The notes beneath the pieces were generated by a model that saw nothing but the letters and a program-made list of their open reading frames with translations, did no database searches and was not told the origin of the DNA. From Psammoneis japonica (taxonomy: Eukaryota), in the NCBI GenBank assembly GCA_008632985.1, contig QPGO01000001.1, forward strand, positions 240,600-304,599: a DNA stretch of 64,000 nucleotides. The letters run 5' to 3'. Position 1 is the first letter of the stretch. The number at the start of each line of letters is the position of its first letter. This document shows, piece after piece, positions 1 through 64,000 of the stretch. The translations under genes and the position numbers were made by a program.

Positions 1-326
1 TGTGAGATGGATGCTGGGGCTGTTGCAAGAGTGCCCCCAATCAATTTGTCCCAACTGTCACAGAATTTGCAATTGCCTCTGTCACAGCAGTGGCCAATGT
101 CACAGCAGGGTGACCAACTCTGCCATCAACTCCCACCACGGGACAACAGTCACCTGTTTGGTGGGGTGCAATGTGGGTGGAACCAATCTGATGACTGTGC
201 TGATTTAAATCCTCAGTCACAACTTGTTCATCCCAGCAATTTAGCACAAAGTGCGTGAGGAAAATGCATTGCAAAAGATCTTTGTACAATGCACACTTCA
301 TTCCATTAAAAGATGTTGTTACAAAA

Positions 327-1736
327 TTAAGACACAGAAGAACACAGGCTTTTTCTTGGCCATTTTTTCCAAGGAGAATTCATGACAGGTTGAATCTCCC
401 AAGCACGAAGACGTCTTTTGGTCTTCTGCACCTTCATCACTGACCCAACTTCCTCTGCCTCATGAAGAATTGTCTCAATGGATTTCTCTGTAAAAGGCTT
501 TCCACCAAGCACATCATCCAACAACCACTTTGTCTGAAAATGATTTCCTGCTGGCTTGTCCACCAAATTTTTCACTGTCTTGTAGCTGCCAGCTGTTTCT
601 CTGCTTGACAAGTGAAGAACTTCTAACCAACTGCAACAACCTGTGACAATTTGCTCGTTGATTGCTTTCCTTGACAAATCAACCAAGCCTTTGGCCACAT
701 GGATTGAATCAAATCGAGTGTCAGAGCTGAGCAAAGGCAAAAAGCAATTCTTGGTGCCTTTGGATGAATCCAAACGCTTGATTGGTGCAAAAATGAGAAG
801 TCCAGTGCCCCATGCATCTTGCTCCTCCACTTGCAGCTTTTTCAAAGCTGCTTCACGGCGATCAAATGTTTCTGAAATCCCATTTGAAACACGCCTCCAC
901 ACGTCACTGGCTTCATGGCAATCAATGAAGGTGGATGTTCCACGCATGGGAATGGAAGATGACATTGCATGTGGCTGATCATGGTGCACAGATGCAGTGA
1001 GCACAGTGCCCAACTGAAGCCATTTTCCCATGGTGACACAAGTGGCTGATTCAAGAAATGATTTTGGCTTCCCAGTGCAAAGAAGCATTGTCCCACTTCC
1101 ACCACCTGTCACAACTTCATCCACAACAATGCCAAAGCTGTGATGTTTTGCCAAGTTACCAAGCCTGGACAGAAACCGGTCACTGAGTGTTGCACCATTG
1201 TTGGCAAGCATGAGTTCCATGAGCAAAGCAGTTGTTGGGTGATGCTTCATTTTTTGAATCAAACACCGAATGTGAAGATGCTGCAAACACCTGTCCTCAC
1301 ATTGCTCAAGCTCTTCATTGCTCATGGTGCCTGGCACATGACAGGGAAATGGCACAGTGTGCTTTTTCGTAAACTGATTAGAAACCATGCTTGGTGGCAC
1401 AATTTTTGATGGACCCATGTCAGCACTGAACAGACTTGCAGTCCAACTGTGAACAGGACCACAATCACCAGCAACACAGCTGCCACATGCAGTGAGGCAA
1501 CCTTCATCATTGCCTGTTGTGACAGAGTTGACAGCAAAAAGATTTGCATCAGAACCATTTGGCAATGCTTTGTAGAGAATGAAACTTCCTCCAAACTCTT
1601 TTTCAACCAAGGCATCAAGAGCAGTGATGCTGAAGGGATCAGCTTCATTGTCATCCATGCATTCCCAACTCCTCTTGGAGCCACTGCTCTTGATGTTTAC
1701 AAGATTGCAACCCCAGTTGTTTGCCATGTCATCCAC
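327..1736 (-). pseudogene. Class-III (PLP-dependent) aminotransferase-like ORF, hypermutated, probably repeat-borne
   Basis: Motifs NGSDAN, ELMLANNG, IVVDEVVTGG.SG and VTMGKW match the class III aminotransferase pattern (DEV.TG.R.G; T.GK). The 469 aa ORF has almost no Tyr and excess Cys/His, and the DNA is TA-depleted. Confidence 0.55.
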
Positions 1737-3008
1737 ATTGCAGAGAGTGTGTTTCTTGTTTTTGCAATTGCAGTGATGACTGTTGCTGCTCGCGTTGGCT
1801 GCTGATTTTTTGTGCCTTCTGCGAGTCTCGTAGAAATCTACATGTTTTTTCTGGTAGAGCAGGTAAGCTGCTCCACCAGAGTGACTCGCAGGTTTTCACA
1901 GTGGTTCTCGTTTGGCCGTTAGATGTATTTTATATTCGAATGTGGTTCACACATACATGAACGACATGAATGATTATGTGAATGCACATGATGCTGCCCG
2001 GCGTGGTCTGCATTTGGTCTAGCGTGAAGTGGCCCATCATGACCAGTTCTGGAGGCAAGCTTTTCGTGCTAGTTGGTGGTTCGTGTTCGCACAACCCTTC
2101 TCAACGGATGTTACTTAGGGTGACCTCGGGTTGACCTGCACCACATTGCGATGCTGCCAGTTTTCTAGACCTCTAGAAAAATCGCAACAACAAATTGATT
2201 CTCTTTTGTGGACAGCCAATCTCTAGAAAAGTGGCATCATTGCATGCATTCGACACATGTCCACCACATCCAAATTTTAAAAGAGAAAAGGCCAACAAAA
2301 CAGCACATCAAATGCCATTGCGGCCGCACTCTTCACCATGGCCAGCAAACGTGGTGGCAACGGTGGCGCCAGGAAAGGTGCTGGATGGCCTCGCATTTCC
2401 ATGACTCCTCATGGGAAGTGGAAAGAGTTTCTTTTGAGGTGAGTTGGGGGGGGGGGCTGCTGGAGAGAAAGCCCCGTTCGAAGCCGCACTAGATTCTGGC
2501 TTTCGCATCACAAACAATTCCAGCTTTCGCACCACAAACATCACTCAGCTCCACCAGACGCTCACCGCGTCAGTGAGCGATGCCGATTGCAGTGACATCT
2601 CTGCTGGATTGTTGCTCTCCGGATTGGTTGATGGCGAGATCTGTCTGGCTCCGCACGGCCGCACGAAACTCAAGTCATTTGGTGCACGGCGCTTGCGACG
2701 AGAGCAGGGAAAATGCAAAAGCCTGCAATCTCAGTTTCTGCTTTGCGACATAAAACAACATGAGTTGTCAGCCATGGTGTTGTCAATGCTTTCAACATTG
2801 TTGTCATTCCGTGAAAAAAATCCTGTGCTTTGGCCCACGAAGCGGAATTTTGAACGGAGAAATGTCATTTGAACAGACACCGCAAGTGAGTTGAATCGTT
2901 TCCGGCACCTCAGCCACAGCAAATGTAGAAAAAAGGCAGATGAGTGTGTTCTAGGCACTGTCTGCAGTCTCTTCAAAAAGCAGGGCAATCCGACCAAGTG
3001 GCCTTCTT

Positions 3009-3398
3009 GACGCGTTCCAGGTCTGGGTGGGACCTCGCACTGCTGAACTGTGACATCGACAGTTTTTTGAATCACGTCGCATGTCGCGCACGTAGATTTC
3101 TGCGTGATTTTTTCGATGTTTTGTGTCATTTTACGGTGCACTTGTTGAGCGATCCATCCAACAACTTTTGACATTTTTTGTTGCAGCGCGATTCTACAAT
3201 GTCTTAAGAATCGCGCAGGGCAGGCGCATTTGCAGAAACGTTGAGTGGCAAGAGGCACAATTGCACCACAAACTTGGCAGTTCATTTGATGTTGAAGACA
3301 AATGTGTCCATCAATTAAATTCTCGTACTGCGGAGCTCGCACGTAGAATTCTGCGGGCCCAATGTCACACGGAGTCCCGCCTGGGACTGGAACCCGTC
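3009..3398. mobile_element. MITE (~390 bp) with 12-bp TIRs and 4-bp TSD
   Basis: Ends are GACGCGTTCCAG ... CTGGAACCCGTC, flanked by TCTT at 3005-3008 and 3399-3402. A near-identical inverted copy lies at 42897-43276. Confidence 0.9.
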
Positions 3399-5751
3399 TC
3401 TTGCATTTTCATTGTTGACGACGACAACGAATCTTGATGCGGTGGGGCACACCACCAAGGCAACCCATCGTTTGTCAAGTTCTGTCAGATGAGAGCAAGC
3501 TTGTAGGTAAATTTGTCATGCGGGCAATGAGGTGGGGCCCTGTGTGTTTTCTCATCAATCTGCTCTAGCTGCCGCATCCGCAGAGCATCGCCGGTAAAAA
3601 GGTGGTAGAATCGAGAGGCTAGAGAGGACGAGAATGACCAATGAGAGCACATTCCCTCTCTCCACTCACCAGGAGTTGCTGACAAAGTGTGAGTGGAGGA
3701 AGCTTGCCTGCACGTGCTGCCTGGGAATCAGTCGATGCCACGCCACTGTTGCAGCGCCAGCAGGATGTCCCCGCTTGCAACGATTCCACCCCCTCCCGCG
3801 GGTCACTTCCTCCCACAGCCATTTGCCTTTCTGTCACAAGTGCCACCTGCATTTCCACCAGAGCACTGCCATCACATGATGCCTTGTCCCCCAACCTGCC
3901 AACCACATGTGCCTCCAGCAATGCTGCTCTTCCCAAAGGTGGTGCAGCAGATTGTAGATTGCCACAAAAACAATTCCATGCCCTTGAATTTTCTGTGAAA
4001 AACAAAGATTAATGAAAAACAAAAAAAAAGTGAGAAAATTGGTGAAAGCGTGATTGACAATCGAAACAGTGCTAGCCTGTCTCGAATCGCACAATCGATT
4101 TTCTGGCACACTTTGACAAAAAACCACAAATCCACAATTCTCTTGACACAAAATGTGACCAACCTTGTCGGATAGATTGTGGAAATGTCATTAAGAATGA
4201 AAAAAGAAACGGGAACAATGTTGATGTTGTGTTCTGTAACTTGCACCAAAGGTGCCATGGTCGATCGACAACCGTCGCAATGATGTCGCGGTGCTTTCAA
4301 CAAACTCAAGATTTAACATCCGGTTTACTTTTGTGCGCTGAGGCTCGCTTCGCTCGCCGTTAAATTCAAACGGTCACCAACTAGCCCAAAAAATTTGCCG
4401 TTCTGGACTGCAGTGGTGCAAAAATTTCTGCCTGATTTTTCGAGGTTGCGCGGTCGCGCGCAGACAGCGATCTGCTGAATCCTGAATCTGGAAAGTAAGC
4501 ACCTCCCGCACCTCGCACCATGACGAAAACACTCGCTGCAACGGCGGCCACCTACCGCAGATGCAGATCAAGACGTTAAAAAGAGATGCGAACCCTCTGC
4601 GCTACAACTGACTGCTTTTCAGTATCTTCTCTCGTCTGATGACGACGAGTGCTCATTGTTACGAATATACGTCACGATGAGCTTATTGTGCGGAGATGTC
4701 CACACAAAATAAGAAATGCACTCAAGTCGAGGAACGGCAATGTCTCCACTGAAGCAGTGCTTTCCCCTTGTGTCTCAATCGACTGAGGTGGGCAGAATCT
4801 ACAGTAATTTCTGGTTAGGGATGCATGAAAGCTCTGCGACACTAAACAATAACGAGCTGGCTTTTCGCATATTTCCTCTGCTGCGCATAAATGGCGAGCA
4901 AATAGTGAAGCAATATACTATTGCAACGAGAAATGTACGTAAGCAACTCGTGCTTTGTCACGAAACGATGGAACAACAACTCATTCACATGTCGCGCTTT
5001 TGCATTGTGACGGCAGAGTGTTCGTGCTTCGAGACCAAGATTTACGCAGAGCCATGAAGTATTATATTCCAAGCTTGGCCTCGTCGAAGCGTGTTGGCAA
5101 GCTCATCCCAACTCTTTTGACTTTTTTCGAAAACTTATGTCCTGCTCTCTTTCGCCACATTGTCGAATCGTTTCACGGAAAGCGTCCAACTGTGTGTCCT
5201 TCGAGAGGAAATGGTATTTATTTTCATGCCATGTGTGTATTCACTCTTCGCGAGCTTCCAAAGTTTATGGGCCTCCTCCGTAAAATTCGGAGAGAAATAG
5301 AAAGTCATCAAAACTTGTTGTTTTGGCGCACGTGTGCATTCCACTGCGCCAGAGTCATTTTCAAACTCAAAATCAACAAAACTGAGCGTGACGACGAGTT
5401 ATTTCCGGCCACTATTGAATCCGAGTGAAGGACGATATGACTGCCATTAGGTGGTTTCGTCTGTTTCCGAGGCCAGAGATGCGTCGGATAAGATCACGTC
5501 TCATCATTGTATGAATGAAATGCAAGGGCAAAGCAAAGCGTCGTTCGAGCAAAAGCGCTCTCTGCTACTACATTCTGATTGGCGCACGAAATTTTCAAAG
5601 CTACGTGTTTTGACGTATAAGTATGAAGAGAGTGCAGAGTGATACGAAACTATTCCGAAATACCGTACAATGAACACTAGAGTGAGTAGCGGCAGCAAGC
5701 GTTGCAACAAATACGTTTTCACGCCTTGGTACTTGCCGAGAATAGCAAAAC

Positions 5752-6252
5752 ATGCAGCTACCAAAGCTTGTCAAGGTGGAGGTCCTCTTGAGACGGCTGC
5801 CGCACGATAATCCCCTGGAATCTTTCTTTGGTTTTCTTGATTTGGCTGGAGAGGCGTTGAATCCCCGCAATCACCGCAAAGGAAGGTTTCGGAGCTGGTT
5901 GACTCACTTCTTACTTGTCTTAACCGATTCAGAAGGAAGTCTATACGTGCTCGAACGTACGGATACGAATGAGCAAAACGGTGGAGTAGTCTATCGCAAA
6001 TTGTCAAGCGCTGAAGAGATTGAACAAGAAGGAGCAATCGCAACGATGGAGTGGAGCGGCGAAAAGGACATGAGCAAGGTCGAGGCGTTTGCCAATGAGC
6101 AAAGGTCTTTTTCGTATAGTCTTGTCGACAAGAATTGTCAGCACTTTGCATACGACTTTTTCAGGAATGTTCTATCGGATCCCCGCGCGTTTGGTCCGTT
6201 TGAGAGGTTCACGGAAGAATGTCAATGGATTTTCGTGGACAAAGAATCCTAA
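5752..6252 (+). CDS. Permuted papain-like (PPPDE/LRAT-like, NlpC/P60 superfamily) protein
   Basis: Intact 166 aa ORF. His (LTHFLLVL) precedes the Cys motif YSLVDKNCQHFA, the Y.L...NC.HF signature. Confidence 0.7.
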   Translation: MQLPKLVKVEVLLRRLPHDNPLESFFGFLDLAGEALNPRNHRKGRFRSWLTHFLLVLTDSEGSLYVLERTDTNEQNGGVVYRKLSSAEEIEQEGAIATMEWSGEKDMSKVEAFANEQRSFSYSLVDKNCQHFAYDFFRNVLSDPRAFGPFERFTEECQWIFVDKES

Positions 6253-6432
6253 AATAGAAAGTATACGTATGTCAATGTTGAGGCGAGATGTTGTGAGTAA
6301 CAGTAATGTTTTTCTGCTCCTAGGGTTATACTGTACCTCTAGGAATGGTCAGCTCTAGCTAGCTTTCGAACCTTTCTCTCCTTTGGAGCCGGGGTCATTT
6401 GAAGAAAATAACAGTACCATATATTTATCATT

Positions 6433-7406
6433 TCATTCCTTTTCTCCCTTGAGCACCCTCACTGGACGTAACAGGTCACTTATAAATGAACGTGAACGGT
6501 TCTCGTTGAAACGTTCAACCCATTTCCACGCGGCAAATTGCGTTCCTAGCAATTGACACATCATCCTGACTGCGCGAGTGTGTCTTACAGATTCCTGGTT
6601 GAGAACAGTCACCCGAGCCAGGGCTGCGTTGCGCTCACTTTCTGGTTTTAGATACGCGAAGATTGCCTTTGCTTCCGTTCTGTCGTAACAATCTTGCCAA
6701 GCCTGCTCCACTGCGGTCCGCCAGGTTCGATCAGAAAATTCAAGTCCGCTGAATTCCACGGCAAGACGATCGATCTCATTAGACTTGAATAATCTAGAAA
6801 ACCTGCCATCAACCATTTCCTTTGGTGTCAATATGGAGTAGCTAATGCCCAAGTCGATCTTGGACTTATTCATTTGGTGAGAGTCACTGTCTTTGTACCA
6901 GTTGGTGAAGCCAATGTGGAACTTCAGTTCTGGATGACTCTTCACAAACTCGATTATTTGAGCTAAGCAATTTTTGCACGGTGCCCTGCTAATTGCAATC
7001 AAGACCTCTTTAGCCCTAACGGGCGTTGTCAGCCCATTACACAGCCAATCCAGCATTTCTATCTCTGCATGCTTCCCTTTATCCCGATTTTTAAAGACCC
7101 GGCGTGATCGCTGACACAATTCGAGGTCCCAAGTTGTCGGACTTGTCACCAGCGAGTAACAACGTGTCTCAACCAAGTACCCGACCACGAGAACCGTAGT
7201 AGGGCTTGTAAGACCCGCCGGTCCAAAATACTTCATCCATGCGACCGGAAGCTTGCGAACCCCAGCTTCGTCGTCGATGAGTGTGCGTATTTCTTCCAGC
7301 TTGCCGAGTTTGGCCTCTCCAGATTCGGCATTCTTGGCGGCAGAAAGCAATGCCTCAATCTTTGGAATCAGATTATTGGCTATCTTCTTTTGTGTTCATC
7401 CGTCAT
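6433..7406 (-). CDS. AID/APOBEC-like zinc-dependent deaminase
   Basis: FKNRDKGKHAEIEMLDWL ... ISRAPCKNCLAQIIEFVKSHPELKFHIGFTNWY carries HxE and PCxxC, and its downstream pattern parallels AID ([29 protein letters not shown]). The likely ATG at 7406 needs one extra base in the homopolymer at 7388-7391 to join the long ORF 7350-6433. Confidence 0.8.
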
Positions 7407-8869
7407 TGTGTTGCCAGAACTTAGAGACGTCCTATCTGCTGGTCTGCGGCTATGATCTAATGCACAGAATGTGACCGTGTTCCATCTCTACTCTCGGTCA
7501 CTTCAGGTTTTGCGGTTACCGTGTTTTACACTGACGTCAGGTGTCGTGATTGCAAAGCGAACATGCGGACGCCAGCCAACATCTTGATGGACCAAAAGCT
7601 CGTAAAAACCAGCAACACTTCCGGATCGCCGCTACATTGATGGTATTATTCACAACTAGTCCTATTCAAACAACGCAAACACTGTCAGTACGACCATATA
7701 TCATCAACACTATGCTAAAAAAGTACTGCTTACCATCAATGTGTTACTAAAAAGACCGTGAAAGGAGTTTGCATGTGCACCAATAGCGCAAGAGCCAACA
7801 CCGTGCGAATCCTTGTTGAATTGTTGTGGCTTGCTATTTATTCTCTGACGCCTTGAAGCTTCATTCACTACATTCACATTCTATTCGATCCATGCTTCTC
7901 ATTTTTGACGCAGGCTCTTTGTTGAAGTCGAAATACGGACTATCGCTTCCAAAATGAGTGGATAATCCGGCATGACTTTTTCTTGTGCCTGACGATGAAG
8001 CTCTCCTGAAAGCATAAGGAAAACGTCGACCAAGCCAAATAATATAACACTCACGCTTATTTTGAATGAAATGGTGATTATCAAATATATACTGTACACA
8101 TTTGTCGTCGATCGATTCATCTCGCCTTCTTTAAACCTGCTACTGATGTCAAGGCATGCATCCATTACGATAGCAACTTTCAACACGTTTTGAAACGATT
8201 TTTTTGCTGTTTTTAAACTCACTCTTCGTGATTTAAGCCATCACTTCATAATACCTCGTAAGGCCATTGTCTATTTCAACATAACGAAAGAATACAACGA
8301 GAAAAAACTGTCGTGTCGTCATGTTGGGTTGGGAGCCAACGAAACGTTCTACTGGTATCATACCGTACACTGTACGTATTATCATAGCACAAAACGCGGT
8401 GTGTTTAGTCATCGTATGATATGATGGAGTCTGTACCGGTACGCAACGGACAATCATGTCGGCACGCGTTTTACTATCATCTTTTAGGTTAAAAAAGAAT
8501 ATAAGCAATTTAATGATGTATTTTGGATTTTCTTAAAAAAAGTCTCAGTAAATCATACTCAATATATGATATAATATAAACACGTATATAAGACATTATT
8601 TTAAAATATCCGCCGAAAATTTCAAAATAGAGTACAATACTATGAATTACAGTACAGTACCAGGTATGATTGATGAATTTTTCAAAAATGAATTTGCTGG
8701 AGGTTCGGGTTCGTTGCTTCCAAACTCCTGAAACAACGTGTCGTACAGCACCGCGCAGGGATAGATGATGTCAATGTTCATCAATTGAATAGGAAGACTT
8801 CTGAACGATTCGTTGCATCAGACACACAGCACTGACAGGGAGCATCAAAAGTGTTCAGAGCAGTGCGAC

Positions 8870-10672
8870 ATGTCTTCCAGGAAAGCTACCAGCGTTCTGC
8901 CGGATTCTGTGGCTTCAGCTCCGGTTGCAGCTGCTGCAGGCCCGTTATTTGACGAAACAGAGTATGCGGAACTGCGAACACATTACTTGGAAGAGCGCAT
9001 GTGGTCCAAGGAATTGACCGATGGAATCAGTCTTCGTCCACGGCCAAAGGCATCTCGCATGGATTGTGAAAAGGGCCCGGGTTGGAAAGCTCTTCGGCAA
9101 CGTGTTGCAACATTGGAAGCAGAAAATAATCACAATGAGATATTTCGTCTTTTGTCGCAGCTCAAGCAATGGGAGCAGTTACGAGGCGTATTCCCGAGCG
9201 TTCCTGGAGGAGGTGGCACCACGAGCGACGTCCAAGAAGTCATCGATCTCACAAATGCCCCCGACGATGATGAAGTAATTGATGTAGAATCGTACATTGT
9301 CGACGTGCTTCTGGTAAAAATTGTCAAGGCCGATCCAGATTCACTCCCGGACGAGAATGCCAGCGTGCAACCCATGCCTGTAATGTCATCAACCCTTCCG
9401 GACATGGGAAACTGCGGTCCCAATCCAGAGAGTTCCACATTGCTTCCCACTCAATCTCCAACCACTGCTCAAAAGAAATTAGTTCATGCCGATTGGCAAC
9501 CCGTCGGGCAAATGCTGCATGGCAAAGCATCGGATTATTATTTTGGTGATTCTGTCGCCTTGTCTCGTGATGGTAGTGCCATGGCTGTCGGAGCGGATAA
9601 AATTTCCAATCCCGGCTATGTTGTTGTCCATCGACACAATCCAAGCAACCAACAATGGATACAAATTGGCCAAGAATTGGTTGGACAACGTCATATTGGC
9701 TATTATGGCTATTCTGTTTCATTAAATGGCGACGGCACCATTCTTGCGGTTGGAGCGCCGTCTGTCGGTCACGTTCGCGTTTTTGAATACTACTCTGCAT
9801 TGGATCGTTGGGTCCAACTCGGCAGTGACATTCTTGGACATGACGCTCGTGACCAATTTGGTGTTTCCGTGTCGCTCTCGGACGCTGGAGACATTCTTGC
9901 CGTGGGAGCTGATTTGGATGACACAGAAAATGGCTATGGTTCCGGTTCGGTTCGATTGTTTCAATACGACCGTGGCTCCTCATCCTGGAACCAACTCGGT
10001 CAAACACTCATTGGCCAAGCTCGTGATGATTCGTTTGGCAGCTCTGTTTCTTTGAATGCGCAGGGAACCATTGTTGGCGTTGGAGCGCATTGGAATGATT
10101 CGGGCGGAAACAATGCTGGTCAAGTGTCGGTGTATGAATACAATTCTGCCTCGTCAAAATGGGATCCATTGGGTGACTCAATCAATGGACAAATCGTTTA
10201 TGGTTATTTTGGATATTCTGTTTCACTTGACGACAGTGGTTTGATTGCGGCCGTGGGTGCATGTGGAAGGAAAAACGAAAGGGTTTTGGTTTATTCGTAC
10301 GACCGCTCAACTTTGACATGGAATCAACGCGGCCAAACTCTCTTGACACAACAGCCTGGTAATTATTTTGGATGGTCTGTTTCGTTGAGTGGCAATGGAA
10401 ACGTCTTGGTGGTCGGAAGTGAAGATCATGACGTCAATGGAATGGATCGAGTGGTTCAAGTTCGAAACTTTCAGCACGACAGCAATGCAGATGAATGGAA
10501 GCAAGTTGGAGATCCTTTAAATGGCGAGGCTGAGTATGATGATTTCGGAAATTCCGTGTCCTTGTCGGCCGACGGAAGCGTCGTTGGTGTTGGTGCTCCT
10601 CTACCACTAACAAACAATGCCAATTGCAGACGTTCCGGATCCGCGTATGCATTCACGGTAAACAACAATTAG
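8870..10672 (+). CDS. FG-GAP repeat (integrin-alpha-like beta-propeller) protein with unrelated N-terminal region
   Basis: Seven repeats of (Y/F)G.SVSLS.DG..LAVGA ... W.Q.G..L.G from about 9490 to the end. ATG at 8870; no signal peptide is apparent. Confidence 0.85.
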   Translation: MSSRKATSVLPDSVASAPVAAAAGPLFDETEYAELRTHYLEERMWSKELTDGISLRPRPKASRMDCEKGPGWKALRQRVATLEAENNHNEIFRLLSQLKQWEQLRGVFPSVPGGGGTTSDVQEVIDLTNAPDDDEVIDVESYIVDVLLVKIVKADPDSLPDENASVQPMPVMSSTLPDMGNCGPNPESSTLLPTQSPTTAQKKLVHADWQPVGQMLHGKASDYYFGDSVALSRDGSAMAVGADKISNPGYVVVHRHNPSNQQWIQIGQELVGQRHIGYYGYSVSLNGDGTILAVGAPSVGHVRVFEYYSALDRWVQLGSDILGHDARDQFGVSVSLSDAGDILAVGADLDDTENGYGSGSVRLFQYDRGSSSWNQLGQTLIGQARDDSFGSSVSLNAQGTIVGVGAHWNDSGGNNAGQVSVYEYNSASSKWDPLGDSINGQIVYGYFGYSVSLDDSGLIAAVGACGRKNERVLVYSYDRSTLTWNQRGQTLLTQQPGNYFGWSVSLSGNGNVLVVGSEDHDVNGMDRVVQVRNFQHDSNADEWKQVGDPLNGEAEYDDFGNSVSLSADGSVVGVGAPLPLTNNANCRRSGSAYAFTVNNN

Positions 10673-11328
10673 AAATTTATTTTTTTTTATTTCATCCTCT
10701 TGTATCAACCATGATGTAAATAGTTCATTCTTCATTGTAAGACAAATTAGTGTTGCAGCAGCACCAACGTGGGACGATTGGAGTTACGTTGTTGTTGACG
10801 AATGTCCCGTCGTGTTTGGAGGGATCTGCCCATATGTTTTATTTCTATCCTATCTCTATCACGTTCTTTGTGGTCCAGTTTTCGATCGAATCTTTTATGT
10901 TTTTCTTTCAGCGCACCGAACCTCATGTGACAAACATGAATGAAAGGTCTTTGAGTGCTAAGAAACACCATGATACAGCCGTTGTTCGGGCACATATAGG
11001 CGTTTCTTCTTCAGGTCGTCCCCAGTTTGTTTAATTTTGAGCTTCAGGTTGTATGGTACTCCCTCTTCGTTGTAGAAACTTAGTGAAATACCCAGCAAGT
11101 CTGATGAACGCGACAATCCTTGCCTATAGACACGCAATCACGCAGAAACGTTCTACAGTACTGTTGAATAGTTGATCGCGGTGTGCTTGATGCAGCATCT
11201 AGATCCCTTTGTGTCATGTGCTAATTGCTACTGTACTTACGTCACGTTGACCACGCATTGGCGGTCTCCACAAAGAAAAGGACGCATGCTATTCGACTCA
11301 GCAAGAAGCTTCCCCCGTCTCGATCAAA

Positions 11329-13663
11329 TCAGGCATACTCGTCATCCATCCAAGAAATGAGATCCTCAAAAGGGTCTTTCTGGCCGTTGCTGCAGCTGTC
11401 TTGACGCATAATCAATTTCGTGTCCTCGTTTGGCGACTCGATACTATGTTGCTCCTGGTCTTCTACTCCCGTTTCAGAAACCTCGGATCGAACCGAGCTT
11501 TCCGTCAATTCCGTTTCGATTACAGAAACCGAAAAGTCCAACTTGTCTTGTTTTGTATAGGTCATGTCTGGGTTTGTATTGTTGACCTGGTCGGGTGTGC
11601 CACGATCCACCATGCAGTACAGGCTCCGACCACAATATACGAGTCCACCTTGTGATTTGCATTTGCAAAGAATACCATCCGCATCCTCTGCAGTGAGAAA
11701 TTGGACGTGCGCGCCATACGCAAGCGACCCTTTGAACCACGTTTCCTTGAACTCAATATGTTGCGCATGGTAATCGAGAGTCTCGAGGAAATGAGCCAAT
11801 TGTGTTGCCGTGGCGGATCGGGGGACATTGTTCATGTAAACGCACTTGCTTGTCGTCGGGCTCTTGGCAGTAGGTGATCCTGATGGAGACTGTACTTCTG
11901 ATTCCATCTCGAGTGCACACGTCTCTCCTTGGGGAAGCAGCCGAAAGTAATATTCGGGCGAAATTCTACCGCCCATGGTGCCTGGTTGGTCTAGAGCCAC
12001 CGCCACATACACAGTATCACTGCTGTCGAGCTTGCGTCTGCCCATTTCTACAAATCCAGCTTGGATCGAAGCTCGGCGTGCCTCTTTGTATCGGATATTG
12101 ATATCTTCCTTTGTGGTGGCTTGCAAATACAATGACGATAGTTGTCGTCGAAAATGATCTCCAACCGATCCAGCCGCCACCCATCTACTGTGATTCGAGC
12201 CTGCTTGGCCGGCAGTAGCCCGAGTTCCAGCCAAGTATGCAGCATAGCAAAACTTTTGTGCATCACCCGAACTATCATCGTTCAGAGCATTCTTGTCGTT
12301 CTCCTTTGACATGGGCGACGACGACAATACGCCAACCTTGTTGTTTTCGTAACAATTCCTCTCGTTATTGCCTCTGTAGTGCGCAAACGGATTTGGTTTG
12401 GTATTGACCATGGCTCCAATATACTTTCCCCGGTAACAAATTCCACCACCACCCGCACCCCTATTGGCGGCAAACAGCACCTTGTTGGCATGCATTTCAT
12501 CCACAAATTCCACGTGTGCATTGCAGGCATAGCTACTGCACGTGTCCATTCGTGCACGACGCACCGTCACGTGCAAGGTTGTTTCGAGCGTTTCCACAAA
12601 GTCTCGAACATTTGAGTTGCCGGGTATACGAGGCAAAAAGAGTGTTGTTCGACTTTTTGTTGGAGAAGAGTACGTCTTGGTGCTGTTGGGTGAGGAGGTG
12701 TGTTATCGGAACGTTGCGGGCTTGTGTTGTTCAACAGTTGTTGACCCTTGGGGAGCATCGTATATAGACTTCATTGGACAAGCGAAGGCTTGGATTGTTG
12801 GTGGCGGATGTAATTTCCCGTTTCCCACTATTGTTCAGTATACGGCGTCCAGTTTCAATAAAGCCACTAGATTCGGCCTCTTGTCGAACTTTGCGTGCCT
12901 CCTCCTTGATGACGGCTGGAGAAACACCCGACCTTCTCAATTCTTGTTGAATGAATAGTGCGATTCCTCCCAAATCAGCCCAATCATCATTGGAGGATTC
13001 CGCGGCAGCGCGTTCGACGGACCTGCAAATAAACAACACGATTGCATCGTTGCCGCTTGTAGGACTAGTGCGTATGGACGGTGATCCCAATGCTGCTGCT
13101 GCTGTTCATGGTCTTGATCTTGGAGAGGGGCGACGCATGGGTGCCATTGGTACTTGCAGTCTTGTTGGCATTCGTCAACACGTCATCTTCAAGAGACATG
13201 GCAATATCCGCCGTATCCACCAATACTGATGCCACGGTACAGTCTCGTCCCACCATGACAATCGTCATGATGCCTCGATCCCGCAGTTTACTGAGCGTAT
13301 ACGCATAATCCCCATCCCCCGTCAAGAGCACAACACAGGGCTTTTTATTGTCATTGCGTACCGCCGAATCCCACGCAAAGGTCAAGACATCGGCAATCAT
13401 CTTTTTATCCAGCGTTTCCTTGTTGTTACGGGTCGGTGTGTTGACCAAATCAAAGCCACTGGAATCTAAAAAACTGCTACGGGTAGGCGGTATTGCTTTT
13501 TCAAATCATAATACAAGCGCCGATCGACAATACGACCATAATGAACGACGGCATCGACAATGGCCTTGGCAGCTTGTGTAGCATTGCACCAGTCGGGGAG
13601 GGGTACGTTTTCGTAATCCCAAAAAATGGCAATTTCGCGTTGTTGTTGTTGTTGTTCTGACAT
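11329..13663 (-). CDS. NYN-domain (limkain-b1/MARF1-like) ribonuclease with two RRM-like domains; frame-broken (assembly indels or young pseudogene)
   Basis: IAIFWDYENVPLP, KETLDKKMIAD and VVLLTGDGDYAYTLSKLRDRG are NYN catalytic motifs. LFLPRIP..AHVEFVD and VYMNNVP..AHVQFLT are RRM-like. The frame shifts near 13485, 13100, 12760 and 12700 without intron-sized gaps. Confidence 0.8.
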
Positions 13664-14299
13664 TGTATTGGTATGCTTGTTTCGTATGGATAGCAATTAT
13701 TGAATAAGAATAAGTAGCTCTAGCAGTCTGGTGATCTTGATTACAGCTCTTCAGACCAACTTATGGTGCAATCAAGAGAGCAACGTACAGAGTTTTTCGC
13801 AGTAAAGTTCAGAAATATAGAACAAGCTCTTGGTGTGAACTCGTGTCTCTGTCTACTGCTGTTCTTGCTGTCGATATGCTCAATGTTTGGTTCACTGGGT
13901 CTCTTGAATTACATTAGAGAGTTTACACGAGGACAAACGTAACGTGAGATACGCGTATTTCGGAAGGTATGATGCTCCTCGCCACGATTCTTCTTGCAGA
14001 GAGAGTTGCTCCGCACACGCTGAAACAACAAGTCTTCCCCTACATGCGCTCTCTCCAGATGCTTTCTTTGCTCACACACGTACCTGATAAGGTGTTACCC
14101 GTCTTTTAGCGTTGCTGATGGTTCAAGCCACCACAATGCAAATAGCAACCTGAAGAGTGTGAACAACGGAGGATCAGCCCACCGCCATTTTTGTGATCTC
14201 TCTCGAAGCGCGCGCTTTGTGGTGTTACGTAGAAATCGGTATTGATTCTACACAAGTAAAAAGCTACGTCATTGCTTAGTAGTAGATCGATCTTTTTCG

Positions 14300-16590
14300 C
14301 GAAAAGGGCATTGTGCTTTTCAATCTTAATTTTATCTCGGCAAATAGGGCATTGTGCTTTCCAATGACCCAGCACATGCATAAAAATGGCTGGGTTGCAG
14401 CCTGTGGCGTTCTTCAAACAATGATGATGGAGGCCATCGGCATGGATCCATTGGAGATTGTGCATTTTCATCTTCCATTCCAGTGGCCTTGATCTCCACA
14501 AACAATGATCTCTTGTGAGCAAAACAGCCGCCAGGGGATCTCTCCCCCCCCAAATGAGAGGCGCTTCTGCTGACCTGCTGACACGCTGCTGGCTGGAGTG
14601 TGCAAAGGCCAAAGTTCCACATGATGGCTCTGCACATGTGTTGCCACCTTGTTCTCTCCCCACAGCTCTCAAGCAAGTTTCTGAGTGTGTTTGGCACTGT
14701 TGTGACAGAGACCACAAAAGGTGTGTGTCAGATGTGGCAGAGGTGGAGGAAGGCAGGCATGTTGCAGCAAAGCTTGTTCCTGCCAGTGAGTTTTTGCTCT
14801 CCTTTCCACCCCAAAAGAAAAAAATGGCACATTGGGGCAGCTGCTCCTTTTTTCCATCATGTGGCTGATTTTTTCCCATTTGAAGATTCCCCAAAACAAA
14901 ACCAGAGCAACAACAAGGAGGGGGGAAATTGCCTTGTGTGTGACAATTTGAGGAAATCAGACAAATGATGCACCAAGGTTGCATGCAGAAGGTGTGGTCC
15001 AGTGTGGCTGGCGTGCCCTCTGCTGTGTTTCATCTGCAATCTGCACAGAAAAGTTTGTGCACACACACGGATTTGATGTGGAGAGTTGTGACCCCTGGAG
15101 CACCACACTGTCTCTCTGAATGCCTTGAGAGTCTCCACACACATGGCAACCCGGGTGTGCAAAGTGGGGTGTGTGTGGTTGGTGCATGCTGGACTCACAG
15201 TGGAGAGTGGTTCTTCTTCAGGGGAGAGGAACAAAAAAGAGTGGAGGATTGCAGCAATTGCAAAGTGACTCAGCTCAGGCAGATGTGCTTTCATCCCCAT
15301 GAGCAATCCAGCCATTCCATTCCACCAACTGCTGCCAGCCAGGCTGCAGCACTTGTGGCAAAAAGATGTGTGCGGTTTCTTTGATGATGCAGAATGGACA
15401 CTTTGCAATGGACCAGGAAGGCAAGCATGCCATGTGCACGAGGGTGTTTAGTGTGAACAACAGCACAGCAGGTCAACAAGCACAGTCAGCTGCAGCACAA
15501 AAGAGCCTGAAAGCAGCAGCAGAACAGACACGTGCCAACATTTTGTGAGTGTGATGCACCTCTTGCTTGGCAATCCAAGCACTTGAAATTGTTCTGCAAA
15601 TGACAAGACCAGCTTTCTCATTGATGAACAATGTGACAACTCTGTTTGGATTGGTGGTTCAACTGGGCAAAATTTGGGCCAGCAGCCATGCTGCATCATC
15701 TCTCCAGGAGCTGTGTTTCCTGGCGGCCTGCAAAAAGTGCAAGCCCCACTGAGTGAGTTTGCAAACCAACAGCTGGCAATTTTCTCACCTGAGCTTGCCT
15801 CCTTGACTTGGCATCACTGGCAAAGCACCTCAGATGCACTCAAATCTGCCCAAGTGGCAAGAAACAGAGGGGTGCAACCATGTGGGCATCTCAGTGACAA
15901 CACTCAGAGCTGCAGTTCCTTGCCAAAAATGAGACCCCAGATGGCACTCACCTTGAATCTCAAAGCTTTGGCCCAATCACAAATTGAAGATGCCAACAAA
16001 CAACACCAAGGTGTCACATGGGCTGACAACCTGTGCTGTGACCAGAGACAGCACACAGTCTGTGTGAGTGACGAGCACGCTTCTTGCAAAAAATGCGAAC
16101 AACATTCACCAGCTTCGGCTGATGAAAGATCAATTGAGCCTCAATGCCACTGAACAAAGACAAACACCACGCGACATGCCAGCTGGGACATCAAAACAGA
16201 GCAGACAGAGAACAAATGTGAGTGAAAGCACCAACGGAAACAATGCAAGCAACAAAGCTCTCTTTCATTGCCATTGAGAGCATGCTGAAACACGGGAGAG
16301 TTGTGAAAATTGGCAGAATCGATGACAATGGGCACCGCCATTGTCGGGTGCATCCTCGTGCTTCACCACGTGTTGTTGGTGGTGGTCGGAGGGAGGAGTC
16401 GGAAAGCAGCAAGACTTTGTGCTGTAATTTTCTATGTGGCCTGGCACAAGCGAGCCAACGAAAGGAAATTTTCCTCTTCAGGGCGATCGAAGGTGCTTTG
16501 TGCGCGAAAAGTGACAAGTGTTCAGCAATTTGCAGTGTTCGCAGAAATTGAACATCACAATTCTGGCATGATGCCATGCAGTGTGACACC
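14300..16590. repeat. Hypermutated repeat/TE remnant with possible RING-finger fragments on the minus strand
   Basis: TA-depleted sequence with fragments such as CIICL and HHHCL...CPICRDKI. No intact ORF. Confidence 0.3.
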
Positions 16591-16805
16591 TTAAGTCCAT
16601 GCAGACATCAACTTCCCACAACGTAGAATCGCACAGACATGTTGGTGGGGTGCAAATGAAAAGTAGAGTTCTTCTCTTCTCGTTCTGAGCAGTTTGTGAA
16701 AAAGAGTTCTTCTTTTACGGGGGGCTTGCTTCGGTGCCCACCGTCACACTCAACAAAACAGGTGTCATAAAACGATTGGTCAGTTGGGAAAAACAGCTCG
16801 TCACG

Positions 16806-19067
16806 ATGAAGTTCTCCAGTGAAGGAGTTTTTTGCCTTCTTGCAGTTGCTTTTAGCCAAGCGGCAGGCAAGCAGAGCTTGGTGCCTCTCATTGTGGATGT
16901 TGTGTAACAAGGACAACTTTTGCTCACTTCTTTTGTGTGTTCCATGCTTTTCTCGCAAGCGTTTGACATCAAAACTAAAAAAAGAGCAAAGGGCACTCTA
17001 CAATTTTGATGCAAGCAACAGGAGAGCAATTGAAGTTTTGTCTGAACAATTCCTTTGCTTGGACTAATCAACATGATTCGTCACCCATTTTGCTGCATGA
17101 CAGAAATGTGAGAATGCAAGTGGTCAACTCAAATCGGCAGGGGATTGCGCAGTTCTGATTCTTTCAACAAAAAACAAGAAGAAAGTGCTCCTGTCTGCCA
17201 CCAGCCCGCAGGATGGCATCTATGGTGATGTGTGCATGGCTGCGGGTGGATCTCTTGAGAGGTCCGGAAAAGCTGTTGTCTTTGGCGGTGCTCTCTTTGA
17301 ACCCGGCGCAACTGCTCCAAACGACATTGCAGACTTCAAAACAGGTGCAGTTGACCAAACTGTTGATCTGTCAGACAAGGCCAATGATGCGATGGAGGCT
17401 TCAACATTCTTTGAAGATCAGAACTGCGACTTGACTGTTGCTTCCCTTGACTCAGAGATCAATCTTTCAATTTGCGGCGAAAGAGACGTTTGTGTCTGCA
17501 TCAATGGCGCACTTCAAATCACTTCGGACGTTGCCATTGTCGGTGGGGACAAGACCAGGGCGGTTTTCAACATTGAAGATGGTCCAGTCACCAACAGTGC
17601 AAAAGTCTTGGGCAAAGGTTTCATTGTGCCAAAAAACATCATCTGGAATGTCCTGGGTGGGCCAGTGAGCTTGACAAGCAGTGTCCTCGATGGATCAATC
17701 CCAGCCATTGAGAGCAAGGTGGACATGGTGAAATCCGAGGTTGACGGTCAAGTTGTCTCTGGCTTGTCAATCCGCATCTTCAACGGATCTGCCGTGAACT
17801 GCAATGAGAGGCCAGAGTCACCCCCGACTCCAGCTCCTGCCAAACCCCCGACAAAGTTTGGCGCGTGCTGCCTTTCGGGCAAAAGATGTGCAAAAATCCA
17901 AGAAGGACGTTGCATCAGGAAGAAGGGCAAGCACCAAGGAGACGACACCAGCTGTGACATGCAGGACATTGAATGCCCACGCGTTGGAGCCTGTTGCTTG
18001 CCAAGTGCCAGAGAGTGCATCCTTGCAAAAAAGAGCAAATGTAGGATGCAGGGAGGAGGCAAGATCCGCCTTGGAAAGAAGTGCAAGGACGTGACTTGCC
18101 CTGAAGCACTGACTCTGTCGCCAACTCAAACGCAAAAACACTGCCTCCAAAGGAGACTCCACCACCGATGGAGACTCCGTCACCTGCTTCAAAGCAGGCG
18201 CCAACCCCGGATGAAAGTCCGTCGCCGACTTCAAAGCCAACACAACCCCCGACTTCAACACCGACACTGTTCCCGACTTCAAAGCCAACACTGCCTTCGA
18301 CTTCAAAGCAGACACAACCCCCGACTTCAAAGCCGACACTGTTCCCGACTTCAAAACCAACACTGTTCCCAGCTTCAAAACCAACACTTTTCCTGACTTC
18401 CAAGCCGACACTGTTCCCGACTTCAAAACCGACACTGTCCCCGACTTCAGAGCCGACAACCCCCCCCGAAGAAGACTCCGGAGCCGAATCCAAAGAAAAC
18501 AAGGCCCCCGATTCCAAATCCGATGCTGCCCTTTAAGAAGACTCCCAAGCCTGCTCTCCCTGCAAAGAAGACTCTGGCGCGACTCCAAAGAAAACAAGGC
18601 CCCCGACTGCAAATCCAACGCTGCCCCCCAAGAAGACTCCTGAGACTCTGGTGCCAACTCCAAAGAAAACAACGCCACAGACTAAAAAGCCGACGTCACC
18701 CCCTGAGAAGACGCCTGCTTCACCCCCCAAGAAAACTTCGAAGCCGAAGCCAGCTGCTGGTGCTTGCTGCATCTTGAGGCATGGAAGGTGCCGCGATCGC
18801 ATTGCCAGTTCAAGGTGCCAAGGTGGCGGTCACAAATGGGGTGGTGCAGGAAGCTCATGTGGCGACAATGGATTCTGTCCCAAACCGACTCTTGAACCAC
18901 GAACTCCACGCAAGAGCAATGGTGGCAATGAAAGCAGGAGTTCGGGATCTAACTCTGGGTCAGGCAGCAAGAGCAAGGAAAAGAGCAAGGAAAAGAGCAA
19001 GGAAAAAAGCAAGACTTCTGGGTCGGTTTCAGGTTCGGCTTCTTGTCAAGAGAAAATCAACAAGTGA
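16806..19067 (+). pseudogene. Hypermutated pseudogene of the secreted adhesin-like family (closest to 48516-50459)
   Basis: Colinear with 48516-50459 including upstream sequence and introns. It shows Y->C/H substitutions, both donors read GCAAG (16867, 17011), and there are frameshifts from about 18130 onward. Confidence 0.9.
18220..18465 (+). repeat. 24-bp coding tandem repeat (PTSKPTLF units)
   Basis: Repeated CCGACTTCAAA(A/G)CC(A/G)ACACTGTTC. The homologous shorter array is at about 50040-50140. Confidence 0.85.
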
Positions 19068-19192
19068 GAACCCCAGTCAGAGACGAATCACGCGGATTTA
19101 ATGCTGCAGCCTGACCATTCACTCCAAAATGGATGTGATGAAATGAGCATCAAAGGGAGGCCTGCCAAACTGTTGTGCGGCAATTTGCACAC

Positions 19193-19650
19193 TCAATCAT
19201 GCCAAACTGCGACAAATGCTTGTTCCCATGCTGTTGTTGAATGGAAGTAAAACTCATGACACAGGCGACCCTTTGAACAAAGCATCCTTGAACTCAAGGC
19301 TTGCGCTTGGTTGTCGAGAAATTTGAGGAAACGGGCCAATTGTGTTCCATCTCGTGGCGGATCGGGGGGAAGCGATTGTTCATGAAGAAGCAGAACTTGC
19401 TTGTTGAAGTCATCAGTCCCGCCTGCGTCAAGCACTCGGCACTCACCGAGGTTGCGTCTTGCTTCACCGCAGCAAAAATGCCTGCCAATGAGACGATTGT
19501 GCACCGACGCCAACAACTTTTGCCAGAAGCCACATCCGCTGCATGCAATGGGCATTTGGTCTTTGTCTGCATGCAAAAAGTCTACATTGTGCAATGCATG
19601 AAACCAATTCGATGAAATGGCATCAAAAAATGACTCACGACACACAAAAA
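19193..19650 (-). pseudogene. Decayed ORF of unknown function convergent with the family gene
   Basis: Its C-terminus FYFHSTTAWEQAFVAVWHD* matches the relic FCFHSRTSWEQAFVRAMKEGYD* at about 50623-50700. Confidence 0.4.
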
Positions 19651-22509
19651 ACACTCGATGGTGACACGACGAAGCAGCAGAGCACGGTCTCTTGTGTTGG
19701 GCATTGTGCCAGTGCTTCTGATTGGAACATTCAAAATGGCTCTGGGGTGTTTGCAAAGATGTCATGACACACAAGTGAACAGCAAATTGAAAAAAGCATC
19801 CCCCCAATTTGGAAATCGCACCACCTGAGGCAGACAAATGGCACACTTCTAAAATCCTTGCATGCTTCTCTCCAGAGCATCAAACGGCATTTTCTCAAGT
19901 CCAGCTGCCAGAGTTGCCAGCTGTGCACTGCACTGCTGCTCTTGCAACTTGTTGCCACACTCCCACTTGAACAACACCTTCTTGCTCCACATCTTCTCAA
20001 GCAATGAAACTCTTCTTGTTGTTCATTGTTTGTTTGTTGTTTTGGTTTTTGAGGAGTTGAGCAACTGCTTGCTTGTTCGTCCATGTTGTCTCTCTGCCAC
20101 AAGGCTGAATTGCCAACAGTTTGAAAATTTCTTTTGCCAAAATGTGGGTTGCTGGCTGTTTCACAAAAGAGCTGCTTTCCATCAAGAGACAGCACAGATG
20201 CACAATTTTTCCCATCAATGCTGTTTTGATTTAAACAGAAGCAAGTGTGGGGCATGTTGCAGTGCCATTGTCATTGTTTGTCCTTTGGGGTGTCACCTGG
20301 CTCAAAATCCTCTGTGTGAGTGACAAAGATGAGTGTGACAAAGAAAATGAGTGGGTGACAATGAAAGACAAGCAAAGCACAATTCAGATGCAATGGGAAG
20401 CAAAGGTTGGTGTCAAATTGTGGAGCCAGCATTGCAGCATCTGTTTTTTCATCTTGCAAGTGGACGATTGCTTTCAAACAAGCAACACACCTTGAAGCCA
20501 GCATGCAATGGCAATGAAGACTGGGGTGGTGTGTGGCATTGTTGTGGTTGAAACGACTGGAGACACTCTAAAAAGCTGCTTTGATTCTCATGATGGGTGG
20601 TGTTTTGAGGGATTGCACACACACACACATGACTGACTGAGTTCTCAATTTCATGCAGCTGCATGCTTGCCTCAGCCATCAACCCTGCTCATTTTTTACA
20701 AACTTGAATTTGTGCAGAGTTTGTTCCAGGTGATGACCTTGTAGTGTGATGCTGTTTGCCAGCCCCAATGAAATCTTTCTTAGATGCAAAACATTGTCAT
20801 GCCTGCTGGTTGGGGTGGACAAGGTTGGGTTTGTGCATTTTGTGCAAAACATGCATGTTTCTGTGAGAGTGCACAGAACTCCGTGGGAGGACCACACAAA
20901 CTGCATCATTGCAATTGAGCTTCTGCCCATTTCTGTCGTGATGCTCAGCTTGGGTGGAATTTCCATGTGCCTCTTTGTGCCAAGCATTGATGTTGTCCTT
21001 TGCAGTGGCTTGCAAACATGATGAAAATTGGTGGCTTCCAAAATGCTCTCCAGCCCATCCAGCCAGCAACACCCACCTGTCATTCAAGAATGCTTTGGCA
21101 GCAGCTGCCCAAGTGCCAGCCAATCATGCAGCACAACAAAATTGTTGTGCATCAGCCAAACCATTGTTGTTTAGACAAGCACTCTTGTCTTGGCTCTTCT
21201 TTGACACAGATGACTGTTGACATTCTCATCAGCCAAACTGCCATTGTTTGGACAAAAAGCACTCTTCTTGCCCCAGTTTTCCTTTGACATGGACGACTGC
21301 AAACATTCTCAGTGCATTTGCAATGAGTTTTCTGAGTTGCATCTGAGGAACCTGCATGAGACAAATGCAAGATGTGCTTCAAACTGCCATGGGCCACTGA
21401 AGTCTGGAACAAGTCACACTGCGCAAGGCAATGTGAGATGCACATTTCAACAGGTGCGCTCCTCACCTTGCAGAAAAAGTTTTCCAACACATTGAAACAA
21501 CAAGGTGTTCCCCTCTGTGTGGCATGCTCACACTGAGTGCTTCACCTGGTCAAAGTTCTCTCTCTTCTCTGGCATCATTGATGGTGGACAAAAAGAGGAT
21601 TGCTGGCACAGAGCCCGCCACACTGCAACTTGGCTCCCGCGGCATTTTTGTGACGTCACCGCTTGTGCCATCCAAGATCATGAAAAGAAGCAGAAAGCCA
21701 AGATGCTGTGCATCTGTTGCATTTGCTCAACCCCCACCTCCAGCAACAGGGCCAAGACTGCAAAAAGTGGCAGCTTTTGCACCAGGCTTGTGAAACTCCC
21801 ACCCTTGCGCCACGCGCTTTCTCCAATGGCTGGGTGCTTCAGTGCTGCTGCGCGCCACCAGCCGGCCAGCAGGAGTGGAGTGAGTTGAGAGCAGCTGTGT
21901 GGAGGCCCAGAGAGCAGCTCTTGTCAGCAGCAGTGGTGGCACTGCACTGTAGACAGAGCGAAAGAGCTGCTCTGCTGGCATCATCTGTCAATCGTGAGTT
22001 TCTGTTCTTCGCACGTCAACTGCGGCAGCACTTGCTTTTCCGCTTCCCTCTTGGATTCGCGAACAGGGCATTGTGCTTTCTACAATTGCATTTTGCGAAT
22101 AGGGCATTGTGCTTCACACTCACAAGAATCATCATACATATCAATCTCTACAATAGCTGTCTATCATGATGTTTCGTTCATTGTTTTCGCTGTTTCCGTT
22201 TGAGACCGTGTCGGCGGCACAATGGTGCCAGGTCGGACAAAAATGTAATAATGGTAAAACTGCATTAATCTAGAAATGCTGATTACCACACTGGTGTCAT
22301 ATTTTTGTGGAGCTTGACCAAATGCATCCGAAGAGGGGAAAAAAGTGCAAAAAGGTGTGCCTTTAAACAAGCGCAACGCTGTGTTTTCTTTTTCTCTCGG
22401 GCCTGCGCCATTGTGTAAGTGCCACTTGTTTGGTTAATGTCATTCCAATAATCTCGACTATTATTGGTTGAATCGAAAGCGACTTTGCAAGAAAAAAAAC
22501 GACTGAGGC

Positions 22510-22980
22510 GACCTGATTGGAGTGAATGTTTTGCTCATGACGATTCTCACACTTTTTCTTTCTTTGTTTGAATCGAAAAATGAAGTCAACTGTCACCTTG
22601 TTGACTATTGTTCCAATCTTGATAAGGCTTGGTTGAGTCGTCGAGTTATGCAAGCCAAAAATAATGCTTGCGCGTCCTGCTTGGATTGACTTTTTTGCTC
22701 GTGACGACTCTCAAACTTTTCTTTCTTTCTTTGAATCGATTTGAAGATGTGCTGTTTCCTCGCTGACTATCGTTCCAATCTCAATCAGGTTTGGTTGAAT
22801 TGAAATCGAGTTAATCAAGAAAAAATAGACTTGTGCATCCTGCTTGGAGTGGTTCTTTTGCTCATGACGACTCCCCCGCTCTTCTTTCTTTGAATCGAAA
22901 AATGGAGCTGTGCTGTCGCCTCGCCGATTTTCGTTCCAATTTCGAACAGGCTTGGTTGAATCGAAATAGAGTTGTGCAGG
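22510..22980. repeat. Three imperfect tandem copies of a ~163-bp unit
   Basis: Units start near 22513, 22677 and 22840, each CTG.TTGGA.TG...TTTGCTC(A/G)TGACGA...TTTGAATCGA...GTTCCAAT...TTGGTTGA. Confidence 0.8.
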
Positions 22981-24704
22981 CCTTGAGAGCGTCTGGAGCT
23001 TGCTGCCTTCCGAATGGAAGATGTGCTGCCTTCCCGGAAGCGCGTTGCGACAAGAAGAAAGGAGAGCACCAGGGTGACGACACCAACTGTGACATGCCAG
23101 ACATTGACTGTCCCACGGTTGGAGCGTGCTGCTTGCCAGGTACCGGAGAATGCATCGTTTCCAAAAAGAGCGAGTGTGGGATGCAAGGAGGCAGATTCAA
23201 GCTGGGCAAGTCGTGCGAAGACGTCTCGTGTCCTAAAGCACCAACTCCGCCACCGACCCCGCCTAAAGGGGCATGTTGCATTGTGAGAAATGGAAGGTGC
23301 CGCGACAATGTGCCTCTTTCAAGGTGTAACAGAAGCGGTCGCGAATGGGGAGGTGAAGGGAGCTCGTGCAGTGACGAAGGCTTCTGTCCCACACCAACCC
23401 CTTCCCCAACTTGCTGCTTCGAGGATGGTGACTGCGACGTCGTGGAGGAGGGCGAATGTACAGGCGAATTCCAGGGTGTCGGTCAAACGTGCGATGACGT
23501 TTCCTGTCCCGTGCCTTGTGAACTTTCGGTTGACAAGTTCTGCTCGGTACCCAGGCCGCCAACGTCAGATTTTGATTGCGACAAGCCTATCGAATCCCTG
23601 AGCATGAGATGGGATGGTGAGGAGGAGCCCATCAGCATCATCGCGTACGCGGGAGATACTGACGAGGATGTTTTGGCCGAGATTGGTGACATCTCTGTTG
23701 GAGACGTGGTGACGGTTACGGGTTACAGCGACGCTCCCAAAGACGTTTTCTGGGAAGTTTTTGATTCGGCAGGAAGCAAGCTTGGTGAATCCATGTTCCA
23801 TTTGTCCTGCTCGGATGACGATATGAATGGCCCCGAAGACTGCTTCAAGAACCAAGGAAACGGCAAAAAGGACGATGATGATTTCATCAATGACTGGCTT
23901 TTGGAAGGCATGCAAGACAGCCAATCCACCTTTTTCTGCACTTCCCAAGACCCTCAAGAAACTAGTGAATGTGAAGCCTTTATCGGCGGTGGTGGGTGCG
24001 AAGGAAAGGTGACTGCTTTGTACTTTAGGTATGAAGGGGGCGGGTGCGATCAAACCACCAACACGCAAGAAGGAAAGGTCGAGTGTGATGATGATGTTGT
24101 ATCGGATGGTGGACCCGTTAGCGTCGAAGCTGTTTCCGACAAAACCGATATCAGCCCAAGTACCGAAACCATCAATATTGGAGACGAGTTTGTCGTTACA
24201 GGCGACGATAAGCTCAAGAGTGATACCGAGTTTGAAATCACTCAGAACGGCAGTCCTCTCCAAGAACTCAATATTCACACTTCATGCTCAAAACCCCTTA
24301 GCGTTGGCGACAGTTTCGGCAGCGTGCTTCTTGTTGGATTGGACCAAGAAAAGGGCCCGGACCTTCGAATCTCGGCTAATGTTGACTATACCTACGTGAT
24401 TCGAAACACAGGCAGCGTTCCGGCCGTGGACATCAGTGTGGTGGATGATCAAGTTGGTGAAATTGATGAGATTGATACTCTGGATGTGGGTGAAGAAGTT
24501 GTTCTGACCGCCACTGACTCTATCGATGTAGACACTGTCAATGTTGTGACGGCGAGCGGTAAGTCACAACGGGGTGGCAAACAATGTCGCGATAGCTCTT
24601 CCGCTGCCGTGAAAGTGACCCCGGCGCCTCCTAGGAGGAGCAAGGGAAAGGGCAAGGGTGGCAGTAAGAGCAAGGACAAGAGCAAGAGCTCTGGCTCCTC
24701 TTAG
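22980..24704 (+). CDS. Extracellular Cys-rich protein: GACC repeats + two acidic H(L/T)SCS domains + Ig-like (DUF11-type) domain + K/S/G tail; true 5' end unresolved
   Basis: The GACC repeats are homologous to the other family copies. Other motifs are FHLSCS / IHTSCSKPLSVGDSFGS, YTYVIRNTGSVPAVDISVVDD, and the tail SKGKGKGGSKSKDKSKSSGSS*. The annotated ORF start (22833) lies in the tandem repeat. Confidence 0.75.
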   Translation, partial: ALRASGACCLPNGRCAAFPEARCDKKKGEHQGDDTNCDMPDIDCPTVGACCLPGTGECIVSKKSECGMQGGRFKLGKSCEDVSCPKAPTPPPTPPKGACCIVRNGRCRDNVPLSRCNRSGREWGGEGSSCSDEGFCPTPTPSPTCCFEDGDCDVVEEGECTGEFQGVGQTCDDVSCPVPCELSVDKFCSVPRPPTSDFDCDKPIESLSMRWDGEEEPISIIAYAGDTDEDVLAEIGDISVGDVVTVTGYSDAPKDVFWEVFDSAGSKLGESMFHLSCSDDDMNGPEDCFKNQGNGKKDDDDFINDWLLEGMQDSQSTFFCTSQDPQETSECEAFIGGGGCEGKVTALYFRYEGGGCDQTTNTQEGKVECDDDVVSDGGPVSVEAVSDKTDISPSTETINIGDEFVVTGDDKLKSDTEFEITQNGSPLQELNIHTSCSKPLSVGDSFGSVLLVGLDQEKGPDLRISANVDYTYVIRNTGSVPAVDISVVDDQVGEIDEIDTLDVGEEVVLTATDSIDVDTVNVVTASGKSQRGGKQCRDSSSAAVKVTPAPPRRSKGKGKGGSKSKDKSKSSGSS

Positions 24705-25813
24705 AGAAACAAGAAGAAGTACAAGAGCGACTGTAAGAAGACCAACCAACCATATTGAGTGGCCAGGAAATTTTGTATGTGACAAAAATAGCATCAAAGC
24801 CTACCCAAATCATTGTCGTAATGTGTACTATAAGTAATAGTGTCAACCTCAAGAAGGAACGATTGCCACAAAACTACAAGACGTTTCATCATCAACAAGC
24901 CTTCTCTTTCAATCCTGTGAAAAGGTTGTTGACAAAAACAATACGGTACGCATCACAGTACACGTACCTGGTCTTAGATATCACAACACGGTGGAGGATA
25001 TGTCATCCACCATGTTCAATTTCCAATCAGGGTTGGTGTTAGCCATCGCTCTACCTCCGTGTCTCACAAACTCCAGGCAAGGACAGGGTGGTTCGGGTTC
25101 CTGCTGAAGAAACATTAGCAGTAGCAACGATGTCACGAAGAGCCCAGCTGACTGGATAGCCGGTCAAAAGTCTGTGGCCTACCGAATCGATTGCAACAAG
25201 GAAACCGACCGTAACTTGCAATTGAAGAAGATAATTCTATCAAAGCCTTAGCCCCCATGATAGACATCGTAGAAGGCTTTCCCGTCCCGTGTCTCCTTGA
25301 CGGCTGGATCAAAGGTAGGTCGAATTCACTGTTGGAACCCACACAGCATACTGTACACACAATGCACCTCTTGTTGCCGTGCTTCTTTCCAACTCCAAAA
25401 ACAATCTCGCTGTCTTGGGCCGCTCGTTGCTTGTGGACTTTGCCAAGGCCACGTCATATTTTCTACTTGCCTCCATCGTGTCGACTGACTCAAGACGGAT
25501 CCTTTTCATAATCTCAAAAGCAAGGAAGGACGCGCAGAAACATGCACCCAACGGCTTATTTATTCTGCAAGACTCCGAACTGTTGGCCTTCGCCGTGTCC
25601 GTGTCCGACGACCATGGCCCGACGCTCCGCAATCTTCAATCTTTCTGCTATTTGTGTAGGCATTATCTCCATACACATGAGCAATCCACGCAGCGTTATA
25701 AGTATCGCTACTACTAGCCTACTATTTGGCTACCGTCACTTGTGTTATGCGTGGTTTGTACATGAAAAACAAGCAAACACTACTACTATCTCTGCCCAAA
25801 AGGTCCCTACACT

Positions 25814-27997
25814 CTACCTAACAAAACGTGTTGGCGGAAGAAACTGCTGAATGCTTTCAAGAGTGTCGGACGACGACTCCATGTCATCCGTCTCCTCTTC
25901 TTCCTCGTCGCTTTCCTCCTCATTGTTCTCATTGGGAATGGCAAAACGCGCCGATCGAGTCAGCTGGTGAAACAGTGCATCCCATTCATTGTCAAAGTCG
26001 TCGTATTTCACGCGTTTGCGGAAATTGCTATCCTTGTACCATTCTCGCGCATACGTCATGTACATGACGGAACGAAGATCCGGACTGTCATTGGCTCCAC
26101 CGCGATGGAGAATTTGGTAATCAAACAAAAGTACATCACCAAATTTCAATTGAGGAATGCGTCTTGGGCTAGGACAAAAGTCTTGATCCGAGCCATACAA
26201 ATAACTCTTGAGAATGGGCCTCAAGCTCTCATCCTTGAGCGGAATATCATTGGCATCGTCTTCAAAGTGATTAATGTACGACGAACCCATGCAAAATTCT
26301 GTGGGTCCGTGTTGGTTCGTCATGTTGAGCAACGGAACCATCATGGTTACCGCATACGATGGCAAGTCGTGTCCACCAAGACCAGCAGCACCAAACAAAT
26401 CCCTAAAGATATAATCGTCATCGTTGTGCCATAGCTGGGCTTGTGCACCCGATTCCGCCAGAGCCGTACCGAGCGAATGCAACACCAAATCTTTTCCAAG
26501 TACATGCCGCTGTTGTAAAATATCCATCACGTCATGATTCATGAGTAAATCTCGATGAGCGAATGCCTTGGGAAGAATGACTTCCCACCGCTTGTTTGCA
26601 ATTTGATGAAGATAGAACTTTTCGTTGTTGGTTGTGGTTCCCGTGGATGGAATTTTTCGTTCGTGAATGGCTTGAATGTAGTTTGCAAAGCTTTCGCGAT
26701 AGTCATTCAAAAAGTCCTTGTCAAATACGTTGCGCAGCACGACAAGCTTGCACTTTTGTAAAACGTGTGCCGCCGTGTCGACATCAAAGTCGTTGATGCT
26801 GGATGCATCGAATTCTCGCGTCATGCAGTCGTCGTCATGGAGCGTGTCGATGATTCCGTGGACAAAGCGATCGGCATAGTCTCGATCCAATGCATCGTGA
26901 GTCTGCAATTCAGGCTTTTGTGGTATCATGGATGCCAGTTGCCTTGCAGTTCTTGCGAGCTCGTCTTGCTCCGTGTCGGTGTGCTTGGGTAACTTTTGAC
27001 TGGGCCATGGTCCCCAATGGTCTCCAATACGATCATAGAGCCACTGAACAATGTCTTGCGGTGGATAGGGTTGATCCGTGTAGCTTTCGACAATAGACTC
27101 GATATTTTCCACATTCACGTCTGCAACCATGACTGTGGCTACAATTCTCGTTTCGTTGGTTACTTCTTGAAAAAAGTAACGAGCATCGTCTCCCAACAAG
27201 ATTGCCACATTTTCTTGCAACTTGACCGACATGACTTTTTCGTCTTGTTCGTCTTGTTGTACAACAATTCCAAGTTCAGCTTCGGTAGCATTTTCCGACA
27301 GCATGAGGGGAATCATAATGGTCCATGCTCGGCCGTCCGTGTCTTGATGGTCCACCAGCACGTCGCCTTGTTTTGAAAACCGAGATACAGCATGGAATGC
27401 TACAGAATACACCACCAAACTGTCCAAGCCAAAATAGTCACCCATGCTTGAGAGTACATTGTCATAATTGGCATCACCCAATAGTTGGAGATACTTATCA
27501 TGTGCTTTGTCATTGGCGGGAGATACCCAATGAACATTGTCGTTGAGATTGTCGGAAAACCAATCGTGTCGTTGCACGTGCCAATCGAGTCCATCTTGAA
27601 ACGTTTCGGTACTACCCTGATTTAGTTCGAGTGGGTCTTGCAATAATGTTTGAAATCGCTGGGTAATCCCAACCTTGTTGCAATACTCCAAGAGAGACTT
27701 GCGAACGCTTGGATGAATGTGCACTTGATGGACCTCTTCGTAAATCTCTTGGTCGTCCACCGCGGCGGGTACAATTTCGGATGCAATGGCATCCATTTGA
27801 AGAATGTTTGTCGTTGAAGAAAGACAAGAGTTCTCATTTGTGCCGTCTTTGCATGAATCCGAATCCATGTATTCAGCAGCAGCAGCAGCAGCAGCAACGA
27901 CGCTAGCATGGTGGTGGCATGATAAGAGCATGAGTACAGCTGCTGCTCCAACCAGACTGGCAAATCGATGTTTTGCCATGCTACGGATTGGCATCAT
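25814..27997 (-). CDS. Secreted phytanoyl-CoA dioxygenase (PhyH)-family 2OG-Fe(II) oxygenase
   Basis: N-terminal signal-like peptide, with QLWHNDD (HxD), VPLLNMTNQHGPTEFCMGS and GDVLLFDYQILHRGGAN...R motifs. Confidence 0.85.
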   Translation of the reverse strand: MMPIRSMAKHRFASLVGAAAVLMLLSCHHHASVVAAAAAAAEYMDSDSCKDGTNENSCLSSTTNILQMDAIASEIVPAAVDDQEIYEEVHQVHIHPSVRKSLLEYCNKVGITQRFQTLLQDPLELNQGSTETFQDGLDWHVQRHDWFSDNLNDNVHWVSPANDKAHDKYLQLLGDANYDNVLSSMGDYFGLDSLVVYSVAFHAVSRFSKQGDVLVDHQDTDGRAWTIMIPLMLSENATEAELGIVVQQDEQDEKVMSVKLQENVAILLGDDARYFFQEVTNETRIVATVMVADVNVENIESIVESYTDQPYPPQDIVQWLYDRIGDHWGPWPSQKLPKHTDTEQDELARTARQLASMIPQKPELQTHDALDRDYADRFVHGIIDTLHDDDCMTREFDASSINDFDVDTAAHVLQKCKLVVLRNVFDKDFLNDYRESFANYIQAIHERKIPSTGTTTNNEKFYLHQIANKRWEVILPKAFAHRDLLMNHDVMDILQQRHVLGKDLVLHSLGTALAESGAQAQLWHNDDDYIFRDLFGAAGLGGHDLPSYAVTMMVPLLNMTNQHGPTEFCMGSSYINHFEDDANDIPLKDESLRPILKSYLYGSDQDFCPSPRRIPQLKFGDVLLFDYQILHRGGANDSPDLRSVMYMTYAREWYKDSNFRKRVKYDDFDNEWDALFHQLTRSARFAIPNENNEEESDEEEEETDDMESSSDTLESIQQFLPPTRFVR

Positions 27998-30900
27998 GGT
28001 GTACGCAACTTTAGTATGGAATGCGAATAGTTCTCTTGTGTTTTTGAAAGGTTTTCAAGTAATGGTTTATGAAAGAAGAACAAGAATAGAATGAACAGGA
28101 GGTACAATGATTTGTTAGCGTTTCCTGCGGATGACACCCAAAAAGAGTGTGAGTGACCGGTGACCGAAATGTCCAAGAATGACTTTTCCGATTTAAAAAA
28201 ATTTCGTGTCTGTAGAAAGAAAGGATTGCATTTTTGGCATGCACGTACTGCACTGCACTACCACACCCATGATGTGCTGCAGGATTCTGCTCTCTACTCT
28301 CTCTAGAACTAGAGCTGACCTAATTTATTCTGTGTAGCATGACACGATCTGCAAAATCCATCATCTCACCGCCGAGATGTGGCTGGAGATGCGAGAGACA
28401 CGATGATGGTGAAAGAGTGGGCCTCAGCCAGAGGCTGCATTTGAAAAGCTGCTCACGTTGAAAGACTCCAACACACTCGGAGTGCTCAGCATGGATCAAG
28501 GTGCAGAGCATTTCAAGCATGACAAACCACTGCAGCTGCTGGCTTTTTTCCAGCATCAAGCACAAAAGCACATCTCCAGGACCCATCAATGGACTCAATC
28601 TGCCCACTTGACAAAAATCAGAGGAGAAATCCACAGAGCTGGGTCAAAAGGGGGAGTTGCAGCAGCAGCAGCAGCAGCAGCGGCGGCATCTCTCTTCAGA
28701 CAAAAAAGTCAAATGCACAACAATCACACAAGAAAGAAAGCAGCTGCTGACAAAATGGCTTTGCCTTGTTCTTGTCTTGATCCCCAGAGCTTTGGCAAAA
28801 AAGCCACCCCCCAAACTTTGCAGTTGCTCATGTCTGGAAGTGATCTTCATTGTTGACTCTACAACACCTGCAAAGGCTTTGTGCTGTGCCCAAATCAATG
28901 AGGAGCTCCTTGCCTGAAAAGCCTGGCAAGCTCCATGTGATGCAGTGTCTTGACACAAGGTCACCAAACATTGTCTTGCACTTGTTGTGAGTGCAGATGA
29001 CCTTGCAAACATGCTGTGCACAGTGCACAGAGAGCTTGTCTGACTCTGACTGCCCCAAGGGCCAGACAAATTGTCTGCCATCTGTTGTTGTGTGTGTGCT
29101 CTCAGTGTGCAAATGTGCATGTGCAGGCAACAACAGACAATGTTTGTGCACCTCTGGACAGCCCCTCACCAATCTCAATCTTTAGATGGCCTGAGTGCCC
29201 TGCTCACAAGTCTTTGCAACAGCACCACTCTTGCAAATGCAGAGTGAGGCAGAAGTTTTTGCACATGCTTGTCATGCTGGATGAGATGATGTGAGCACAG
29301 CCAAGCAGGAAAAAAGAAAAAAAAAAACAGATCCAATTTTGTGGGTGCCCACTGGAAGTGTGGGTCATCACTCCTTTGTCAGCTGTGCCAACGCCGGCTG
29401 ACCCACACTTCCAGTGCACTGAGCCAGTGTGGCAGAAGGGAAAAAGGGACTGGCCAGCTGGGGTGTCACCGGATGGTGGCACCCTTCCAAAACAACTGGC
29501 AATGGAGTGCGTGCCACACATTCTAGAAAAGGAAAAGATGACATGCTTGCACAATGGGCTTCTTGCAACAGTCATCTCATCTGCTGTGTCATTGCCTGGC
29601 AACATCACCAGCCACGTGCTGGCTGTCACCAAAAAAAGACAGGAACTCCATGGCAGCCTGTTTTGCTTCTTCAAATGAAGTTGTGTTGGGAGCTTTCTGC
29701 AGGAAGAAAATCATCATTGATCAGATCACATTGTGGTGGCTTCTCTGTCTGTCAGCAAGATTTTGTCATGCTTTGATGAGCCCACAGGCCAGGTGACATT
29801 GTTGGCTGCAGCATGGCAAAAGCAGCTCATGGCTGAACACAGCAAGAGCACAGCATGTCCACCAACCAACATGTGTGCACAAGAGTCTTCATGGGTTTTT
29901 TCAATTCATGCCAAGGAGTGACATGCTGAGAAGCTTTTGCACAATGTGCGATCTGCACAAAAAAATGTGCTTCATGCAAAAAAAAAACTCTCTTGGCTCC
30001 ACATTCCCAAAATGATGGAAGATCAAACAAAAGCCTGGCTGGCAGCAAGAGAGTGAGGCACACATCACCAAATCCAGCAGATGCCACTTTGAGCAGCCTC
30101 CCCACCCACACTCAACTGCACACAAAGCTCGCCATGATGAAAAACTTTCCTCTGGTGAAATGTGTTTTTTTTTGGAATGTTTGAGCCAGGCCAACATGAT
30201 GCAGTGGAAAATGCACTGCCTTTGCTCCAAGTGGTGGTCACTTTTGTAATTTTTGCTTTGACGTTAGACAGATGATGCTGTGCGTGAGAAATCAGTGTGT
30301 TCGCTGCCCACTTTTTCACAAAAATTCTCGTCAGAAATTTGTCTCTCAATCAGGAGAACACTCCACTGTGCAAATCAGTCATTGACATTCCCAAACAACA
30401 ACAGACAATTCAAACTTTGAGGAAAAATGGTTGCAATGACAATGTGCAATTGCCAAATTGACGGCCGGCTTTCTCATGACTGCTCTTGCCCTTCCCCTTG
30501 ACTGCAGCGGTGGGGTTGGTGTGGCTCTCTTTTGTGAAAGATAAAAAGGCCAGAACTGCACACCATGCAATCATGCCACATGCCTCTTGAGCATCGCCCC
30601 ACTGTGTGCATGCATTCCATGCCTTTCTGATCATCACAACATGCCAGGGGTGCATGTCAAAGCCAGTGCAATGGAGAACAAAAGAGCAGTGGCTGGCTTG
30701 TTCTTCCTCATCCCCACCATCTGTTTTCATGAGTTGTTGATTCAATGTTTCAGCAATGAGACTTGAATTCTGACTCTTCATGCTGGAATTTTGCATGAGT
30801 GATGCATGCACTTGATGGGCGGCAACACCACGCAACAAATTCGCCACTCTCGTTCCTCCAAAACAGAGCTTTTTGAGTGGCAAGCACTCAAGGTTTCTTG

Positions 30901-31382
30901 AGGTTTTGAGGAGTTTGATTTTGACAGCACACCAAATCCATCACAACAAGTGAATGCTCCAGAGAGTGATGACCAAAGACCCACACCAAACACCATCACA
31001 ACAAGAAACATCATCATCATCACATCATGCTCTGCTGGCAATAGAGAGCAATGACCAAGACCCAAAGATGATGTCTTCTCTCCGTTTCGTTACTTCCAGA
31101 ACAACAAACAGTGCAATAAATGTCAGTCATCAAAGACAATGTTCCAAACTGTCAAAACGGTATTGCATTTATTTTAATATTTAACGACTATAGTCTGTCG
31201 AGTCATTCGCAACGTAGGCCCAGGTGTCCCAAGATAATGAATAGGTACATTCCTACAGCTGTCTTAGTAGGATAAATTAGACAACTGTGAAAGAAGCGAA
31301 TAATTATTCGTTGTTTTTGATGCCCCCCCCCCACAATTCTCTCGCAAAACGAGCAGTCGGTTCAAACAATCAGGTTGAAACC

Positions 31383-33183
31383 ATGAAGTTCGTAAATAAG
31401 GGAGTTTTCCTGCTTCTTTCTGCTGCATTCAGTGGAACAGCAGGTAAGAAGAGTTTCATACTTGTAGTTTCGCATAAATGGAATGTTGTTTCGATGGGTT
31501 TTTGCTCACTTTTCACAACTCTACTTGTGTCTGTGTTTTTACGCAGCCTCCGATATCAGAACAAATAAGCAAAGGACTCTCTACAGTTTTGATGTAAGTT
31601 TTGAGAGAGTAATCGAAGCGCGATGAAAAAATCATTTGCTCGTGAACTGTTGTCCTTTCATATACGTATGATTCAAATTGAATGTTGTATGTTGTTCGGT
31701 ACGCTCTGCTAATTAGAAATGCGAGAACGCAAGTGGGCAGCTAAAGTCTGCGGGCGATTGCGCTGTACTAATGCTGTCAAAAAATAACAAGAAGAAAGTG
31801 ATTTTATCTAGTACCCGCTCGCAGGATGGCGTCTATGGAGACACTTGTGTGGCTGCTGATGGATCTCTGGAGAGGTCTGGTGAAGCTACTCTATTCGGCA
31901 GCGCTCTGTTTGAGCCCGGTTCAACCGCTCCAGATGACATTGAAGATTTCACAACGGGTGAAGTCGACAAAACTGTTGATCTATTTGAAAAAGATAATGA
32001 CGCGACGGAGGCATCGGTATTCTTTGGTGATCAGGACTGCGACTTGACCGCTACTTCCCTTGACCCGGAGATTGATCTTTCGGATTATGGCGACAGAGAC
32101 GTTTATATCTGTGTTGACGGTGCTCTTGAAATCACCTCAGATGTTACTATTGTTGGAGGCAAAAAGAACAGGGTGGTTTTCAACATTAAAGAGGGCCTTA
32201 GTTCCAACGGCGCCAATGTCCTAGGAAAAGGATCTATCAAACCGAAAAAAATTATCTGGAACGTCCGCAGCGGTCCAGTCGTCTTGAGAAGCAGTGTCCT
32301 CGACGGCTCAATCCTTGCCATTAAGAGTAAGGTGGACATGTTAAGATCCGAGATCAACGGTCAACTTATCTCTGGCTTGTTGATTCGCATCTTCAACGGA
32401 TCAGCCGTGAATTGCAACGAGAGGCCTGCGTCACCCCCGACTCCGGCTCCTACCAACCCCCCGACAAAGTTCGGTGCGTGTTGCATTTCGCGTAAAAGAT
32501 GTGCAGTCATCCCAGAAGAACGTTGCATCAGGAAGAAAGGCAAGTACCAAGGCGACGACACCAACTGCAACATGCCGGACATTAACTGCCCCCGCATGGG
32601 AGCCTGCTGCTTGCCACGCACTGGAGAATGTATCACTGTCAAAAAGAGTGAATGTAAGGTGCAAGGAGGAAAGTTCCGGCTCGGAAAGAAGTGCGAGGAC
32701 GTGAAATGCCCAAAGCCACCAACGCCAAAACCGACTCCACCCCCGAAGAAGACACCGCCGCCGCCGCCGTCTCCGTCTACTGGTGCCTGTTGCAGGGTGA
32801 AGTATGGAAGGTGCCACGACAATGTTTCTCTATCAAGGTGCCAAAGAACTGGTCTTAAATGGGGAGGTGCAGGCAGCAAGTGTAGCGACGATGGATTCTG
32901 TCCCAAGCCTACCCGTTCGCCAACTCCAGGGAAGGGTGGCAAGAGTGCTGGCAAGCACATAAGCTCGGGGTCTAGCAGCGACGTTAAGGGCGGAATCGGC
33001 GGCAGCTCTAGCTCTAGCTCGGGGTCTAGTAGCAGCGGCGGAAAGGGTGGAAAGCGCGGCTCGGGATCTAGTAGCTCTGGGCCCAAGCAACGGCGGAAAG
33101 GGCGGAATGGTGGCAACTCGGGATCTAGTTCCGGTTCTGGCTCTGCATCTAGTGCCGGCTGGGGTGGGTACCGTGGCGGGTAA
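31383..33183 (+). CDS. Secreted adhesin-like protein: ice-binding/choice-of-anchor-A-like domain, 3 GACC Cys repeats, Pro/Thr/Lys linker, G/S/K tail (exons 31383-31443, 31547-31593, 31717-33183)
   Basis: Signal peptide MKFVNKGVFLLLSAAFSGTAA. Two GT-AG introns keep frame. Beta-solenoid-type motifs VVFNI...IIWNV...GSILA...INGQLIS. Confidence 0.85.
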
Positions 33184-33889
33184 CATGGCGGTGGAGGCGC
33201 GGGATCCTCCTCTTAGAGAAACAGAACCAATAGCAAGATGACGGCATAGGGCAAGTCAAAATCATTAGGGCCTAACGAAACGATTCCAATGCGTATCGAT
33301 AATGCGAACTGTAAAACTATTGCAACAGAAGTAGACAATTCCATCGTCATTGCCATGCCAAGATATGTGCCAAACGGTTGCTTTCCTACTGGTGTTCACT
33401 TGAAGTGAAATAGTTTTCCCACTTCCTACAATATTCTTTATTACGACATTCAACACAGGGAGTGAGAAAACCGAGTTCCTGCAAACTTGCGGAGAGATGT
33501 TGCTTTCCTTTCTTGTTCTTTCAATTCGAATGAGGTGCTCTTGTAGATTGAAAAGGCATAAATGGTTAGATTTGAACTAATCCCCAGGCCTTTTATGAGT
33601 CTTTATGACCATAACAGAGCCCCATTCAAAACGAGACGAGTTCAATCGAAAATAACTGCATTGGGTGCGCTTGTAGCGTTCGCTGTCCAATCCGGGATCC
33701 CTGGAGCACTTCCACCTCCTCGTCTTTGCAAATGCTAACGGCAGTGGTGTCGCGTCGTACAGAGAGCACATGTCGTAACTTTTGTCATTCCTTCTTCTCG
33801 CCGTCTCGGCGCTCCACGCTTGATCGTTCTACTAAAAACTGAAAGAATCCTTCGACATTTAACCGCATTCTTTTGAGGGACGGTTGACA

Positions 33890-34550
33890 CGTTATGTCAC
33901 CCAACCGTGTCTGGTCCATTTCATCGCAAGAAGCCACACATAGACAGACGACCTTATGGGTGACAAGCCATGTGGGAACGACATTGATTTGTTGTGGAAG
34001 GGTTGTACAGAGTTTGGTTTCCAAACAGCCGACCGCGCACAAGGAACCACTGGAGGACTTGGTGGACTTGAGGACGCTTTAATTGTGAGACTTGATAAAC
34101 GGAAAAGATTGGAGCTACTTGTTGGGATCGATTGTTTAAAAATGCTTTGGTCATGGCGCGCATAAGCAAATTCGCTGCTGGCGGTTTTAGCTTGAGCATT
34201 GTACTTGTCCGTGATTAGATAGGGGTCTTGATCAACTACCCTGTGGACCAGCTCTAGTAATTTTCGCAGATGGCTTCCTTTCTGTAGAATGAGAACGGTT
34301 GACATGATTTGTGGAGTGTTTCGAATCTCTTTGTTATCCTTGCCAATCTCAAAAGCCATCAATGCCTGCTCTGTAGTATACTTGTGCTCCAGATGGGAAA
34401 GCTCAAAGCTCAACATATCATACTGCGACTCTTGTGGCATCTTTATATATTATTAAACCTTGTTCCAGCTTGAGGGTTCAGCTAGCACCCAGCATCGGCA
34501 TACACCAAAACATCTCCTTCTTGCATTTCTGAAAGCATGACGTCGAGCAT
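33890..34550 (-). pseudogene. Truncated glycosyltransferase-like gene fragment (YADAG...RHDQS family)
   Basis: ESQYDMLSFEL...TPQIMSTVLIL...LITD...ARHDQSIF. The 5' part is deleted relative to the copy at 54250-55000. Confidence 0.55.
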
Positions 34551-36270
34551 GATTGGTGCGGTGCGGTACCGATGCTGTGTTGTGAAGTCAGTTTAGGGCC
34601 CTATTTTTGGAATTTTTGAACTTAGGCTGGCGCGATGCTGTAGAAATTTCACGGGCTTGCACATTTTTGACCAGACAGACACTCCACGTGTGGCGCATCA
34701 ATGATGCGTTCGCTCACTTTTTCGCAAAAATTCGTCAGAAATTCGGCATGTGTCCAGTCACGCAGGCAGGCAGCTCCGAGTTTATGAAAGAAAGGAAGAG
34801 GAAAAGGAGGAGGAGAGAGAGACAAGGTCCAATGTACCCTTGAGTCCAGTTGGAAGGGATTTCACACTCAAGTGAACGATTTGCACCCACACTGCAGACT
34901 CTGGCAGCACAAAAGTGCTTCACCAGCCGGTCCGCCGAGATGGGGCAAGTGGCCACACCAATGATTCAAACAATTTGTGCTTTGCTGAGAGACCTGACAA
35001 ATTCAATGAAGACTTTAATGGTGAAAGATAAAATTGCTGTGCAAGCCAGCAATGAAATCTGAAAAAAGTCGGCGCAGCTTGAAAATGCTGTCCAACTGCA
35101 CAGGATGATGCGCGGGGGTGCACCAGTGAAAACCAGGATGTGTGCCCAACATCTGCCCAATGCTGGGCTCGAGGGCACTGCAAGTTTGCTGTGCATGCAT
35201 GATGTCCAGATGCTTGGCACACCTCAGGCATGTGTGTGTGCACGGTGCAGGCTGACGTCTTGAATCTCGCAGTGTGAGGGCAAGGGGCCTCCACACAAAA
35301 ACAACCATGATGGCAGCAACAGCCACTGCTCAACGCTGTTGCCAAACCTTTTCCCACAAAAAATGTGGTTGCATGGCATTCTACATTTTTCTCTGACAAG
35401 TGTGTCCGCCAAAAGAGAGGCAACAGAAAATCAAAAATGGGTCAAAACTCCCTTCTGTTGATGCTCCTGGTGGTGGTGGTTCTCCATTCTCACAATTTGT
35501 GCCTTTCAATTTTGGTTTGCACTGGGCAGATTGAAGAGCACAGATCTCTGCTTGTGGAAAGTGATGACTCCAACTCCTTCAAACAAAACACAAAACACCC
35601 TTGCAATCACTGCTGTTTCATTTTGCCGCTGCTGCCACCTGCCACCTCCCAGCATGCCCCACACTGACATCTGCAAGATGTTGCTTGATCAGTTGGCATT
35701 TGATGGCAGCATTTGAAGGGTGGAATTGAAGAGAGCATGCAAGTCTTTGGAGTGGCCTTCAGGGTTTGCTGGAGTTGGTGAGCATGGTGGCACCACTGGC
35801 TCCATTGACACATGATTGGCAAATTACAATCTGCCACACTTGTGGAAAAGTCCGTGCATCAGTGACAGACAAGGCTGCCCTTGCCTCTAAAAGTGACTGG
35901 CAACTGATGAGGTTGTGCTGACTGCAGCATTGCCTCAGCTTTTTTTTCTGCAATGATGAAGCTGGCTTGCTTTGAGGGAACACCATTCTCTGCAGAGTGC
36001 ACGTTGCTGAGCTCCAAGCAAAAACAACAGAGGCATCTACAATGTGACCCAGTCAACTGACAGAGCATTCATTGACACATGAGAAACCAGAATTGCGCTG
36101 CCAAACTGAGCAGAGCTGCCAGCAGAACTGCTCACACTGTGGTGCCAGTGCCAAAGGAGCAGATGAGATTGTGGAGAGCTGAAACCAGCACCGGTTTTCA
36201 TTGTCTCAGCCACTTCCAGTTTCCTTGATTCAGTTCCACAAAATTTGATGACAAGCTGCAGTGATGGCAG

Positions 36271-36443
36271 TGACAAAAATTGAAGAGAAAACAGGTGGAA
36301 GAAAACAGTGACTCCTTGCTGCTGTCTAAACAGCAGATGAGTCTCCGTGCAGAGACTGTCACAGGAGCTGAAAGACATGTGTCATGACATTGGCACTGCC
36401 GTTGTTGTTCTTGTGAGCTGAGTGGCTCAAAAGCAAACTGCAA
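36271..36443 (+). repeat. Direct repeat, copy 1 (copy 2 at 47263-47437); possible LTR relic
   Basis: Shared AAATTGAAGAGAAAAC...CAGATGAGTCTCC.TGCAGAGACTGTCACAGGAGC...CTCAAAAGCAAACTGCA. Confidence 0.7.
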
Positions 36444-36559
36444 AAGGCACTGCACACAGCACTGAGAGCACACATGATCATGTGCAACAAACCAAAATCT
36501 TGTTCAAATCCTGTCACTCTCCAGTTTGCTTGAGGAGTCCGCAGCAACAGATTTGAGGT

Positions 36560-39500
36560 TGGATTGGATGAAGGCATCAGAATCAAAGTTCCAAAACACA
36601 AGAGGGCAGAGGAGGTTCCAGATCTGGGAGCAACCTCAGTGCTTCCTGAGAATGTCAGCTGGTTTGTGGGAACCTTCAATGAAATAAAACTCAAGGAGGA
36701 AACCAGAGGCAATCCCCTCACACACACAGTGGCTTGGAGTGTGGGATGGTGGCACTGTTCACAACTGACTTGTTGTCATCAAACATGCAACATGTGTCAT
36801 GAATTGGGATGCTGAGGTGATGCAAAGTGATTTGAAGATCAATGATCTGTTCAACACATGCCCTCCTTGCTGCAACAAACTCAGATCTGTGCATCACAGT
36901 CTTGACTGTTGCTTGTTTCTTGGGGAGCCAAAATCAGCTGGGAACTTCTTCAGGAAATGGATGATGCCCATGACAGAGCGTCCAGTGAGCATGCAAAGGA
37001 ACAAGTTTGTGTTGACACAATGAGCTGTGGTTACAAACTTGCCAAGTGGCTTGGGCACATCTTGTGGGAGGAGCTCTTCTACATCCCTGTGCATGGATTG
37101 AGCCCAGTTGCACATGGGCAATGTCTGAATGGTCGGGTTCCTTGGTGCGCACTGGGAGCACACCATGTTTCATCTTGGACAGGTGTTCGCAGACATGCTT
37201 GGTGTGATCCAGATGGCATTGACGGGGTGCCGTGTGGAAGCTGGACAGGGACATGATGGCCACAGCAATGTCAAGAATGCACCAAGCGATGCAACCCATT
37301 GCAGGGAACCAACCAAAGATTGGAGTTGATGGGGGCCATTGGGTTTGAGCAATTTGGAGGTGTCAAGCTCAGGGTGGTCACCCTTTTCAAGAGGGGAAAG
37401 CATGTCAGTGCAAGGCTTCTCCCCAACAAGACATGCACAGTTGTTGACCATGCACTCAATGTGCTTGCAAGGAGCAAGGCACAGGGTGCCATCTGAATCA
37501 TGGGTGAAGTTACAACCAAGATGGAGCTCCAATGGTCCAGTGCCCTTGAGCTTGAACTTGCCTTTCTCTGTGAGAGTGTCTGCAAAAGCTTGAGGGTCCT
37601 TCACATTGAAGGCCAGGTTGTCCACACACACTGCCATGTGTGCACAGTGGCCACTGTTCCAATGCAACCAGATGTTGGGTTTGGCACGACATGGTGGGAA
37701 GAAACCTCAGGCACACAAACAATTGGTGAAGCATTCATGCCACCTGAGGCTGGAGCTGCAGAGGCCATGTGGATCCTTGCAAAGGACAAGGATGTGTCCT
37801 TCCAGCTTGCCAAATTTGGGGCCTGCTGCAACACACAATTTCTTCTTGGGGTCACAACTTTGAGATGGGCATTGCCAATGTCGGTTGCCCACATCTCCAG
37901 TTCATTGAGTTCAGTCAGGAAGATCATCAGTCAAAGACCACGGAGGGACACCACTCCAGAGCAGACACAGGCACATCCACGAGGTGTCCATTGGCAACAA
38001 GTCATGCTTTGTGCCTGCCATCATGGTTGACATCACAGATGAGGTGGACCCTGATCTTCTTGTGTCCTGCTGGGGCACTGGAGTCCTTGCTGTGTCCACA
38101 ATCATGAAAGACCTCATGCTGCTCACCAAGCTGAGTCATCTTGAGGTCCCTTGCATCTCCCCACTTGCGGTTGCCATTGCACTTGTCAAGGGCCAAGGCA
38201 TGCTGCTTGCAGTCCCGGGGCACTTCACACCCACACTTGTGTCATGGGTGCAGTGTGAAACAAGCACAGCTTGGCTTGGTTGGCCATGCAGAATGGCTTC
38301 TTCTGTTGCAGAGCTATGGTCCAGAAGTGCTTCCATCCATTGGTTTCAATCAAACTGTGCTTGCGTGCACATTGATGGCAAGAGGTTCAGACATGATCTT
38401 CCCATTCTCCCGTTCAAGCATGACATTGCAGCTTGAGCTTTTTCCAAGAGGTGTTGTGAGGTCTCAAAGGTCCTTTGCGTGAAAGGATGCATCGGAACTT
38501 CCAAAGGGCAGCATCCTTGTCTTCTTGCCATGTGTGGTGCATGATGTCACTGCAGGCAAGAATTTCCTCACATTTGTCATTGTTGTCAAAGAGCAAATGA
38601 TTTTGACAACTTCTGGGTTGTCACCAATTTCCCAGTCATGGTCTTCAGCAATGGCCTTGATGACGCGGGTGGCACAGCAGCATTGTCCATGATCCTCTTG
38701 TGGCTTTGTGAGGAAGGCACCTCTGACAATGTCCTTGGGGTCAAAGACAGGCATTTTGGGCATCCTGATTGCCTCCCCATCTGGCGAATCTGGTGAATCC
38801 TCAGAGTTGTGTTGGGATTTGATGATGGCTTCAGCAGACTTCCCATCAGGAAGATCAAGATGCAGGTTGCAGGCAGATGGGTCATGAGCAGAATGCAAGT
38901 TCAAGCAGCAAAGTGGCTTCTGAGTGTTGTCAGAGAGAATGTTGAATGTCATTTGATGACCCACGTGTTTGGCGATGCCAATGAAGCAACCACACAACTC
39001 ACAGGATTCAGATGGCCAGTTGGAATCATCCAGGTGGCAGCACACAGGTTCCCACCACTGAAAACAGAGGAGGGGGTGGTTGTCAGGATGGGATCCAGAT
39101 GGCACTTCAGTGGGAGCATGCCAGCGGCACTTGGCAGATGCTGTGTGGTTGAGCACAAAGCACATGCACATGAGAGCAAGGAGCCAGGTGCAGGCTGGGA
39201 ATCCAAAGCAATCCATGATGGCGTTGGCCACTCTGGTGCTGTTGGTGGGGTTTGCTTTGACAGCTGGAGATGAAGTGAGCACAAAGGATGCCAAGGACCT
39301 TGTTGCTGATCTCAACATGGGCATGATTGCTGATGAGCTTGGACAGAGCACCACGGTTGTGAATGTTGTCTTTGAGCATGTTGACAAATTCCTTGTCAGT
39401 CTTGGTGCTGCACACATCAGTGATGAGGGATTCTGCACCAACAAAGAGCTGTGCACTGACACATCCAGAGTCAATGGCACAGGTGTTGGAGCCCACAGTG

Positions 39501-41785
39501 TCAGCAGCAATGGGTTCATTGTGATGGTGGACATTGAGGGCTGTTGGGTGACTTGTGTGCCTTTTTCGGGAGCGTGCTGGTGGACATGTGGGTGCACTGT
39601 GTCGCACAATCAAAAGTGTGGCAGACACTGTCCTTTGGGAGGAAGCCAAGACAGGGGTGCAGGGGCTCATGGTCAGGATCCTTGGGGTTGATCTTGTGCT
39701 CATGGCATTTGGCTGCACAAGAAATCAGATGTTGGAAGGATGCAATCATCAAGGATGGAGTCCGCAAACATCGTGTTGTCATGGGGCAAATTGTCCCATT
39801 CAGCATCGGTGTGTGGGTGCATGGTGATGCATGGCAGGCCACCTTTTGTGTCAATGGGAATGACACAACCATCAATGATGGGGTGATGCACTGCAGGCCA
39901 TTGTGGGAACCTTGATTGATTGGTCATTGATGTTGTGCTTGCACCACTTGAGTTGGCCGCAAGAGTGTGTGGTCTTGCCCTTTCCAGTGCAGGAGTGCAT
40001 TGATGAAGGATGGCAATGGCAGGTCCATGCTGTGTGTGGATGACACCACCGGCAGTGACAACAGGAATGTCAACAAGCTGATGGCTGGTTGTCAATGCCT
40101 TGCATGTCAACCTGGCAATCATTGTGGGTGATGACACAAACATTGTCACCAGCGATGCTGCCATTGTCACCATGATGATCCACTGGAGCACCCTTGCATG
40201 TCAAGTTGTGGGTCAAGGCAGAGCAGACAACATTGTGATTGTTGACATGATGGCAAGTGGGACCATCAATCTCAGTGTTGGAAGCAGCACCAGGGGAGGA
40301 TGTCAATCCAGAGGGTTTCTTGCCAGAGCAGGCCGAGGGTGGTTTGTTGGTCAAAACAAGGCATCGCAAACCACCAGGTGGCAAAAGCTTGTGCCTCGTG
40401 AGGTGTGCCAGGATGGGGCCAGCATCTGTGGCAGTGGCTGTGGCACTGGGTGGTTCAAGAGCCAATGCAACGTTGTGAGCATTGGCAGACAAGTTGACGC
40501 TGCCATTGCTTCCCAGACAGAGGTCGTGGAGGTTGACAGCCGATGAGTCATGGCAGTTTTGCTGGCATGGGTGGTGCATGAGCCAAGGATGATGGCTTTG
40601 GTGGGCTGAGGGAGGGGGTCCCAGATGTGCTGGTGACCTGGTGGGATGCAACGCCATTGTTGCTCCTTGGTGAGGGAGGCACCATGAGTTTGCAAGGCAT
40701 GAGCCTGGATGACGTCAACGTTCTTGCTGTTGATGTTGAAGAATGCATCATCATCAGTGTCATTGGGGGCCAGGCCATGCATGCAGACGGTGAGGTGTGG
40801 GGCATGGGAGGTTGTCTTGGGGGTGAAAGTGCTGTTGCATTGCACTGCTGCAGAAAGCAGGAGCCCGCAACATTGCTCACATGAAAGGATCATGCCATTC
40901 TGTGTGTGATGCTGGTTGGCTTGGTTCTCAAGTGAGCACAGTTCTTCAACAGGGTGGATGGCATTCTCAAGCATGATGCACTTCTGTCCAGCAGAGAGAA
41001 GTGGTCTGCAGTCAGAATCAGGGCCTCACACTTGAAGAGTTGAACCTGCCAGTGGAGCATGAAGGCATGGATGGAGCTTTTCCAGGTGCCATCACTGAGG
41101 TGAGCTGTGGTGAGGTGCATTGTGAGAAGGGTCTGTGACTCCAGGGATGCACGAGTGGATGCAAGAGTGCACTTGGAGAGTTTGCAACACAGTGCTTGAG
41201 CATCAGAGGAGCCGACGTGTTCGCTGGCAAGTGCCCTGCCTTTGTGTCATTTTGCAAGATGCTCTTCTGTTGTTTGGCAAACAGGGCATTGTCCTTGGGT
41301 GCAGAGGGCTTGCACATCAGATTGAGGATGCAGTTGACATCCTGGGAGCAAGCCTGTGTGATGATGGAGGTGTGCCATGTGTGCCACTGCTTGTCAGACT
41401 TCAGAATCGCGATGGTGAGTGGGTTGCATTTGACACCTTGTTTGAAGTCACACACTGGGTCACATGGTTTTGGGGGCAAAGAGCTGGCCATGGGAGTGGA
41501 TGGTGAAATGCCAGAAAAGAGGGATGCCACGGCAAATTCTTCATGTGCAAACAAGGTGGGGTTGCCACCAATGTCAGCAACTCCATGGCAAAGGCGTGTC
41601 TGACTGGTGCCATCATTGCAAACTGGGGAGTCAAGTTGTCCTGGAGCAAATGTGAAGAGATCCTGGCATGAGTCAGTCCCATCAATGCTGAGGGCAGAGC
41701 GCAATGAGCTGTTTGCAGCTTGGTTTGGGACAATGCTCAAAATGTGCTCAAAGCTGTTGGTTTGTTGCTGCCTGGTGAGGGCCAT
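36560..41785 (-). mobile_element. Degenerate Ty1/copia (CoDi-like) LTR retrotransposon gag-pol
   Basis: On the minus strand the order is gag (FKQGVKCNP...KSDKQWHTW), protease-like (VDHHGDNGSIAGDNV), integrase (IAADTV..NIHNRGALSKLIS..PHQQH), RT (KIRVHLICDVNHDGRHKA; ATDIGNAHL; GPLELHLGCNF) and RNase H ending SQIWNLL.PLVFW. Many frameshifts; TA-depleted. Confidence 0.85.
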
Positions 41786-42210
41786 GGTGCAAAAAAAGAG
41801 AGTGCTGGAGCTTGATCCAGGAGTTGAGCTAGACTTGACTTGAAACTTGACTTGAGGTCTTGAGCCATCTTGCAAATCAGAAACCCTGGGCCATGACACC
41901 CCGTTTGCAGACTTGTTCCAGACTTAGGTGGTGCACTCCCATGCCCGTTTTTGCACAAAAAATGAACATTTTGTGCTTTGCACAACAAGATGCAAATGGA
42001 TGTCACACAGTTGGTGCAGTCGTGCAAGCAAGGGGCAGTTGACGTGCGCAATTTCGCAGGCAGTGCGCTCGAATTTTGAACTGATTCTGGTGCCGTGTTC
42101 CTTTGTGATGGTGGGTTTTTGTTGTCTTCCAGGCATGGCATCAGTGCTCTCTGTGGACTGTCGTTTGGCACACAGTCTGGACAGGTGGTGGTCGATTGCA
42201 TCCGGGTCAT

Positions 42211-45200
42211 TCAATGTTTGTAGAGAGACAGACCTGTGCCATCTTCCCACTGGGGTTGCCTGGAGCTGATCTGAGAGGCGGGAATGCAGGATCCCCTGAG
42301 GCAACGGTGGGTTGCCCTGACTGTGGCGACACTCATCCTCGCGTTGACACAGCCGCACACTTCAGAATGTGGCTTTTGCCACAAGTCTGAAAGTTTTGAT
42401 GCTGTCTTGCGGAGCATCGCCTTGGCTTCTTTGCCAAAAAGCCCATCGCATGACGACACAACGAATGGTGTGAAATGACGGCGTTGTTCCAGACATGGCT
42501 GGAGGCATTTGCGCTTCTTTTCACGTTCGTGGCTTGCTGGGACTTCTTCTGGTGTTTTGGATGGGCATGACTTCGCGTCCGTGTGGGGATGCAAGTGTCC
42601 GTCACCATGTCTGTCCTTCCATCCCAAAATCTCATGCTGAGAAGGTCTCCACGATTGCCATCCTTGGACTTGTTGGAGTTGGTGTTTCCTGAAGTGCTGT
42701 TGGGGGTGCTTGAGCTTCCCGCGCTGTGACTGGCAGGATTGACAAGAGGTTCATCGCGCACGTGGGAAGGTTTGCAAGCCTTGCCCATTGGGTCTCTGAG
42801 GTTGTCGCGCACTTCATCGTGTCGTGAGATGACTGGGCAGCCCTTCTTGCACTGAAGAGCGTGGTTCATCCATCACAGTGCTCCGGGAGGTCGGGTGACG
42901 TGTTCCAGCCCTACCGTGTGACATTGGGCCCGCAGAATTCTGCGTGCGAGCTCCGCAGTGCGAGAATTCAATCAATGGACACATTTGTCTTCAACATCAA
43001 ATGAACGGCCAAGTTTGTGGTGCAATTGTGCCTCTTGCCACTCGATGTTTTCGCAAATGCGCCTGCCCTACGCGATTCTTAAGACATTGTAGAATCGCGC
43101 TGTAACAAAAAAGTCAAAAGTTGTTGGACGGATCGCTCAATGAGTGCACCGTAAAATGACACAAAATGTCGAAAAAATCACGTAGAAATCTACGTGCGCG
43201 ACATACGACGTGATTCAAAAAACTGTCGATGTCACAGTTCAGCAGTGCGAGGTCCCACCCAGACCTGGAACACGTCGGGTGGAGCACCCCCATGCCATAG
43301 AAAGAGAGCATTGCGGAACTCTTGGCATGAGAGTTCCATGCCATTCAGTGTCGAAGGGTGTGCTGACAGCCATGCTCCAGTCTTGGTGCTGCACTTGACA
43401 GCTCTGTGCCGTGAAGGTTGGGTGGGGTCCTGAGGATCATTTTGAGGGTCTCTCCATGCGCTTTAACTTTTCCATTGGCTGCTTCCTGTTTCACTTTGTG
43501 CATGGTGTCCTTGTGGACTGCGGAGGAGAACTGGGAACGACCATGGAGTGAGTCGATCACGTGGGAGCACGTGAGAGTGCTCACTTCACAGTCACGAGCT
43601 GTGGACTCAGTTGGACGAGGGATGGACAGTCCCAAGAATTTGATTGGGAGGGCGGATGGGGCCAATCTCGGATCATCATCGGCGAAGGTCTCGCCTGTCA
43701 ATGCTGGCAGGAAATTGTGCTGCATTGCACGTTCTGCGTCAGCAAACGATTCACCACAATCCTTTGCCACCTGTTGGACATGCTGCCACTGGTGTTGCAG
43801 GGACTTTTGCAGACCGGCGCAGGCAGTCTGAGGGTGGTGGATTGCAATTTTGGCAAGTCCTTGGACAACCGAGGTCCATGACTTGGCTTTTTCCACCAGC
43901 CAATGGTCACGTGCATCCGTCTCACTGACGAAGCCTCCGAGGCAGTGGCTGCCAGACTCGACAGTAAAGCCCAGATCCCCAAAGCATGCTCCAGCATTTT
44001 CCAGGTTGCATTCTGGGACTGCTGGGATGTTCTTGGAGTTGTCGGCAGGGCAGTGTCCATGTTTGGGGCCTTCGGCTTGGAGAGTGAGGAAGAAGTCCCG
44101 CAGGATGTTAAATTTCCCAGCTGCTGCTGAGTCATCGGCGCACCAAGGGGTGAGTGCATCTTTGAAACGGTCATTCATTTCACCGACTGGTGGAAGAAGT
44201 CCCAGTCCGCATGCTGCCACACCTGGTGGATCGCCCTGTGTGACACCTTCTTTGCTGAGCAAGATGAAGGTGGTTCAGAAGTTCCCGTGGATGATGAGGA
44301 TGCTCCAATGCTTGTGGCAGTTGAAGGTGAACCTTGCACCGGATGGCCAAAGGTGCCTTGCATTGTGTGGCATCAATGCCCTGTTTTCTTTGTTGAATCC
44401 ATTGGAGGCGTCAACAAAGAGAAATCTGCAGTCGTCTTCGAATTTGTGTTGTTCCCAGAGCATGCTCATCACATGGACGGCACCCTCAATGCCTGCTTCC
44501 AGTCCAGCACACAGCTGGTCTGCACCACAAGCTTCCTTGGCTTCTGCTCCGGCAACCAGGAGAATGGCTTTGGCGGTGGCTCATTGCCACACCTCCCCCA
44601 CACCAACCGGATGTGCACCCGGGTTTTCATCTGGCTCGACGAGTCGTTTTGCCATGATTGCACAGCATGCAGCCCATGGGGGCGACTCGTTTGCTGGCCA
44701 GTTTGCAAAGTTGCGTGACACTTCACTGAGCAACCCGCTGGCCTTTCCGTGATGGAGAAGCCATTCTGACAATGCGTCAGCATCAGATCCACCAAGTCCT
44801 GCACCTCCAGAAAGTCTGTGCGCAATGGTCTCGATGGTTCCATCGGTGATGAGTGCACCCTGAAGCTCAGGTAACTCACTGAACTTGTGAAAATGGTCTT
44901 TGTCTGGGATCCTCTGACTTGGGTGTTTCTTCTGAAGAACCTCAAACACTGAGTTGTTGGTTTTTTCATCGATGTCATCTGGTGAGAGGATTCCACCTTT
45001 CTCACATTCGGAGATGCACCCAACCACTCCTCGCAGGTTCCCTTGGAGCACCATTCCATTGAATGTCTTGGCGTGCTGCTCAGGCATCTCCTCCCTTTGA
45101 ATGGTCTTCAGGTTAGCTTCAAGCAACCGCTCCATTGACTGGATCAGCATTTTGTGCTTGCCCGCATCCCAATCGTCCATGCGCGTGCTGAGCAAAGTTC

Positions 45201-46213
45201 TGACATCTTTGGCTCCTTTTGCATTGCGATCCCGCTGCAAAATGACTGTCTGACATGCTGTGAATCTTTCCAAGTTCCACTTCCGCCTCGTGACTCCATC
45301 CAGCAGCTCTGCCAATGTCACAATGAATCATTTGCCAACCGAGCCATTTGGTGCATCGCATCATTGTGATGGGCAGGGCGTTGGCCGGTGCCAATGCTCT
45401 TGCCACGTCTTGTCGTCCAACATTCCACCATCCAGTTCAGTGCCGTCACTGAGGTGACATGTCTTGCTGTGTGTCTCATGGATGATCCATTTTGCGTCTG
45501 AATTGAAGTCGTTGGGTGTGTCATTGGTGTCATCAATTGAAGAAATGACAGCTCCCTCTGAGCCCTGTCTGTCCTCCGACTGCACACTGTCCCTTGTGGC
45601 AGTGTCAACCTCCTCATTAGTTCTGCCCTCATCAACACCCGTCTCTTGATCATTGGGTGCGATGTTTTCTTTGTTGGCTTCAGTGTTGGCCTTGTTTTTG
45701 TTTTGTTTGTCGGTGGCATCAGGGGTGTCATTGACAAATTGACAAATTTTTGGCTGAAGTGGACTGGTTTCCAGGGAGGTTAGAAGTTTTCGAGACTTCT
45801 TATCTGAGTTCCTGTTGACATCATTCAATGATCACATTGATGGCTGGCAAGTGGAACAAACAGAGCAAATTCGAGCCAACAAACAGCCAAAACGGCCATG
45901 GCTTTCAGTGACCATGACGGCCCACTTTTTTCAACCTCATGGAAAATTGAATGTCATGATGAGGACCGCAGTGTTGAATGTAGTCTGTGGCATCTGTCAC
46001 AATGATGAAAATGCTTGTCACAGGCTGCAGCGCGGCGTGAGAAGACTCAATCTGTCAGCACCAACAATTGAGCCTCAGTTCACTCATGATTTGCCTCTAA
46101 GGTGCATTTCTTTTCCATTTCCATGTGCATTTCCTCAATGTCATCGGCTTGTGCAAGTGTGACAGTCGTTTGCGCCGACAGAACAGTGAAAAAGGGTCCG
46201 AAGTTGACGCCAT
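42211..46213 (-). mobile_element. Degenerate CRE-like non-LTR retrotransposon (RT + C-terminal restriction-like endonuclease)
   Basis: HPVGVGEVW, FVDASNGFN, SKEGVTQGDP and WCADD (YADD with Y->C), then PPDLPEHCDG..HALQCKKG..RHDEVRD..RGDLL...FW..D and HFTPFVVS.DG, as in CRE/SLACS-type elements. Confidence 0.85.
42897..43276. mobile_element. MITE (~380 bp), inverted copy of 3009-3398, inserted in the CRE ORF
   Basis: Perfect TIR GACGTGTTCCAG / CTGGAACACGTC with TSD GGGT (42893-42896, 43277-43280). Removing it restores GAPPDLPEHCDG. Confidence 0.92.
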
Positions 46214-47262
46214 TGTGTGCACCGAGCTTCACTTCTTCTCACGTCTTCCGACACTCATTTGTGAACGTGTGTTTTATTTAAAATTCGTTGAAAGTAACTT
46301 GCACTCAAACAAGAAGACAAAACAACATTTGTGTCACATTGGAGAGCATGTTGGCACACAAGAACAATGGTTTGTGCACTTGTAAATCGCTCATCGGAAA
46401 AAAGAGCTCTCATCTATCTTACGGTGACAATTTGGCGATCAACAACTTAGCATCCATCCTCAGTTTCTACCGTAATGCATGGGTGCATGCACGAGACCTT
46501 TCTGCGTGTGCACCCATGAGGGCTGCGCGTTTCATGCGAAAATGGGCATTTTTTCGCGCGTGTGCGCACCCAAGTCTGGAACAAGTCCGCAGTTGTGTGC
46601 CAAGCTTCCCACCCGGTCCGCAGAGTTGTGCCCGCACATCCAAAGCTGCAGCTGGCTGTGCTCAGGGTTGCTTGAGAGTGGAGTGATGGGTTAAAAACCC
46701 CTGCTGACAAGCTGGCCAGAGGTGGACAAGACCTCCAAACCTTTGTCATTTTACATTGGTTGGACAACCTGATCAGATGATGAGGACAAATGAACAAACG
46801 TGTGGGAAAGTGCACCCTGCATGCCAAAGCAGACTGCAATCATGGCTGCCTCCTCTCACAGTCATCCTTGTGGACCTTGCAGAGCTGCAGAAGACCAGCA
46901 GTCTGGGGCAGATGTGGAGCAATGGACTTGGCGTGTGCACAGCAAGGCCAGAGTTGGATGGAGTGCAGCAACATGAGTGCGAGTGCGTGCGGAGCAGCAG
47001 GGCCCGAGTGGGATGGGTTGGTCTGTCAGCCAACCTGGAGCAGGAGCCACTGCAGGCAATCGGGATCTCAAGTGTTGGAAGGCACGAGGTTTCCTGGTGA
47101 ATGACTGTCCATTGAATTGACCCATGTGGTGATGAAGAACCTTGAATGGGTCCCAACACAACCATCCATGACAGCCCAAATGTTCAGCAATGAGGAGGTT
47201 GGGTGTGTGTGCCTCCACCACGATGAATGTTCAATGGATGAAAATGAGCAAGACTGTCAATC

Positions 47263-47437
47263 TGACAGAAATTGAAGAGAAAACGGGTGAAAAAAAACAA
47301 CAACTCTTCACTGCTGTCTAAATGGCAGATGAGTCTCCATGCAGAGACTGTCACAGGAGCCGAAAAATGTGTGTCGTGACATCGGCGCTGCTGCCATTGC
47401 TCTTGTGAGCCAAGTGGCAGCTCAAAAGCAAACTGCA
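47263..47437 (+). repeat. Direct repeat, copy 2 of 36271-36443
   Basis: Same shared blocks as copy 1. Confidence 0.7.
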
Positions 47438-48515
47438 TCATGTGTCATGCACAGAGCCAAGAGAACTAAAGTCTTGTTCAACTCCTGCCAGGCAGTGTCA
47501 GCCTTGGCTGACATCACCACGCAGAGTCTTTTCCAATGGCTGCCCCCTGCCCCCTGCCATCCACTCTGCTGTCTGTGCCTTGCTGCAGCGTTGGAGGTGC
47601 TGTGACGTGCCGAAGCACTGGCTTTTTCTTCTGACAGCATCATTGTCAAAAGTCAACATGTTTTGTGTCACAATTGTCCCTTTCCATCATTGGCTCATTG
47701 AATGGAAGGAATCAACAAGAGGGCCCCTCTTCTGGCGCCCTTGTCAAATTTGTGCTAAAATGAGCTGCAACTTTCCCCACTTGTCCTCATCAAAATGGAA
47801 TTGTGTCCTTTTCAAATTCTGCACAAGTTCCAGCAGAAATCCCACTCATTGTGCCTGTCAGGAGAGAAGCCGGGGAAGCAAAGAGAGCACTGCACAGAGA
47901 GGCGCTGCTCCCCTTCTTTGCCACTTGCCACTCCACAAGAGAGCAGAGCACCAGCACCAAGAACCCCAATCAGCCAGTGGCAAGATAAACAAGACACAAA
48001 CACAGCCCTGATGCGTTTGGCAGTCTCACCTCAATGAAACAGAATGCCTCGTGACACTCTTGAGGTGAAAATTGGAGAGGCAAAAGACAACTCAGCGCGA
48101 AACTGGACACTGGACACATTGTTGTCGAAAGAATGCTTATGTCCCAGTAAAAAAATCGTGACAATGTCCTTGAATAAAAATTGACAATATGCACAAATAA
48201 TAATGTCAAACGGTATTAAAAGGGCACTAATAAAAAGTACAGTAGCCCAATATTTGCAATCACAGAAACAAAACAGTCACAAATCTGGCATAATACCTAT
48301 ATGATAATCTATGCCCATTCAGACATCAACTTCCTGAAACGTAGAAAGGTACAGATATCTTGGTAGGATACAAACTAAAGGTAGACTTCTTCTCTTCTCG
48401 TTTTGAGCAGTTTGGAGAAAAAGAATTCTTTTTTTCGGGGGGCTCGTTTCGATGCCCAACGTCACACTAAACAAAACAGGTATCATAAAATGATCAGTCG
48501 GTTCGACAACTCGGA

Positions 48516-50459
48516 ATGATGAAGTTCGCCAGTAGAGGACTATTTCTCCTTCTTTCAGTTGCTTTCAGCCAAGCGGCAGGTGAGCAGAGCTTGGTGCCTC
48601 CCATTGTGTATGGTGTGTTAATACGACACCTTTTGCTCACTTCTTTCATTTGTTATATGTGTTTCTTGTAAAGCCTTTGACATCGAAACTAGAAAAGAGC
48701 AAAGGGCGCTCTATAACTTTGATGTAAGTAACAGGAGAGCAATTGAAGTTATCTGAACAATTCTTTTACCTTGGACTCATCAACGCGATTCGACGCCAAT
48801 TTCTCGGCGCGATAGAAATGTGAGAATGCAAGTGGTCAACTCAAATCGGCAGGAGATTGCGCGGTTCTGATGCTTTCAACAAAAAATAAGAAGAAAGTGC
48901 TCCTGTCTACCACCAGCCCGCAGGATGGCGTCTATGGTGATGTGTGTGTGGCTGCGGGTGGATCTCTTGAGAGGTCCGGAAAAGCTGTTATCTTTGGTGG
49001 CGCTCTCTTTGAACCCGGTGCAACCACTCCAAACGATATTGCAGACTTCAAAACAGGTGTAGTTGACCAAACCGTTGATCTATCAGATAAGGCAAACGAC
49101 GCAATGGAGGCTTCAACATTCTTCGAAGATCAGGACTGCGACTTGACCGTTACTTCCCTTGACTCAGAGATAGATCTATCAATTTACGGGGAAAGAGACG
49201 TTTATATCTGCATCAATGGCGCTCTTCAAATCACCTCCGATGTTACTATTGTTGGTGGCGACAAGACCAGGGTGGTTTTCAACATTGAAGACGGTCTAGC
49301 TACCAACGGTGCAAAAGTCTTGGGCAAAGGTTTCATTAAGCCAAAAAACATCATCTGGAATGTCCTGGGTGGGCCAGTGAGCTTGAAAAACAGTGTCCTC
49401 GATGGCTCAATCCTGGCCATTAAGAGCAAGGTGGACATGGTAAAATCCGAGATCAACGGTCAAGTTATCTCTGGCTTGTTGATTCGCATCTTCAACGGAT
49501 CTGCCGTGAACTGCAACGAGAGGCCATCATCTCCCCCGACTCCGGCTCCCACCAAACCCGCCAAAAAGTTCGGTGCGTGCTGCCTTACGAGTAAAAGATG
49601 TGCAGACATCCCAGAAGCACGCTGCACTAGGAAGGAGGGCAAGTACCAAGGCGACGGCACCAGCTGTAACATGCCGGACATTGCATGCCCTCGCGTTGGA
49701 GCATGTTGCTTGCCGAGCACCGGTGAGTGTATCCTTGCAAAAAAGAGCGAATGCAGGATGCAAGGAGGCAAGATCCGCCGAGGGAAGAAGTGCGAGGACT
49801 TGACATGCCCTAAAGCACCGACATCGCCTCCAAAGGAGACTCCATCACCGAAGGAGACTCCGTTACCTACTACGGATGAAAGTCCGTCACCGACTTCAAA
49901 GTCGACACTACCCCCGAAGAAGACTCCGCCGCCGACTCCCAAGAAAACGAGGTTTCCGACTCCATCGCCGACTCAAACGCAGACACCGCCTCCAAAGGAG
50001 ACTCCACCACCGAAGGAGACTCCTTCACCTACTACAAAGCCAACTCCAAAGCCAACACTACCTCCGACATCAAAACCAACACTACCCCCGACTTCAAAGC
50101 CGACGCTACCCCCGACTTCAAAGCCGACGCTACCCCCGAAGAAGACTCCGGCGCCGACGCCAAAGAAAACAAAGTCCCCGACTCCAAACCCAACGCCACC
50201 CCCTAAGAAAACTCCAAAACCTACGTATCCCGCCAGGAAGACTCCAGAGCCTACTTTACCCCCCAGGAAGACTTCAAAGCCAACTCCATCCACTGGTGCC
50301 TGCTGTGTCTTGAAGTATGGAAGGTGCCACGATCATATTGCTAGTTCAAAGTGCAACGGAAGCGGTCTGAAATGGGGTGGTGCAGGAAGCTCGTGTAGCC
50401 ACTATGGATTCTGTCCCAAGCCGACTCCGGCTGCAGGCTCCAGTTCCAGCTCCTCCTAG
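48516..50459 (+). CDS. Secreted adhesin-like family member with long PT/K-rich stalk (exons 48516-48579, 48674-48723, 48816-50459)
   Basis: Signal peptide MMKFASRGLFLLLSVAFSQAAA, GT-AG introns in the same positions as in paralogs, and an intact ORF. Confidence 0.88.
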
Positions 50460-51821
50460 AGTAGAAGAGAGAAAATCGGCTAGGTTGACGTTGCGAACAA
50501 GAGTTTGAGACGAATTATGCGCATTTAAAATTGCCCGACTAGACTATTTTCTCCAAAATGGATGCATCAAAATTTGCATCAAAGATTGACCTACTATCAA
50601 AATTTTGAACTGTAATGTGTACTTAATCATACCCTTCTTTCATAGCACGGACAAATGCTTGTTCCCATGATGTTCTTGAATGGAAGCAAAACGCATGAGT
50701 CATTCTTGGTACGAACACTGCTCTACAAAAACAAGACTTCTGGTTCGAGCTCAGGCTTTCACTCTGAGTCACGCAGTTACAGTGAGAGCAAAAACTTTGG
50801 GATCGGGTTCTGTTTTTTAGGTTCCTGCTCCTCCTAGAGAAACAACGGCAAGGGTGGCAGTACCAGAGGGCCACAGTAGGTGCGCACACGTCAAAGGCAA
50901 ACCACGGAGATTGGATATACCGACAATTTCTCCCCATCGTACACGCGACAAGATGACGCATGCTGTACCGTAATGTGTAACAGATATTCGAGCTTCAAGA
51001 AAGAATGGTTGCAATGGTAATGTATAAGTCATTGTAATAATAATAGTAATAATAGCTTTCTCATATTGACAAATGGTTGCTCTCGTGCTTCCCCTTTCTT
51101 GCAAAAGGTGAAAGACTACAGCTGCATACCATGCGTTCATTCCGCGCGCCTCTCGAGCATCGCCCCACTGTATGTGTGCATCCCACAATACCTTTCCGAT
51201 CGTCACAACACGTCAGGGGTACTGTATGTCAAAGCCAATACAGAGGAAAGCATAAACCGCGGCGGGCCTATTCGTCCTCATTCCCTCCATCCTTTCACAA
51301 GTTGATTCAATAGTTCAGCGACGAAACTCGAATTCTGACTCTTCATACTAGAGTTTTGCCCAAGCGCTGTGCGCCTGGGACGACACCGCAACACATTCAC
51401 CGTTCTCGTTCCTCCAAAACAGAAGTCGAGTGCAAATTCGAGTCTAATCTTGAGGTTTTGAGTTTGATTTCGACAATACATACACTTGAAAAACACAAAT
51501 ACCTATCATACGAGTGACATATAGGAGAGAGTAATGACCAAAGATGATGTCTCTCCTTATCTCTTTCAGAACAAACAATAGTTCAATAAATGTTAGTCAT
51601 CAAAGACAATGTTCTAAACTGTCAAAACGGTATTGCAGATAATGACTTTATATATGCCCAAGTGTCCCAAGATAATGCATAGGTACAATCCTACAGCGGT
51701 CTTGGTAGGATAAATCAGACAAATGGGAAAGGAGAATTCTTCTTTTTCGTTGTTTTCATTCCTCCCGCACCCCCATTCTCTCACAAAACGAGCAGTCGGT
51801 TCAAATAAACAGGTTGGAACC

Positions 51822-53628
51822 ATGAAGTTCGTAAATAAGGGAGTTTTTCTCCTTCTTTCTGTTGCTTTCAGTGGAGCAGCAGGTAAGCAAAGATTTCATA
51901 CTTGTAGTTTCGCATACATGGAATGTTATTTCGATGGTTCTTTGCTCACTTTTCACAAAATTCTTCTACGCAGCCTCCGACATCAGAGCAAATGAGCAAA
52001 GGACTCTCTACAATTTTGATGTAAGTATCGAGAGAGTAATCGAAGTGCTCTGAACAAGTCATTTGTTCATGAATTGTTGTCCTTTCATGATACGCATGAT
52101 TCAAACTGAATGTTGCTCGGTGTGCTCTGCTAATTAGAAATGCGAGAATGCAAGTGGACAGCTGAAGTCGGCGGGTGATTGCGCTGTGTTGATGCTGTCG
52201 AAAAATAACAAGAAGAAGGTGATTTTGTCTAGTCCTCGCTCGCAGGATGGTGTGTATGGAGACACTTGTGTGGCTGCCGATGGATCTCTGGAGAGATCTG
52301 GTGAAGCTACTCTATTCGGCAGTGCTCTCTTTGAGCCCGGTGCAACCGCTCCGGATGACATTGAAGATTTCACGACGGGGGAAGTCGACGAAACCGTTGA
52401 TCTATCAGACAAAGATAACGACGCGACTGAGGCATCAGCATTCTTTGGTGATCAGGACTGCGACTTGACCGTTACTTCCCTTGACTCCGAGATCGATCTT
52501 TCGACCTACGGCGACAGAGACGTTTATATCTGCGTTGACGGTGCTCTTGAAATCACCACAGACGTCACTATTATTGGAGGCAACAAGAACAGGGTTGTTT
52601 TCAACATTAAAGATAGCCTTAGTTCTGACGGCGCCAAGGTCCTAGGAAAAGGATCTATCAAGCCGAAAAAAATTATCTGGAATGTCCTCAGCGGTCCAGT
52701 CGTCTTGAAAAACAGTGTCCTCGATGGCTCAATCCTGGCCATTAAGAGTAAGGTGGACATGGTAAAATCCGAGATCAACGGTCAAGTTATCTCTGGCTTG
52801 TTGATTCGCATCTTCAATGGATCTTCTGTGAACTGCAACGAGAAGCCAGGGCCACCCCCGACTCCGGCTCCCACCAAACCCCCGACAAAGTTCGGCGCGT
52901 GCTGCCTTTCGAGCAAAAAATGCGCAGTCATCCCAGAAGATCGTTGCATCAAAAAGCAGGGCAAGTATCAAGGTGACGACACCAATTGCAACATGCCGGA
53001 CATTGACTGCCCCCGCGTGGGAGCCTGCTGCCTGCCACGCACTGGAGAATGTATCACTACCAAGAAGCGCGAATGTAAGGTACAAGGAGGTAAGTTCAGG
53101 CTCGGAAAGGAGTGCGAGGACGTGACGTGCCCAAAGCCACCGACGGCAAAACCGACTCCACCCCCGAAGAAGACTCCGCCGCCGACTCCGTCTACTGGTG
53201 CCTGTTGCATGGTGAAGTATGGAAGGTGCCACGACAATGTTTCTCTATCAAGGTGCCAACGAACTGGTCTTAAGTGGGGAGGTGCAGGCAGCAAGTGTAG
53301 CGACGATGGATTCTGTCCCAAACCGACCCGTTCGCCAACTCCAGGGAAAGGTGGCAAGGGTGCTGACAGGCCCACGAGCTCCGGATCTAGCAGCAGCGGA
53401 AAGGGCGGAATCGGCGGCAGCTCGAGCTCTAGCTCGGGTTTCAGTAGCGGCGGAAAGGGCGGAATCGGCGGCTCGGGATCTAGTAGCTCGGGCTCAAGCA
53501 ACGGCGGAAAGGGCGGAAACACTGGCAACTCGGGATCTAGTTCCGGCTCTGGCTCTGCCTCTAGTGCCGGCTGGGGCGGGTACCGTGGCGGGTACCATGG
53601 CGGTGGAGGTGCGGGATCCTCCTCTTAG
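51822..53628 (+). CDS. Secreted adhesin-like family member with G/S/K tail ending GWGGYRGGYHGGGGAGSSS (exons 51822-51882, 51974-52020, 52138-53628)
   Basis: Signal peptide, two GT-AG introns and an intact ORF. Closest paralog is 31383-33183. Confidence 0.88.
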
Positions 53629-54249
53629 AGAAACAACGCCAATAGCAAGATAACTGCATAGCGCAAGTCAACATCACTAGAGCCTAACGAATCGATTGCA
53701 ATGCGTATCGATTATGCGAACTTCAAAACAATTGAAACAGAAGTAGACAATTTCATCGTCATTGCCATGCCAAGATGTGCCAAACGGTTGCTTTCCTACT
53801 GGGGTTGACTTGTCGTCCCACTTCCTTCAATATTCTTTATTACGACACTCAACACAGGGGGTGAGAAAAAACGAAATACTGCAAACTTGCGGAGAGATGT
53901 TGCTTTCCTTTGTTCTTCTTTCAATTCGAATGAGGTGCTCTTGTAGATTGAAAAGGCATGAATCGTTAGATTTGAACTAATCCCCAGGCCTTTTATGTGT
54001 CGTTATGACGACAACAAAGCCCCAATCCAAAAAAAGCGTTCGCCGTCCAATCCGGAATTCCTGAAGCACTTCCACCTCCTCGTCTTTGCAAAAATGCTAA
54101 TGGCAGTGGTGCCGCGTCGTACAGAGAGCACATGTCGTAATTTTGTCATTCCTTCCTCTCGCCGTCTCGGCGCTCCACGCTCGATCGTTCTATTAAAAAC
54201 TGAAAGAATCCTTCGACATTGAACCGCATTCTTTGGAGGGACGGTTGAC

Positions 54250-55000
54250 ACGTTTTTACCCAACCGTGTCTGGTCCATGTCACCGTAAGAAGCCACTCAT
54301 AGACAGACGAGCTTATGGGTGACAAGCCATGTGGGAACGACATTGATTTGTTGTGGAAGGGTTGTGCAGAGCTTGGTTTCCAAACAGCCGACCGCGCACA
54401 AGGAACCACCTCGGAGGACTTGGTGGACGCTTTAATTGTTAGTCTTGATAAAAGATTGGAGCTACTTGTTGGGATCGATGATTGAAAACATGCTTTGGTC
54501 ATGGCGCGCATCAATAAATTAGCTGTTGGCGGCTTTAGCTTGAGCATTGTACTTGTCCGTGATTAGATAGGGGTCTTGATCAACTACCCTGTGGACCAGC
54601 TCTAGTAATTTTCGCAGATGGCTTCCTTTCTGTAGTATGAGAACGGTTGACATGATTTGTGGAGTGTTTCGAATCTCTTTGTTATCCTTGCCAATCTCAA
54701 AAGCCATCAATGCCTGCTCCGTGGTATACTTGTGCTCCAGATGGGAAAGCTCAAAGCTCAACATATCATACTGCGACTCTTGTAGCATCTTTATATATTA
54801 GTAAACCTTGTTTCAGCTTGAGGGTTCAGCTCGCACCCAGCATCGGCATACACCAAAACATCTCCTTCTTCCATTTCCTGAAAGCATGGCATCGAGCAAG
54901 TTTCCAGATCCAGTAGCCACCGCCTCGGCGTTGCTGTAGAATGTCGCGGTACTTATCTTTGCACGACGTAGGAAGGTCCTCTGAGCCGAACGCTTTCATG
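54250..55000 (-). pseudogene. Glycosyltransferase-like gene (GGYWIWK ... YADAG ... RHDQS), disrupted
   Basis: GGGYWIWK near 54900-54925 is followed by a frameshift. There is an in-frame TAA at 54519-54521 where the other copy has GAA. Confidence 0.55.
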
Positions 55001-56141
55001 CGACTAGTCTAAGCCATTTCGTAGCGTTGGCCTGCTCGAGCAACATTTCTTTTCTTTGTGTAAAGCCGCCGTCACCAAATGTGACAAAGTGAATGGCAGG
55101 ACTACGATCCACAACAACATCTTCTTGTTGGGTGATTCCCCCCCCCCCTCCCCACGGTCGCCAGATTTGTTGATATCCAAATTGTCCGTTGAAAGATACG
55201 ATTTGCTACGATTGCTCTCAGAAACACCTAATGCTTCAACATCAATGATGCCTCTTTGTGATTGCACTGCCAATTTTGACGACTCTTGTGCTCGAATACT
55301 GTCGGCAATGATGAGAAAAATAGAGGCAGCTATCGCACCAATAAGTTGGAAGATTGTAGCCAACGAGGCCATCGTTTGTGCCCTTTCTGTTGTGCACCAT
55401 GGTTACTTGTCCTGATTGTGCTCTTTTCGAAATGAGTGAGGTGCCGGAGGCGAGAATTCCAAAGGCGAACATAATGTGAGGATATTATGATGTGAGGAAC
55501 GCGTCGGCGCACCTGCTTGATAGCTTCTTCAGCTTCAGGCACGTCTACACAAAATTTACAGCCGTTACGGATAAATTCTACCGGTCTCACCTTGTCTGTA
55601 GGACAAGCAGGTCTACAATAGTGTACAGAACAATCAACCTATCTTTATCTCTGTTACGAAATTGTTGCAACGCAACAACCAAGACGACTGTATGTGTCGG
55701 TTGTTGGTTGGAACAGAAAGCGAGAAGCGCGCGACGGATTGCGAGTTGCGAGCGTTGAGACGTGCTACCGTATCACTGGCCCTATTTTTGGAATTTTTGA
55801 ATTAGGCTGGCGCGATGCAGTAGAAATTGTACAGGCTTCTCTAGTAGAGATTGTTCGATCATTTTTGAAATTTTTGCTTTGACGCCGGACAGACACTCCA
55901 CGTGGCATCAGAGCGTTCGCTCACTTTTTGGCAAAAATTCGTCAGAAATTCGTCGCAATCGGGAGAACAGCCCACTGCGTTGTGTGAATCAGTCGTTGAC
56001 ATGTCCAAACCGATAATCGGGACAGCGTCAATTCATTCGAAAGAGAACTATAGTACTGACTGGTACCCTGTACACAAAAGGCTACTACGTCTCAATAATT
56101 GACAAGTTGTTTTGTTGCTGCCATCAAATCATCATCAAAGT

Positions 56142-57332
56142 ATGAGACTCTTTTGTTTGAGCAGTTTGTTTCTTCTCGGCGTGTTGCTTCGCCACTATGC
56201 CATTTATGCATTCACCATGCACCAAGCATCGCGACACCCATCACACTTTACAGCTTCACCGACAACCACGCGAGTCTTTGCAGCTGCCACTGCCAAAAAT
56301 GACGAGATACAATCCATGAGAGCGAGTGAAATCAAGAAGGAATTGGAGAGTTATGGGATTTCAACAAAGAGTTTTCTAGAAAAGAAAGAATTAGTAGAGG
56401 CCCTCGTCAAGGCACGTGCCGAGGGAAGAACCCCAGTGGAAAAGAAAACAACCAGCACGACAACAAGCACTGCGAGTGCTTCTACTAGCTCCAGTAGCAG
56501 CAGAGCATCATCTTCATCTACTGCTTCGTCCTCGACTACATCATCATCTCGAGAGGAACGACTCCAAAAGGAAATGGCCTCTTGCAACTCCATGAAGGCT
56601 TCCGAATTGAAAAAGGAATTGGAATCGCTCGGAATATCGACAAGATCCTTTTTTGAGAAATCAGAGTTTGTCAAGGCCTTGGCCGAAGCTCGTGTGGATG
56701 GTGTGAAAAAGACTGCGGGTAGCAGTAGTAGTAGTGATGAAGGTTATGCCGAATACAAGGAAGTGGAAGTGTTGACGGACGATGCAGCTGGTCCACGAAA
56801 AAAGCAATCTCAACAACAGCAACAGCAACAAGGGAATCCGTTTGGTGGTGGAGCCGCTGGCAGTCCGTTTGGTGGAGCCGCTGGTGGTGGTAGTCCGTTT
56901 GGAGGTGGAGCGGCAGGTGGAATGGGAGGCATTGCTGACATGCTGAAAAATATGGGAGTGGGCGGTGGTGCAGCCGGTGGCGCAAATCCGTTTGGTGGAG
57001 CAGCCGGTGGTGCGAACCCGTTTGGTGGAGCAGCTGGAGGTGCGAACCCGTTTGGCGGAGCAGCTGGAGGTGCGAACCCGTTTGGTGGGGCAAATCCATT
57101 TGGCGGCGGGGCCAATCCGTTTGGAGGTGGCGGTGGAATGGGAGATGCCATGGGCAAGGCACAAGAATTAATGAAGAATCCAAAGGTTCAACAACTCATG
57201 GCCAAAGCGCAGAGTAACCCAAGAATCATGGCTGCCATGACGGAATGCATGAGCAATCCTGCGGCATTTGCCAAGTACCAAAATGATCCTGAAATGAAGG
57301 AACTCATGGACGAACTTCAAAAGTTAATGTAG
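56142..57332 (+). CDS. Probable plastid-targeted co-chaperone-like protein: two SAP/LEM-like helical repeats, GGANPF repeats, C-terminal STI1 domain
   Basis: Signal peptide followed by AF (diatom bipartite leader). Repeat MRASEIKKELESYGISTKSFLEKKELVEALVKAR occurs twice. STI1-like LMKNPKVQQLM..NPRIM..NPAAFAKYQNDPEM. Confidence 0.75.
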   Translation: MRLFCLSSLFLLGVLLRHYAIYAFTMHQASRHPSHFTASPTTTRVFAAATAKNDEIQSMRASEIKKELESYGISTKSFLEKKELVEALVKARAEGRTPVEKKTTSTTTSTASASTSSSSSRASSSSTASSSTTSSSREERLQKEMASCNSMKASELKKELESLGISTRSFFEKSEFVKALAEARVDGVKKTAGSSSSSDEGYAEYKEVEVLTDDAAGPRKKQSQQQQQQQGNPFGGGAAGSPFGGAAGGGSPFGGGAAGGMGGIADMLKNMGVGGGAAGGANPFGGAAGGANPFGGAAGGANPFGGAAGGANPFGGANPFGGGANPFGGGGGMGDAMGKAQELMKNPKVQQLMAKAQSNPRIMAAMTECMSNPAAFAKYQNDPEMKELMDELQKLM

Positions 57333-57468
57333 AGCGAAATTACGTATAACAGGCAGCATGTAACAAGCACGTCTTCCAAGCTTTGTACCGCGTGGGTATA
57401 ATGGTTCTCAAAGAGGTTTTTATCCAATGTCTACTACTAATGTATATGTACGCTGGGTGCAGAGCTCA

Positions 57469-60400
57469 TCACGAGAGTCCGCCCATAATATCTAGCAACG
57501 TGTTGTTGTCCAGAGCGCCGCTCGGAGCGCCGCTTGGTGTTGGTGTGCCCTCAATCTGACTGGATTCCGACTTTCCGACCACACCCAAATGAACAGGGAG
57601 TGCCGGCGGATGGTATCGCATTTTCAGTTGCTTTGAAAGTTCCAGACAGTAGCTATTTAACTCAGCTTTGCTCTGTAAAATTTTTGCAACGTCCTGCCAC
57701 CCGGCAACGTGCTGAGCGACAACGACATATTCGACAAACCCTAGATCGACTTCGACACGTAGGGCGCGAAAAGCGATGAAGCTGACCCACTCTCTCCCTC
57801 TTGCTTTGATGTAGGTCTCGACCGAATTGCGGAATATTTCGATTAACGAAAACTTTACATCAACAGCAAACTTCATGTTCACGTACACAATCGCTTTGGG
57901 AGACCTATTGGCGTTGACCACTCGCATGCGAGCGAGGGAGCCGTTTGAATAGGTGGCTACCTCGTTGGTTGTAGCAAAACGGACGGTAGTTGTATAAAGA
58001 TCGACCTTCTCAACAAACCACCCCGGCGATCCATCGCGCCCGAGATCCACTGACGGATCGGAAATATGAATTCTGTCGCCTATATCATATGGCTTCCTTA
58101 CCAAAATAAAGAGAATACCCTGATTAACGGTTTCAACGCATGAGTTTCATACTGTGAATAGTACAACGCATGTTGCAGACTCACGCAAGCTTTACAAACG
58201 CTTACCTCGAAGTATTGGGAACTCGCAGGCCCAATCATGAAGGCAAATCCCACAATGAGACCCGAGATGGCAAGGATCAACTCCATTGGGTCGACGCCCA
58301 GAAACGGCAAGAGAATGAAACACAAGATAATGTAAAACACTACATTGAAGATCTTTTCGAAAGCCTGATCGACCTGTGAGGAGTTGGAGATTGAAGCTCG
58401 AAGAAGTCGAAGTTCCTTGTAGACTCGGTCAATTGCAGCCAAAAAGTCCAACATGGTTAAATTCCCTTCGTTGTCGGGACGAAGAAGCCGGTACAATCGC
58501 TTAAGTCTCGCTACATTGTAATCGTCATTCTTTTCTTTGGCCACTTCTGCGATGGTTTGGAACGACAGGATTTCTCTACCTTCGGCCTCGCCCAGGAGTA
58601 GCTTCTCGTAAAGCAATTGAGACGATTGCACACAAAGTTCACGAGTTCTCGCCGAACCAAATAACGTCGAGAATGGATAATCATCATCTATGTAGTTCTG
58701 TGCCTGGCGGAACTGCAAAATCGCAGCAAGGGTCATGTTGTTCTTGTACGCGACAGGGGAAAAAGCAAAGCTTAGAAAATGCACACGGATTCCAACAAAC
58801 CATCCACTGACAATTCCTGCATGTCCCGCCTTACCATGTCATCCATTGAGTCCCTTCGTGGCTCATCCCAAGGACCAAGTTGCTGAGTTATCTTTGCTCG
58901 CTGAGAACGCAAGACAGAAGGCTGAAAAGGCAGGTGTCGACTGCTAGGCGAGTCTGTCCGCGCGGAATTAGTCGCATTTCCACTGCTTTTTGGAGGCGGG
59001 GACTCGGTGGCAGCATCTTCCTTTGTGCCTTCAAAGATTGCGCTTCCACTACTTTCAAATGAGTCCCCTCCGCTCAAACCGGATTTGCGGTTCGAAACAA
59101 TACCACGAGCCAACTTCGCTGCAGCAAAAGCCGAGTTGTTCTCATTCCCGAAGGATGTGTCCCCATCGGCTTCAGACTCACTCTTCGCATCTTCCCAAAG
59201 CAAAATTGGTTCTGGTCGTAACGCGGTAGATGTAGCGCCCCTATTCTTCTCTTCCAGGTCATGTCCTAGATTTGCCAGCAAGCTTATGAGAAGCATGTCA
59301 TTCATAACCGATGCAAGCTGTTTGCCATACATTCTGTAAGTCCTCTTGGACAAGTAAATGCCCATCCAGAGCCGTTTGCAAGAAACGATGAACGCTAAGA
59401 CCATCGAGACGGCAAGGACATTGTTGTATACTTCGTTTTTAGTGGTATTTCCAGCAGGATTCTCCGCGTTAAAGAGGGCAATTGCGTCCTGCCAGTAGAG
59501 CCAGTGATTGACAAACGTTGTATCCCCGGCCAACAATAAGATATCCAATAAGGCCCACATGAAGAGAATAAACGGCCATCCTTTGCTTTGTACAAGAAAC
59601 AGAGTAACTCGAGGTCCTAAGATACGCACGGTTGTCCGGTGCCGGAGAGAAAGAAAGTCGATAAAAAAGACTTCCAATACCTTGGCAATGGTAAAGGTAA
59701 TGGCCTGTCGAATGAACAAAAATATTAAGAACCAAGAAATCGATGGACATGCAGCAGCATCACTGCATGTTCTTGGAAGATTGGACCGAAAGGGGTAGAA
59801 CAGAATCACGGACAAGATCAAGGTGGGGATAAACACCCATTGCACCAGAGCCCGACAATACGAATACATGGATTGCTTTCGTGGCCTCAAAAAGTCGTAC
59901 ATTTGGTACATGTCACCGACTGCTCTTCTCTTGAACCGTCGTGCCTTGGATTTCACTTTCAACGCCTTGAGTTTTCTAAGAGCGCCATGACTTTCGTTTT
60001 TATCGTTGGCACTGCCATTTCCATTGTCTTCGCACGGGACGCCGCCGAGCTCTACATCATGGGTATCGGGAGTCGCCGCGTCCGTCTTTTTCTTGTGAAT
60101 GCTAAGTCGCCAAAATCTTCCCTTCTTTCCCACCACTTGATTCGATGGGGTCTCTACATTCGCTTCACTTGTTGGAGCGACTGCCTTGCCGGATCGCTGA
60201 AACAAGACGTTCGCATTGTGAATGAGTTGATCGTTTGCTGTAACTGGCTCTGCAGACTGTTCCACATCGTGGTGGGATAACGTTGGTGCATGTATCGTCG
60301 TTGCTTGCGAAACACCATGATTTGTACCATGATTCGTACCGCTGCTGACCCCCAGGTTTACTTCATGGTCCTTTACGTCAGCAATATCGTGAACACGGTC

Positions 60401-61413
60401 CATTTGATTCGCCAAACGAAAGAGCTTTTCATGTACATTTCCTGATTCATCTTTTTTCATGCCGTCCGTCAGCGATTCTGGTACGGGTTGTAGCAACAAT
60501 CGCTGAGACGGAGCCCTATCGAGCCGAGGTCGGTTGGGGGTGGGAGCTGACGGGGCATTGCTGCTGCGACTCGGAGGAGGGGGAGTTGCATAACCTGCTG
60601 GGGGTTCCGAAATCATGTCGCGAACCAAATCATCCGGTATATTGGAAAGCACCGCTGAAGAAGCTGGACCTTCCTCGGCAAGCTGACGTTCAATCGCTTG
60701 CATAATGGCAGCTTCCGCTTCCGTCTCGAGTGGGTTGACTAAGTTCAGATCGACAATACCCTGAGTAGGGAAAAGTGAGGATTTAAGAATGAGAACTCCC
60801 ATATAGTCTAAAATATAGTTTTCAGAAAACAAGATGTACCATACACTGTACTCACCAACGGATTTGGATCATCCCGCGCCGTCGTTGGCATGATCACATC
60901 AATGGTTTCCCGTCGGTCCCTTACTAGACCGTAATGACCACTGCTATCCGTCAAGGCTGAGAGATTACTTTGCTCTCCAGCACTGAAATTTCGATCGAGC
61001 TTGGGAATGGCAAGTTTGGTATCCAGATTGGTGGCACTGTCCGAAACACTGCGACGGTGAGTTGGAGCCACGGTCCCACGTGGCAACAACGGCGGTCTGC
61101 CTACCGGAGGTGGTGGGCTTGGAAACAAATCTGGCGGCGGTGGCGGCGGTGGCGGCGGCGGAGGTACTGTTGTATGGTTCGCTGCAGCCCCGTTGACGAA
61201 TGCATCACTAGTCTTTTCATCATTATCTTCCTGAACCGTAGGAGGAGATTCGGACACTTGAGAAAAAACTGATTCAGGCGAAGATCTTTCGGAATCATCC
61301 GCTGGAGACGCGTTTCGCGACTCTCGAAAAAAGGCCTCCCCCTCGAGACTTGACGCACTTGCTACCCTCGATGGACCCTCTGGGGGAGTCTCAGAACCAT
61401 AACGATCCTCCAT
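57469..61413 (-). CDS. MscS-family mechanosensitive ion channel (exons 61413-60856, 60760-58835, 58742-58206, 58119-57469)
   Basis: Three GT-AG introns keep frame. Multiple TM segments, an EF-hand-like RPDNEGNLTMLDF, and the motifs GILFILVRKPYDIGDRI and NANRSP. Confidence 0.92.
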
Positions 61414-62097
61414 GTAACTCTCTCTCTCTCTCTAACGAACGAACGAACGAACTCTACTGATTCAGTTCCTACGCGTCATACATGCACACTCTACTGTTTT
61501 CGTATGGATTGTGATTACAGCCTGAGCAACACCGCGAAGAGAATCCAATCCTTTTTTTGATTTACGCTATTGCTGCTTTACTGCTGAGTGAATTTTCGCG
61601 GGGGCGGAGAACAACGGGTGGTCGCGCCTGGTGACGTTGTGATAGGACTAATTAAAAAATGTTCAAACTTTAATAAAATTATATTAAAATTCGAAGAAAA
61701 TTACATTGACAAGTTGTGTATGTGTAACACATAATATTTGGAATTTTTGTATCGAAGTTTTCTAAAGCATGACTCAAAATATCTCGCATACGATAGATTC
61801 ATGTGAAAAAGACATTGTTAATTTTTATATTATATATATAGACTTTCTAATGTATATAATAGTACGTCAGCTTCTTGTGGAATACTTCTGGACCGTTGAA
61901 TTTTAGATACGATTCAGCCGTTAGCCAATCAGAAAGTGGGGCTGTTGCGACGGCCCAATTGGACCTCAATGATCATCAACACTCAAAAGAATGAGAGGTG
62001 AGAGGTGAGAACGCCGTGAGGTTTGGTGGAGCCTTTTATCGCATCACCTTTCATCCTTTCTTTGCTTGCACAGCATCCCCATATCATCCGTCACAGT

Positions 62098-62814
62098 ATG
62101 TTTCACTCCATGAGAAGACTTGTCATGACGACGACTTTGACGACGAGATCACGCTGCTGCCGTCACGTCCAACGATTTAACACAACAGATAATACCAAAA
62201 ATAACAATATTGCAGCACAAGCACAAGAACAGCACGCCAACATTATGGAAGCCAAGGCTCAACGTGCCGCACAGTTGCATGCCGAGTTGGAAGAAATGTT
62301 GTTGCAAAACGAAAAGCGACGAAAGGAAACGTCGGGCTTTCTGAATTTTCTCAAACAAAATTCATCGCAATTTGGATCCATTGGACTTTCCTTCTTGTTG
62401 GTGATTTTTGCCTACCAAATTGTCGGAATGAAACAAGCGGCACGAAACTTGCAAGCGACGCTGGAAGAGAAGGAATTGGAATTGAAACAAGAGCGACAAG
62501 TGATTCAATCGTTGCAAACCACCGAGTTTGCGGAAAAGGTGGCCAGCAAGTGTAACACGAACAATAGTAGCAGCAGAGGTTTCTGGAAAGGCAACAACAA
62601 TACAGAGCTAGCACCCATTTTGTTGCAAGAATTGAAAAACCACATTGGTGACGCGGGTTTGACGCTGGAAGAAAAGAAAGAGAAAAAGGTGGCGCAGCTA
62701 CAACAAACACAAGAAACACCACAAGATGCACTCTTGAACGAGCTCAACAAGGTGCAAATTGTAGACAAGGACGACGGCGAAACCGTAATCAAGAGACAAC
62801 GATTTAGTATTTAG
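62098..62814 (+). CDS. Hypothetical single-TM coiled-coil protein with Arg/Thr-rich (mitochondrial-like) leader
   Basis: Intact ORF with one hydrophobic segment (IGLSFLLVIFAYQIVGM) between coiled-coil-like stretches. Confidence 0.6.
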   Translation: MFHSMRRLVMTTTLTTRSRCCRHVQRFNTTDNTKNNNIAAQAQEQHANIMEAKAQRAAQLHAELEEMLLQNEKRRKETSGFLNFLKQNSSQFGSIGLSFLLVIFAYQIVGMKQAARNLQATLEEKELELKQERQVIQSLQTTEFAEKVASKCNTNNSSSRGFWKGNNNTELAPILLQELKNHIGDAGLTLEEKKEKKVAQLQQTQETPQDALLNELNKVQIVDKDDGETVIKRQRFSI

Positions 62815-63340
62815 ATAAATCCGGAAAGGCACCACTCCGATCTTCTAGACAATTCAATCGATTCAGTTCCAGCACGGCAGGTACTAGCGACTTTTTTGGC
62901 TTTCGCAACACTGCCGCTTCCTTGGGTCGTCGTTTCCATACATTCTTGACCTTTCGGAATAGGTGAAACTTCTTGTTGCAGTGCGGATCCAATAGACTAA
63001 TCGTATCATCGTCATCTTCAGCCATGTGAATCTTGTGTTTGCCAAAGCAACGTTGCGTCTTGGGTGGTTCCACCTCGTCTATCGACCACGAGGTATCCGT
63101 ATGGGTCAATGCCAAGTCGTGATGATGATGATGATTGTCTTGATTTCGTTTCTTATTTCCCCAACAACCTGTGCTTCGTTGGTGTGGAAGGGTATCCAAA
63201 ACAGTATCATAGAGCTTGGAGAGAGTTTCATTGTATTCCGGATCGTCGTGTTGTGGATCCAACCGTGGCCGAACGCCGCCGCCGCCGGCAAGAGCCGACG
63301 TACACGATCCCATGGTGGTTGTAATATTGTGCGACGACAT
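62804..63340 (-). CDS. Hypothetical protein, possible N-myristoylation start MGSCTS at 63313
   Basis: Open frame with a plausible composition. Its 3' end overlaps the convergent gene by 11 bp. Confidence 0.45.
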   Translation of the reverse strand: MSSHNITTTMGSCTSALAGGGGVRPRLDPQHDDPEYNETLSKLYDTVLDTLPHQRSTGCWGNKKRNQDNHHHHHDLALTHTDTSWSIDEVEPPKTQRCFGKHKIHMAEDDDDTISLLDPHCNKKFHLFRKVKNVWKRRPKEAAVLRKPKKSLVPAVLELNRLNCLEDRSGAFPDLSKY

Positions 63341-63679
63341 GGTGACTATATTACAGCGCTTTATCGAAACAAGAACAACAAAAACTAGAACGACATACTT
63401 TATGGTTTGACCCGCAATCGAGGTTTTTGCCGTGACACCATGGCTATATCCGTTGATGGACTGGAAACCACAGTGACTCATCATGTGTTTTGTCACAGGC
63501 CGGCCTACGTTGAGTCGTGCATGACCCAAAAGAACAATCCCGGCTGGTTAGGCTTGGCTTTTCCTGCCATGCATGCTCTACAAGAACATTCCCGCGGGAC
63601 AGAGGAAACGATATTCTATTCTTTATTTTATGACTGTTCCAATGACAATGACATGAATCACAATTCTCTGTTATACTCT

Positions 63680-64000
63680 TTAGACTTCATTCCTTCTCTC
63701 CATGTCTCGAGCTTTCTTTTTCAAACTCTTGAGAGACAACGATTCTTGCGAGAAATCTTCCTCCTCCTCTTCTTCGTCATAATAATAGTCCTCGTAGTCT
63801 TCTTCGTTTCGATCATCATTCCAGTCACTGTCCTCATCGTACGAACCATGAATCCAATCGTATCCCTGATCATACGCAAGATCATCATCGTCCTCGTCCT
63901 GTTCTTGCTCCACATCATTCTTTTTGTGTTTATTGACTTGCATCATTTCTTCTCGAATTTCCTCGACACGCGTTTCACACGCTTCCATGATGATACTCCA
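63680..64000 (-). CDS. Acidic C-terminal end of a gene running off the window
   Basis: D/E/Y-rich open frame ending at TAA 63680. Confidence 0.55.
   Translation of the reverse strand, partial: WSIIMEACETRVEEIREEMMQVNKHKKNDVEQEQDEDDDDLAYDQGYDWIHGSYDEDSDWNDDRNEEDYEDYYYDEEEEEEDFSQESLSLKSLKKKARDMERRNEV

Follow-up and report, generated by a model that had tools for sequence, protein, structure and literature searches.

The deaminase gene and its reading frame

Within the 64-kb stretch of DNA analysed here (the window), a long open frame on the minus strand, 6433–7395, codes for an N-terminal hairpin, a deaminase domain and a C-terminal extension. It matches the protein P0001, a member of the family described below, with 50% identity over 100% of its length. 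The features of the gene and its immediate flanks, ordered as they are transcribed, are as follows:

7662–7733, minus strand: intron of 72 nt in the putative 5' UTR, GT..AG, GTAAGCAG...TTGAATAG, skipped in contig X2 and not in contig X1
7404–7406, minus strand: family-conserved start codon (MTDE...), one base out of frame, opening an 8-codon frame that runs to a TAG at 7380–7382
7392–7393, minus strand: site where one base is deleted, namely the G of codon 5 (CAG), adjoining the A4 run at 7388–7391
6433–7395, minus strand: main stop-to-stop frame of 320 codons, followed by the TGA stop at 6433–6435
7261–7395, minus strand: N-terminal extension, residues 1–45, a two-helix hairpin (helices 2–22 and 26–44, block pLDDT 73–94)
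6670–7260, minus strand: AID/APOBEC-type deaminase domain, approximately residues 46–242, delimited by structural alignments and Pfam and including two extra helices after strand 5
7234–7236, minus strand: first in-frame ATG (Met59), giving 267 codons without the hairpin and most of domain helix 1
7063–7071, minus strand: HAE, residues 109–111, with the zinc-binding His109 and the catalytic Glu111
6967–6981, minus strand: PCKNC (within SRAPCKNC), residues 139–143, with the zinc-binding Cys140 and Cys143 and no insert between them
6895–6906, minus strand: TNWY, end of strand 4 and start of loop 7, placed by profile alignment to APOBEC3F chains
6436–6669, minus strand: C-terminal extension, residues 243–320, all-helical, with model helices from 245 to 309
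6249–6336, minus strand: intron of 88 nt, 97 nt downstream of the stop codon, GT..AG, GTACAGTA...TATTTTAG, skipped in contig X2 and not in contig X1

To follow the gene in sequencing data we used contigs from two runs of one sample, X1 and X2, the first of which may be the source data of the assembly; from a further run, X3, nothing aligned here. The X2 contig skips 6249–6336 and 7662–7733, both bounded by GT..AG on the minus strand, and matches the genome collinearly over 6337–7661, coding region included, whereas the X1 contig is unspliced. Since X2 is spliced in the flanks and collinear across the coding region, the gene is transcribed and its coding region is free of introns; the initial annotation, which had seen no intron, was thus right for the coding part, the two flanking introns being the only ones skipped. 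The label of the X2 run reads 'DNA?', and its nature as RNA is deduced from the two splice joints; the evidence of expression consists of this one spliced contig. The intron at 6249–6336 may belong to a putative 3' UTR or to another, overlapping transcript of the minus strand.

The stretch 6433–7406 measures 974 nt, and from the ATG at 7404–7406 it reads MTDEHKRR and then a stop, where the N-termini of the relatives read MTDEQQ(K/S/R)(K/R)IAN. When aligned at the DNA level with two loci of relatives, L002 and L005, the window shows GAACA-CAAAAG against CAGCAAA(A/G)G in both. Neither contig, X1 at depth 63.6 or X2 at depth 12, has inserted or deleted letters at the deletion site, and the break is genuine in both runs, the one contig being DNA-like and the other spliced and RNA-like. 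The initial annotation had pointed to the homopolymer at 7388–7391 as a possible frame problem. The break itself stood up, but its place is between 7392 and 7393, beside the A4 run, and the homopolymer is not its cause, as a G is lost while the length of the A run is unchanged, in the X1 and X2 contigs alike. A genomic frameshift without expression had also been envisaged; the frameshift is there in both runs, but the spliced X2 contig speaks against a lack of expression. Two ways of reading through the break were considered and set aside. Programmed frameshifting would need a −1 shift, and CAC AAA AGA does not appear to offer a canonical slippery heptamer, while the A4 run is probably too short for transcriptional slippage.

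Because the conserved ATG yields only 8 codons, the copy is probably disabled or N-terminally truncated, and since the deletion is present in both contigs, the full protein is probably not made from the window copy. Ribosomes starting at the conserved ATG would stop after 8 codons, and Met59 lies behind three further ATGs, inside domain helix 1. Some translation, by a near-cognate start or by reinitiation, is nevertheless possible, given that the main frame has no other lesion and that the hairpin is conserved. Likewise, an intact second allele is possible, because X1 and X2 were seen as contigs, in which minor variants drop out. Taken together, the most likely state of this copy is that of an allele disabled not long ago, in a gene otherwise intact; at best it would be truncated and weakly expressed.

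Catalytic motifs, fold and extensions

The HAE and SRAPCKNC motifs and the AID-like continuation after the latter (EFVKSHPELKFHIGFTNWY), to which the initial annotation had drawn attention, were all found where it had placed them on the minus strand. Among the aligned family members the catalytic columns are kept in 7–8 of 8: the His of HAE is present in 8/8 and the Glu in 7/8, Cys140 in 7/8 and Cys143 in 8/8. The two cysteines are separated by two residues in all eight members, seven of which have PCxxC and one, P0023, PGxxC. Ser136 and Arg137 are invariant (8/8), so that the motif reads S-R-(A/S)-P-C. The SWSPC signature (SxS, strand 3 Trp) is absent, as its Trp is replaced by Arg and no Trp occurs in strand 3, which reads LIAIS. 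Asn103, at the start of loop 3, where an Asn or small residue of AID/APOBEC-like deaminases contacts the target base, is found in six of the eight members, with Ser or Thr in the others, and the FKN of the window protein was aligned with FRN of APOBEC3F in the PDB sequence search. All eight members have Leu189, which ends the model strand 185–188/189 (YSIL). With regard to the substrate loop, profile alignment to APOBEC3F chains confirmed the earlier pairing of TNWY with ARLY: Asn165 stands where APOBEC3F has Arg, and Tyr167 is aligned with the loop-7 Tyr. Trp166 is present in every member (8/8) and Tyr167 in 6/8, whereas Arg or Lys at the end of strand 4, the place of a basic residue in the core vertebrate enzymes, occurs in 0/8, the position being Asn in the window protein and Asn, His or Ser in the family. 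The domain keeps the full catalytic set, comprising His109, Glu111, Cys140, Cys143, the loop-3 Asn and the loop-7 aromatic residue.

Nine AID/APOBEC Pfam models matched the window protein above their gathering cut-offs, with scores that place the motif match far above chance. The best was SNAD4 (48.2 bits versus 27, E 1.4e-12), a name that is not a clade assignment because the model also matches mammalian APOBEC3F (286 bits). The same holds for NAD1 and NAD2, named after vertebrate clades, which gave 46 and 40 bits with the window protein but 348 and 393 bits with mammalian APOBEC3F and are not clade-specific. NAD and SNAD labels were therefore given no weight, as the Pfam models of AID/APOBEC-like deaminases (AADs) cross-react with mammalian APOBEC3F. 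The score for APOBEC4_like was marginal (27.6 versus a cut-off of 26.7), and the generic CDA/dCMP model, dCMP_cyt_deam_1, remained below its cut-off (15.2 bits versus 25, E 0.02). Five AAD models each matched 8 or 9 of the 11 rows of alignment A1, in which fragments are included. In the PDB sequence search APOBEC3F came first (2e-7) and, of the 33 rows, the best 16 were all APOBEC3 or AID, and with the family profile, APOBEC3 chains were present in 26/26 rows at E≤0.01.

The AlphaFold model of the window protein (pLDDT 78.2, pTM 0.69) pointed in the same direction. Every match listed by Foldseek was an APOBEC3 or AID structure, with E-values down to 1.1e-8. A VIA structural search against 48,161 representative chains gave Z-scores of 14.2 for AID (181 residues aligned), 13.1 for APOBEC3G, 13.0 for APOBEC3H, 12.9 for APOBEC1 and 9.5 for APOBEC2, compared with 8.1–7.0 for dCMP deaminases (97–115 residues aligned), 7.4 for ADAT2/3 and 6.4 for TadA. 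AAD structures thus scored 5–6 Z units above the dCMP deaminases and were aligned over 170–181 residues, including the two extra C-terminal helices, although identity in these structural alignments was only 14–20%. For APOBEC3H, residues 46..241 of the model were superposed on residues 1..186, that is, on the whole 186-residue chain. Since nine AAD Pfam models were passed and Z-scores of 12.9–14.2 stand against at most 8.1, the protein is a classical-type AID/APOBEC-like deaminase. The fold comparison that had been proposed as a check therefore favours AID, APOBEC3 and APOBEC1 over nucleotide or tRNA deaminases, and the original assignment to the AID/APOBEC type rather than to CDA/dCMP or tRNA deaminases is upheld by Pfam, the PDB sequence search, Foldseek and the VIA search alike.

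The helical extensions at both ends, also noticed at the outset, are borne out by the model. The N-terminal hairpin is as conserved as the core, with 30/50 positions identical to P0001 and 28/50 to P0023, and its structural matches were only generic two-helix ones (Z ~6–7). The C-terminal extension is basic (pI 10.4 for residues 243–300), carries a family motif around RAVRMM...FAAWKW and, folded alone, reached a pLDDT of 70.1; the structural search with this extension gave no meaningful match, the best being generic helical hairpins at Z 5.6. Neither extension has a counterpart in known AADs, and as a guess they might serve nucleic-acid binding, partner binding or regulation. A homodimer prediction scored 0.19 (mark 0.32), a value that counts neither for nor against self-association.

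Relatives of the window protein and the genomic surroundings

An exhaustive search of 1.84 billion representatives yielded 19 at E≤1e-3 and 10 at E≤1e-10, and none of the latter ten, which make up the family, is in NCBI or UniRef. Word-based homologue searches had recovered 1 and 3 family members, the exhaustive search giving the remainder. The clusters are small, with 1–3 members each. Family members are 31–51% identical to the window protein, and the family core profile gives them 125 bits or more, compared with at most 40.5 bits for outsiders; both extensions are common to the full-length members. The outsiders are only 26–41% identical over ~56–86 residues, and neither extension was included in the alignments seen. 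As judged by hydropathy, no signal peptide is present in any of the eight members (maximum Kyte-Doolittle(11) over the first 60 residues no higher than 1.29), and the N-terminus of the relatives is hydrophilic (MTDEQQKK...).

The relatives share the inactivation pattern seen in the window copy. P0023, which occurs at four metagenome loci, has HGA for HAE and PG..C for PC..C, and in L005 codon 21 is an in-frame TAG. Gene loss and the repeated emergence of inactive copies are given as hallmarks of AADs by Krishnan et al. 2018 (PMC5889660). In the literature on APOBEC in diatoms and stramenopiles we found no description of the family, although the algal sequence lists of Krishnan et al. 2018 may include members; a Phaeodactylum gene is named 'APOBEC RNA editing enzyme' in PMC11857586, by annotation only. 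Among viral contigs, 0/84 pattern matches encode a relative.

The gene stands alone in the window, as tblastn of the 64 kb found one copy and no second. A scan of 26 frames, made up of 25 stop-to-stop frames of 200 codons or more and the neighbour at 5752–6249 (166 codons), found no families of reverse transcriptase, integrase or transposase, and no terminal repeats were found flanking the deaminase gene. As the gene is single in the 64 kb and no retroelement lies close to it, its neighbours hint at no defence role. Comparison of 20 kb of the window with loci L001–L005 showed no conserved gene order apart from the deaminase gene, and Rfam and tRNA scans of the 64 kb gave no matches. A neighbouring aminotransferase-like frame has best homologues of up to 49% identity. 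The window has no N, and one X1 DNA contig spans the gene and its flanks at even depth; the GC content of the 2-kb bin 6001–8000 is 0.459, within the window range of 0.436–0.533.

Interpretation and relation to known deaminases

AID/APOBEC deaminases are textbook enzymes of mutagenic defence and antibody diversification in vertebrates, and to our knowledge they occur only sporadically outside animals. The published algal AADs form a clade with zinc inserts that is thought to be of cnidarian origin. For the present locus, the likely reading as a whole is that it holds a nuclear gene from a small protist family, as yet unnamed, of classical-type AADs, that the gene is transcribed, and that the window copy is disabled by the one-base deletion. 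Judging from its place among the AADs, the family would most likely act on single-stranded DNA or RNA, turning cytosine into uracil as APOBEC3 and AID do. Its role, if other AADs are a guide, would most likely be to restrict foreign or selfish nucleic acids through mutation; we infer this defence role, the DNA or RNA substrate included, from that comparison.

It is rather unlikely that the window copy is still functional, with a start at Met59 or at a near-cognate codon (CTG of Leu9) producing an active, N-terminally altered deaminase. Such a product would fit the 320-codon frame without other stop or lesion, the fully intact catalytic residues, the transcription of the gene and the 53 codons before Met59, which are still open and 60% identical to P0001, but a recent mutation explains the open frame equally well. 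Four ATGs (7406, 7399, 7331 and 7240) lie ahead of the in-frame ATG at 7236, and the frame of one of them overlaps it. Met59 is moreover situated inside the first domain helix (model helices 51–57 and 60–63, with structural alignments starting at 46–54), and as the hairpin is conserved to the same degree as the core, its loss should matter. We consider it very improbable that the gene is intact and the break an error of sequencing or assembly. The position beside the A4 run, and the possibility that X1 is the data behind the window assembly, would agree with an error, whereas X2, a separate library of the same sample, has 0 differences and 0 gaps, and the change is the loss of a G with the A run keeping its length. 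Furthermore, a four-base run is short for a systematic homopolymer sequencing error.

Other alternatives concern the nature of the family rather than the state of this copy. That the protein is a metabolic (CDA/dCMP) or tRNA (TadA/ADAT) deaminase with a superficial resemblance to APOBECs has next to no probability. HxE and PCxxC are indeed common to all deaminase-fold enzymes, and there are weak matches to dCMP_cyt_deam_1 (E 0.02) and to dCMP deaminase structures (Z 8.1), but the generic model fails its cut-off where nine AAD models pass, AAD structures score 5–6 Z higher, and loop 7 has the aromatic residue that typifies AADs. A contaminant or a very recent transfer from an animal is likewise hardly credible. 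Mammalian APOBEC3s and a cockroach protein are the closest matches outside the family, and algal AAD 'hits' had earlier proved to be contamination (Krishnan et al. 2018, PMC5889660). The gene, however, sits inside a gap-free 64-kb window with X1 coverage running evenly into both flanks, the GC content of its 2-kb bin lies within the window range, and the outsiders are aligned at low identity over short segments that contain neither extension. That the family is an editing enzyme, conserved in single copy and acting on an endogenous target (RNA or DNA editing of the APOBEC1, APOBEC2 or APOBEC4 kind), and no defence mutator, appears improbable without being negligible. This reading would suit the single copy in the window, the clusters of 1–3 members and the lack of defence genes and mobile elements nearby, and conserved single-copy AAD clades are known (Krishnan et al. 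2018, PMC5889660). Yet the members are only 31–51% identical to the window protein and three lineages carry disabling changes, namely the frameshift here, the catalytic loss in P0023 and the stop in L005. Because of these changes and the low identity, dispensable, fast-evolving conflict genes fit better than an essential editor.

Returning to the reading of a disabled member of a protist AAD family, we would add a wider and more speculative proposal, possible but doubtful: that the family is an undescribed, protist-specific branch of classical AADs which serves microalgae as an innate mutator defence against ssDNA viruses or LTR retroelements and has been lost or disabled repeatedly owing to the cost that mutating DNA imposes on the host. 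Unicellular phototrophs would then possess restriction of the APOBEC3 style that is independent of the zinc-insert 'cnidaria-algae' AADs, and the replacement of R-L-Y by N/H-W-Y would predict a new target-motif preference of possible use in base editing. A second, insert-free protist family also bears on the number of AAD entries into protists and on the age of AADs in eukaryotes. Its members are candidate restriction factors against viruses and retroelements of marine microalgae, and their altered substrate loop and small size may be of interest for base-editor engineering. As the window copy is a candidate natural null or hypomorph, strains differing in the deletion would, should they exist, offer a ready comparison.

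Compared with known deaminases, the family is set apart from TadA/ADAT2 by loop 7, which in the window protein bears Trp-Tyr and no small residue for a purine-sized pocket; an aromatic residue in loop 7 is described as restricting the pocket to pyrimidines (Krishnan et al. 2018, PMC5889660). With the secreted AADs (SNAD1–4 and the dictyosteliid AADs) the window protein has its top Pfam name in common, SNAD4 at 48.2 bits, which as noted does not assign a clade; in contrast to them, no signal-peptide-like hydrophobic stretch is found in 8/8 family members. The classical AADs of invertebrates (arthropods, lophotrochozoans and echinoderms) include some of the nearest matches outside the family (P0016 from Diploptera and the unnamed P0015 and P0017) and resemble it in patchy distribution, rapid divergence and inactive copies. 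They nevertheless score at most 40.5 bits with the profile, compared with at least 125 in the family, and the extensions were not seen in their alignments.

The Cnidaria-algae-APOBEC4 clade (Micromonas, Emiliania, Nematostella) is, like the present family, a case of AADs occurring sporadically in photosynthetic protists, and a defence function through mutagenesis has been proposed for its members (Iyer et al. 2011, Krishnan et al. 2018). The family differs from it in having none of the zinc inserts of the published algal AADs: the loop GPAGLTSPTT, between helix 60–63 and strand 68–79, is without Cys or His, and unlike the CxnC of that clade there is no insert between the catalytic cysteines in 8/8 members. 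The best sequence and fold matches of the window protein are to the vertebrate enzymes (APOBEC3 Z domains, AID and APOBEC1), for which SWSPC and two additional helices after strand 5 are listed as features in Table 1 of Iyer et al. 2011. Common to the family and these enzymes are HAE, the uninterrupted PCxxC, the Asn before the HAE loop, the loop-7 Tyr, the large hydrophobic residue (Met or Leu; here Leu189) ending strand 5, the two helices after strand 5 and the absence of a signal peptide. The family departs from them in having Asn, His or Ser for the strand 4 Arg and SR(A/S)PC for SWSPC, in carrying a helical hairpin of 45 residues at the N-terminus and a basic helical extension of ~80 residues at the C-terminus, and in its host, which is apparently not an animal.

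Gene structure, transcription and the broken reading frame

The HAE and SRAPCKNC motifs and the AID-like continuation EFVKSHPELKFHIGFTNWY that follows SRAPCKNC were all recovered, exactly as the initial annotation had given them, from one minus-strand frame (see list). The ATG at 7404-7406 (-), which had been taken as the start, proved to be one base out of frame with this main frame; it encodes MTDEHKRR and then runs into a stop at 7380-7382. No second copy of the gene was found in the 64-kb window by tblastn with the deaminase protein.

Features of the deaminase gene (residue numbers count from the start of the 320-codon frame; intron coordinates are given after resolving a one-base ambiguity)
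6433-7395, minus strand: main stop-to-stop frame, 320 codons, TGA stop at 6433-6435
7063-7071, minus strand: HAE, main frame
6967-6981, minus strand: PCKNC (inside SRAPCKNC), main frame
7236, minus strand: first in-frame ATG (Met59), leaving 267 codons
6249-6336, minus strand: 88-nt intron, 97 nt downstream of the stop, skipped in X2, GTACAGTA...TATTTTAG
7662-7733, minus strand: 72-nt intron upstream of the coding region, skipped in X2, GTAAGCAG...TTGAATAG

The deaminase stretch is covered by two sequencing runs of one sample, X1 and X2. X1, which may be the source data of the window's assembly, contains one unspliced contig (depth 63.6) identical to the window. X2 contains a 3,189-letter contig (depth 12), also identical to the window, which skips pieces of 88 and 72 nt that both start with CT and end with AC on the plus strand. 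Because both of these canonical introns, which lie on the strand of the gene, are spliced out in X2 and retained in X1, X2 is best explained as cDNA despite its 'DNA?' label; its contigs add up to 29.9 million letters (longest 16 kb), in keeping with a transcriptome. The spliced contig thus shows that the gene is transcribed and that its coding region is free of introns, as had been noted from the sequence, since only the flanking introns are skipped. It should be underlined that this evidence consists of contigs, which give neither transcript ends nor levels, and that the downstream intron could instead belong to an overlapping minus-strand transcript. The short GT..AG introns also identify the genome as eukaryotic.

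The acceptor of the downstream intron (6249-6250) abuts the stop codon (6250-6252) of a convergent 166-codon frame at 5752-6252 (+), and the transcripts would therefore overlap. An NCQHF motif occurs in this frame, which weakly resembles PPPDE/Peptidase_C97 (E 2.1e-4; 21.6 bits against a cut-off of 29.2) and gave no sequence match in the PDB.

A frame problem had been suspected at the 7388-7391 homopolymer. The relatives start with MTDEQQKKIANN (P0023), MTDEQQSRIAN (P0003), MTDLQQNKIAN (P0001) and MTDEQQRRMAD (P0020). In the DNA alignment, the window reads ATGACGGATGAACA-CAAAAGAAG at the break, compared to ATGACGGACGAGCAGCAAAAGAAG and ATGACCGATGAACAGCAAAGGAAG in L002 and L005, two loci encoding relatives. 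In the window, codon 5 (CAG) has lost its G, between 7392 and 7393, a position that adjoins the A4 run and lies outside it. No letters were inserted or deleted at 7392/7393 in the X1 or X2 contigs; the break is therefore present in both the DNA-like and the spliced library. Hence the break itself holds, whereas an error in homopolymer length does not, the G being lost beside the run. As these data derive from contigs of a single sample, and minor variants are lost in contigs, the sample may also contain an intact allele besides the frame-broken one. The conserved ATG now opens only 8 codons, and the ATGs before the in-frame one at 7236 lie at 7399, 7331 (a 32-codon frame overlapping 7236) and 7240. 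Met59 is situated inside the first domain helix, as judged by the model (helices 51-57 and 60-63) and by structural alignments, which start at residues 46-54. The window copy is probably a disabled or strongly weakened allele, and a recent one because the frame has no other lesion and the detached codons of the N-terminal hairpin are still 60% identical to P0001.

Assignment by sequence, fold and diagnostic residues

As judged by sequence and by the fold of its model, the encoded protein is an AID/APOBEC-type deaminase (AAD). Nine AAD models in Pfam exceeded their gathering cut-offs, and the generic CDA/dCMP model scored 15.2, below its cut-off of 25.

Pfam AAD models matched by the encoded protein (score/cut-off)
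SNAD4: 48.2/27
NAD1: 46/27
APOBEC_N: 44/25
APOBEC2: 43.6/26.8
NAD2: 40.2/27
APOBEC3: 34.6/27
APOBEC1: 31/27
APOBEC4_like: 27.6/26.7
APOBEC4: 27.5/27.2

Searching PDB sequences gave APOBEC3F as top match (2e-7), the best 16 of 33 matches being APOBEC3 or AID chains; with a profile of eight family members, all 26 matches at E<=0.01 were APOBEC3 chains. The AlphaFold2 model, for which the family alignment served as input, displays the usual five-strand deaminase sheet (mean pLDDT 78.2, pTM 0.69), and among the matches listed by Foldseek against the PDB there were only APOBEC3C/F/B/G/H and AID (E down to 1.1e-8). VIA, a structural search independent of Foldseek, was run against 48,161 representative chains and ranked AID highest (Z 14.2, 181 residues aligned), with APOBEC3G at Z 13.1, APOBEC3H at 13.0 (model 46..241 on chain 1..186, i.e. 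the whole enzyme), APOBEC1 at 12.9 and APOBEC2 at 9.5. After a gap came dCMP deaminases (Z 8.1-7.5), ADAT2/3 (7.4) and TadA (6.4-6.8), with about 100-115 residues aligned. Both structural searches thus favour the polynucleotide-type AAD initially proposed over a free-nucleotide or tRNA deaminase, neither of which was the best match.

The features diagnostic of AADs follow Iyer et al. 2011 (PMC3239186; Table 1) and Krishnan et al. 2018 (PMC5889660). Of these, HxE is present, as is PCxxC without interruption, and Asn103 precedes the HAE loop, FKN being aligned to FRN of APOBEC3F. In loop 7, the profile alignment places IGF-a-n-W-y on I-(K/S)-(T/A)-A-R-L-Y of APOBEC3F, and Tyr167 is taken as the pocket Tyr because it falls on the Tyr of ARLY. 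Strand 5 is closed by the large hydrophobic Leu189 and is followed by two extra helices, as in AADs, in the model and structural alignment. Strand 4 does not end in a basic residue (Asn in the window protein, Asn/His/Ser in all eight members), and the Trp of SWSPC is absent, S-R being invariant in the family instead. In the eight-member alignment, His109, Cys143 and Trp166 are conserved in 8/8, Glu111 and Cys140 in 7/8 and Tyr167 in 6/8. These counts and the profile alignment support the earlier pairing of TNWY with ARLY; on this alignment, the region that contacts the substrate genuinely differs.

The family, its extensions and its putatively inactive members

When 1.84 billion cluster representatives were scanned exhaustively with HMMER, 19 matches reached E<=1e-3; of these, 10 had E<=1e-10 and 4 had E<=1e-30. 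Six (P0001-P0006) were full-length, with 299-336 residues and 35-51% identity, and P0023 (360 residues, cluster 10) is a seventh full-length member; the other 9 matches comprised APOBEC3 proteins of mammals, one protein from a cockroach and sequences without a name. Each of the 10 family clusters has 1-3 members, drawn from ENA, Logan or JGI assemblies; none bears an informative name or has an accession in NCBI or UniRef. The family core profile separates members, with 125 bits or more, from all outsiders, none of which exceeded 40.5 bits.

All full-length members have both terminal extensions, whose predicted helical nature was borne out by the AlphaFold2 model. In the N-terminal one (about 45 residues), helices 2-22 and 26-44 are modelled with confidence as a hairpin (block pLDDT 73-94), whose conservation matches that of the catalytic core (30/50 identical to P0001; core 95/188). 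The C-terminal one, some 80 residues long, consists of helices and is basic, with a pI of 10.4 for residues 243-300; modelled alone it reached pLDDT 70.1, with a best structural match of Z 5.6. Neither extension matched a Pfam family, and we can only guess that hairpin and basic tail might serve nucleic-acid or partner binding.

P0023 is encoded at four metagenome loci, L001-L004 (e.g. L002 2566-3648). Here HGA replaces HAE and PG..C replaces PC..C, and the catalytic Glu and one Zn ligand (the first Zn Cys) are therefore lost. Its score lies just under the Pfam cut-off (26.1 vs 27), its tail is acidic and Ser/Asp/Glu-rich, and its sequence suggests a paralogue or orthologue that has become inactive naturally. 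L005, which encodes P0004, has the conserved MTDEQQ start and an in-frame TAG at codon 21 (239-301; MTDEQQRKIAWAVIPKIRAL*VEAENA), just past which the gene caller placed the start; this TAG is either an error in a low-coverage contig or a second, independently disrupted copy. Gene loss and repeatedly arising inactive copies are described as typical of arms-race AADs by Krishnan et al. 2018 (PMC5889660), and by analogy the putatively inactive relatives would fit, circumstantially, a conflict role for the family.

Neighbouring genes in the window gave no functional hint. No retroelement or transposase domain was detected among 26 window frames scanned, no repeats were found flanking the gene, and no gene order was common to the window and L001-L005; a viral contig collection contained no relatives (0 of 84 pattern matches). 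Elsewhere, four paralogous long frames (17101-18393, 31717-33180, 48816-50456 and 52138-53625, all +) form a dispersed family within the window and match pAdhesive_15/Ice_binding-like domains (E 2.7e-5 to 1.8e-8). A 629-codon frame at 22815-24701 (+) carries DUF7467 (E 8.5e-32) and DUF7507, and a 627-codon frame at 8789-10669 (+) has FG-GAP repeats (E 7.3e-31), with four diverged copies of a 40-nt unit in its DNA at 9682-10384. GC skew makes a local excursion at 38001-44000 (0.14 to 0.22 in 2-kb bins; GC up to 0.53), where the long frames have no Pfam match.

Putative activity and relation to known AAD clades

Sequence and model strongly support an AAD fold for the encoded frame, with its catalytic and Zn-binding residues intact; transcription of the gene and the frame break are likewise strongly supported. 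From family membership, the enzyme would hydrolytically deaminate C to U at a cytosine flipped out of a DNA or RNA single strand, Tyr167 closing the pyrimidine pocket, and the N/H-W-Y stretch would probably confer a target-motif preference unlike that of APOBEC3/AID. Defence against viruses or retroelements is a guess by analogy.

The top Pfam names (SNAD4, NAD1) were rejected as a basis for clade assignment: these models cross-react, since the APOBEC3F of a tree shrew reaches 393 bits with NAD2, 348 with NAD1 and 286 with SNAD4. AADs have been known from algae since 2011 and 2018 (Iyer et al., PMC3239186; Krishnan et al., PMC5889660), and the published ones (Micromonas, Emiliania) belong to the cnidaria-algae-APOBEC4 clade (Krishnan et al. 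2018), marked by a Zn-insert loop and an insert between the catalytic cysteines. In contrast, the corresponding loop in the window family is short and without Cys or His, and the cysteine positions are two residues apart in 8/8 members (seven PCxxC; PGxxC in P0023), so that both features of that clade are lacking. SNADs and dictyosteliid AADs are secreted, whereas the N-terminus of the window family is hydrophilic (maximum Kyte-Doolittle(11) <=1.29 over the first 60 residues, 8/8 members). Together, the missing Zn-insert features and the hydrophilic N-terminus characterise the family, on sequence and model, as an insert-free, intracellular, classical-type AAD.

No published account of this family was found in the literature searched on APOBEC-like deaminases of diatoms/Bacillariophyta/stramenopiles; the supplementary sequence lists of Krishnan et al. 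may contain members. The find is solid and fairly unusual for protist biology and deaminase evolution, tempered by the known precedent and the broken state of this copy. On sequence and model, the family differs from the published algal clade in both clade-defining features and in two added domains of unassigned fold.

Follow-up and report, generated by a model that had tools for sequence, protein, structure and literature searches.

TpA to TpG or CpA hypermutation confined to sharply bounded domains of a 64-kb genomic window

Results

Gene copies at the locus

The window analyzed here, a single stretch of 64,000 bases, carries several copies of an Ice-binding-like/Cys-repeat/Pro-rich gene family. 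Copies B (31212-33638, plus strand, ATG at 31383), C (48260-50700, plus strand, ORF 48870-50459), and D (51650-54038, plus strand, ORF 52192-53628) are intact and of normal composition. Copy A (16539-19260, plus strand), to which C is the intact sister, is a hypermutated and frameshifted pseudogene: its frame changes between 18132 and 18138, an in-frame stop lies near 18535, and the intron-1 donor has gone from GTAAG to GCAAG. Both introns and the upstream flank are still present. As the first-pass annotation of this DNA had proposed, 16590-19260 can be aligned with 48320-50700; blastn matches 16539-18574 to 48260-50244 at 80.3% over 2065 columns, with more pieces out to 19259/50698. The tyrosine changes given there as examples also hold, since copy A reads ICGERDVCVCIN and KHQGD where copy C reads IYGERDVYICIN and KYQGD. 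The AAATAAG/AAACAAG example, however, was polarized wrongly because B and D read CA there, like A, which places the change on branch C.

TpA-specific change on the branch leading to copy A

A MAFFT alignment of A, B, C, and D gave 1291 ungapped columns (A 16800-18135) and an unrooted tree, which does not by itself polarize branch A. Branch A carries 80 changes (60 of them transitions), compared with 40 on C, 54 on B, and 47 on D. When the changes were tabulated by context, A>G or T>C was found at 22 of the 53 A/T bases in ancestral TpA but at only 12 of the 562 other A/T bases (odds ratio 32.5, p = 9.9e-18), in line with the enrichment originally suspected. These 22 changes represent about 22 of 26-27 ancestral dinucleotides. 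The effect is absent from branches C, B, and D (2/53, 1/81, and 1/81 at TpA), and A/T sites outside TpA are not raised on branch A relative to branch C (12/562 versus 14/562). The change is therefore specific to TpA. Conversion of CpG to TpG or CpA, also reported at first pass, occurs on branch A at 13 of 102 CpG bases versus 11 of 465 G/C bases outside CpG.

Over the whole alignable part, the 65 TpA of copy C are read in A as 26 TG, 21 CA, 6 TA, and 12 other dinucleotides, so that A retains 6/65 TpA compared with 44/93 CpG. In the control pair D and B, both of normal composition, 73 of 85 TpA are kept. The TpA observed/expected ratio is 0.52 in copy C and 0.49-0.56 across C, B, and D, the same as in other gene-bearing DNA; since these copies are repeated, intact, and unmutated, repetition as such is not the trigger. 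Copy E (22815-24704) is an intact gene yet TpA-poor, with 1 TpA where C has 7, and it agrees with A at three of four TpA sites, so a rule that only silent DNA is affected may be too simple. Polarity had initially been drawn from Tyr kept in two further paralogues. The Tyr is indeed retained in D, but this evidence does not suffice alone because of the state of E, and outside outgroups are needed.

Depleted domains across the window

The affected unit is not the paralogue pair, as first thought, but domains of 2.7-13.4 kb. Observed/expected ratios for TA and CG, computed within the 64-kb window, delimit four sharply bounded TpA-depleted domains that together make up 28,063 of the 64,000 bases (44%). 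TpA stands at 0.01-0.24 of expectation inside them versus 0.48-0.64 elsewhere in the window, and the G+C content of the depleted blocks is 0.47-0.52. The original observation is thus confirmed, at a much larger scale than was seen at first.

The first domain (1-4400) lies at the left end of the window; TpA and CpG are both gone from 1-1500, and depletion is partial at 1501-4400 (TpA 0.24, CpG 0.73). The second (14382-21950) surrounds copy A. Its outer parts, 14382-16000 and 19501-21950, have lost both dinucleotides (TpA 0.01 and 0.05, CpG 0.12 and 0.22), and 16001-19500 has lost TpA alone (TpA 0.09, CpG 0.63). The third (28336-31043; TpA 0.04, CpG 0.18) has its right edge zone at about 31040-31120, within the segment duplicated between B and D and roughly 270 bases upstream of the B ATG. 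Because this edge falls inside a duplicated segment, position decides and not sequence origin. The largest (34601-47986) has lost both dinucleotides at 34601-42000 (0.04 and 0.20) and TpA, with CpG partly kept, at 42001-47986 (0.10 and 0.54). It includes a stretch free of TpA (38316-41829), with 3515 bases between successive TpA; normal DNA has about 40 TpA per kb. Blocks 14382-16000, 19501-21950, 28336-31043, 34601-42000, and 42001-47986, with TpA at 0.01-0.10, have TG+CA ratios of 1.62-1.88; block 16001-19500, with TpA at 0.09, has a TG+CA ratio of 1.44, under the second cut-off given in the Bigelowiella natans preprint discussed below.

Around copy A, flanking DNA without a paralogue is just as free of TpA. 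A hypermutated relic (19259-21214) is related to normal DNA at 11718-12319, inside a minus-strand ORF (11329-12702); the 13 TpA of the normal copy at 12.0 kb appear in the relic at 20.9 kb as 7 CA and 4 TG, with none kept. Similarly, the upstream part of the B block that lies in a depleted domain (30525-30868) can be paired with normal DNA at 51092-51424, where 11 TpA became 7 TG and 3 CA with none kept, and where 16 of 22 CpG read TG or CA and 3 were kept. A multi-copy repeat adjoining copy A (16001-16668; word depth up to 761 versus about 58) varies between its copies mostly by swaps of TA or CG with CA or TG.

Of 85 ORFs scanned, 83 had no Pfam match; of the other two, one matched Aminotran_3 weakly and one gave a Tt1219-like match below threshold. 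No viral genes were found in the window. The affected DNA comprises one Ty1/copia element, host-gene copies (A and the relic at 19259-21214), and DNA without a Pfam match. Long "ghost" ORFs of 522 and 381 residues, above each of 200 shuffles, persist in depleted DNA because the process makes no new TAA or TAG stops.

Strand, context, and CpG

Both strands are affected. Among 84 polarized TpA sites, 40 became TG and 38 CA, and TG and CA counts per kb are balanced, which bears out the proposal of a strand-symmetric, TpA-directed process acting on DNA. Clustering of the two outcomes along copy A is weak and not significant (runs test z = -1.75), so there is no sign of long strand-coordinated tracts, which processive single-strand deaminases leave. 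The TpA that survive differ in their flanks from those of normal DNA: RTAY accounts for 7/150 versus 438/1444 and YTAR for 62/150 versus 231/1444 (chi-square p = 5e-18). CpG decay is co-located with TpA loss but is separable from it and slower. At 16001-19500 and 42001-47986, TpA is nearly gone where most CpG survive, so TpA loss does not follow CpG decay.

A Ty1/copia element gives direction and timing

The largest domain contains a hypermutated Ty1/copia-type LTR retrotransposon (36271-47490, minus strand). Its 5' LTR (47263-47490) and 3' LTR (36271-36516), both on the minus strand, have TG...CA ends and are bordered by a 5-base target-site duplication, GGCAG, at 47491-47495 and 36266-36270; a younger nested insertion probably occupies about 42.0-47.26 kb. 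The polyprotein relic (36579-41785, minus strand; integrase, then RVT_2-type reverse transcriptase) contains several frame changes. It has 1076 homologues at E <= 0.001, of which P0055 is colinear over residues 1-1871 with 41785-36591 on the minus strand (tblastn). RVT_2 lies downstream of the matched part in 3 of the 10 long copia homologues scanned, and no Pfam model matched the relic's own ORFs in the window.

Compared with three copia homologues from other genomes, the relic reads Cys or His at 32 of 54 (P0055), 25 of 44 (P0025), and 16 of 21 (P0053) Tyr positions, and at 27 of 76 Arg positions of P0055. At insertion, the two LTRs of this element were identical. Today, 45 of 225 aligned bases differ (40 transitions and 5 transversions), and the differences include 10 CA/TG dinucleotide swaps and 7 exchanges of CG with CA or TG. 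Because the Tyr of outside homologues has become Cys or His and the LTRs differ by CA/TG swaps, the change ran from TA to TG or CA and took place after insertion; in copy A it followed duplication.

Support from reads

Contigs from public run X1 (depth about 58-68) show 0 other letters against copy A at 16508-17131, 17112-17266, 17248-17657, and 17645-17802; over 17775-20500 they show 1 other letter (position 18010, CA versus CG) and 1 insertion. C-like variants lie on contigs separate from those of copy A, and the depth of the copy A k-mer contigs is the same as that of the flanks. Since X1 is possibly the assembly's own data, a consensus or polishing artefact is excluded but a platform-wide one is not.

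A deaminase gene in the window

An AID/APOBEC-like deaminase gene (6433-7395, minus strand) lies in DNA of normal composition, and the nearest depleted domain is 7 kb away. The ORF contains HAEIEM ... APCKNC, with the zinc-deaminase pattern H[AV]E ... PCxxC (here HAE...PCKNC), and matches the Pfam families SNAD4 (48.2 bits, cut-off 27), NAD1 (46.0, cut-off 27), and APOBEC_N (44.0, cut-off 25); its predicted model is poor, with a pLDDT of 52. This gene could be a candidate effector. No ADAT2/TadA-type gene was found within the window, where the sole deaminase belongs to a cytosine-deaminase family.

Discussion

The whole is probably best explained by a domain-confined mutator of TpA to TpG or CpA, with deaminase chemistry, recruitment through silent chromatin, and a role in defence, of the kind described in B. 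natans. Such a mutator, confined to chromatin domains, would act on DNA and convert TpA on either strand almost to completion. Its targets would be transcriptionally dead DNA, namely the old Ty1/copia element, its nested insert, other repeats, and landed gene copies such as A, while adjacent active genes would be spared, the domain edges close to their promoters being tens of bases wide. CpG would decay to TpG or CpA in the same domains more slowly, as expected if 5-methylcytosine is present there. Targeted deamination of adenine is our leading guess at the chemistry: adenine would be turned enzymatically into hypoxanthine in a T-A context, perhaps by a deaminase of the TadA/ADAT2 or AID/APOBEC superfamily. 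Silent-chromatin marks may recruit the enzyme, and its role may be genome defence, analogous to fungal RIP. The weak strand clustering in copy A, the window's lack of an ADAT2/TadA-type gene, and the intact but TpA-poor gene E speak against parts of this reading.

A thymine-centred process is unlikely but is the strongest of the alternatives. The thymine of TpA would be modified by a TET/JBP-type dioxygenase to 5-hydroxymethyluracil or a J-like base, which would mispair with G or be misrepaired to give T>C, and A>G on one strand is not separable from T>C on the other. Some protists are known to favour TpA as a context for hydroxylating thymine, and the CpG decay in these domains points to 5-methylpyrimidine biology there, but 5-hydroxymethyluracil is only weakly mutagenic. 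As far as its main text goes, the sole experimental paper on the signature prefers adenine deamination, without proof (bioRxiv 10.64898/2026.01.13.699255). The window ORFs scanned also included no TET/JBP gene, although they cover only 64 kb.

Rather less likely still is biased repair or gene conversion, also listed at first pass, in which a mismatch glycosylase or endonuclease guarding methyl-CpG over-corrects T:A to C:G at TpA in silent domains. Very-short-patch repair, which depletes CTAG in E. coli, offers an analogy, and TpA and CpG do both end as TG or CA in shared domains. TpA is, however, nearly gone where most CpG remain (0.09 versus 0.63 and 0.10 versus 0.54). This route also requires a pre-existing mismatch, yet A/T sites outside TpA are flat between A and C, and known T:G glycosylases prefer T before G, not T before A.

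ADAR- or ADAT-type A-to-I editing at UA, with the edited transcripts reverse-transcribed back into the genome, is very improbable. It shares with the changes seen here A>G with T or U immediately 5' of the target, a context that the B. natans preprint describes as favoured by such enzymes (bioRxiv 10.64898/2026.01.13.699255), and one target is a retrotransposon. Nevertheless, these are RNA enzymes, whereas the changes here lie in genomic DNA, including introns and intergenic DNA. A retrocopy of edited RNA is contradicted by the introns and upstream flank kept in copy A, by single loci converted on both strands, and by LTRs that diverged after integration; a domain edge also crosses a duplicated genomic segment, and CpG decay occupies the same blocks.

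No more probable is an artefact of sequencing, basecalling, or assembly at modified bases, which some platforms can miscall systematically. X1 and the assembly may share their data, but X1 contigs at the depth of the flanks match copy A with C-type contigs separate, and real decay lies alongside (frameshifts in A, frame changes in the copia relic, and 5 LTR transversions). The least credible reading, that A is ancestral and TpA arose in C, B, and D through RIP-like CpA>TpA change, draws on the unrooted tree and the A-like state of E but is refuted by outside copia homologues with Tyr or Arg where the relic has Cys or His, and is further opposed by the ordinary TpA ratios of C, B, and D, the TpA-free DNA around A that has no paralogue, and the scarcity of TpA in E.

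Targeted adenine deamination can also be set beside known systems. A literature check for prior reports found the same signature in B. natans, where Mettrop et al. (2026) describe TpA>TpG/CpA hypermutation in integrated viral regions, a de novo rate of about 6e-7 per site per generation in mutation-accumulation lines, enrichment of reverse-transcriptase and DDE domains among depleted genes, and ADAT2 as a candidate (bioRxiv 10.64898/2026.01.13.699255). As presented in that preprint's main text, the two cases share TpA-only changes, giving TpG or CpA by strand, in discrete regions, and a long-term footprint of window clusters with TpA down and CpA+TpG up. We infer that the process is of the same kind; its effect is far more pervasive here. 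By the figures given there, TpA erasure is near-saturated here, at 0.01-0.10 of expectation versus 0.45 in the B. natans NCLDV region, and 44% of a 64-kb window is affected versus 124 clusters in 95 Mb of genome. The targets seen in this window are an LTR retrotransposon and copies of host genes, with no viral gene found, and CpG decay co-occurs, the word CpG being absent from the preprint's main text. The DNA is probably that of a different organism, intron-poor and perhaps diatom-like: exons here reach 2.2 kb, compared with an intron count of 8 per gene for B. natans (PMC13746701, Table 1), and TpA in normal DNA is about 0.6 of expectation, compared with about 0.8 for B. natans as computed from its 6.0% TpA assuming about 55% A+T. 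The B. natans evidence includes de novo events, whereas the process here is known from its sequence footprint.

Like fungal RIP, the process leaves dense transitions at one dinucleotide in silenced or repeated DNA, inactivates transposons and duplicates, and drives the LTRs of one element apart. RIP nevertheless makes C>T/G>A changes, mostly CpA to TpA, raising A+T, and mutates all copies of a duplicate; here the direction is opposite, TpA is destroyed while G+C stays near 47-52%, and duplicated copies C, B, and D are unmutated with normal TpA, so RIP was rejected. Deamination of 5-methylcytosine would give the CpG>TpG/CpA change of the same domains (CpG 0.12-0.22), but it cannot remove TpA, whose loss is faster and in places leaves most CpG in place. 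That neither process explains the TA loss was argued in the first-pass annotation, and its interpretation, a possible little-described genome-defence mutator, is supported: whole domains are filled, the Ty1/copia element was affected after insertion, and the B. natans signature is reported to arise de novo.

More tentatively, a RIP-like defence of opposite polarity may operate in a second lineage of eukaryotes, probably diatoms or their relatives. In this reading a natural deaminase of DNA adenine, from the TadA/ADAT-AID/APOBEC superfamily, is drawn to 5mC-marked silent chromatin, takes RTAY first and YTAR last across whole domains, and stops at promoter-sharp edges. If so, transposons and stray gene copies would be killed without the making of stop codons. 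The window holds the traces of a rare targeted DNA mutator, reported so far in one other alga only.

Hypermutation of one member of a four-copy gene family

The gene family under study encodes a product with an Ice-binding-like/pAdhesive_15 domain, Cys-rich repeats and a Pro/Thr-rich tract, and its copies lie at 16539-19260 (A), about 31212-33638 (B), 48260-50700 (C) and about 51650-54038 (D), with a partial fifth copy, E, of the Cys-repeat part at 22981-23264. The first-pass annotation had aligned copy A with copy C and read many of their differences as TA to CA or TG, and blastn bears this out, with 80.3% identity over 2065 columns. Across the whole A/C alignment, the 65 TpA dinucleotides of C read as TG (26), CA (21), TA (6) or something else (12) in A. 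MAFFT alignment of the four copies (1291 ungapped columns) groups A with C and B with D, and places 80 changes on branch A, 40 on C, 54 on B and 47 on D. When the changes were tabulated by context over the four paralogues, the proposed enrichment at TpA was clear: 22/53 A/T bases of ancestral TpA had undergone A>G or T>C on branch A, equivalent to 22 of about 26 to 27 dinucleotides, but only 12/562 A/T bases outside TpA (odds ratio, 32.5; p = 9.9e-18). The latter bases were unaffected, since branch C showed 14/562, and changes at TpA on the other branches were few (C, 2/53; B, 1/81; D, 1/81). The accompanying CG to CA/TG changes were likewise recovered on branch A, at 13/102 for CpG versus 11/465 at the remaining G/C. 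The Tyr to Cys or His examples that had been listed for copy A are correct; the DNA example AAATAAG is a change that sits on branch C, not on A.

Copy A is a pseudogene: its reading frame shifts between 18132 and 18138, and a stop codon lies in frame near 18535. The donor word of intron 1 (16868-16872) is GCAAG in A, GTGAG in C and GTAAG in both B and D; the step from GTAAG to GCAAG in A is itself a TpA event. GTAAG is a common 5' splice-site word, and because it contains a TpA, the mutator would systematically damage or alter splice donors. The family's Pro/Thr/Lys-rich tract is encoded by 24-base tandem repeats (18176-18720 and 49817-50250), whose copy number is unequal between A and C.

The sequence of copy A was compared with contigs from a public sequencing run, X1 (word depth about 58-68). 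Four pieces of A matched with 0 other letters, and 17775-20500 matched with one base difference and one insertion: at 18010 X1 reads CG for the window's CA, with G in place of A, and after 18579 it carries one additional C, either of which is an allele or an assembly error. The C-type letters are found on separate X1 contigs of similar depth. These contigs exclude a consensus artefact in copy A; X1 may, however, be the data from which the assembly was built and hence not an independent platform. A multi-copy repeat (16001-16668), with an X1 word depth of up to 761 versus about 58 in its flanks, adjoins copy A on its 5' side and might have brought the duplication along or drawn it in. Of 15 listed places at which other copies of this repeat depart from the one in the window, 12 are TA/CG<->CA/TG swaps.

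TpA depletion is confined to domains with sharp edges

Sliding dinucleotide ratios across the window are bimodal. Normal blocks (4401-14381, 21951-28335, 31044-34600 and 47987-64000) hold 33-44 TpA per kb, with observed/expected ratios of 0.48-0.64 for TpA and 0.90-1.06 for CpG. Depleted blocks (1-4400, 14382-21950, 28336-31043 and 34601-47986; 28,063 of 64,000 bases) hold 0.6-16 TpA per kb, with ratios of 0.01-0.24 for TpA and 1.44-1.88 for TG+CA, and include a TpA-free run of 3515 bases from 38315 to 41830. One edge falls inside the duplicated segment that contains B and D (30525-34549 versus 51092-54898): the B side is converted up to about 31040-31120, about 270 bases upstream of B's ATG, and is normal thereafter, which indicates that position decides and not sequence origin.

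Some depleted sub-blocks have lost TpA and CpG alike (CpG ratio, 0.12-0.22). In 16001-19500, which includes copy A, and in 42001-47986, TpA is gone (0.09 and 0.10) while CpG is about half kept (0.63 and 0.54), and CpG loss is therefore separable from TpA loss. Retention in copy A is 6/65 for TpA versus 44/93 for CpG (-ln, 2.4 versus 0.75), and TpA loss outpaces CpG decay roughly 3 times.

Searches for identifiable genes in the depleted domains returned little. Among 85 ORFs there, Pfam gave just a sub-threshold Aminotran_3 match and a pilin match (0.0099); Rfam yielded no family at its gathering threshold, and the search for tRNA genes was negative. Metagenome scans for related loci, with the PhyH protein and its alignment as queries, found none.

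Direction and timing from a copia retrotransposon

The first-pass annotation had polarised the changes through the paralogues alone. This argument is not sufficient by itself, because branch A stays unpolarised in an unrooted tree of four copies and E has the same state as A, and external outgroups were therefore sought; these homologues support the proposed direction, TA>TG/CA. Copy E was rejected as an outgroup because it is itself TpA-poor, matching A's converted state (CA/TG) at 3/4 TpA sites. It lies within an intact 629-residue ORF with a DUF7467 domain (22815-24704, forward strand), and the surrounding 22501-24000 has a normal CpG content but just 22 TpA over its 1.5 kb; genes that are active close to a domain edge may be affected in part, or this may reflect composition alone. 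The gene family itself supplied no outgroup, its homologue search giving merely 4 weak bacterial matches on the Cys repeats.

Outgroups were available for a hypermutated Ty1/copia relic, whose 381-residue ORF (38467-39609, reverse strand) exceeds in length all ORFs obtained in 200 shuffles. Pfam gave no match for the relic despite the 1076 homologues of this ORF at E <= 0.001, and RVT_2 lies downstream of the matched part in 3/10 long homologues scanned. Organism names among 20 copia relatives covered 3 clusters only, namely the diatoms Cylindrotheca closterium and Phaeodactylum tricornutum and a 'Fusibacter' MAG, which weakly favours a diatom as the host. Residues 1-1871 of one homologue, P0055, are colinear with 41785-36591 by tblastn, with several frame changes. 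Homologue Tyr corresponds to Cys or His in the window at 32/54 positions for P0055, 25/44 for P0025 and 16/21 for P0053, as does P0055 Arg at 27/76, which sets the direction as TA>TG/CA and CG>TG/CA.

The relic's LTRs (36271-36516 and 47263-47490) begin with TG and end with CA, and GGCAG, a 5-base target-site duplication, borders the element on each outer side. The two LTRs of such an element are identical at the time of insertion. Over 225 aligned bases they now share 180 and differ by 40 transitions and 5 transversions, and the differences include 10 CA<->TG dinucleotide swaps, 7 CG<->CA/TG and 1 CA<->TA. A CA<->TG swap is the expected outcome when a single ancestral TpA (or CpG) has been resolved independently in the two LTRs, so that the conversions occurred in place, after integration and on either strand. 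CpG is kept between the polyprotein and the 5' LTR (42.0-47.26 kb), a stretch best read as a younger nested insert. A paper on diatom retrotransposons (PMC2806351) is silent on TpA, RIP, deamination and dinucleotides, as judged from a term search.

The same conversions recur in other duplicated pairs. Between the normal sequence upstream of D and the depleted sequence upstream of B, 11 TpA became 7 TG, 3 CA and 1 AA, while 16/22 CpG became TG/CA and 3/22 were kept. Between 12002-12319 (normal) and 20891-21214 (depleted), 13 TpA include 7 read as CA, 4 as TG and 0 kept. In the control pair, D versus B, both in normal DNA, 73/85 TpA of D are kept in B. A mild asymmetry is seen in that pair, with 19 TpA of B read as TG/CA in D and just 6 of D read as TG/CA in B. 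Finally, an inverted repeat (2996-3372 versus 42914-43289; 94-95% identical) lies in two partly depleted blocks 40 kb apart; its 28 mismatches include 7 TA<->CA/TG, 3 CA<->TG and 6 CG<->TG/CA, TpA is left in both copies, and it looks like a young element caught mid-conversion.

Strand, context and coding consequences

Among 84 polarised TpA, 40 became TG, 38 became CA and 6 were kept. No large TG/CA skew per kb was seen, and strand clustering is weak, a runs test for strand-coordinated tracts falling short of significance (z = -1.75 over all sites and -1.56 over TpA only). Surviving TpA sites are poor in RTAY (7/150 versus 438/1444 in normal DNA) and rich in YTAR (62/150 versus 231/1444), a pattern present in every one of the four domains (p = 5e-18). 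Where the context was mixed, Y-TA-Y stood on the converted strand in 27 cases and R-TA-R in 15 (p = 0.09), which weakly suggests a preference for target A bases followed by a pyrimidine.

The process can create neither TAA nor TAG, so long open frames persist in hypermutated genes, as in the copia relic. A 522-residue frame (330-1895, reverse strand) in DNA depleted of TpA and CpG exceeds every ORF of 200 shuffles and gives the Aminotran_3 match (27.8 bits; cutoff, 30.5); it is probably a hypermutated gene that has stayed open for this reason.

Mechanism and rival explanations

These data show an in-place, TpA-specific, two-strand transition process that is limited to domains and strikes both a retrotransposon and gene copies, and they support the earlier proposal of a strand-symmetric, TpA-targeted A-to-G process acting on DNA (22/53 versus 12/562; 40 TG versus 38 CA). 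Such a process could be explained by adenine deamination by an enzyme of the TadA/ADAT or AID/APOBEC superfamily, which may be guided by silent-chromatin marks. tRNA deaminases act on a U33-A34 geometry, and the 5' T context here matches it. One candidate is an AID/APOBEC-like deaminase gene (6433-7395, reverse strand; SNAD4/NAD1/APOBEC_N, E = 1e-12 to 3e-11) whose HAEIEM...APCKNC motif is intact; it sits in normal DNA, and 7 kb separate it from a hypermutated domain. Its homologue search returned only two proteins, at 47% and 35% identity and each of about 333 residues; the N-terminus apparently starts upstream of the ORF, and the structure model is poor (pLDDT 52, 3 sequences).

Modification of thymine rather than adenine, or biased repair, are rival causes of the same process. 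RNA editing with retrotransposition, a rooting artefact and a sequencing artefact are contradicted by the four-copy alignment, the X1 contigs, the edge within the B/D segment, the LTR pair and the Tyr and Arg residues of the homologues.

Comparison with Bigelowiella natans and significance

In mutation-accumulation lines of B. natans, according to the main text of the preprint, two integrated viral regions accounted for 231/302 new mutations, of which nearly all were A>G or T>C and every one of these on TpA, and the rate was about 6e-7 per site and generation (Mettrop et al., bioRxiv 10.64898/2026.01.13.699255). [quoted passage not shown] The window is probably not from B. natans: the two differ in that the window has uninterrupted ORFs of 1.2-2.2 kb, whereas B. 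natans has 8 introns per gene (PMC13746701, Table 1), and in the TpA ratio of normal DNA, which is about 0.6 in the window and about 0.8 in B. natans, as derived from its 6.0% TpA (bioRxiv 10.64898/2026.01.13.699255). Within the literature surveyed on TpA/CpG hypermutation, RIP-like processes, deaminases and diatom retrotransposons, the signature is reported solely in this preprint. The finding is real, and the window gives a new and far more extreme example of a process with one earlier description, from 2026; it records the footprint at saturation, apparently in an organism other than the chlorarachniophyte B. natans. New here are the CpG co-decay, the sharp edges, the LTR-pair proof of timing and the order of loss, RTAY before YTAR.

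For annotation, the consequence is that hypermutated genes with long open frames and without Tyr are missed by Pfam, as was the copia relic. To our knowledge, no natural enzyme deaminates the adenine of genomic DNA as a defence, and engineered base editors alone do so. The 2026 preprint, on one chlorarachniophyte, was the first sign of a TpA-specific DNA mutator. The sharp edges beside active genes, the LTR pair as an internal clock, the gap between TpA and CpG rates and the RTAY-before-YTAR order make its mechanism testable, and should the host prove to be a transformable diatom, inserting reporters and knocking out deaminases would become feasible.
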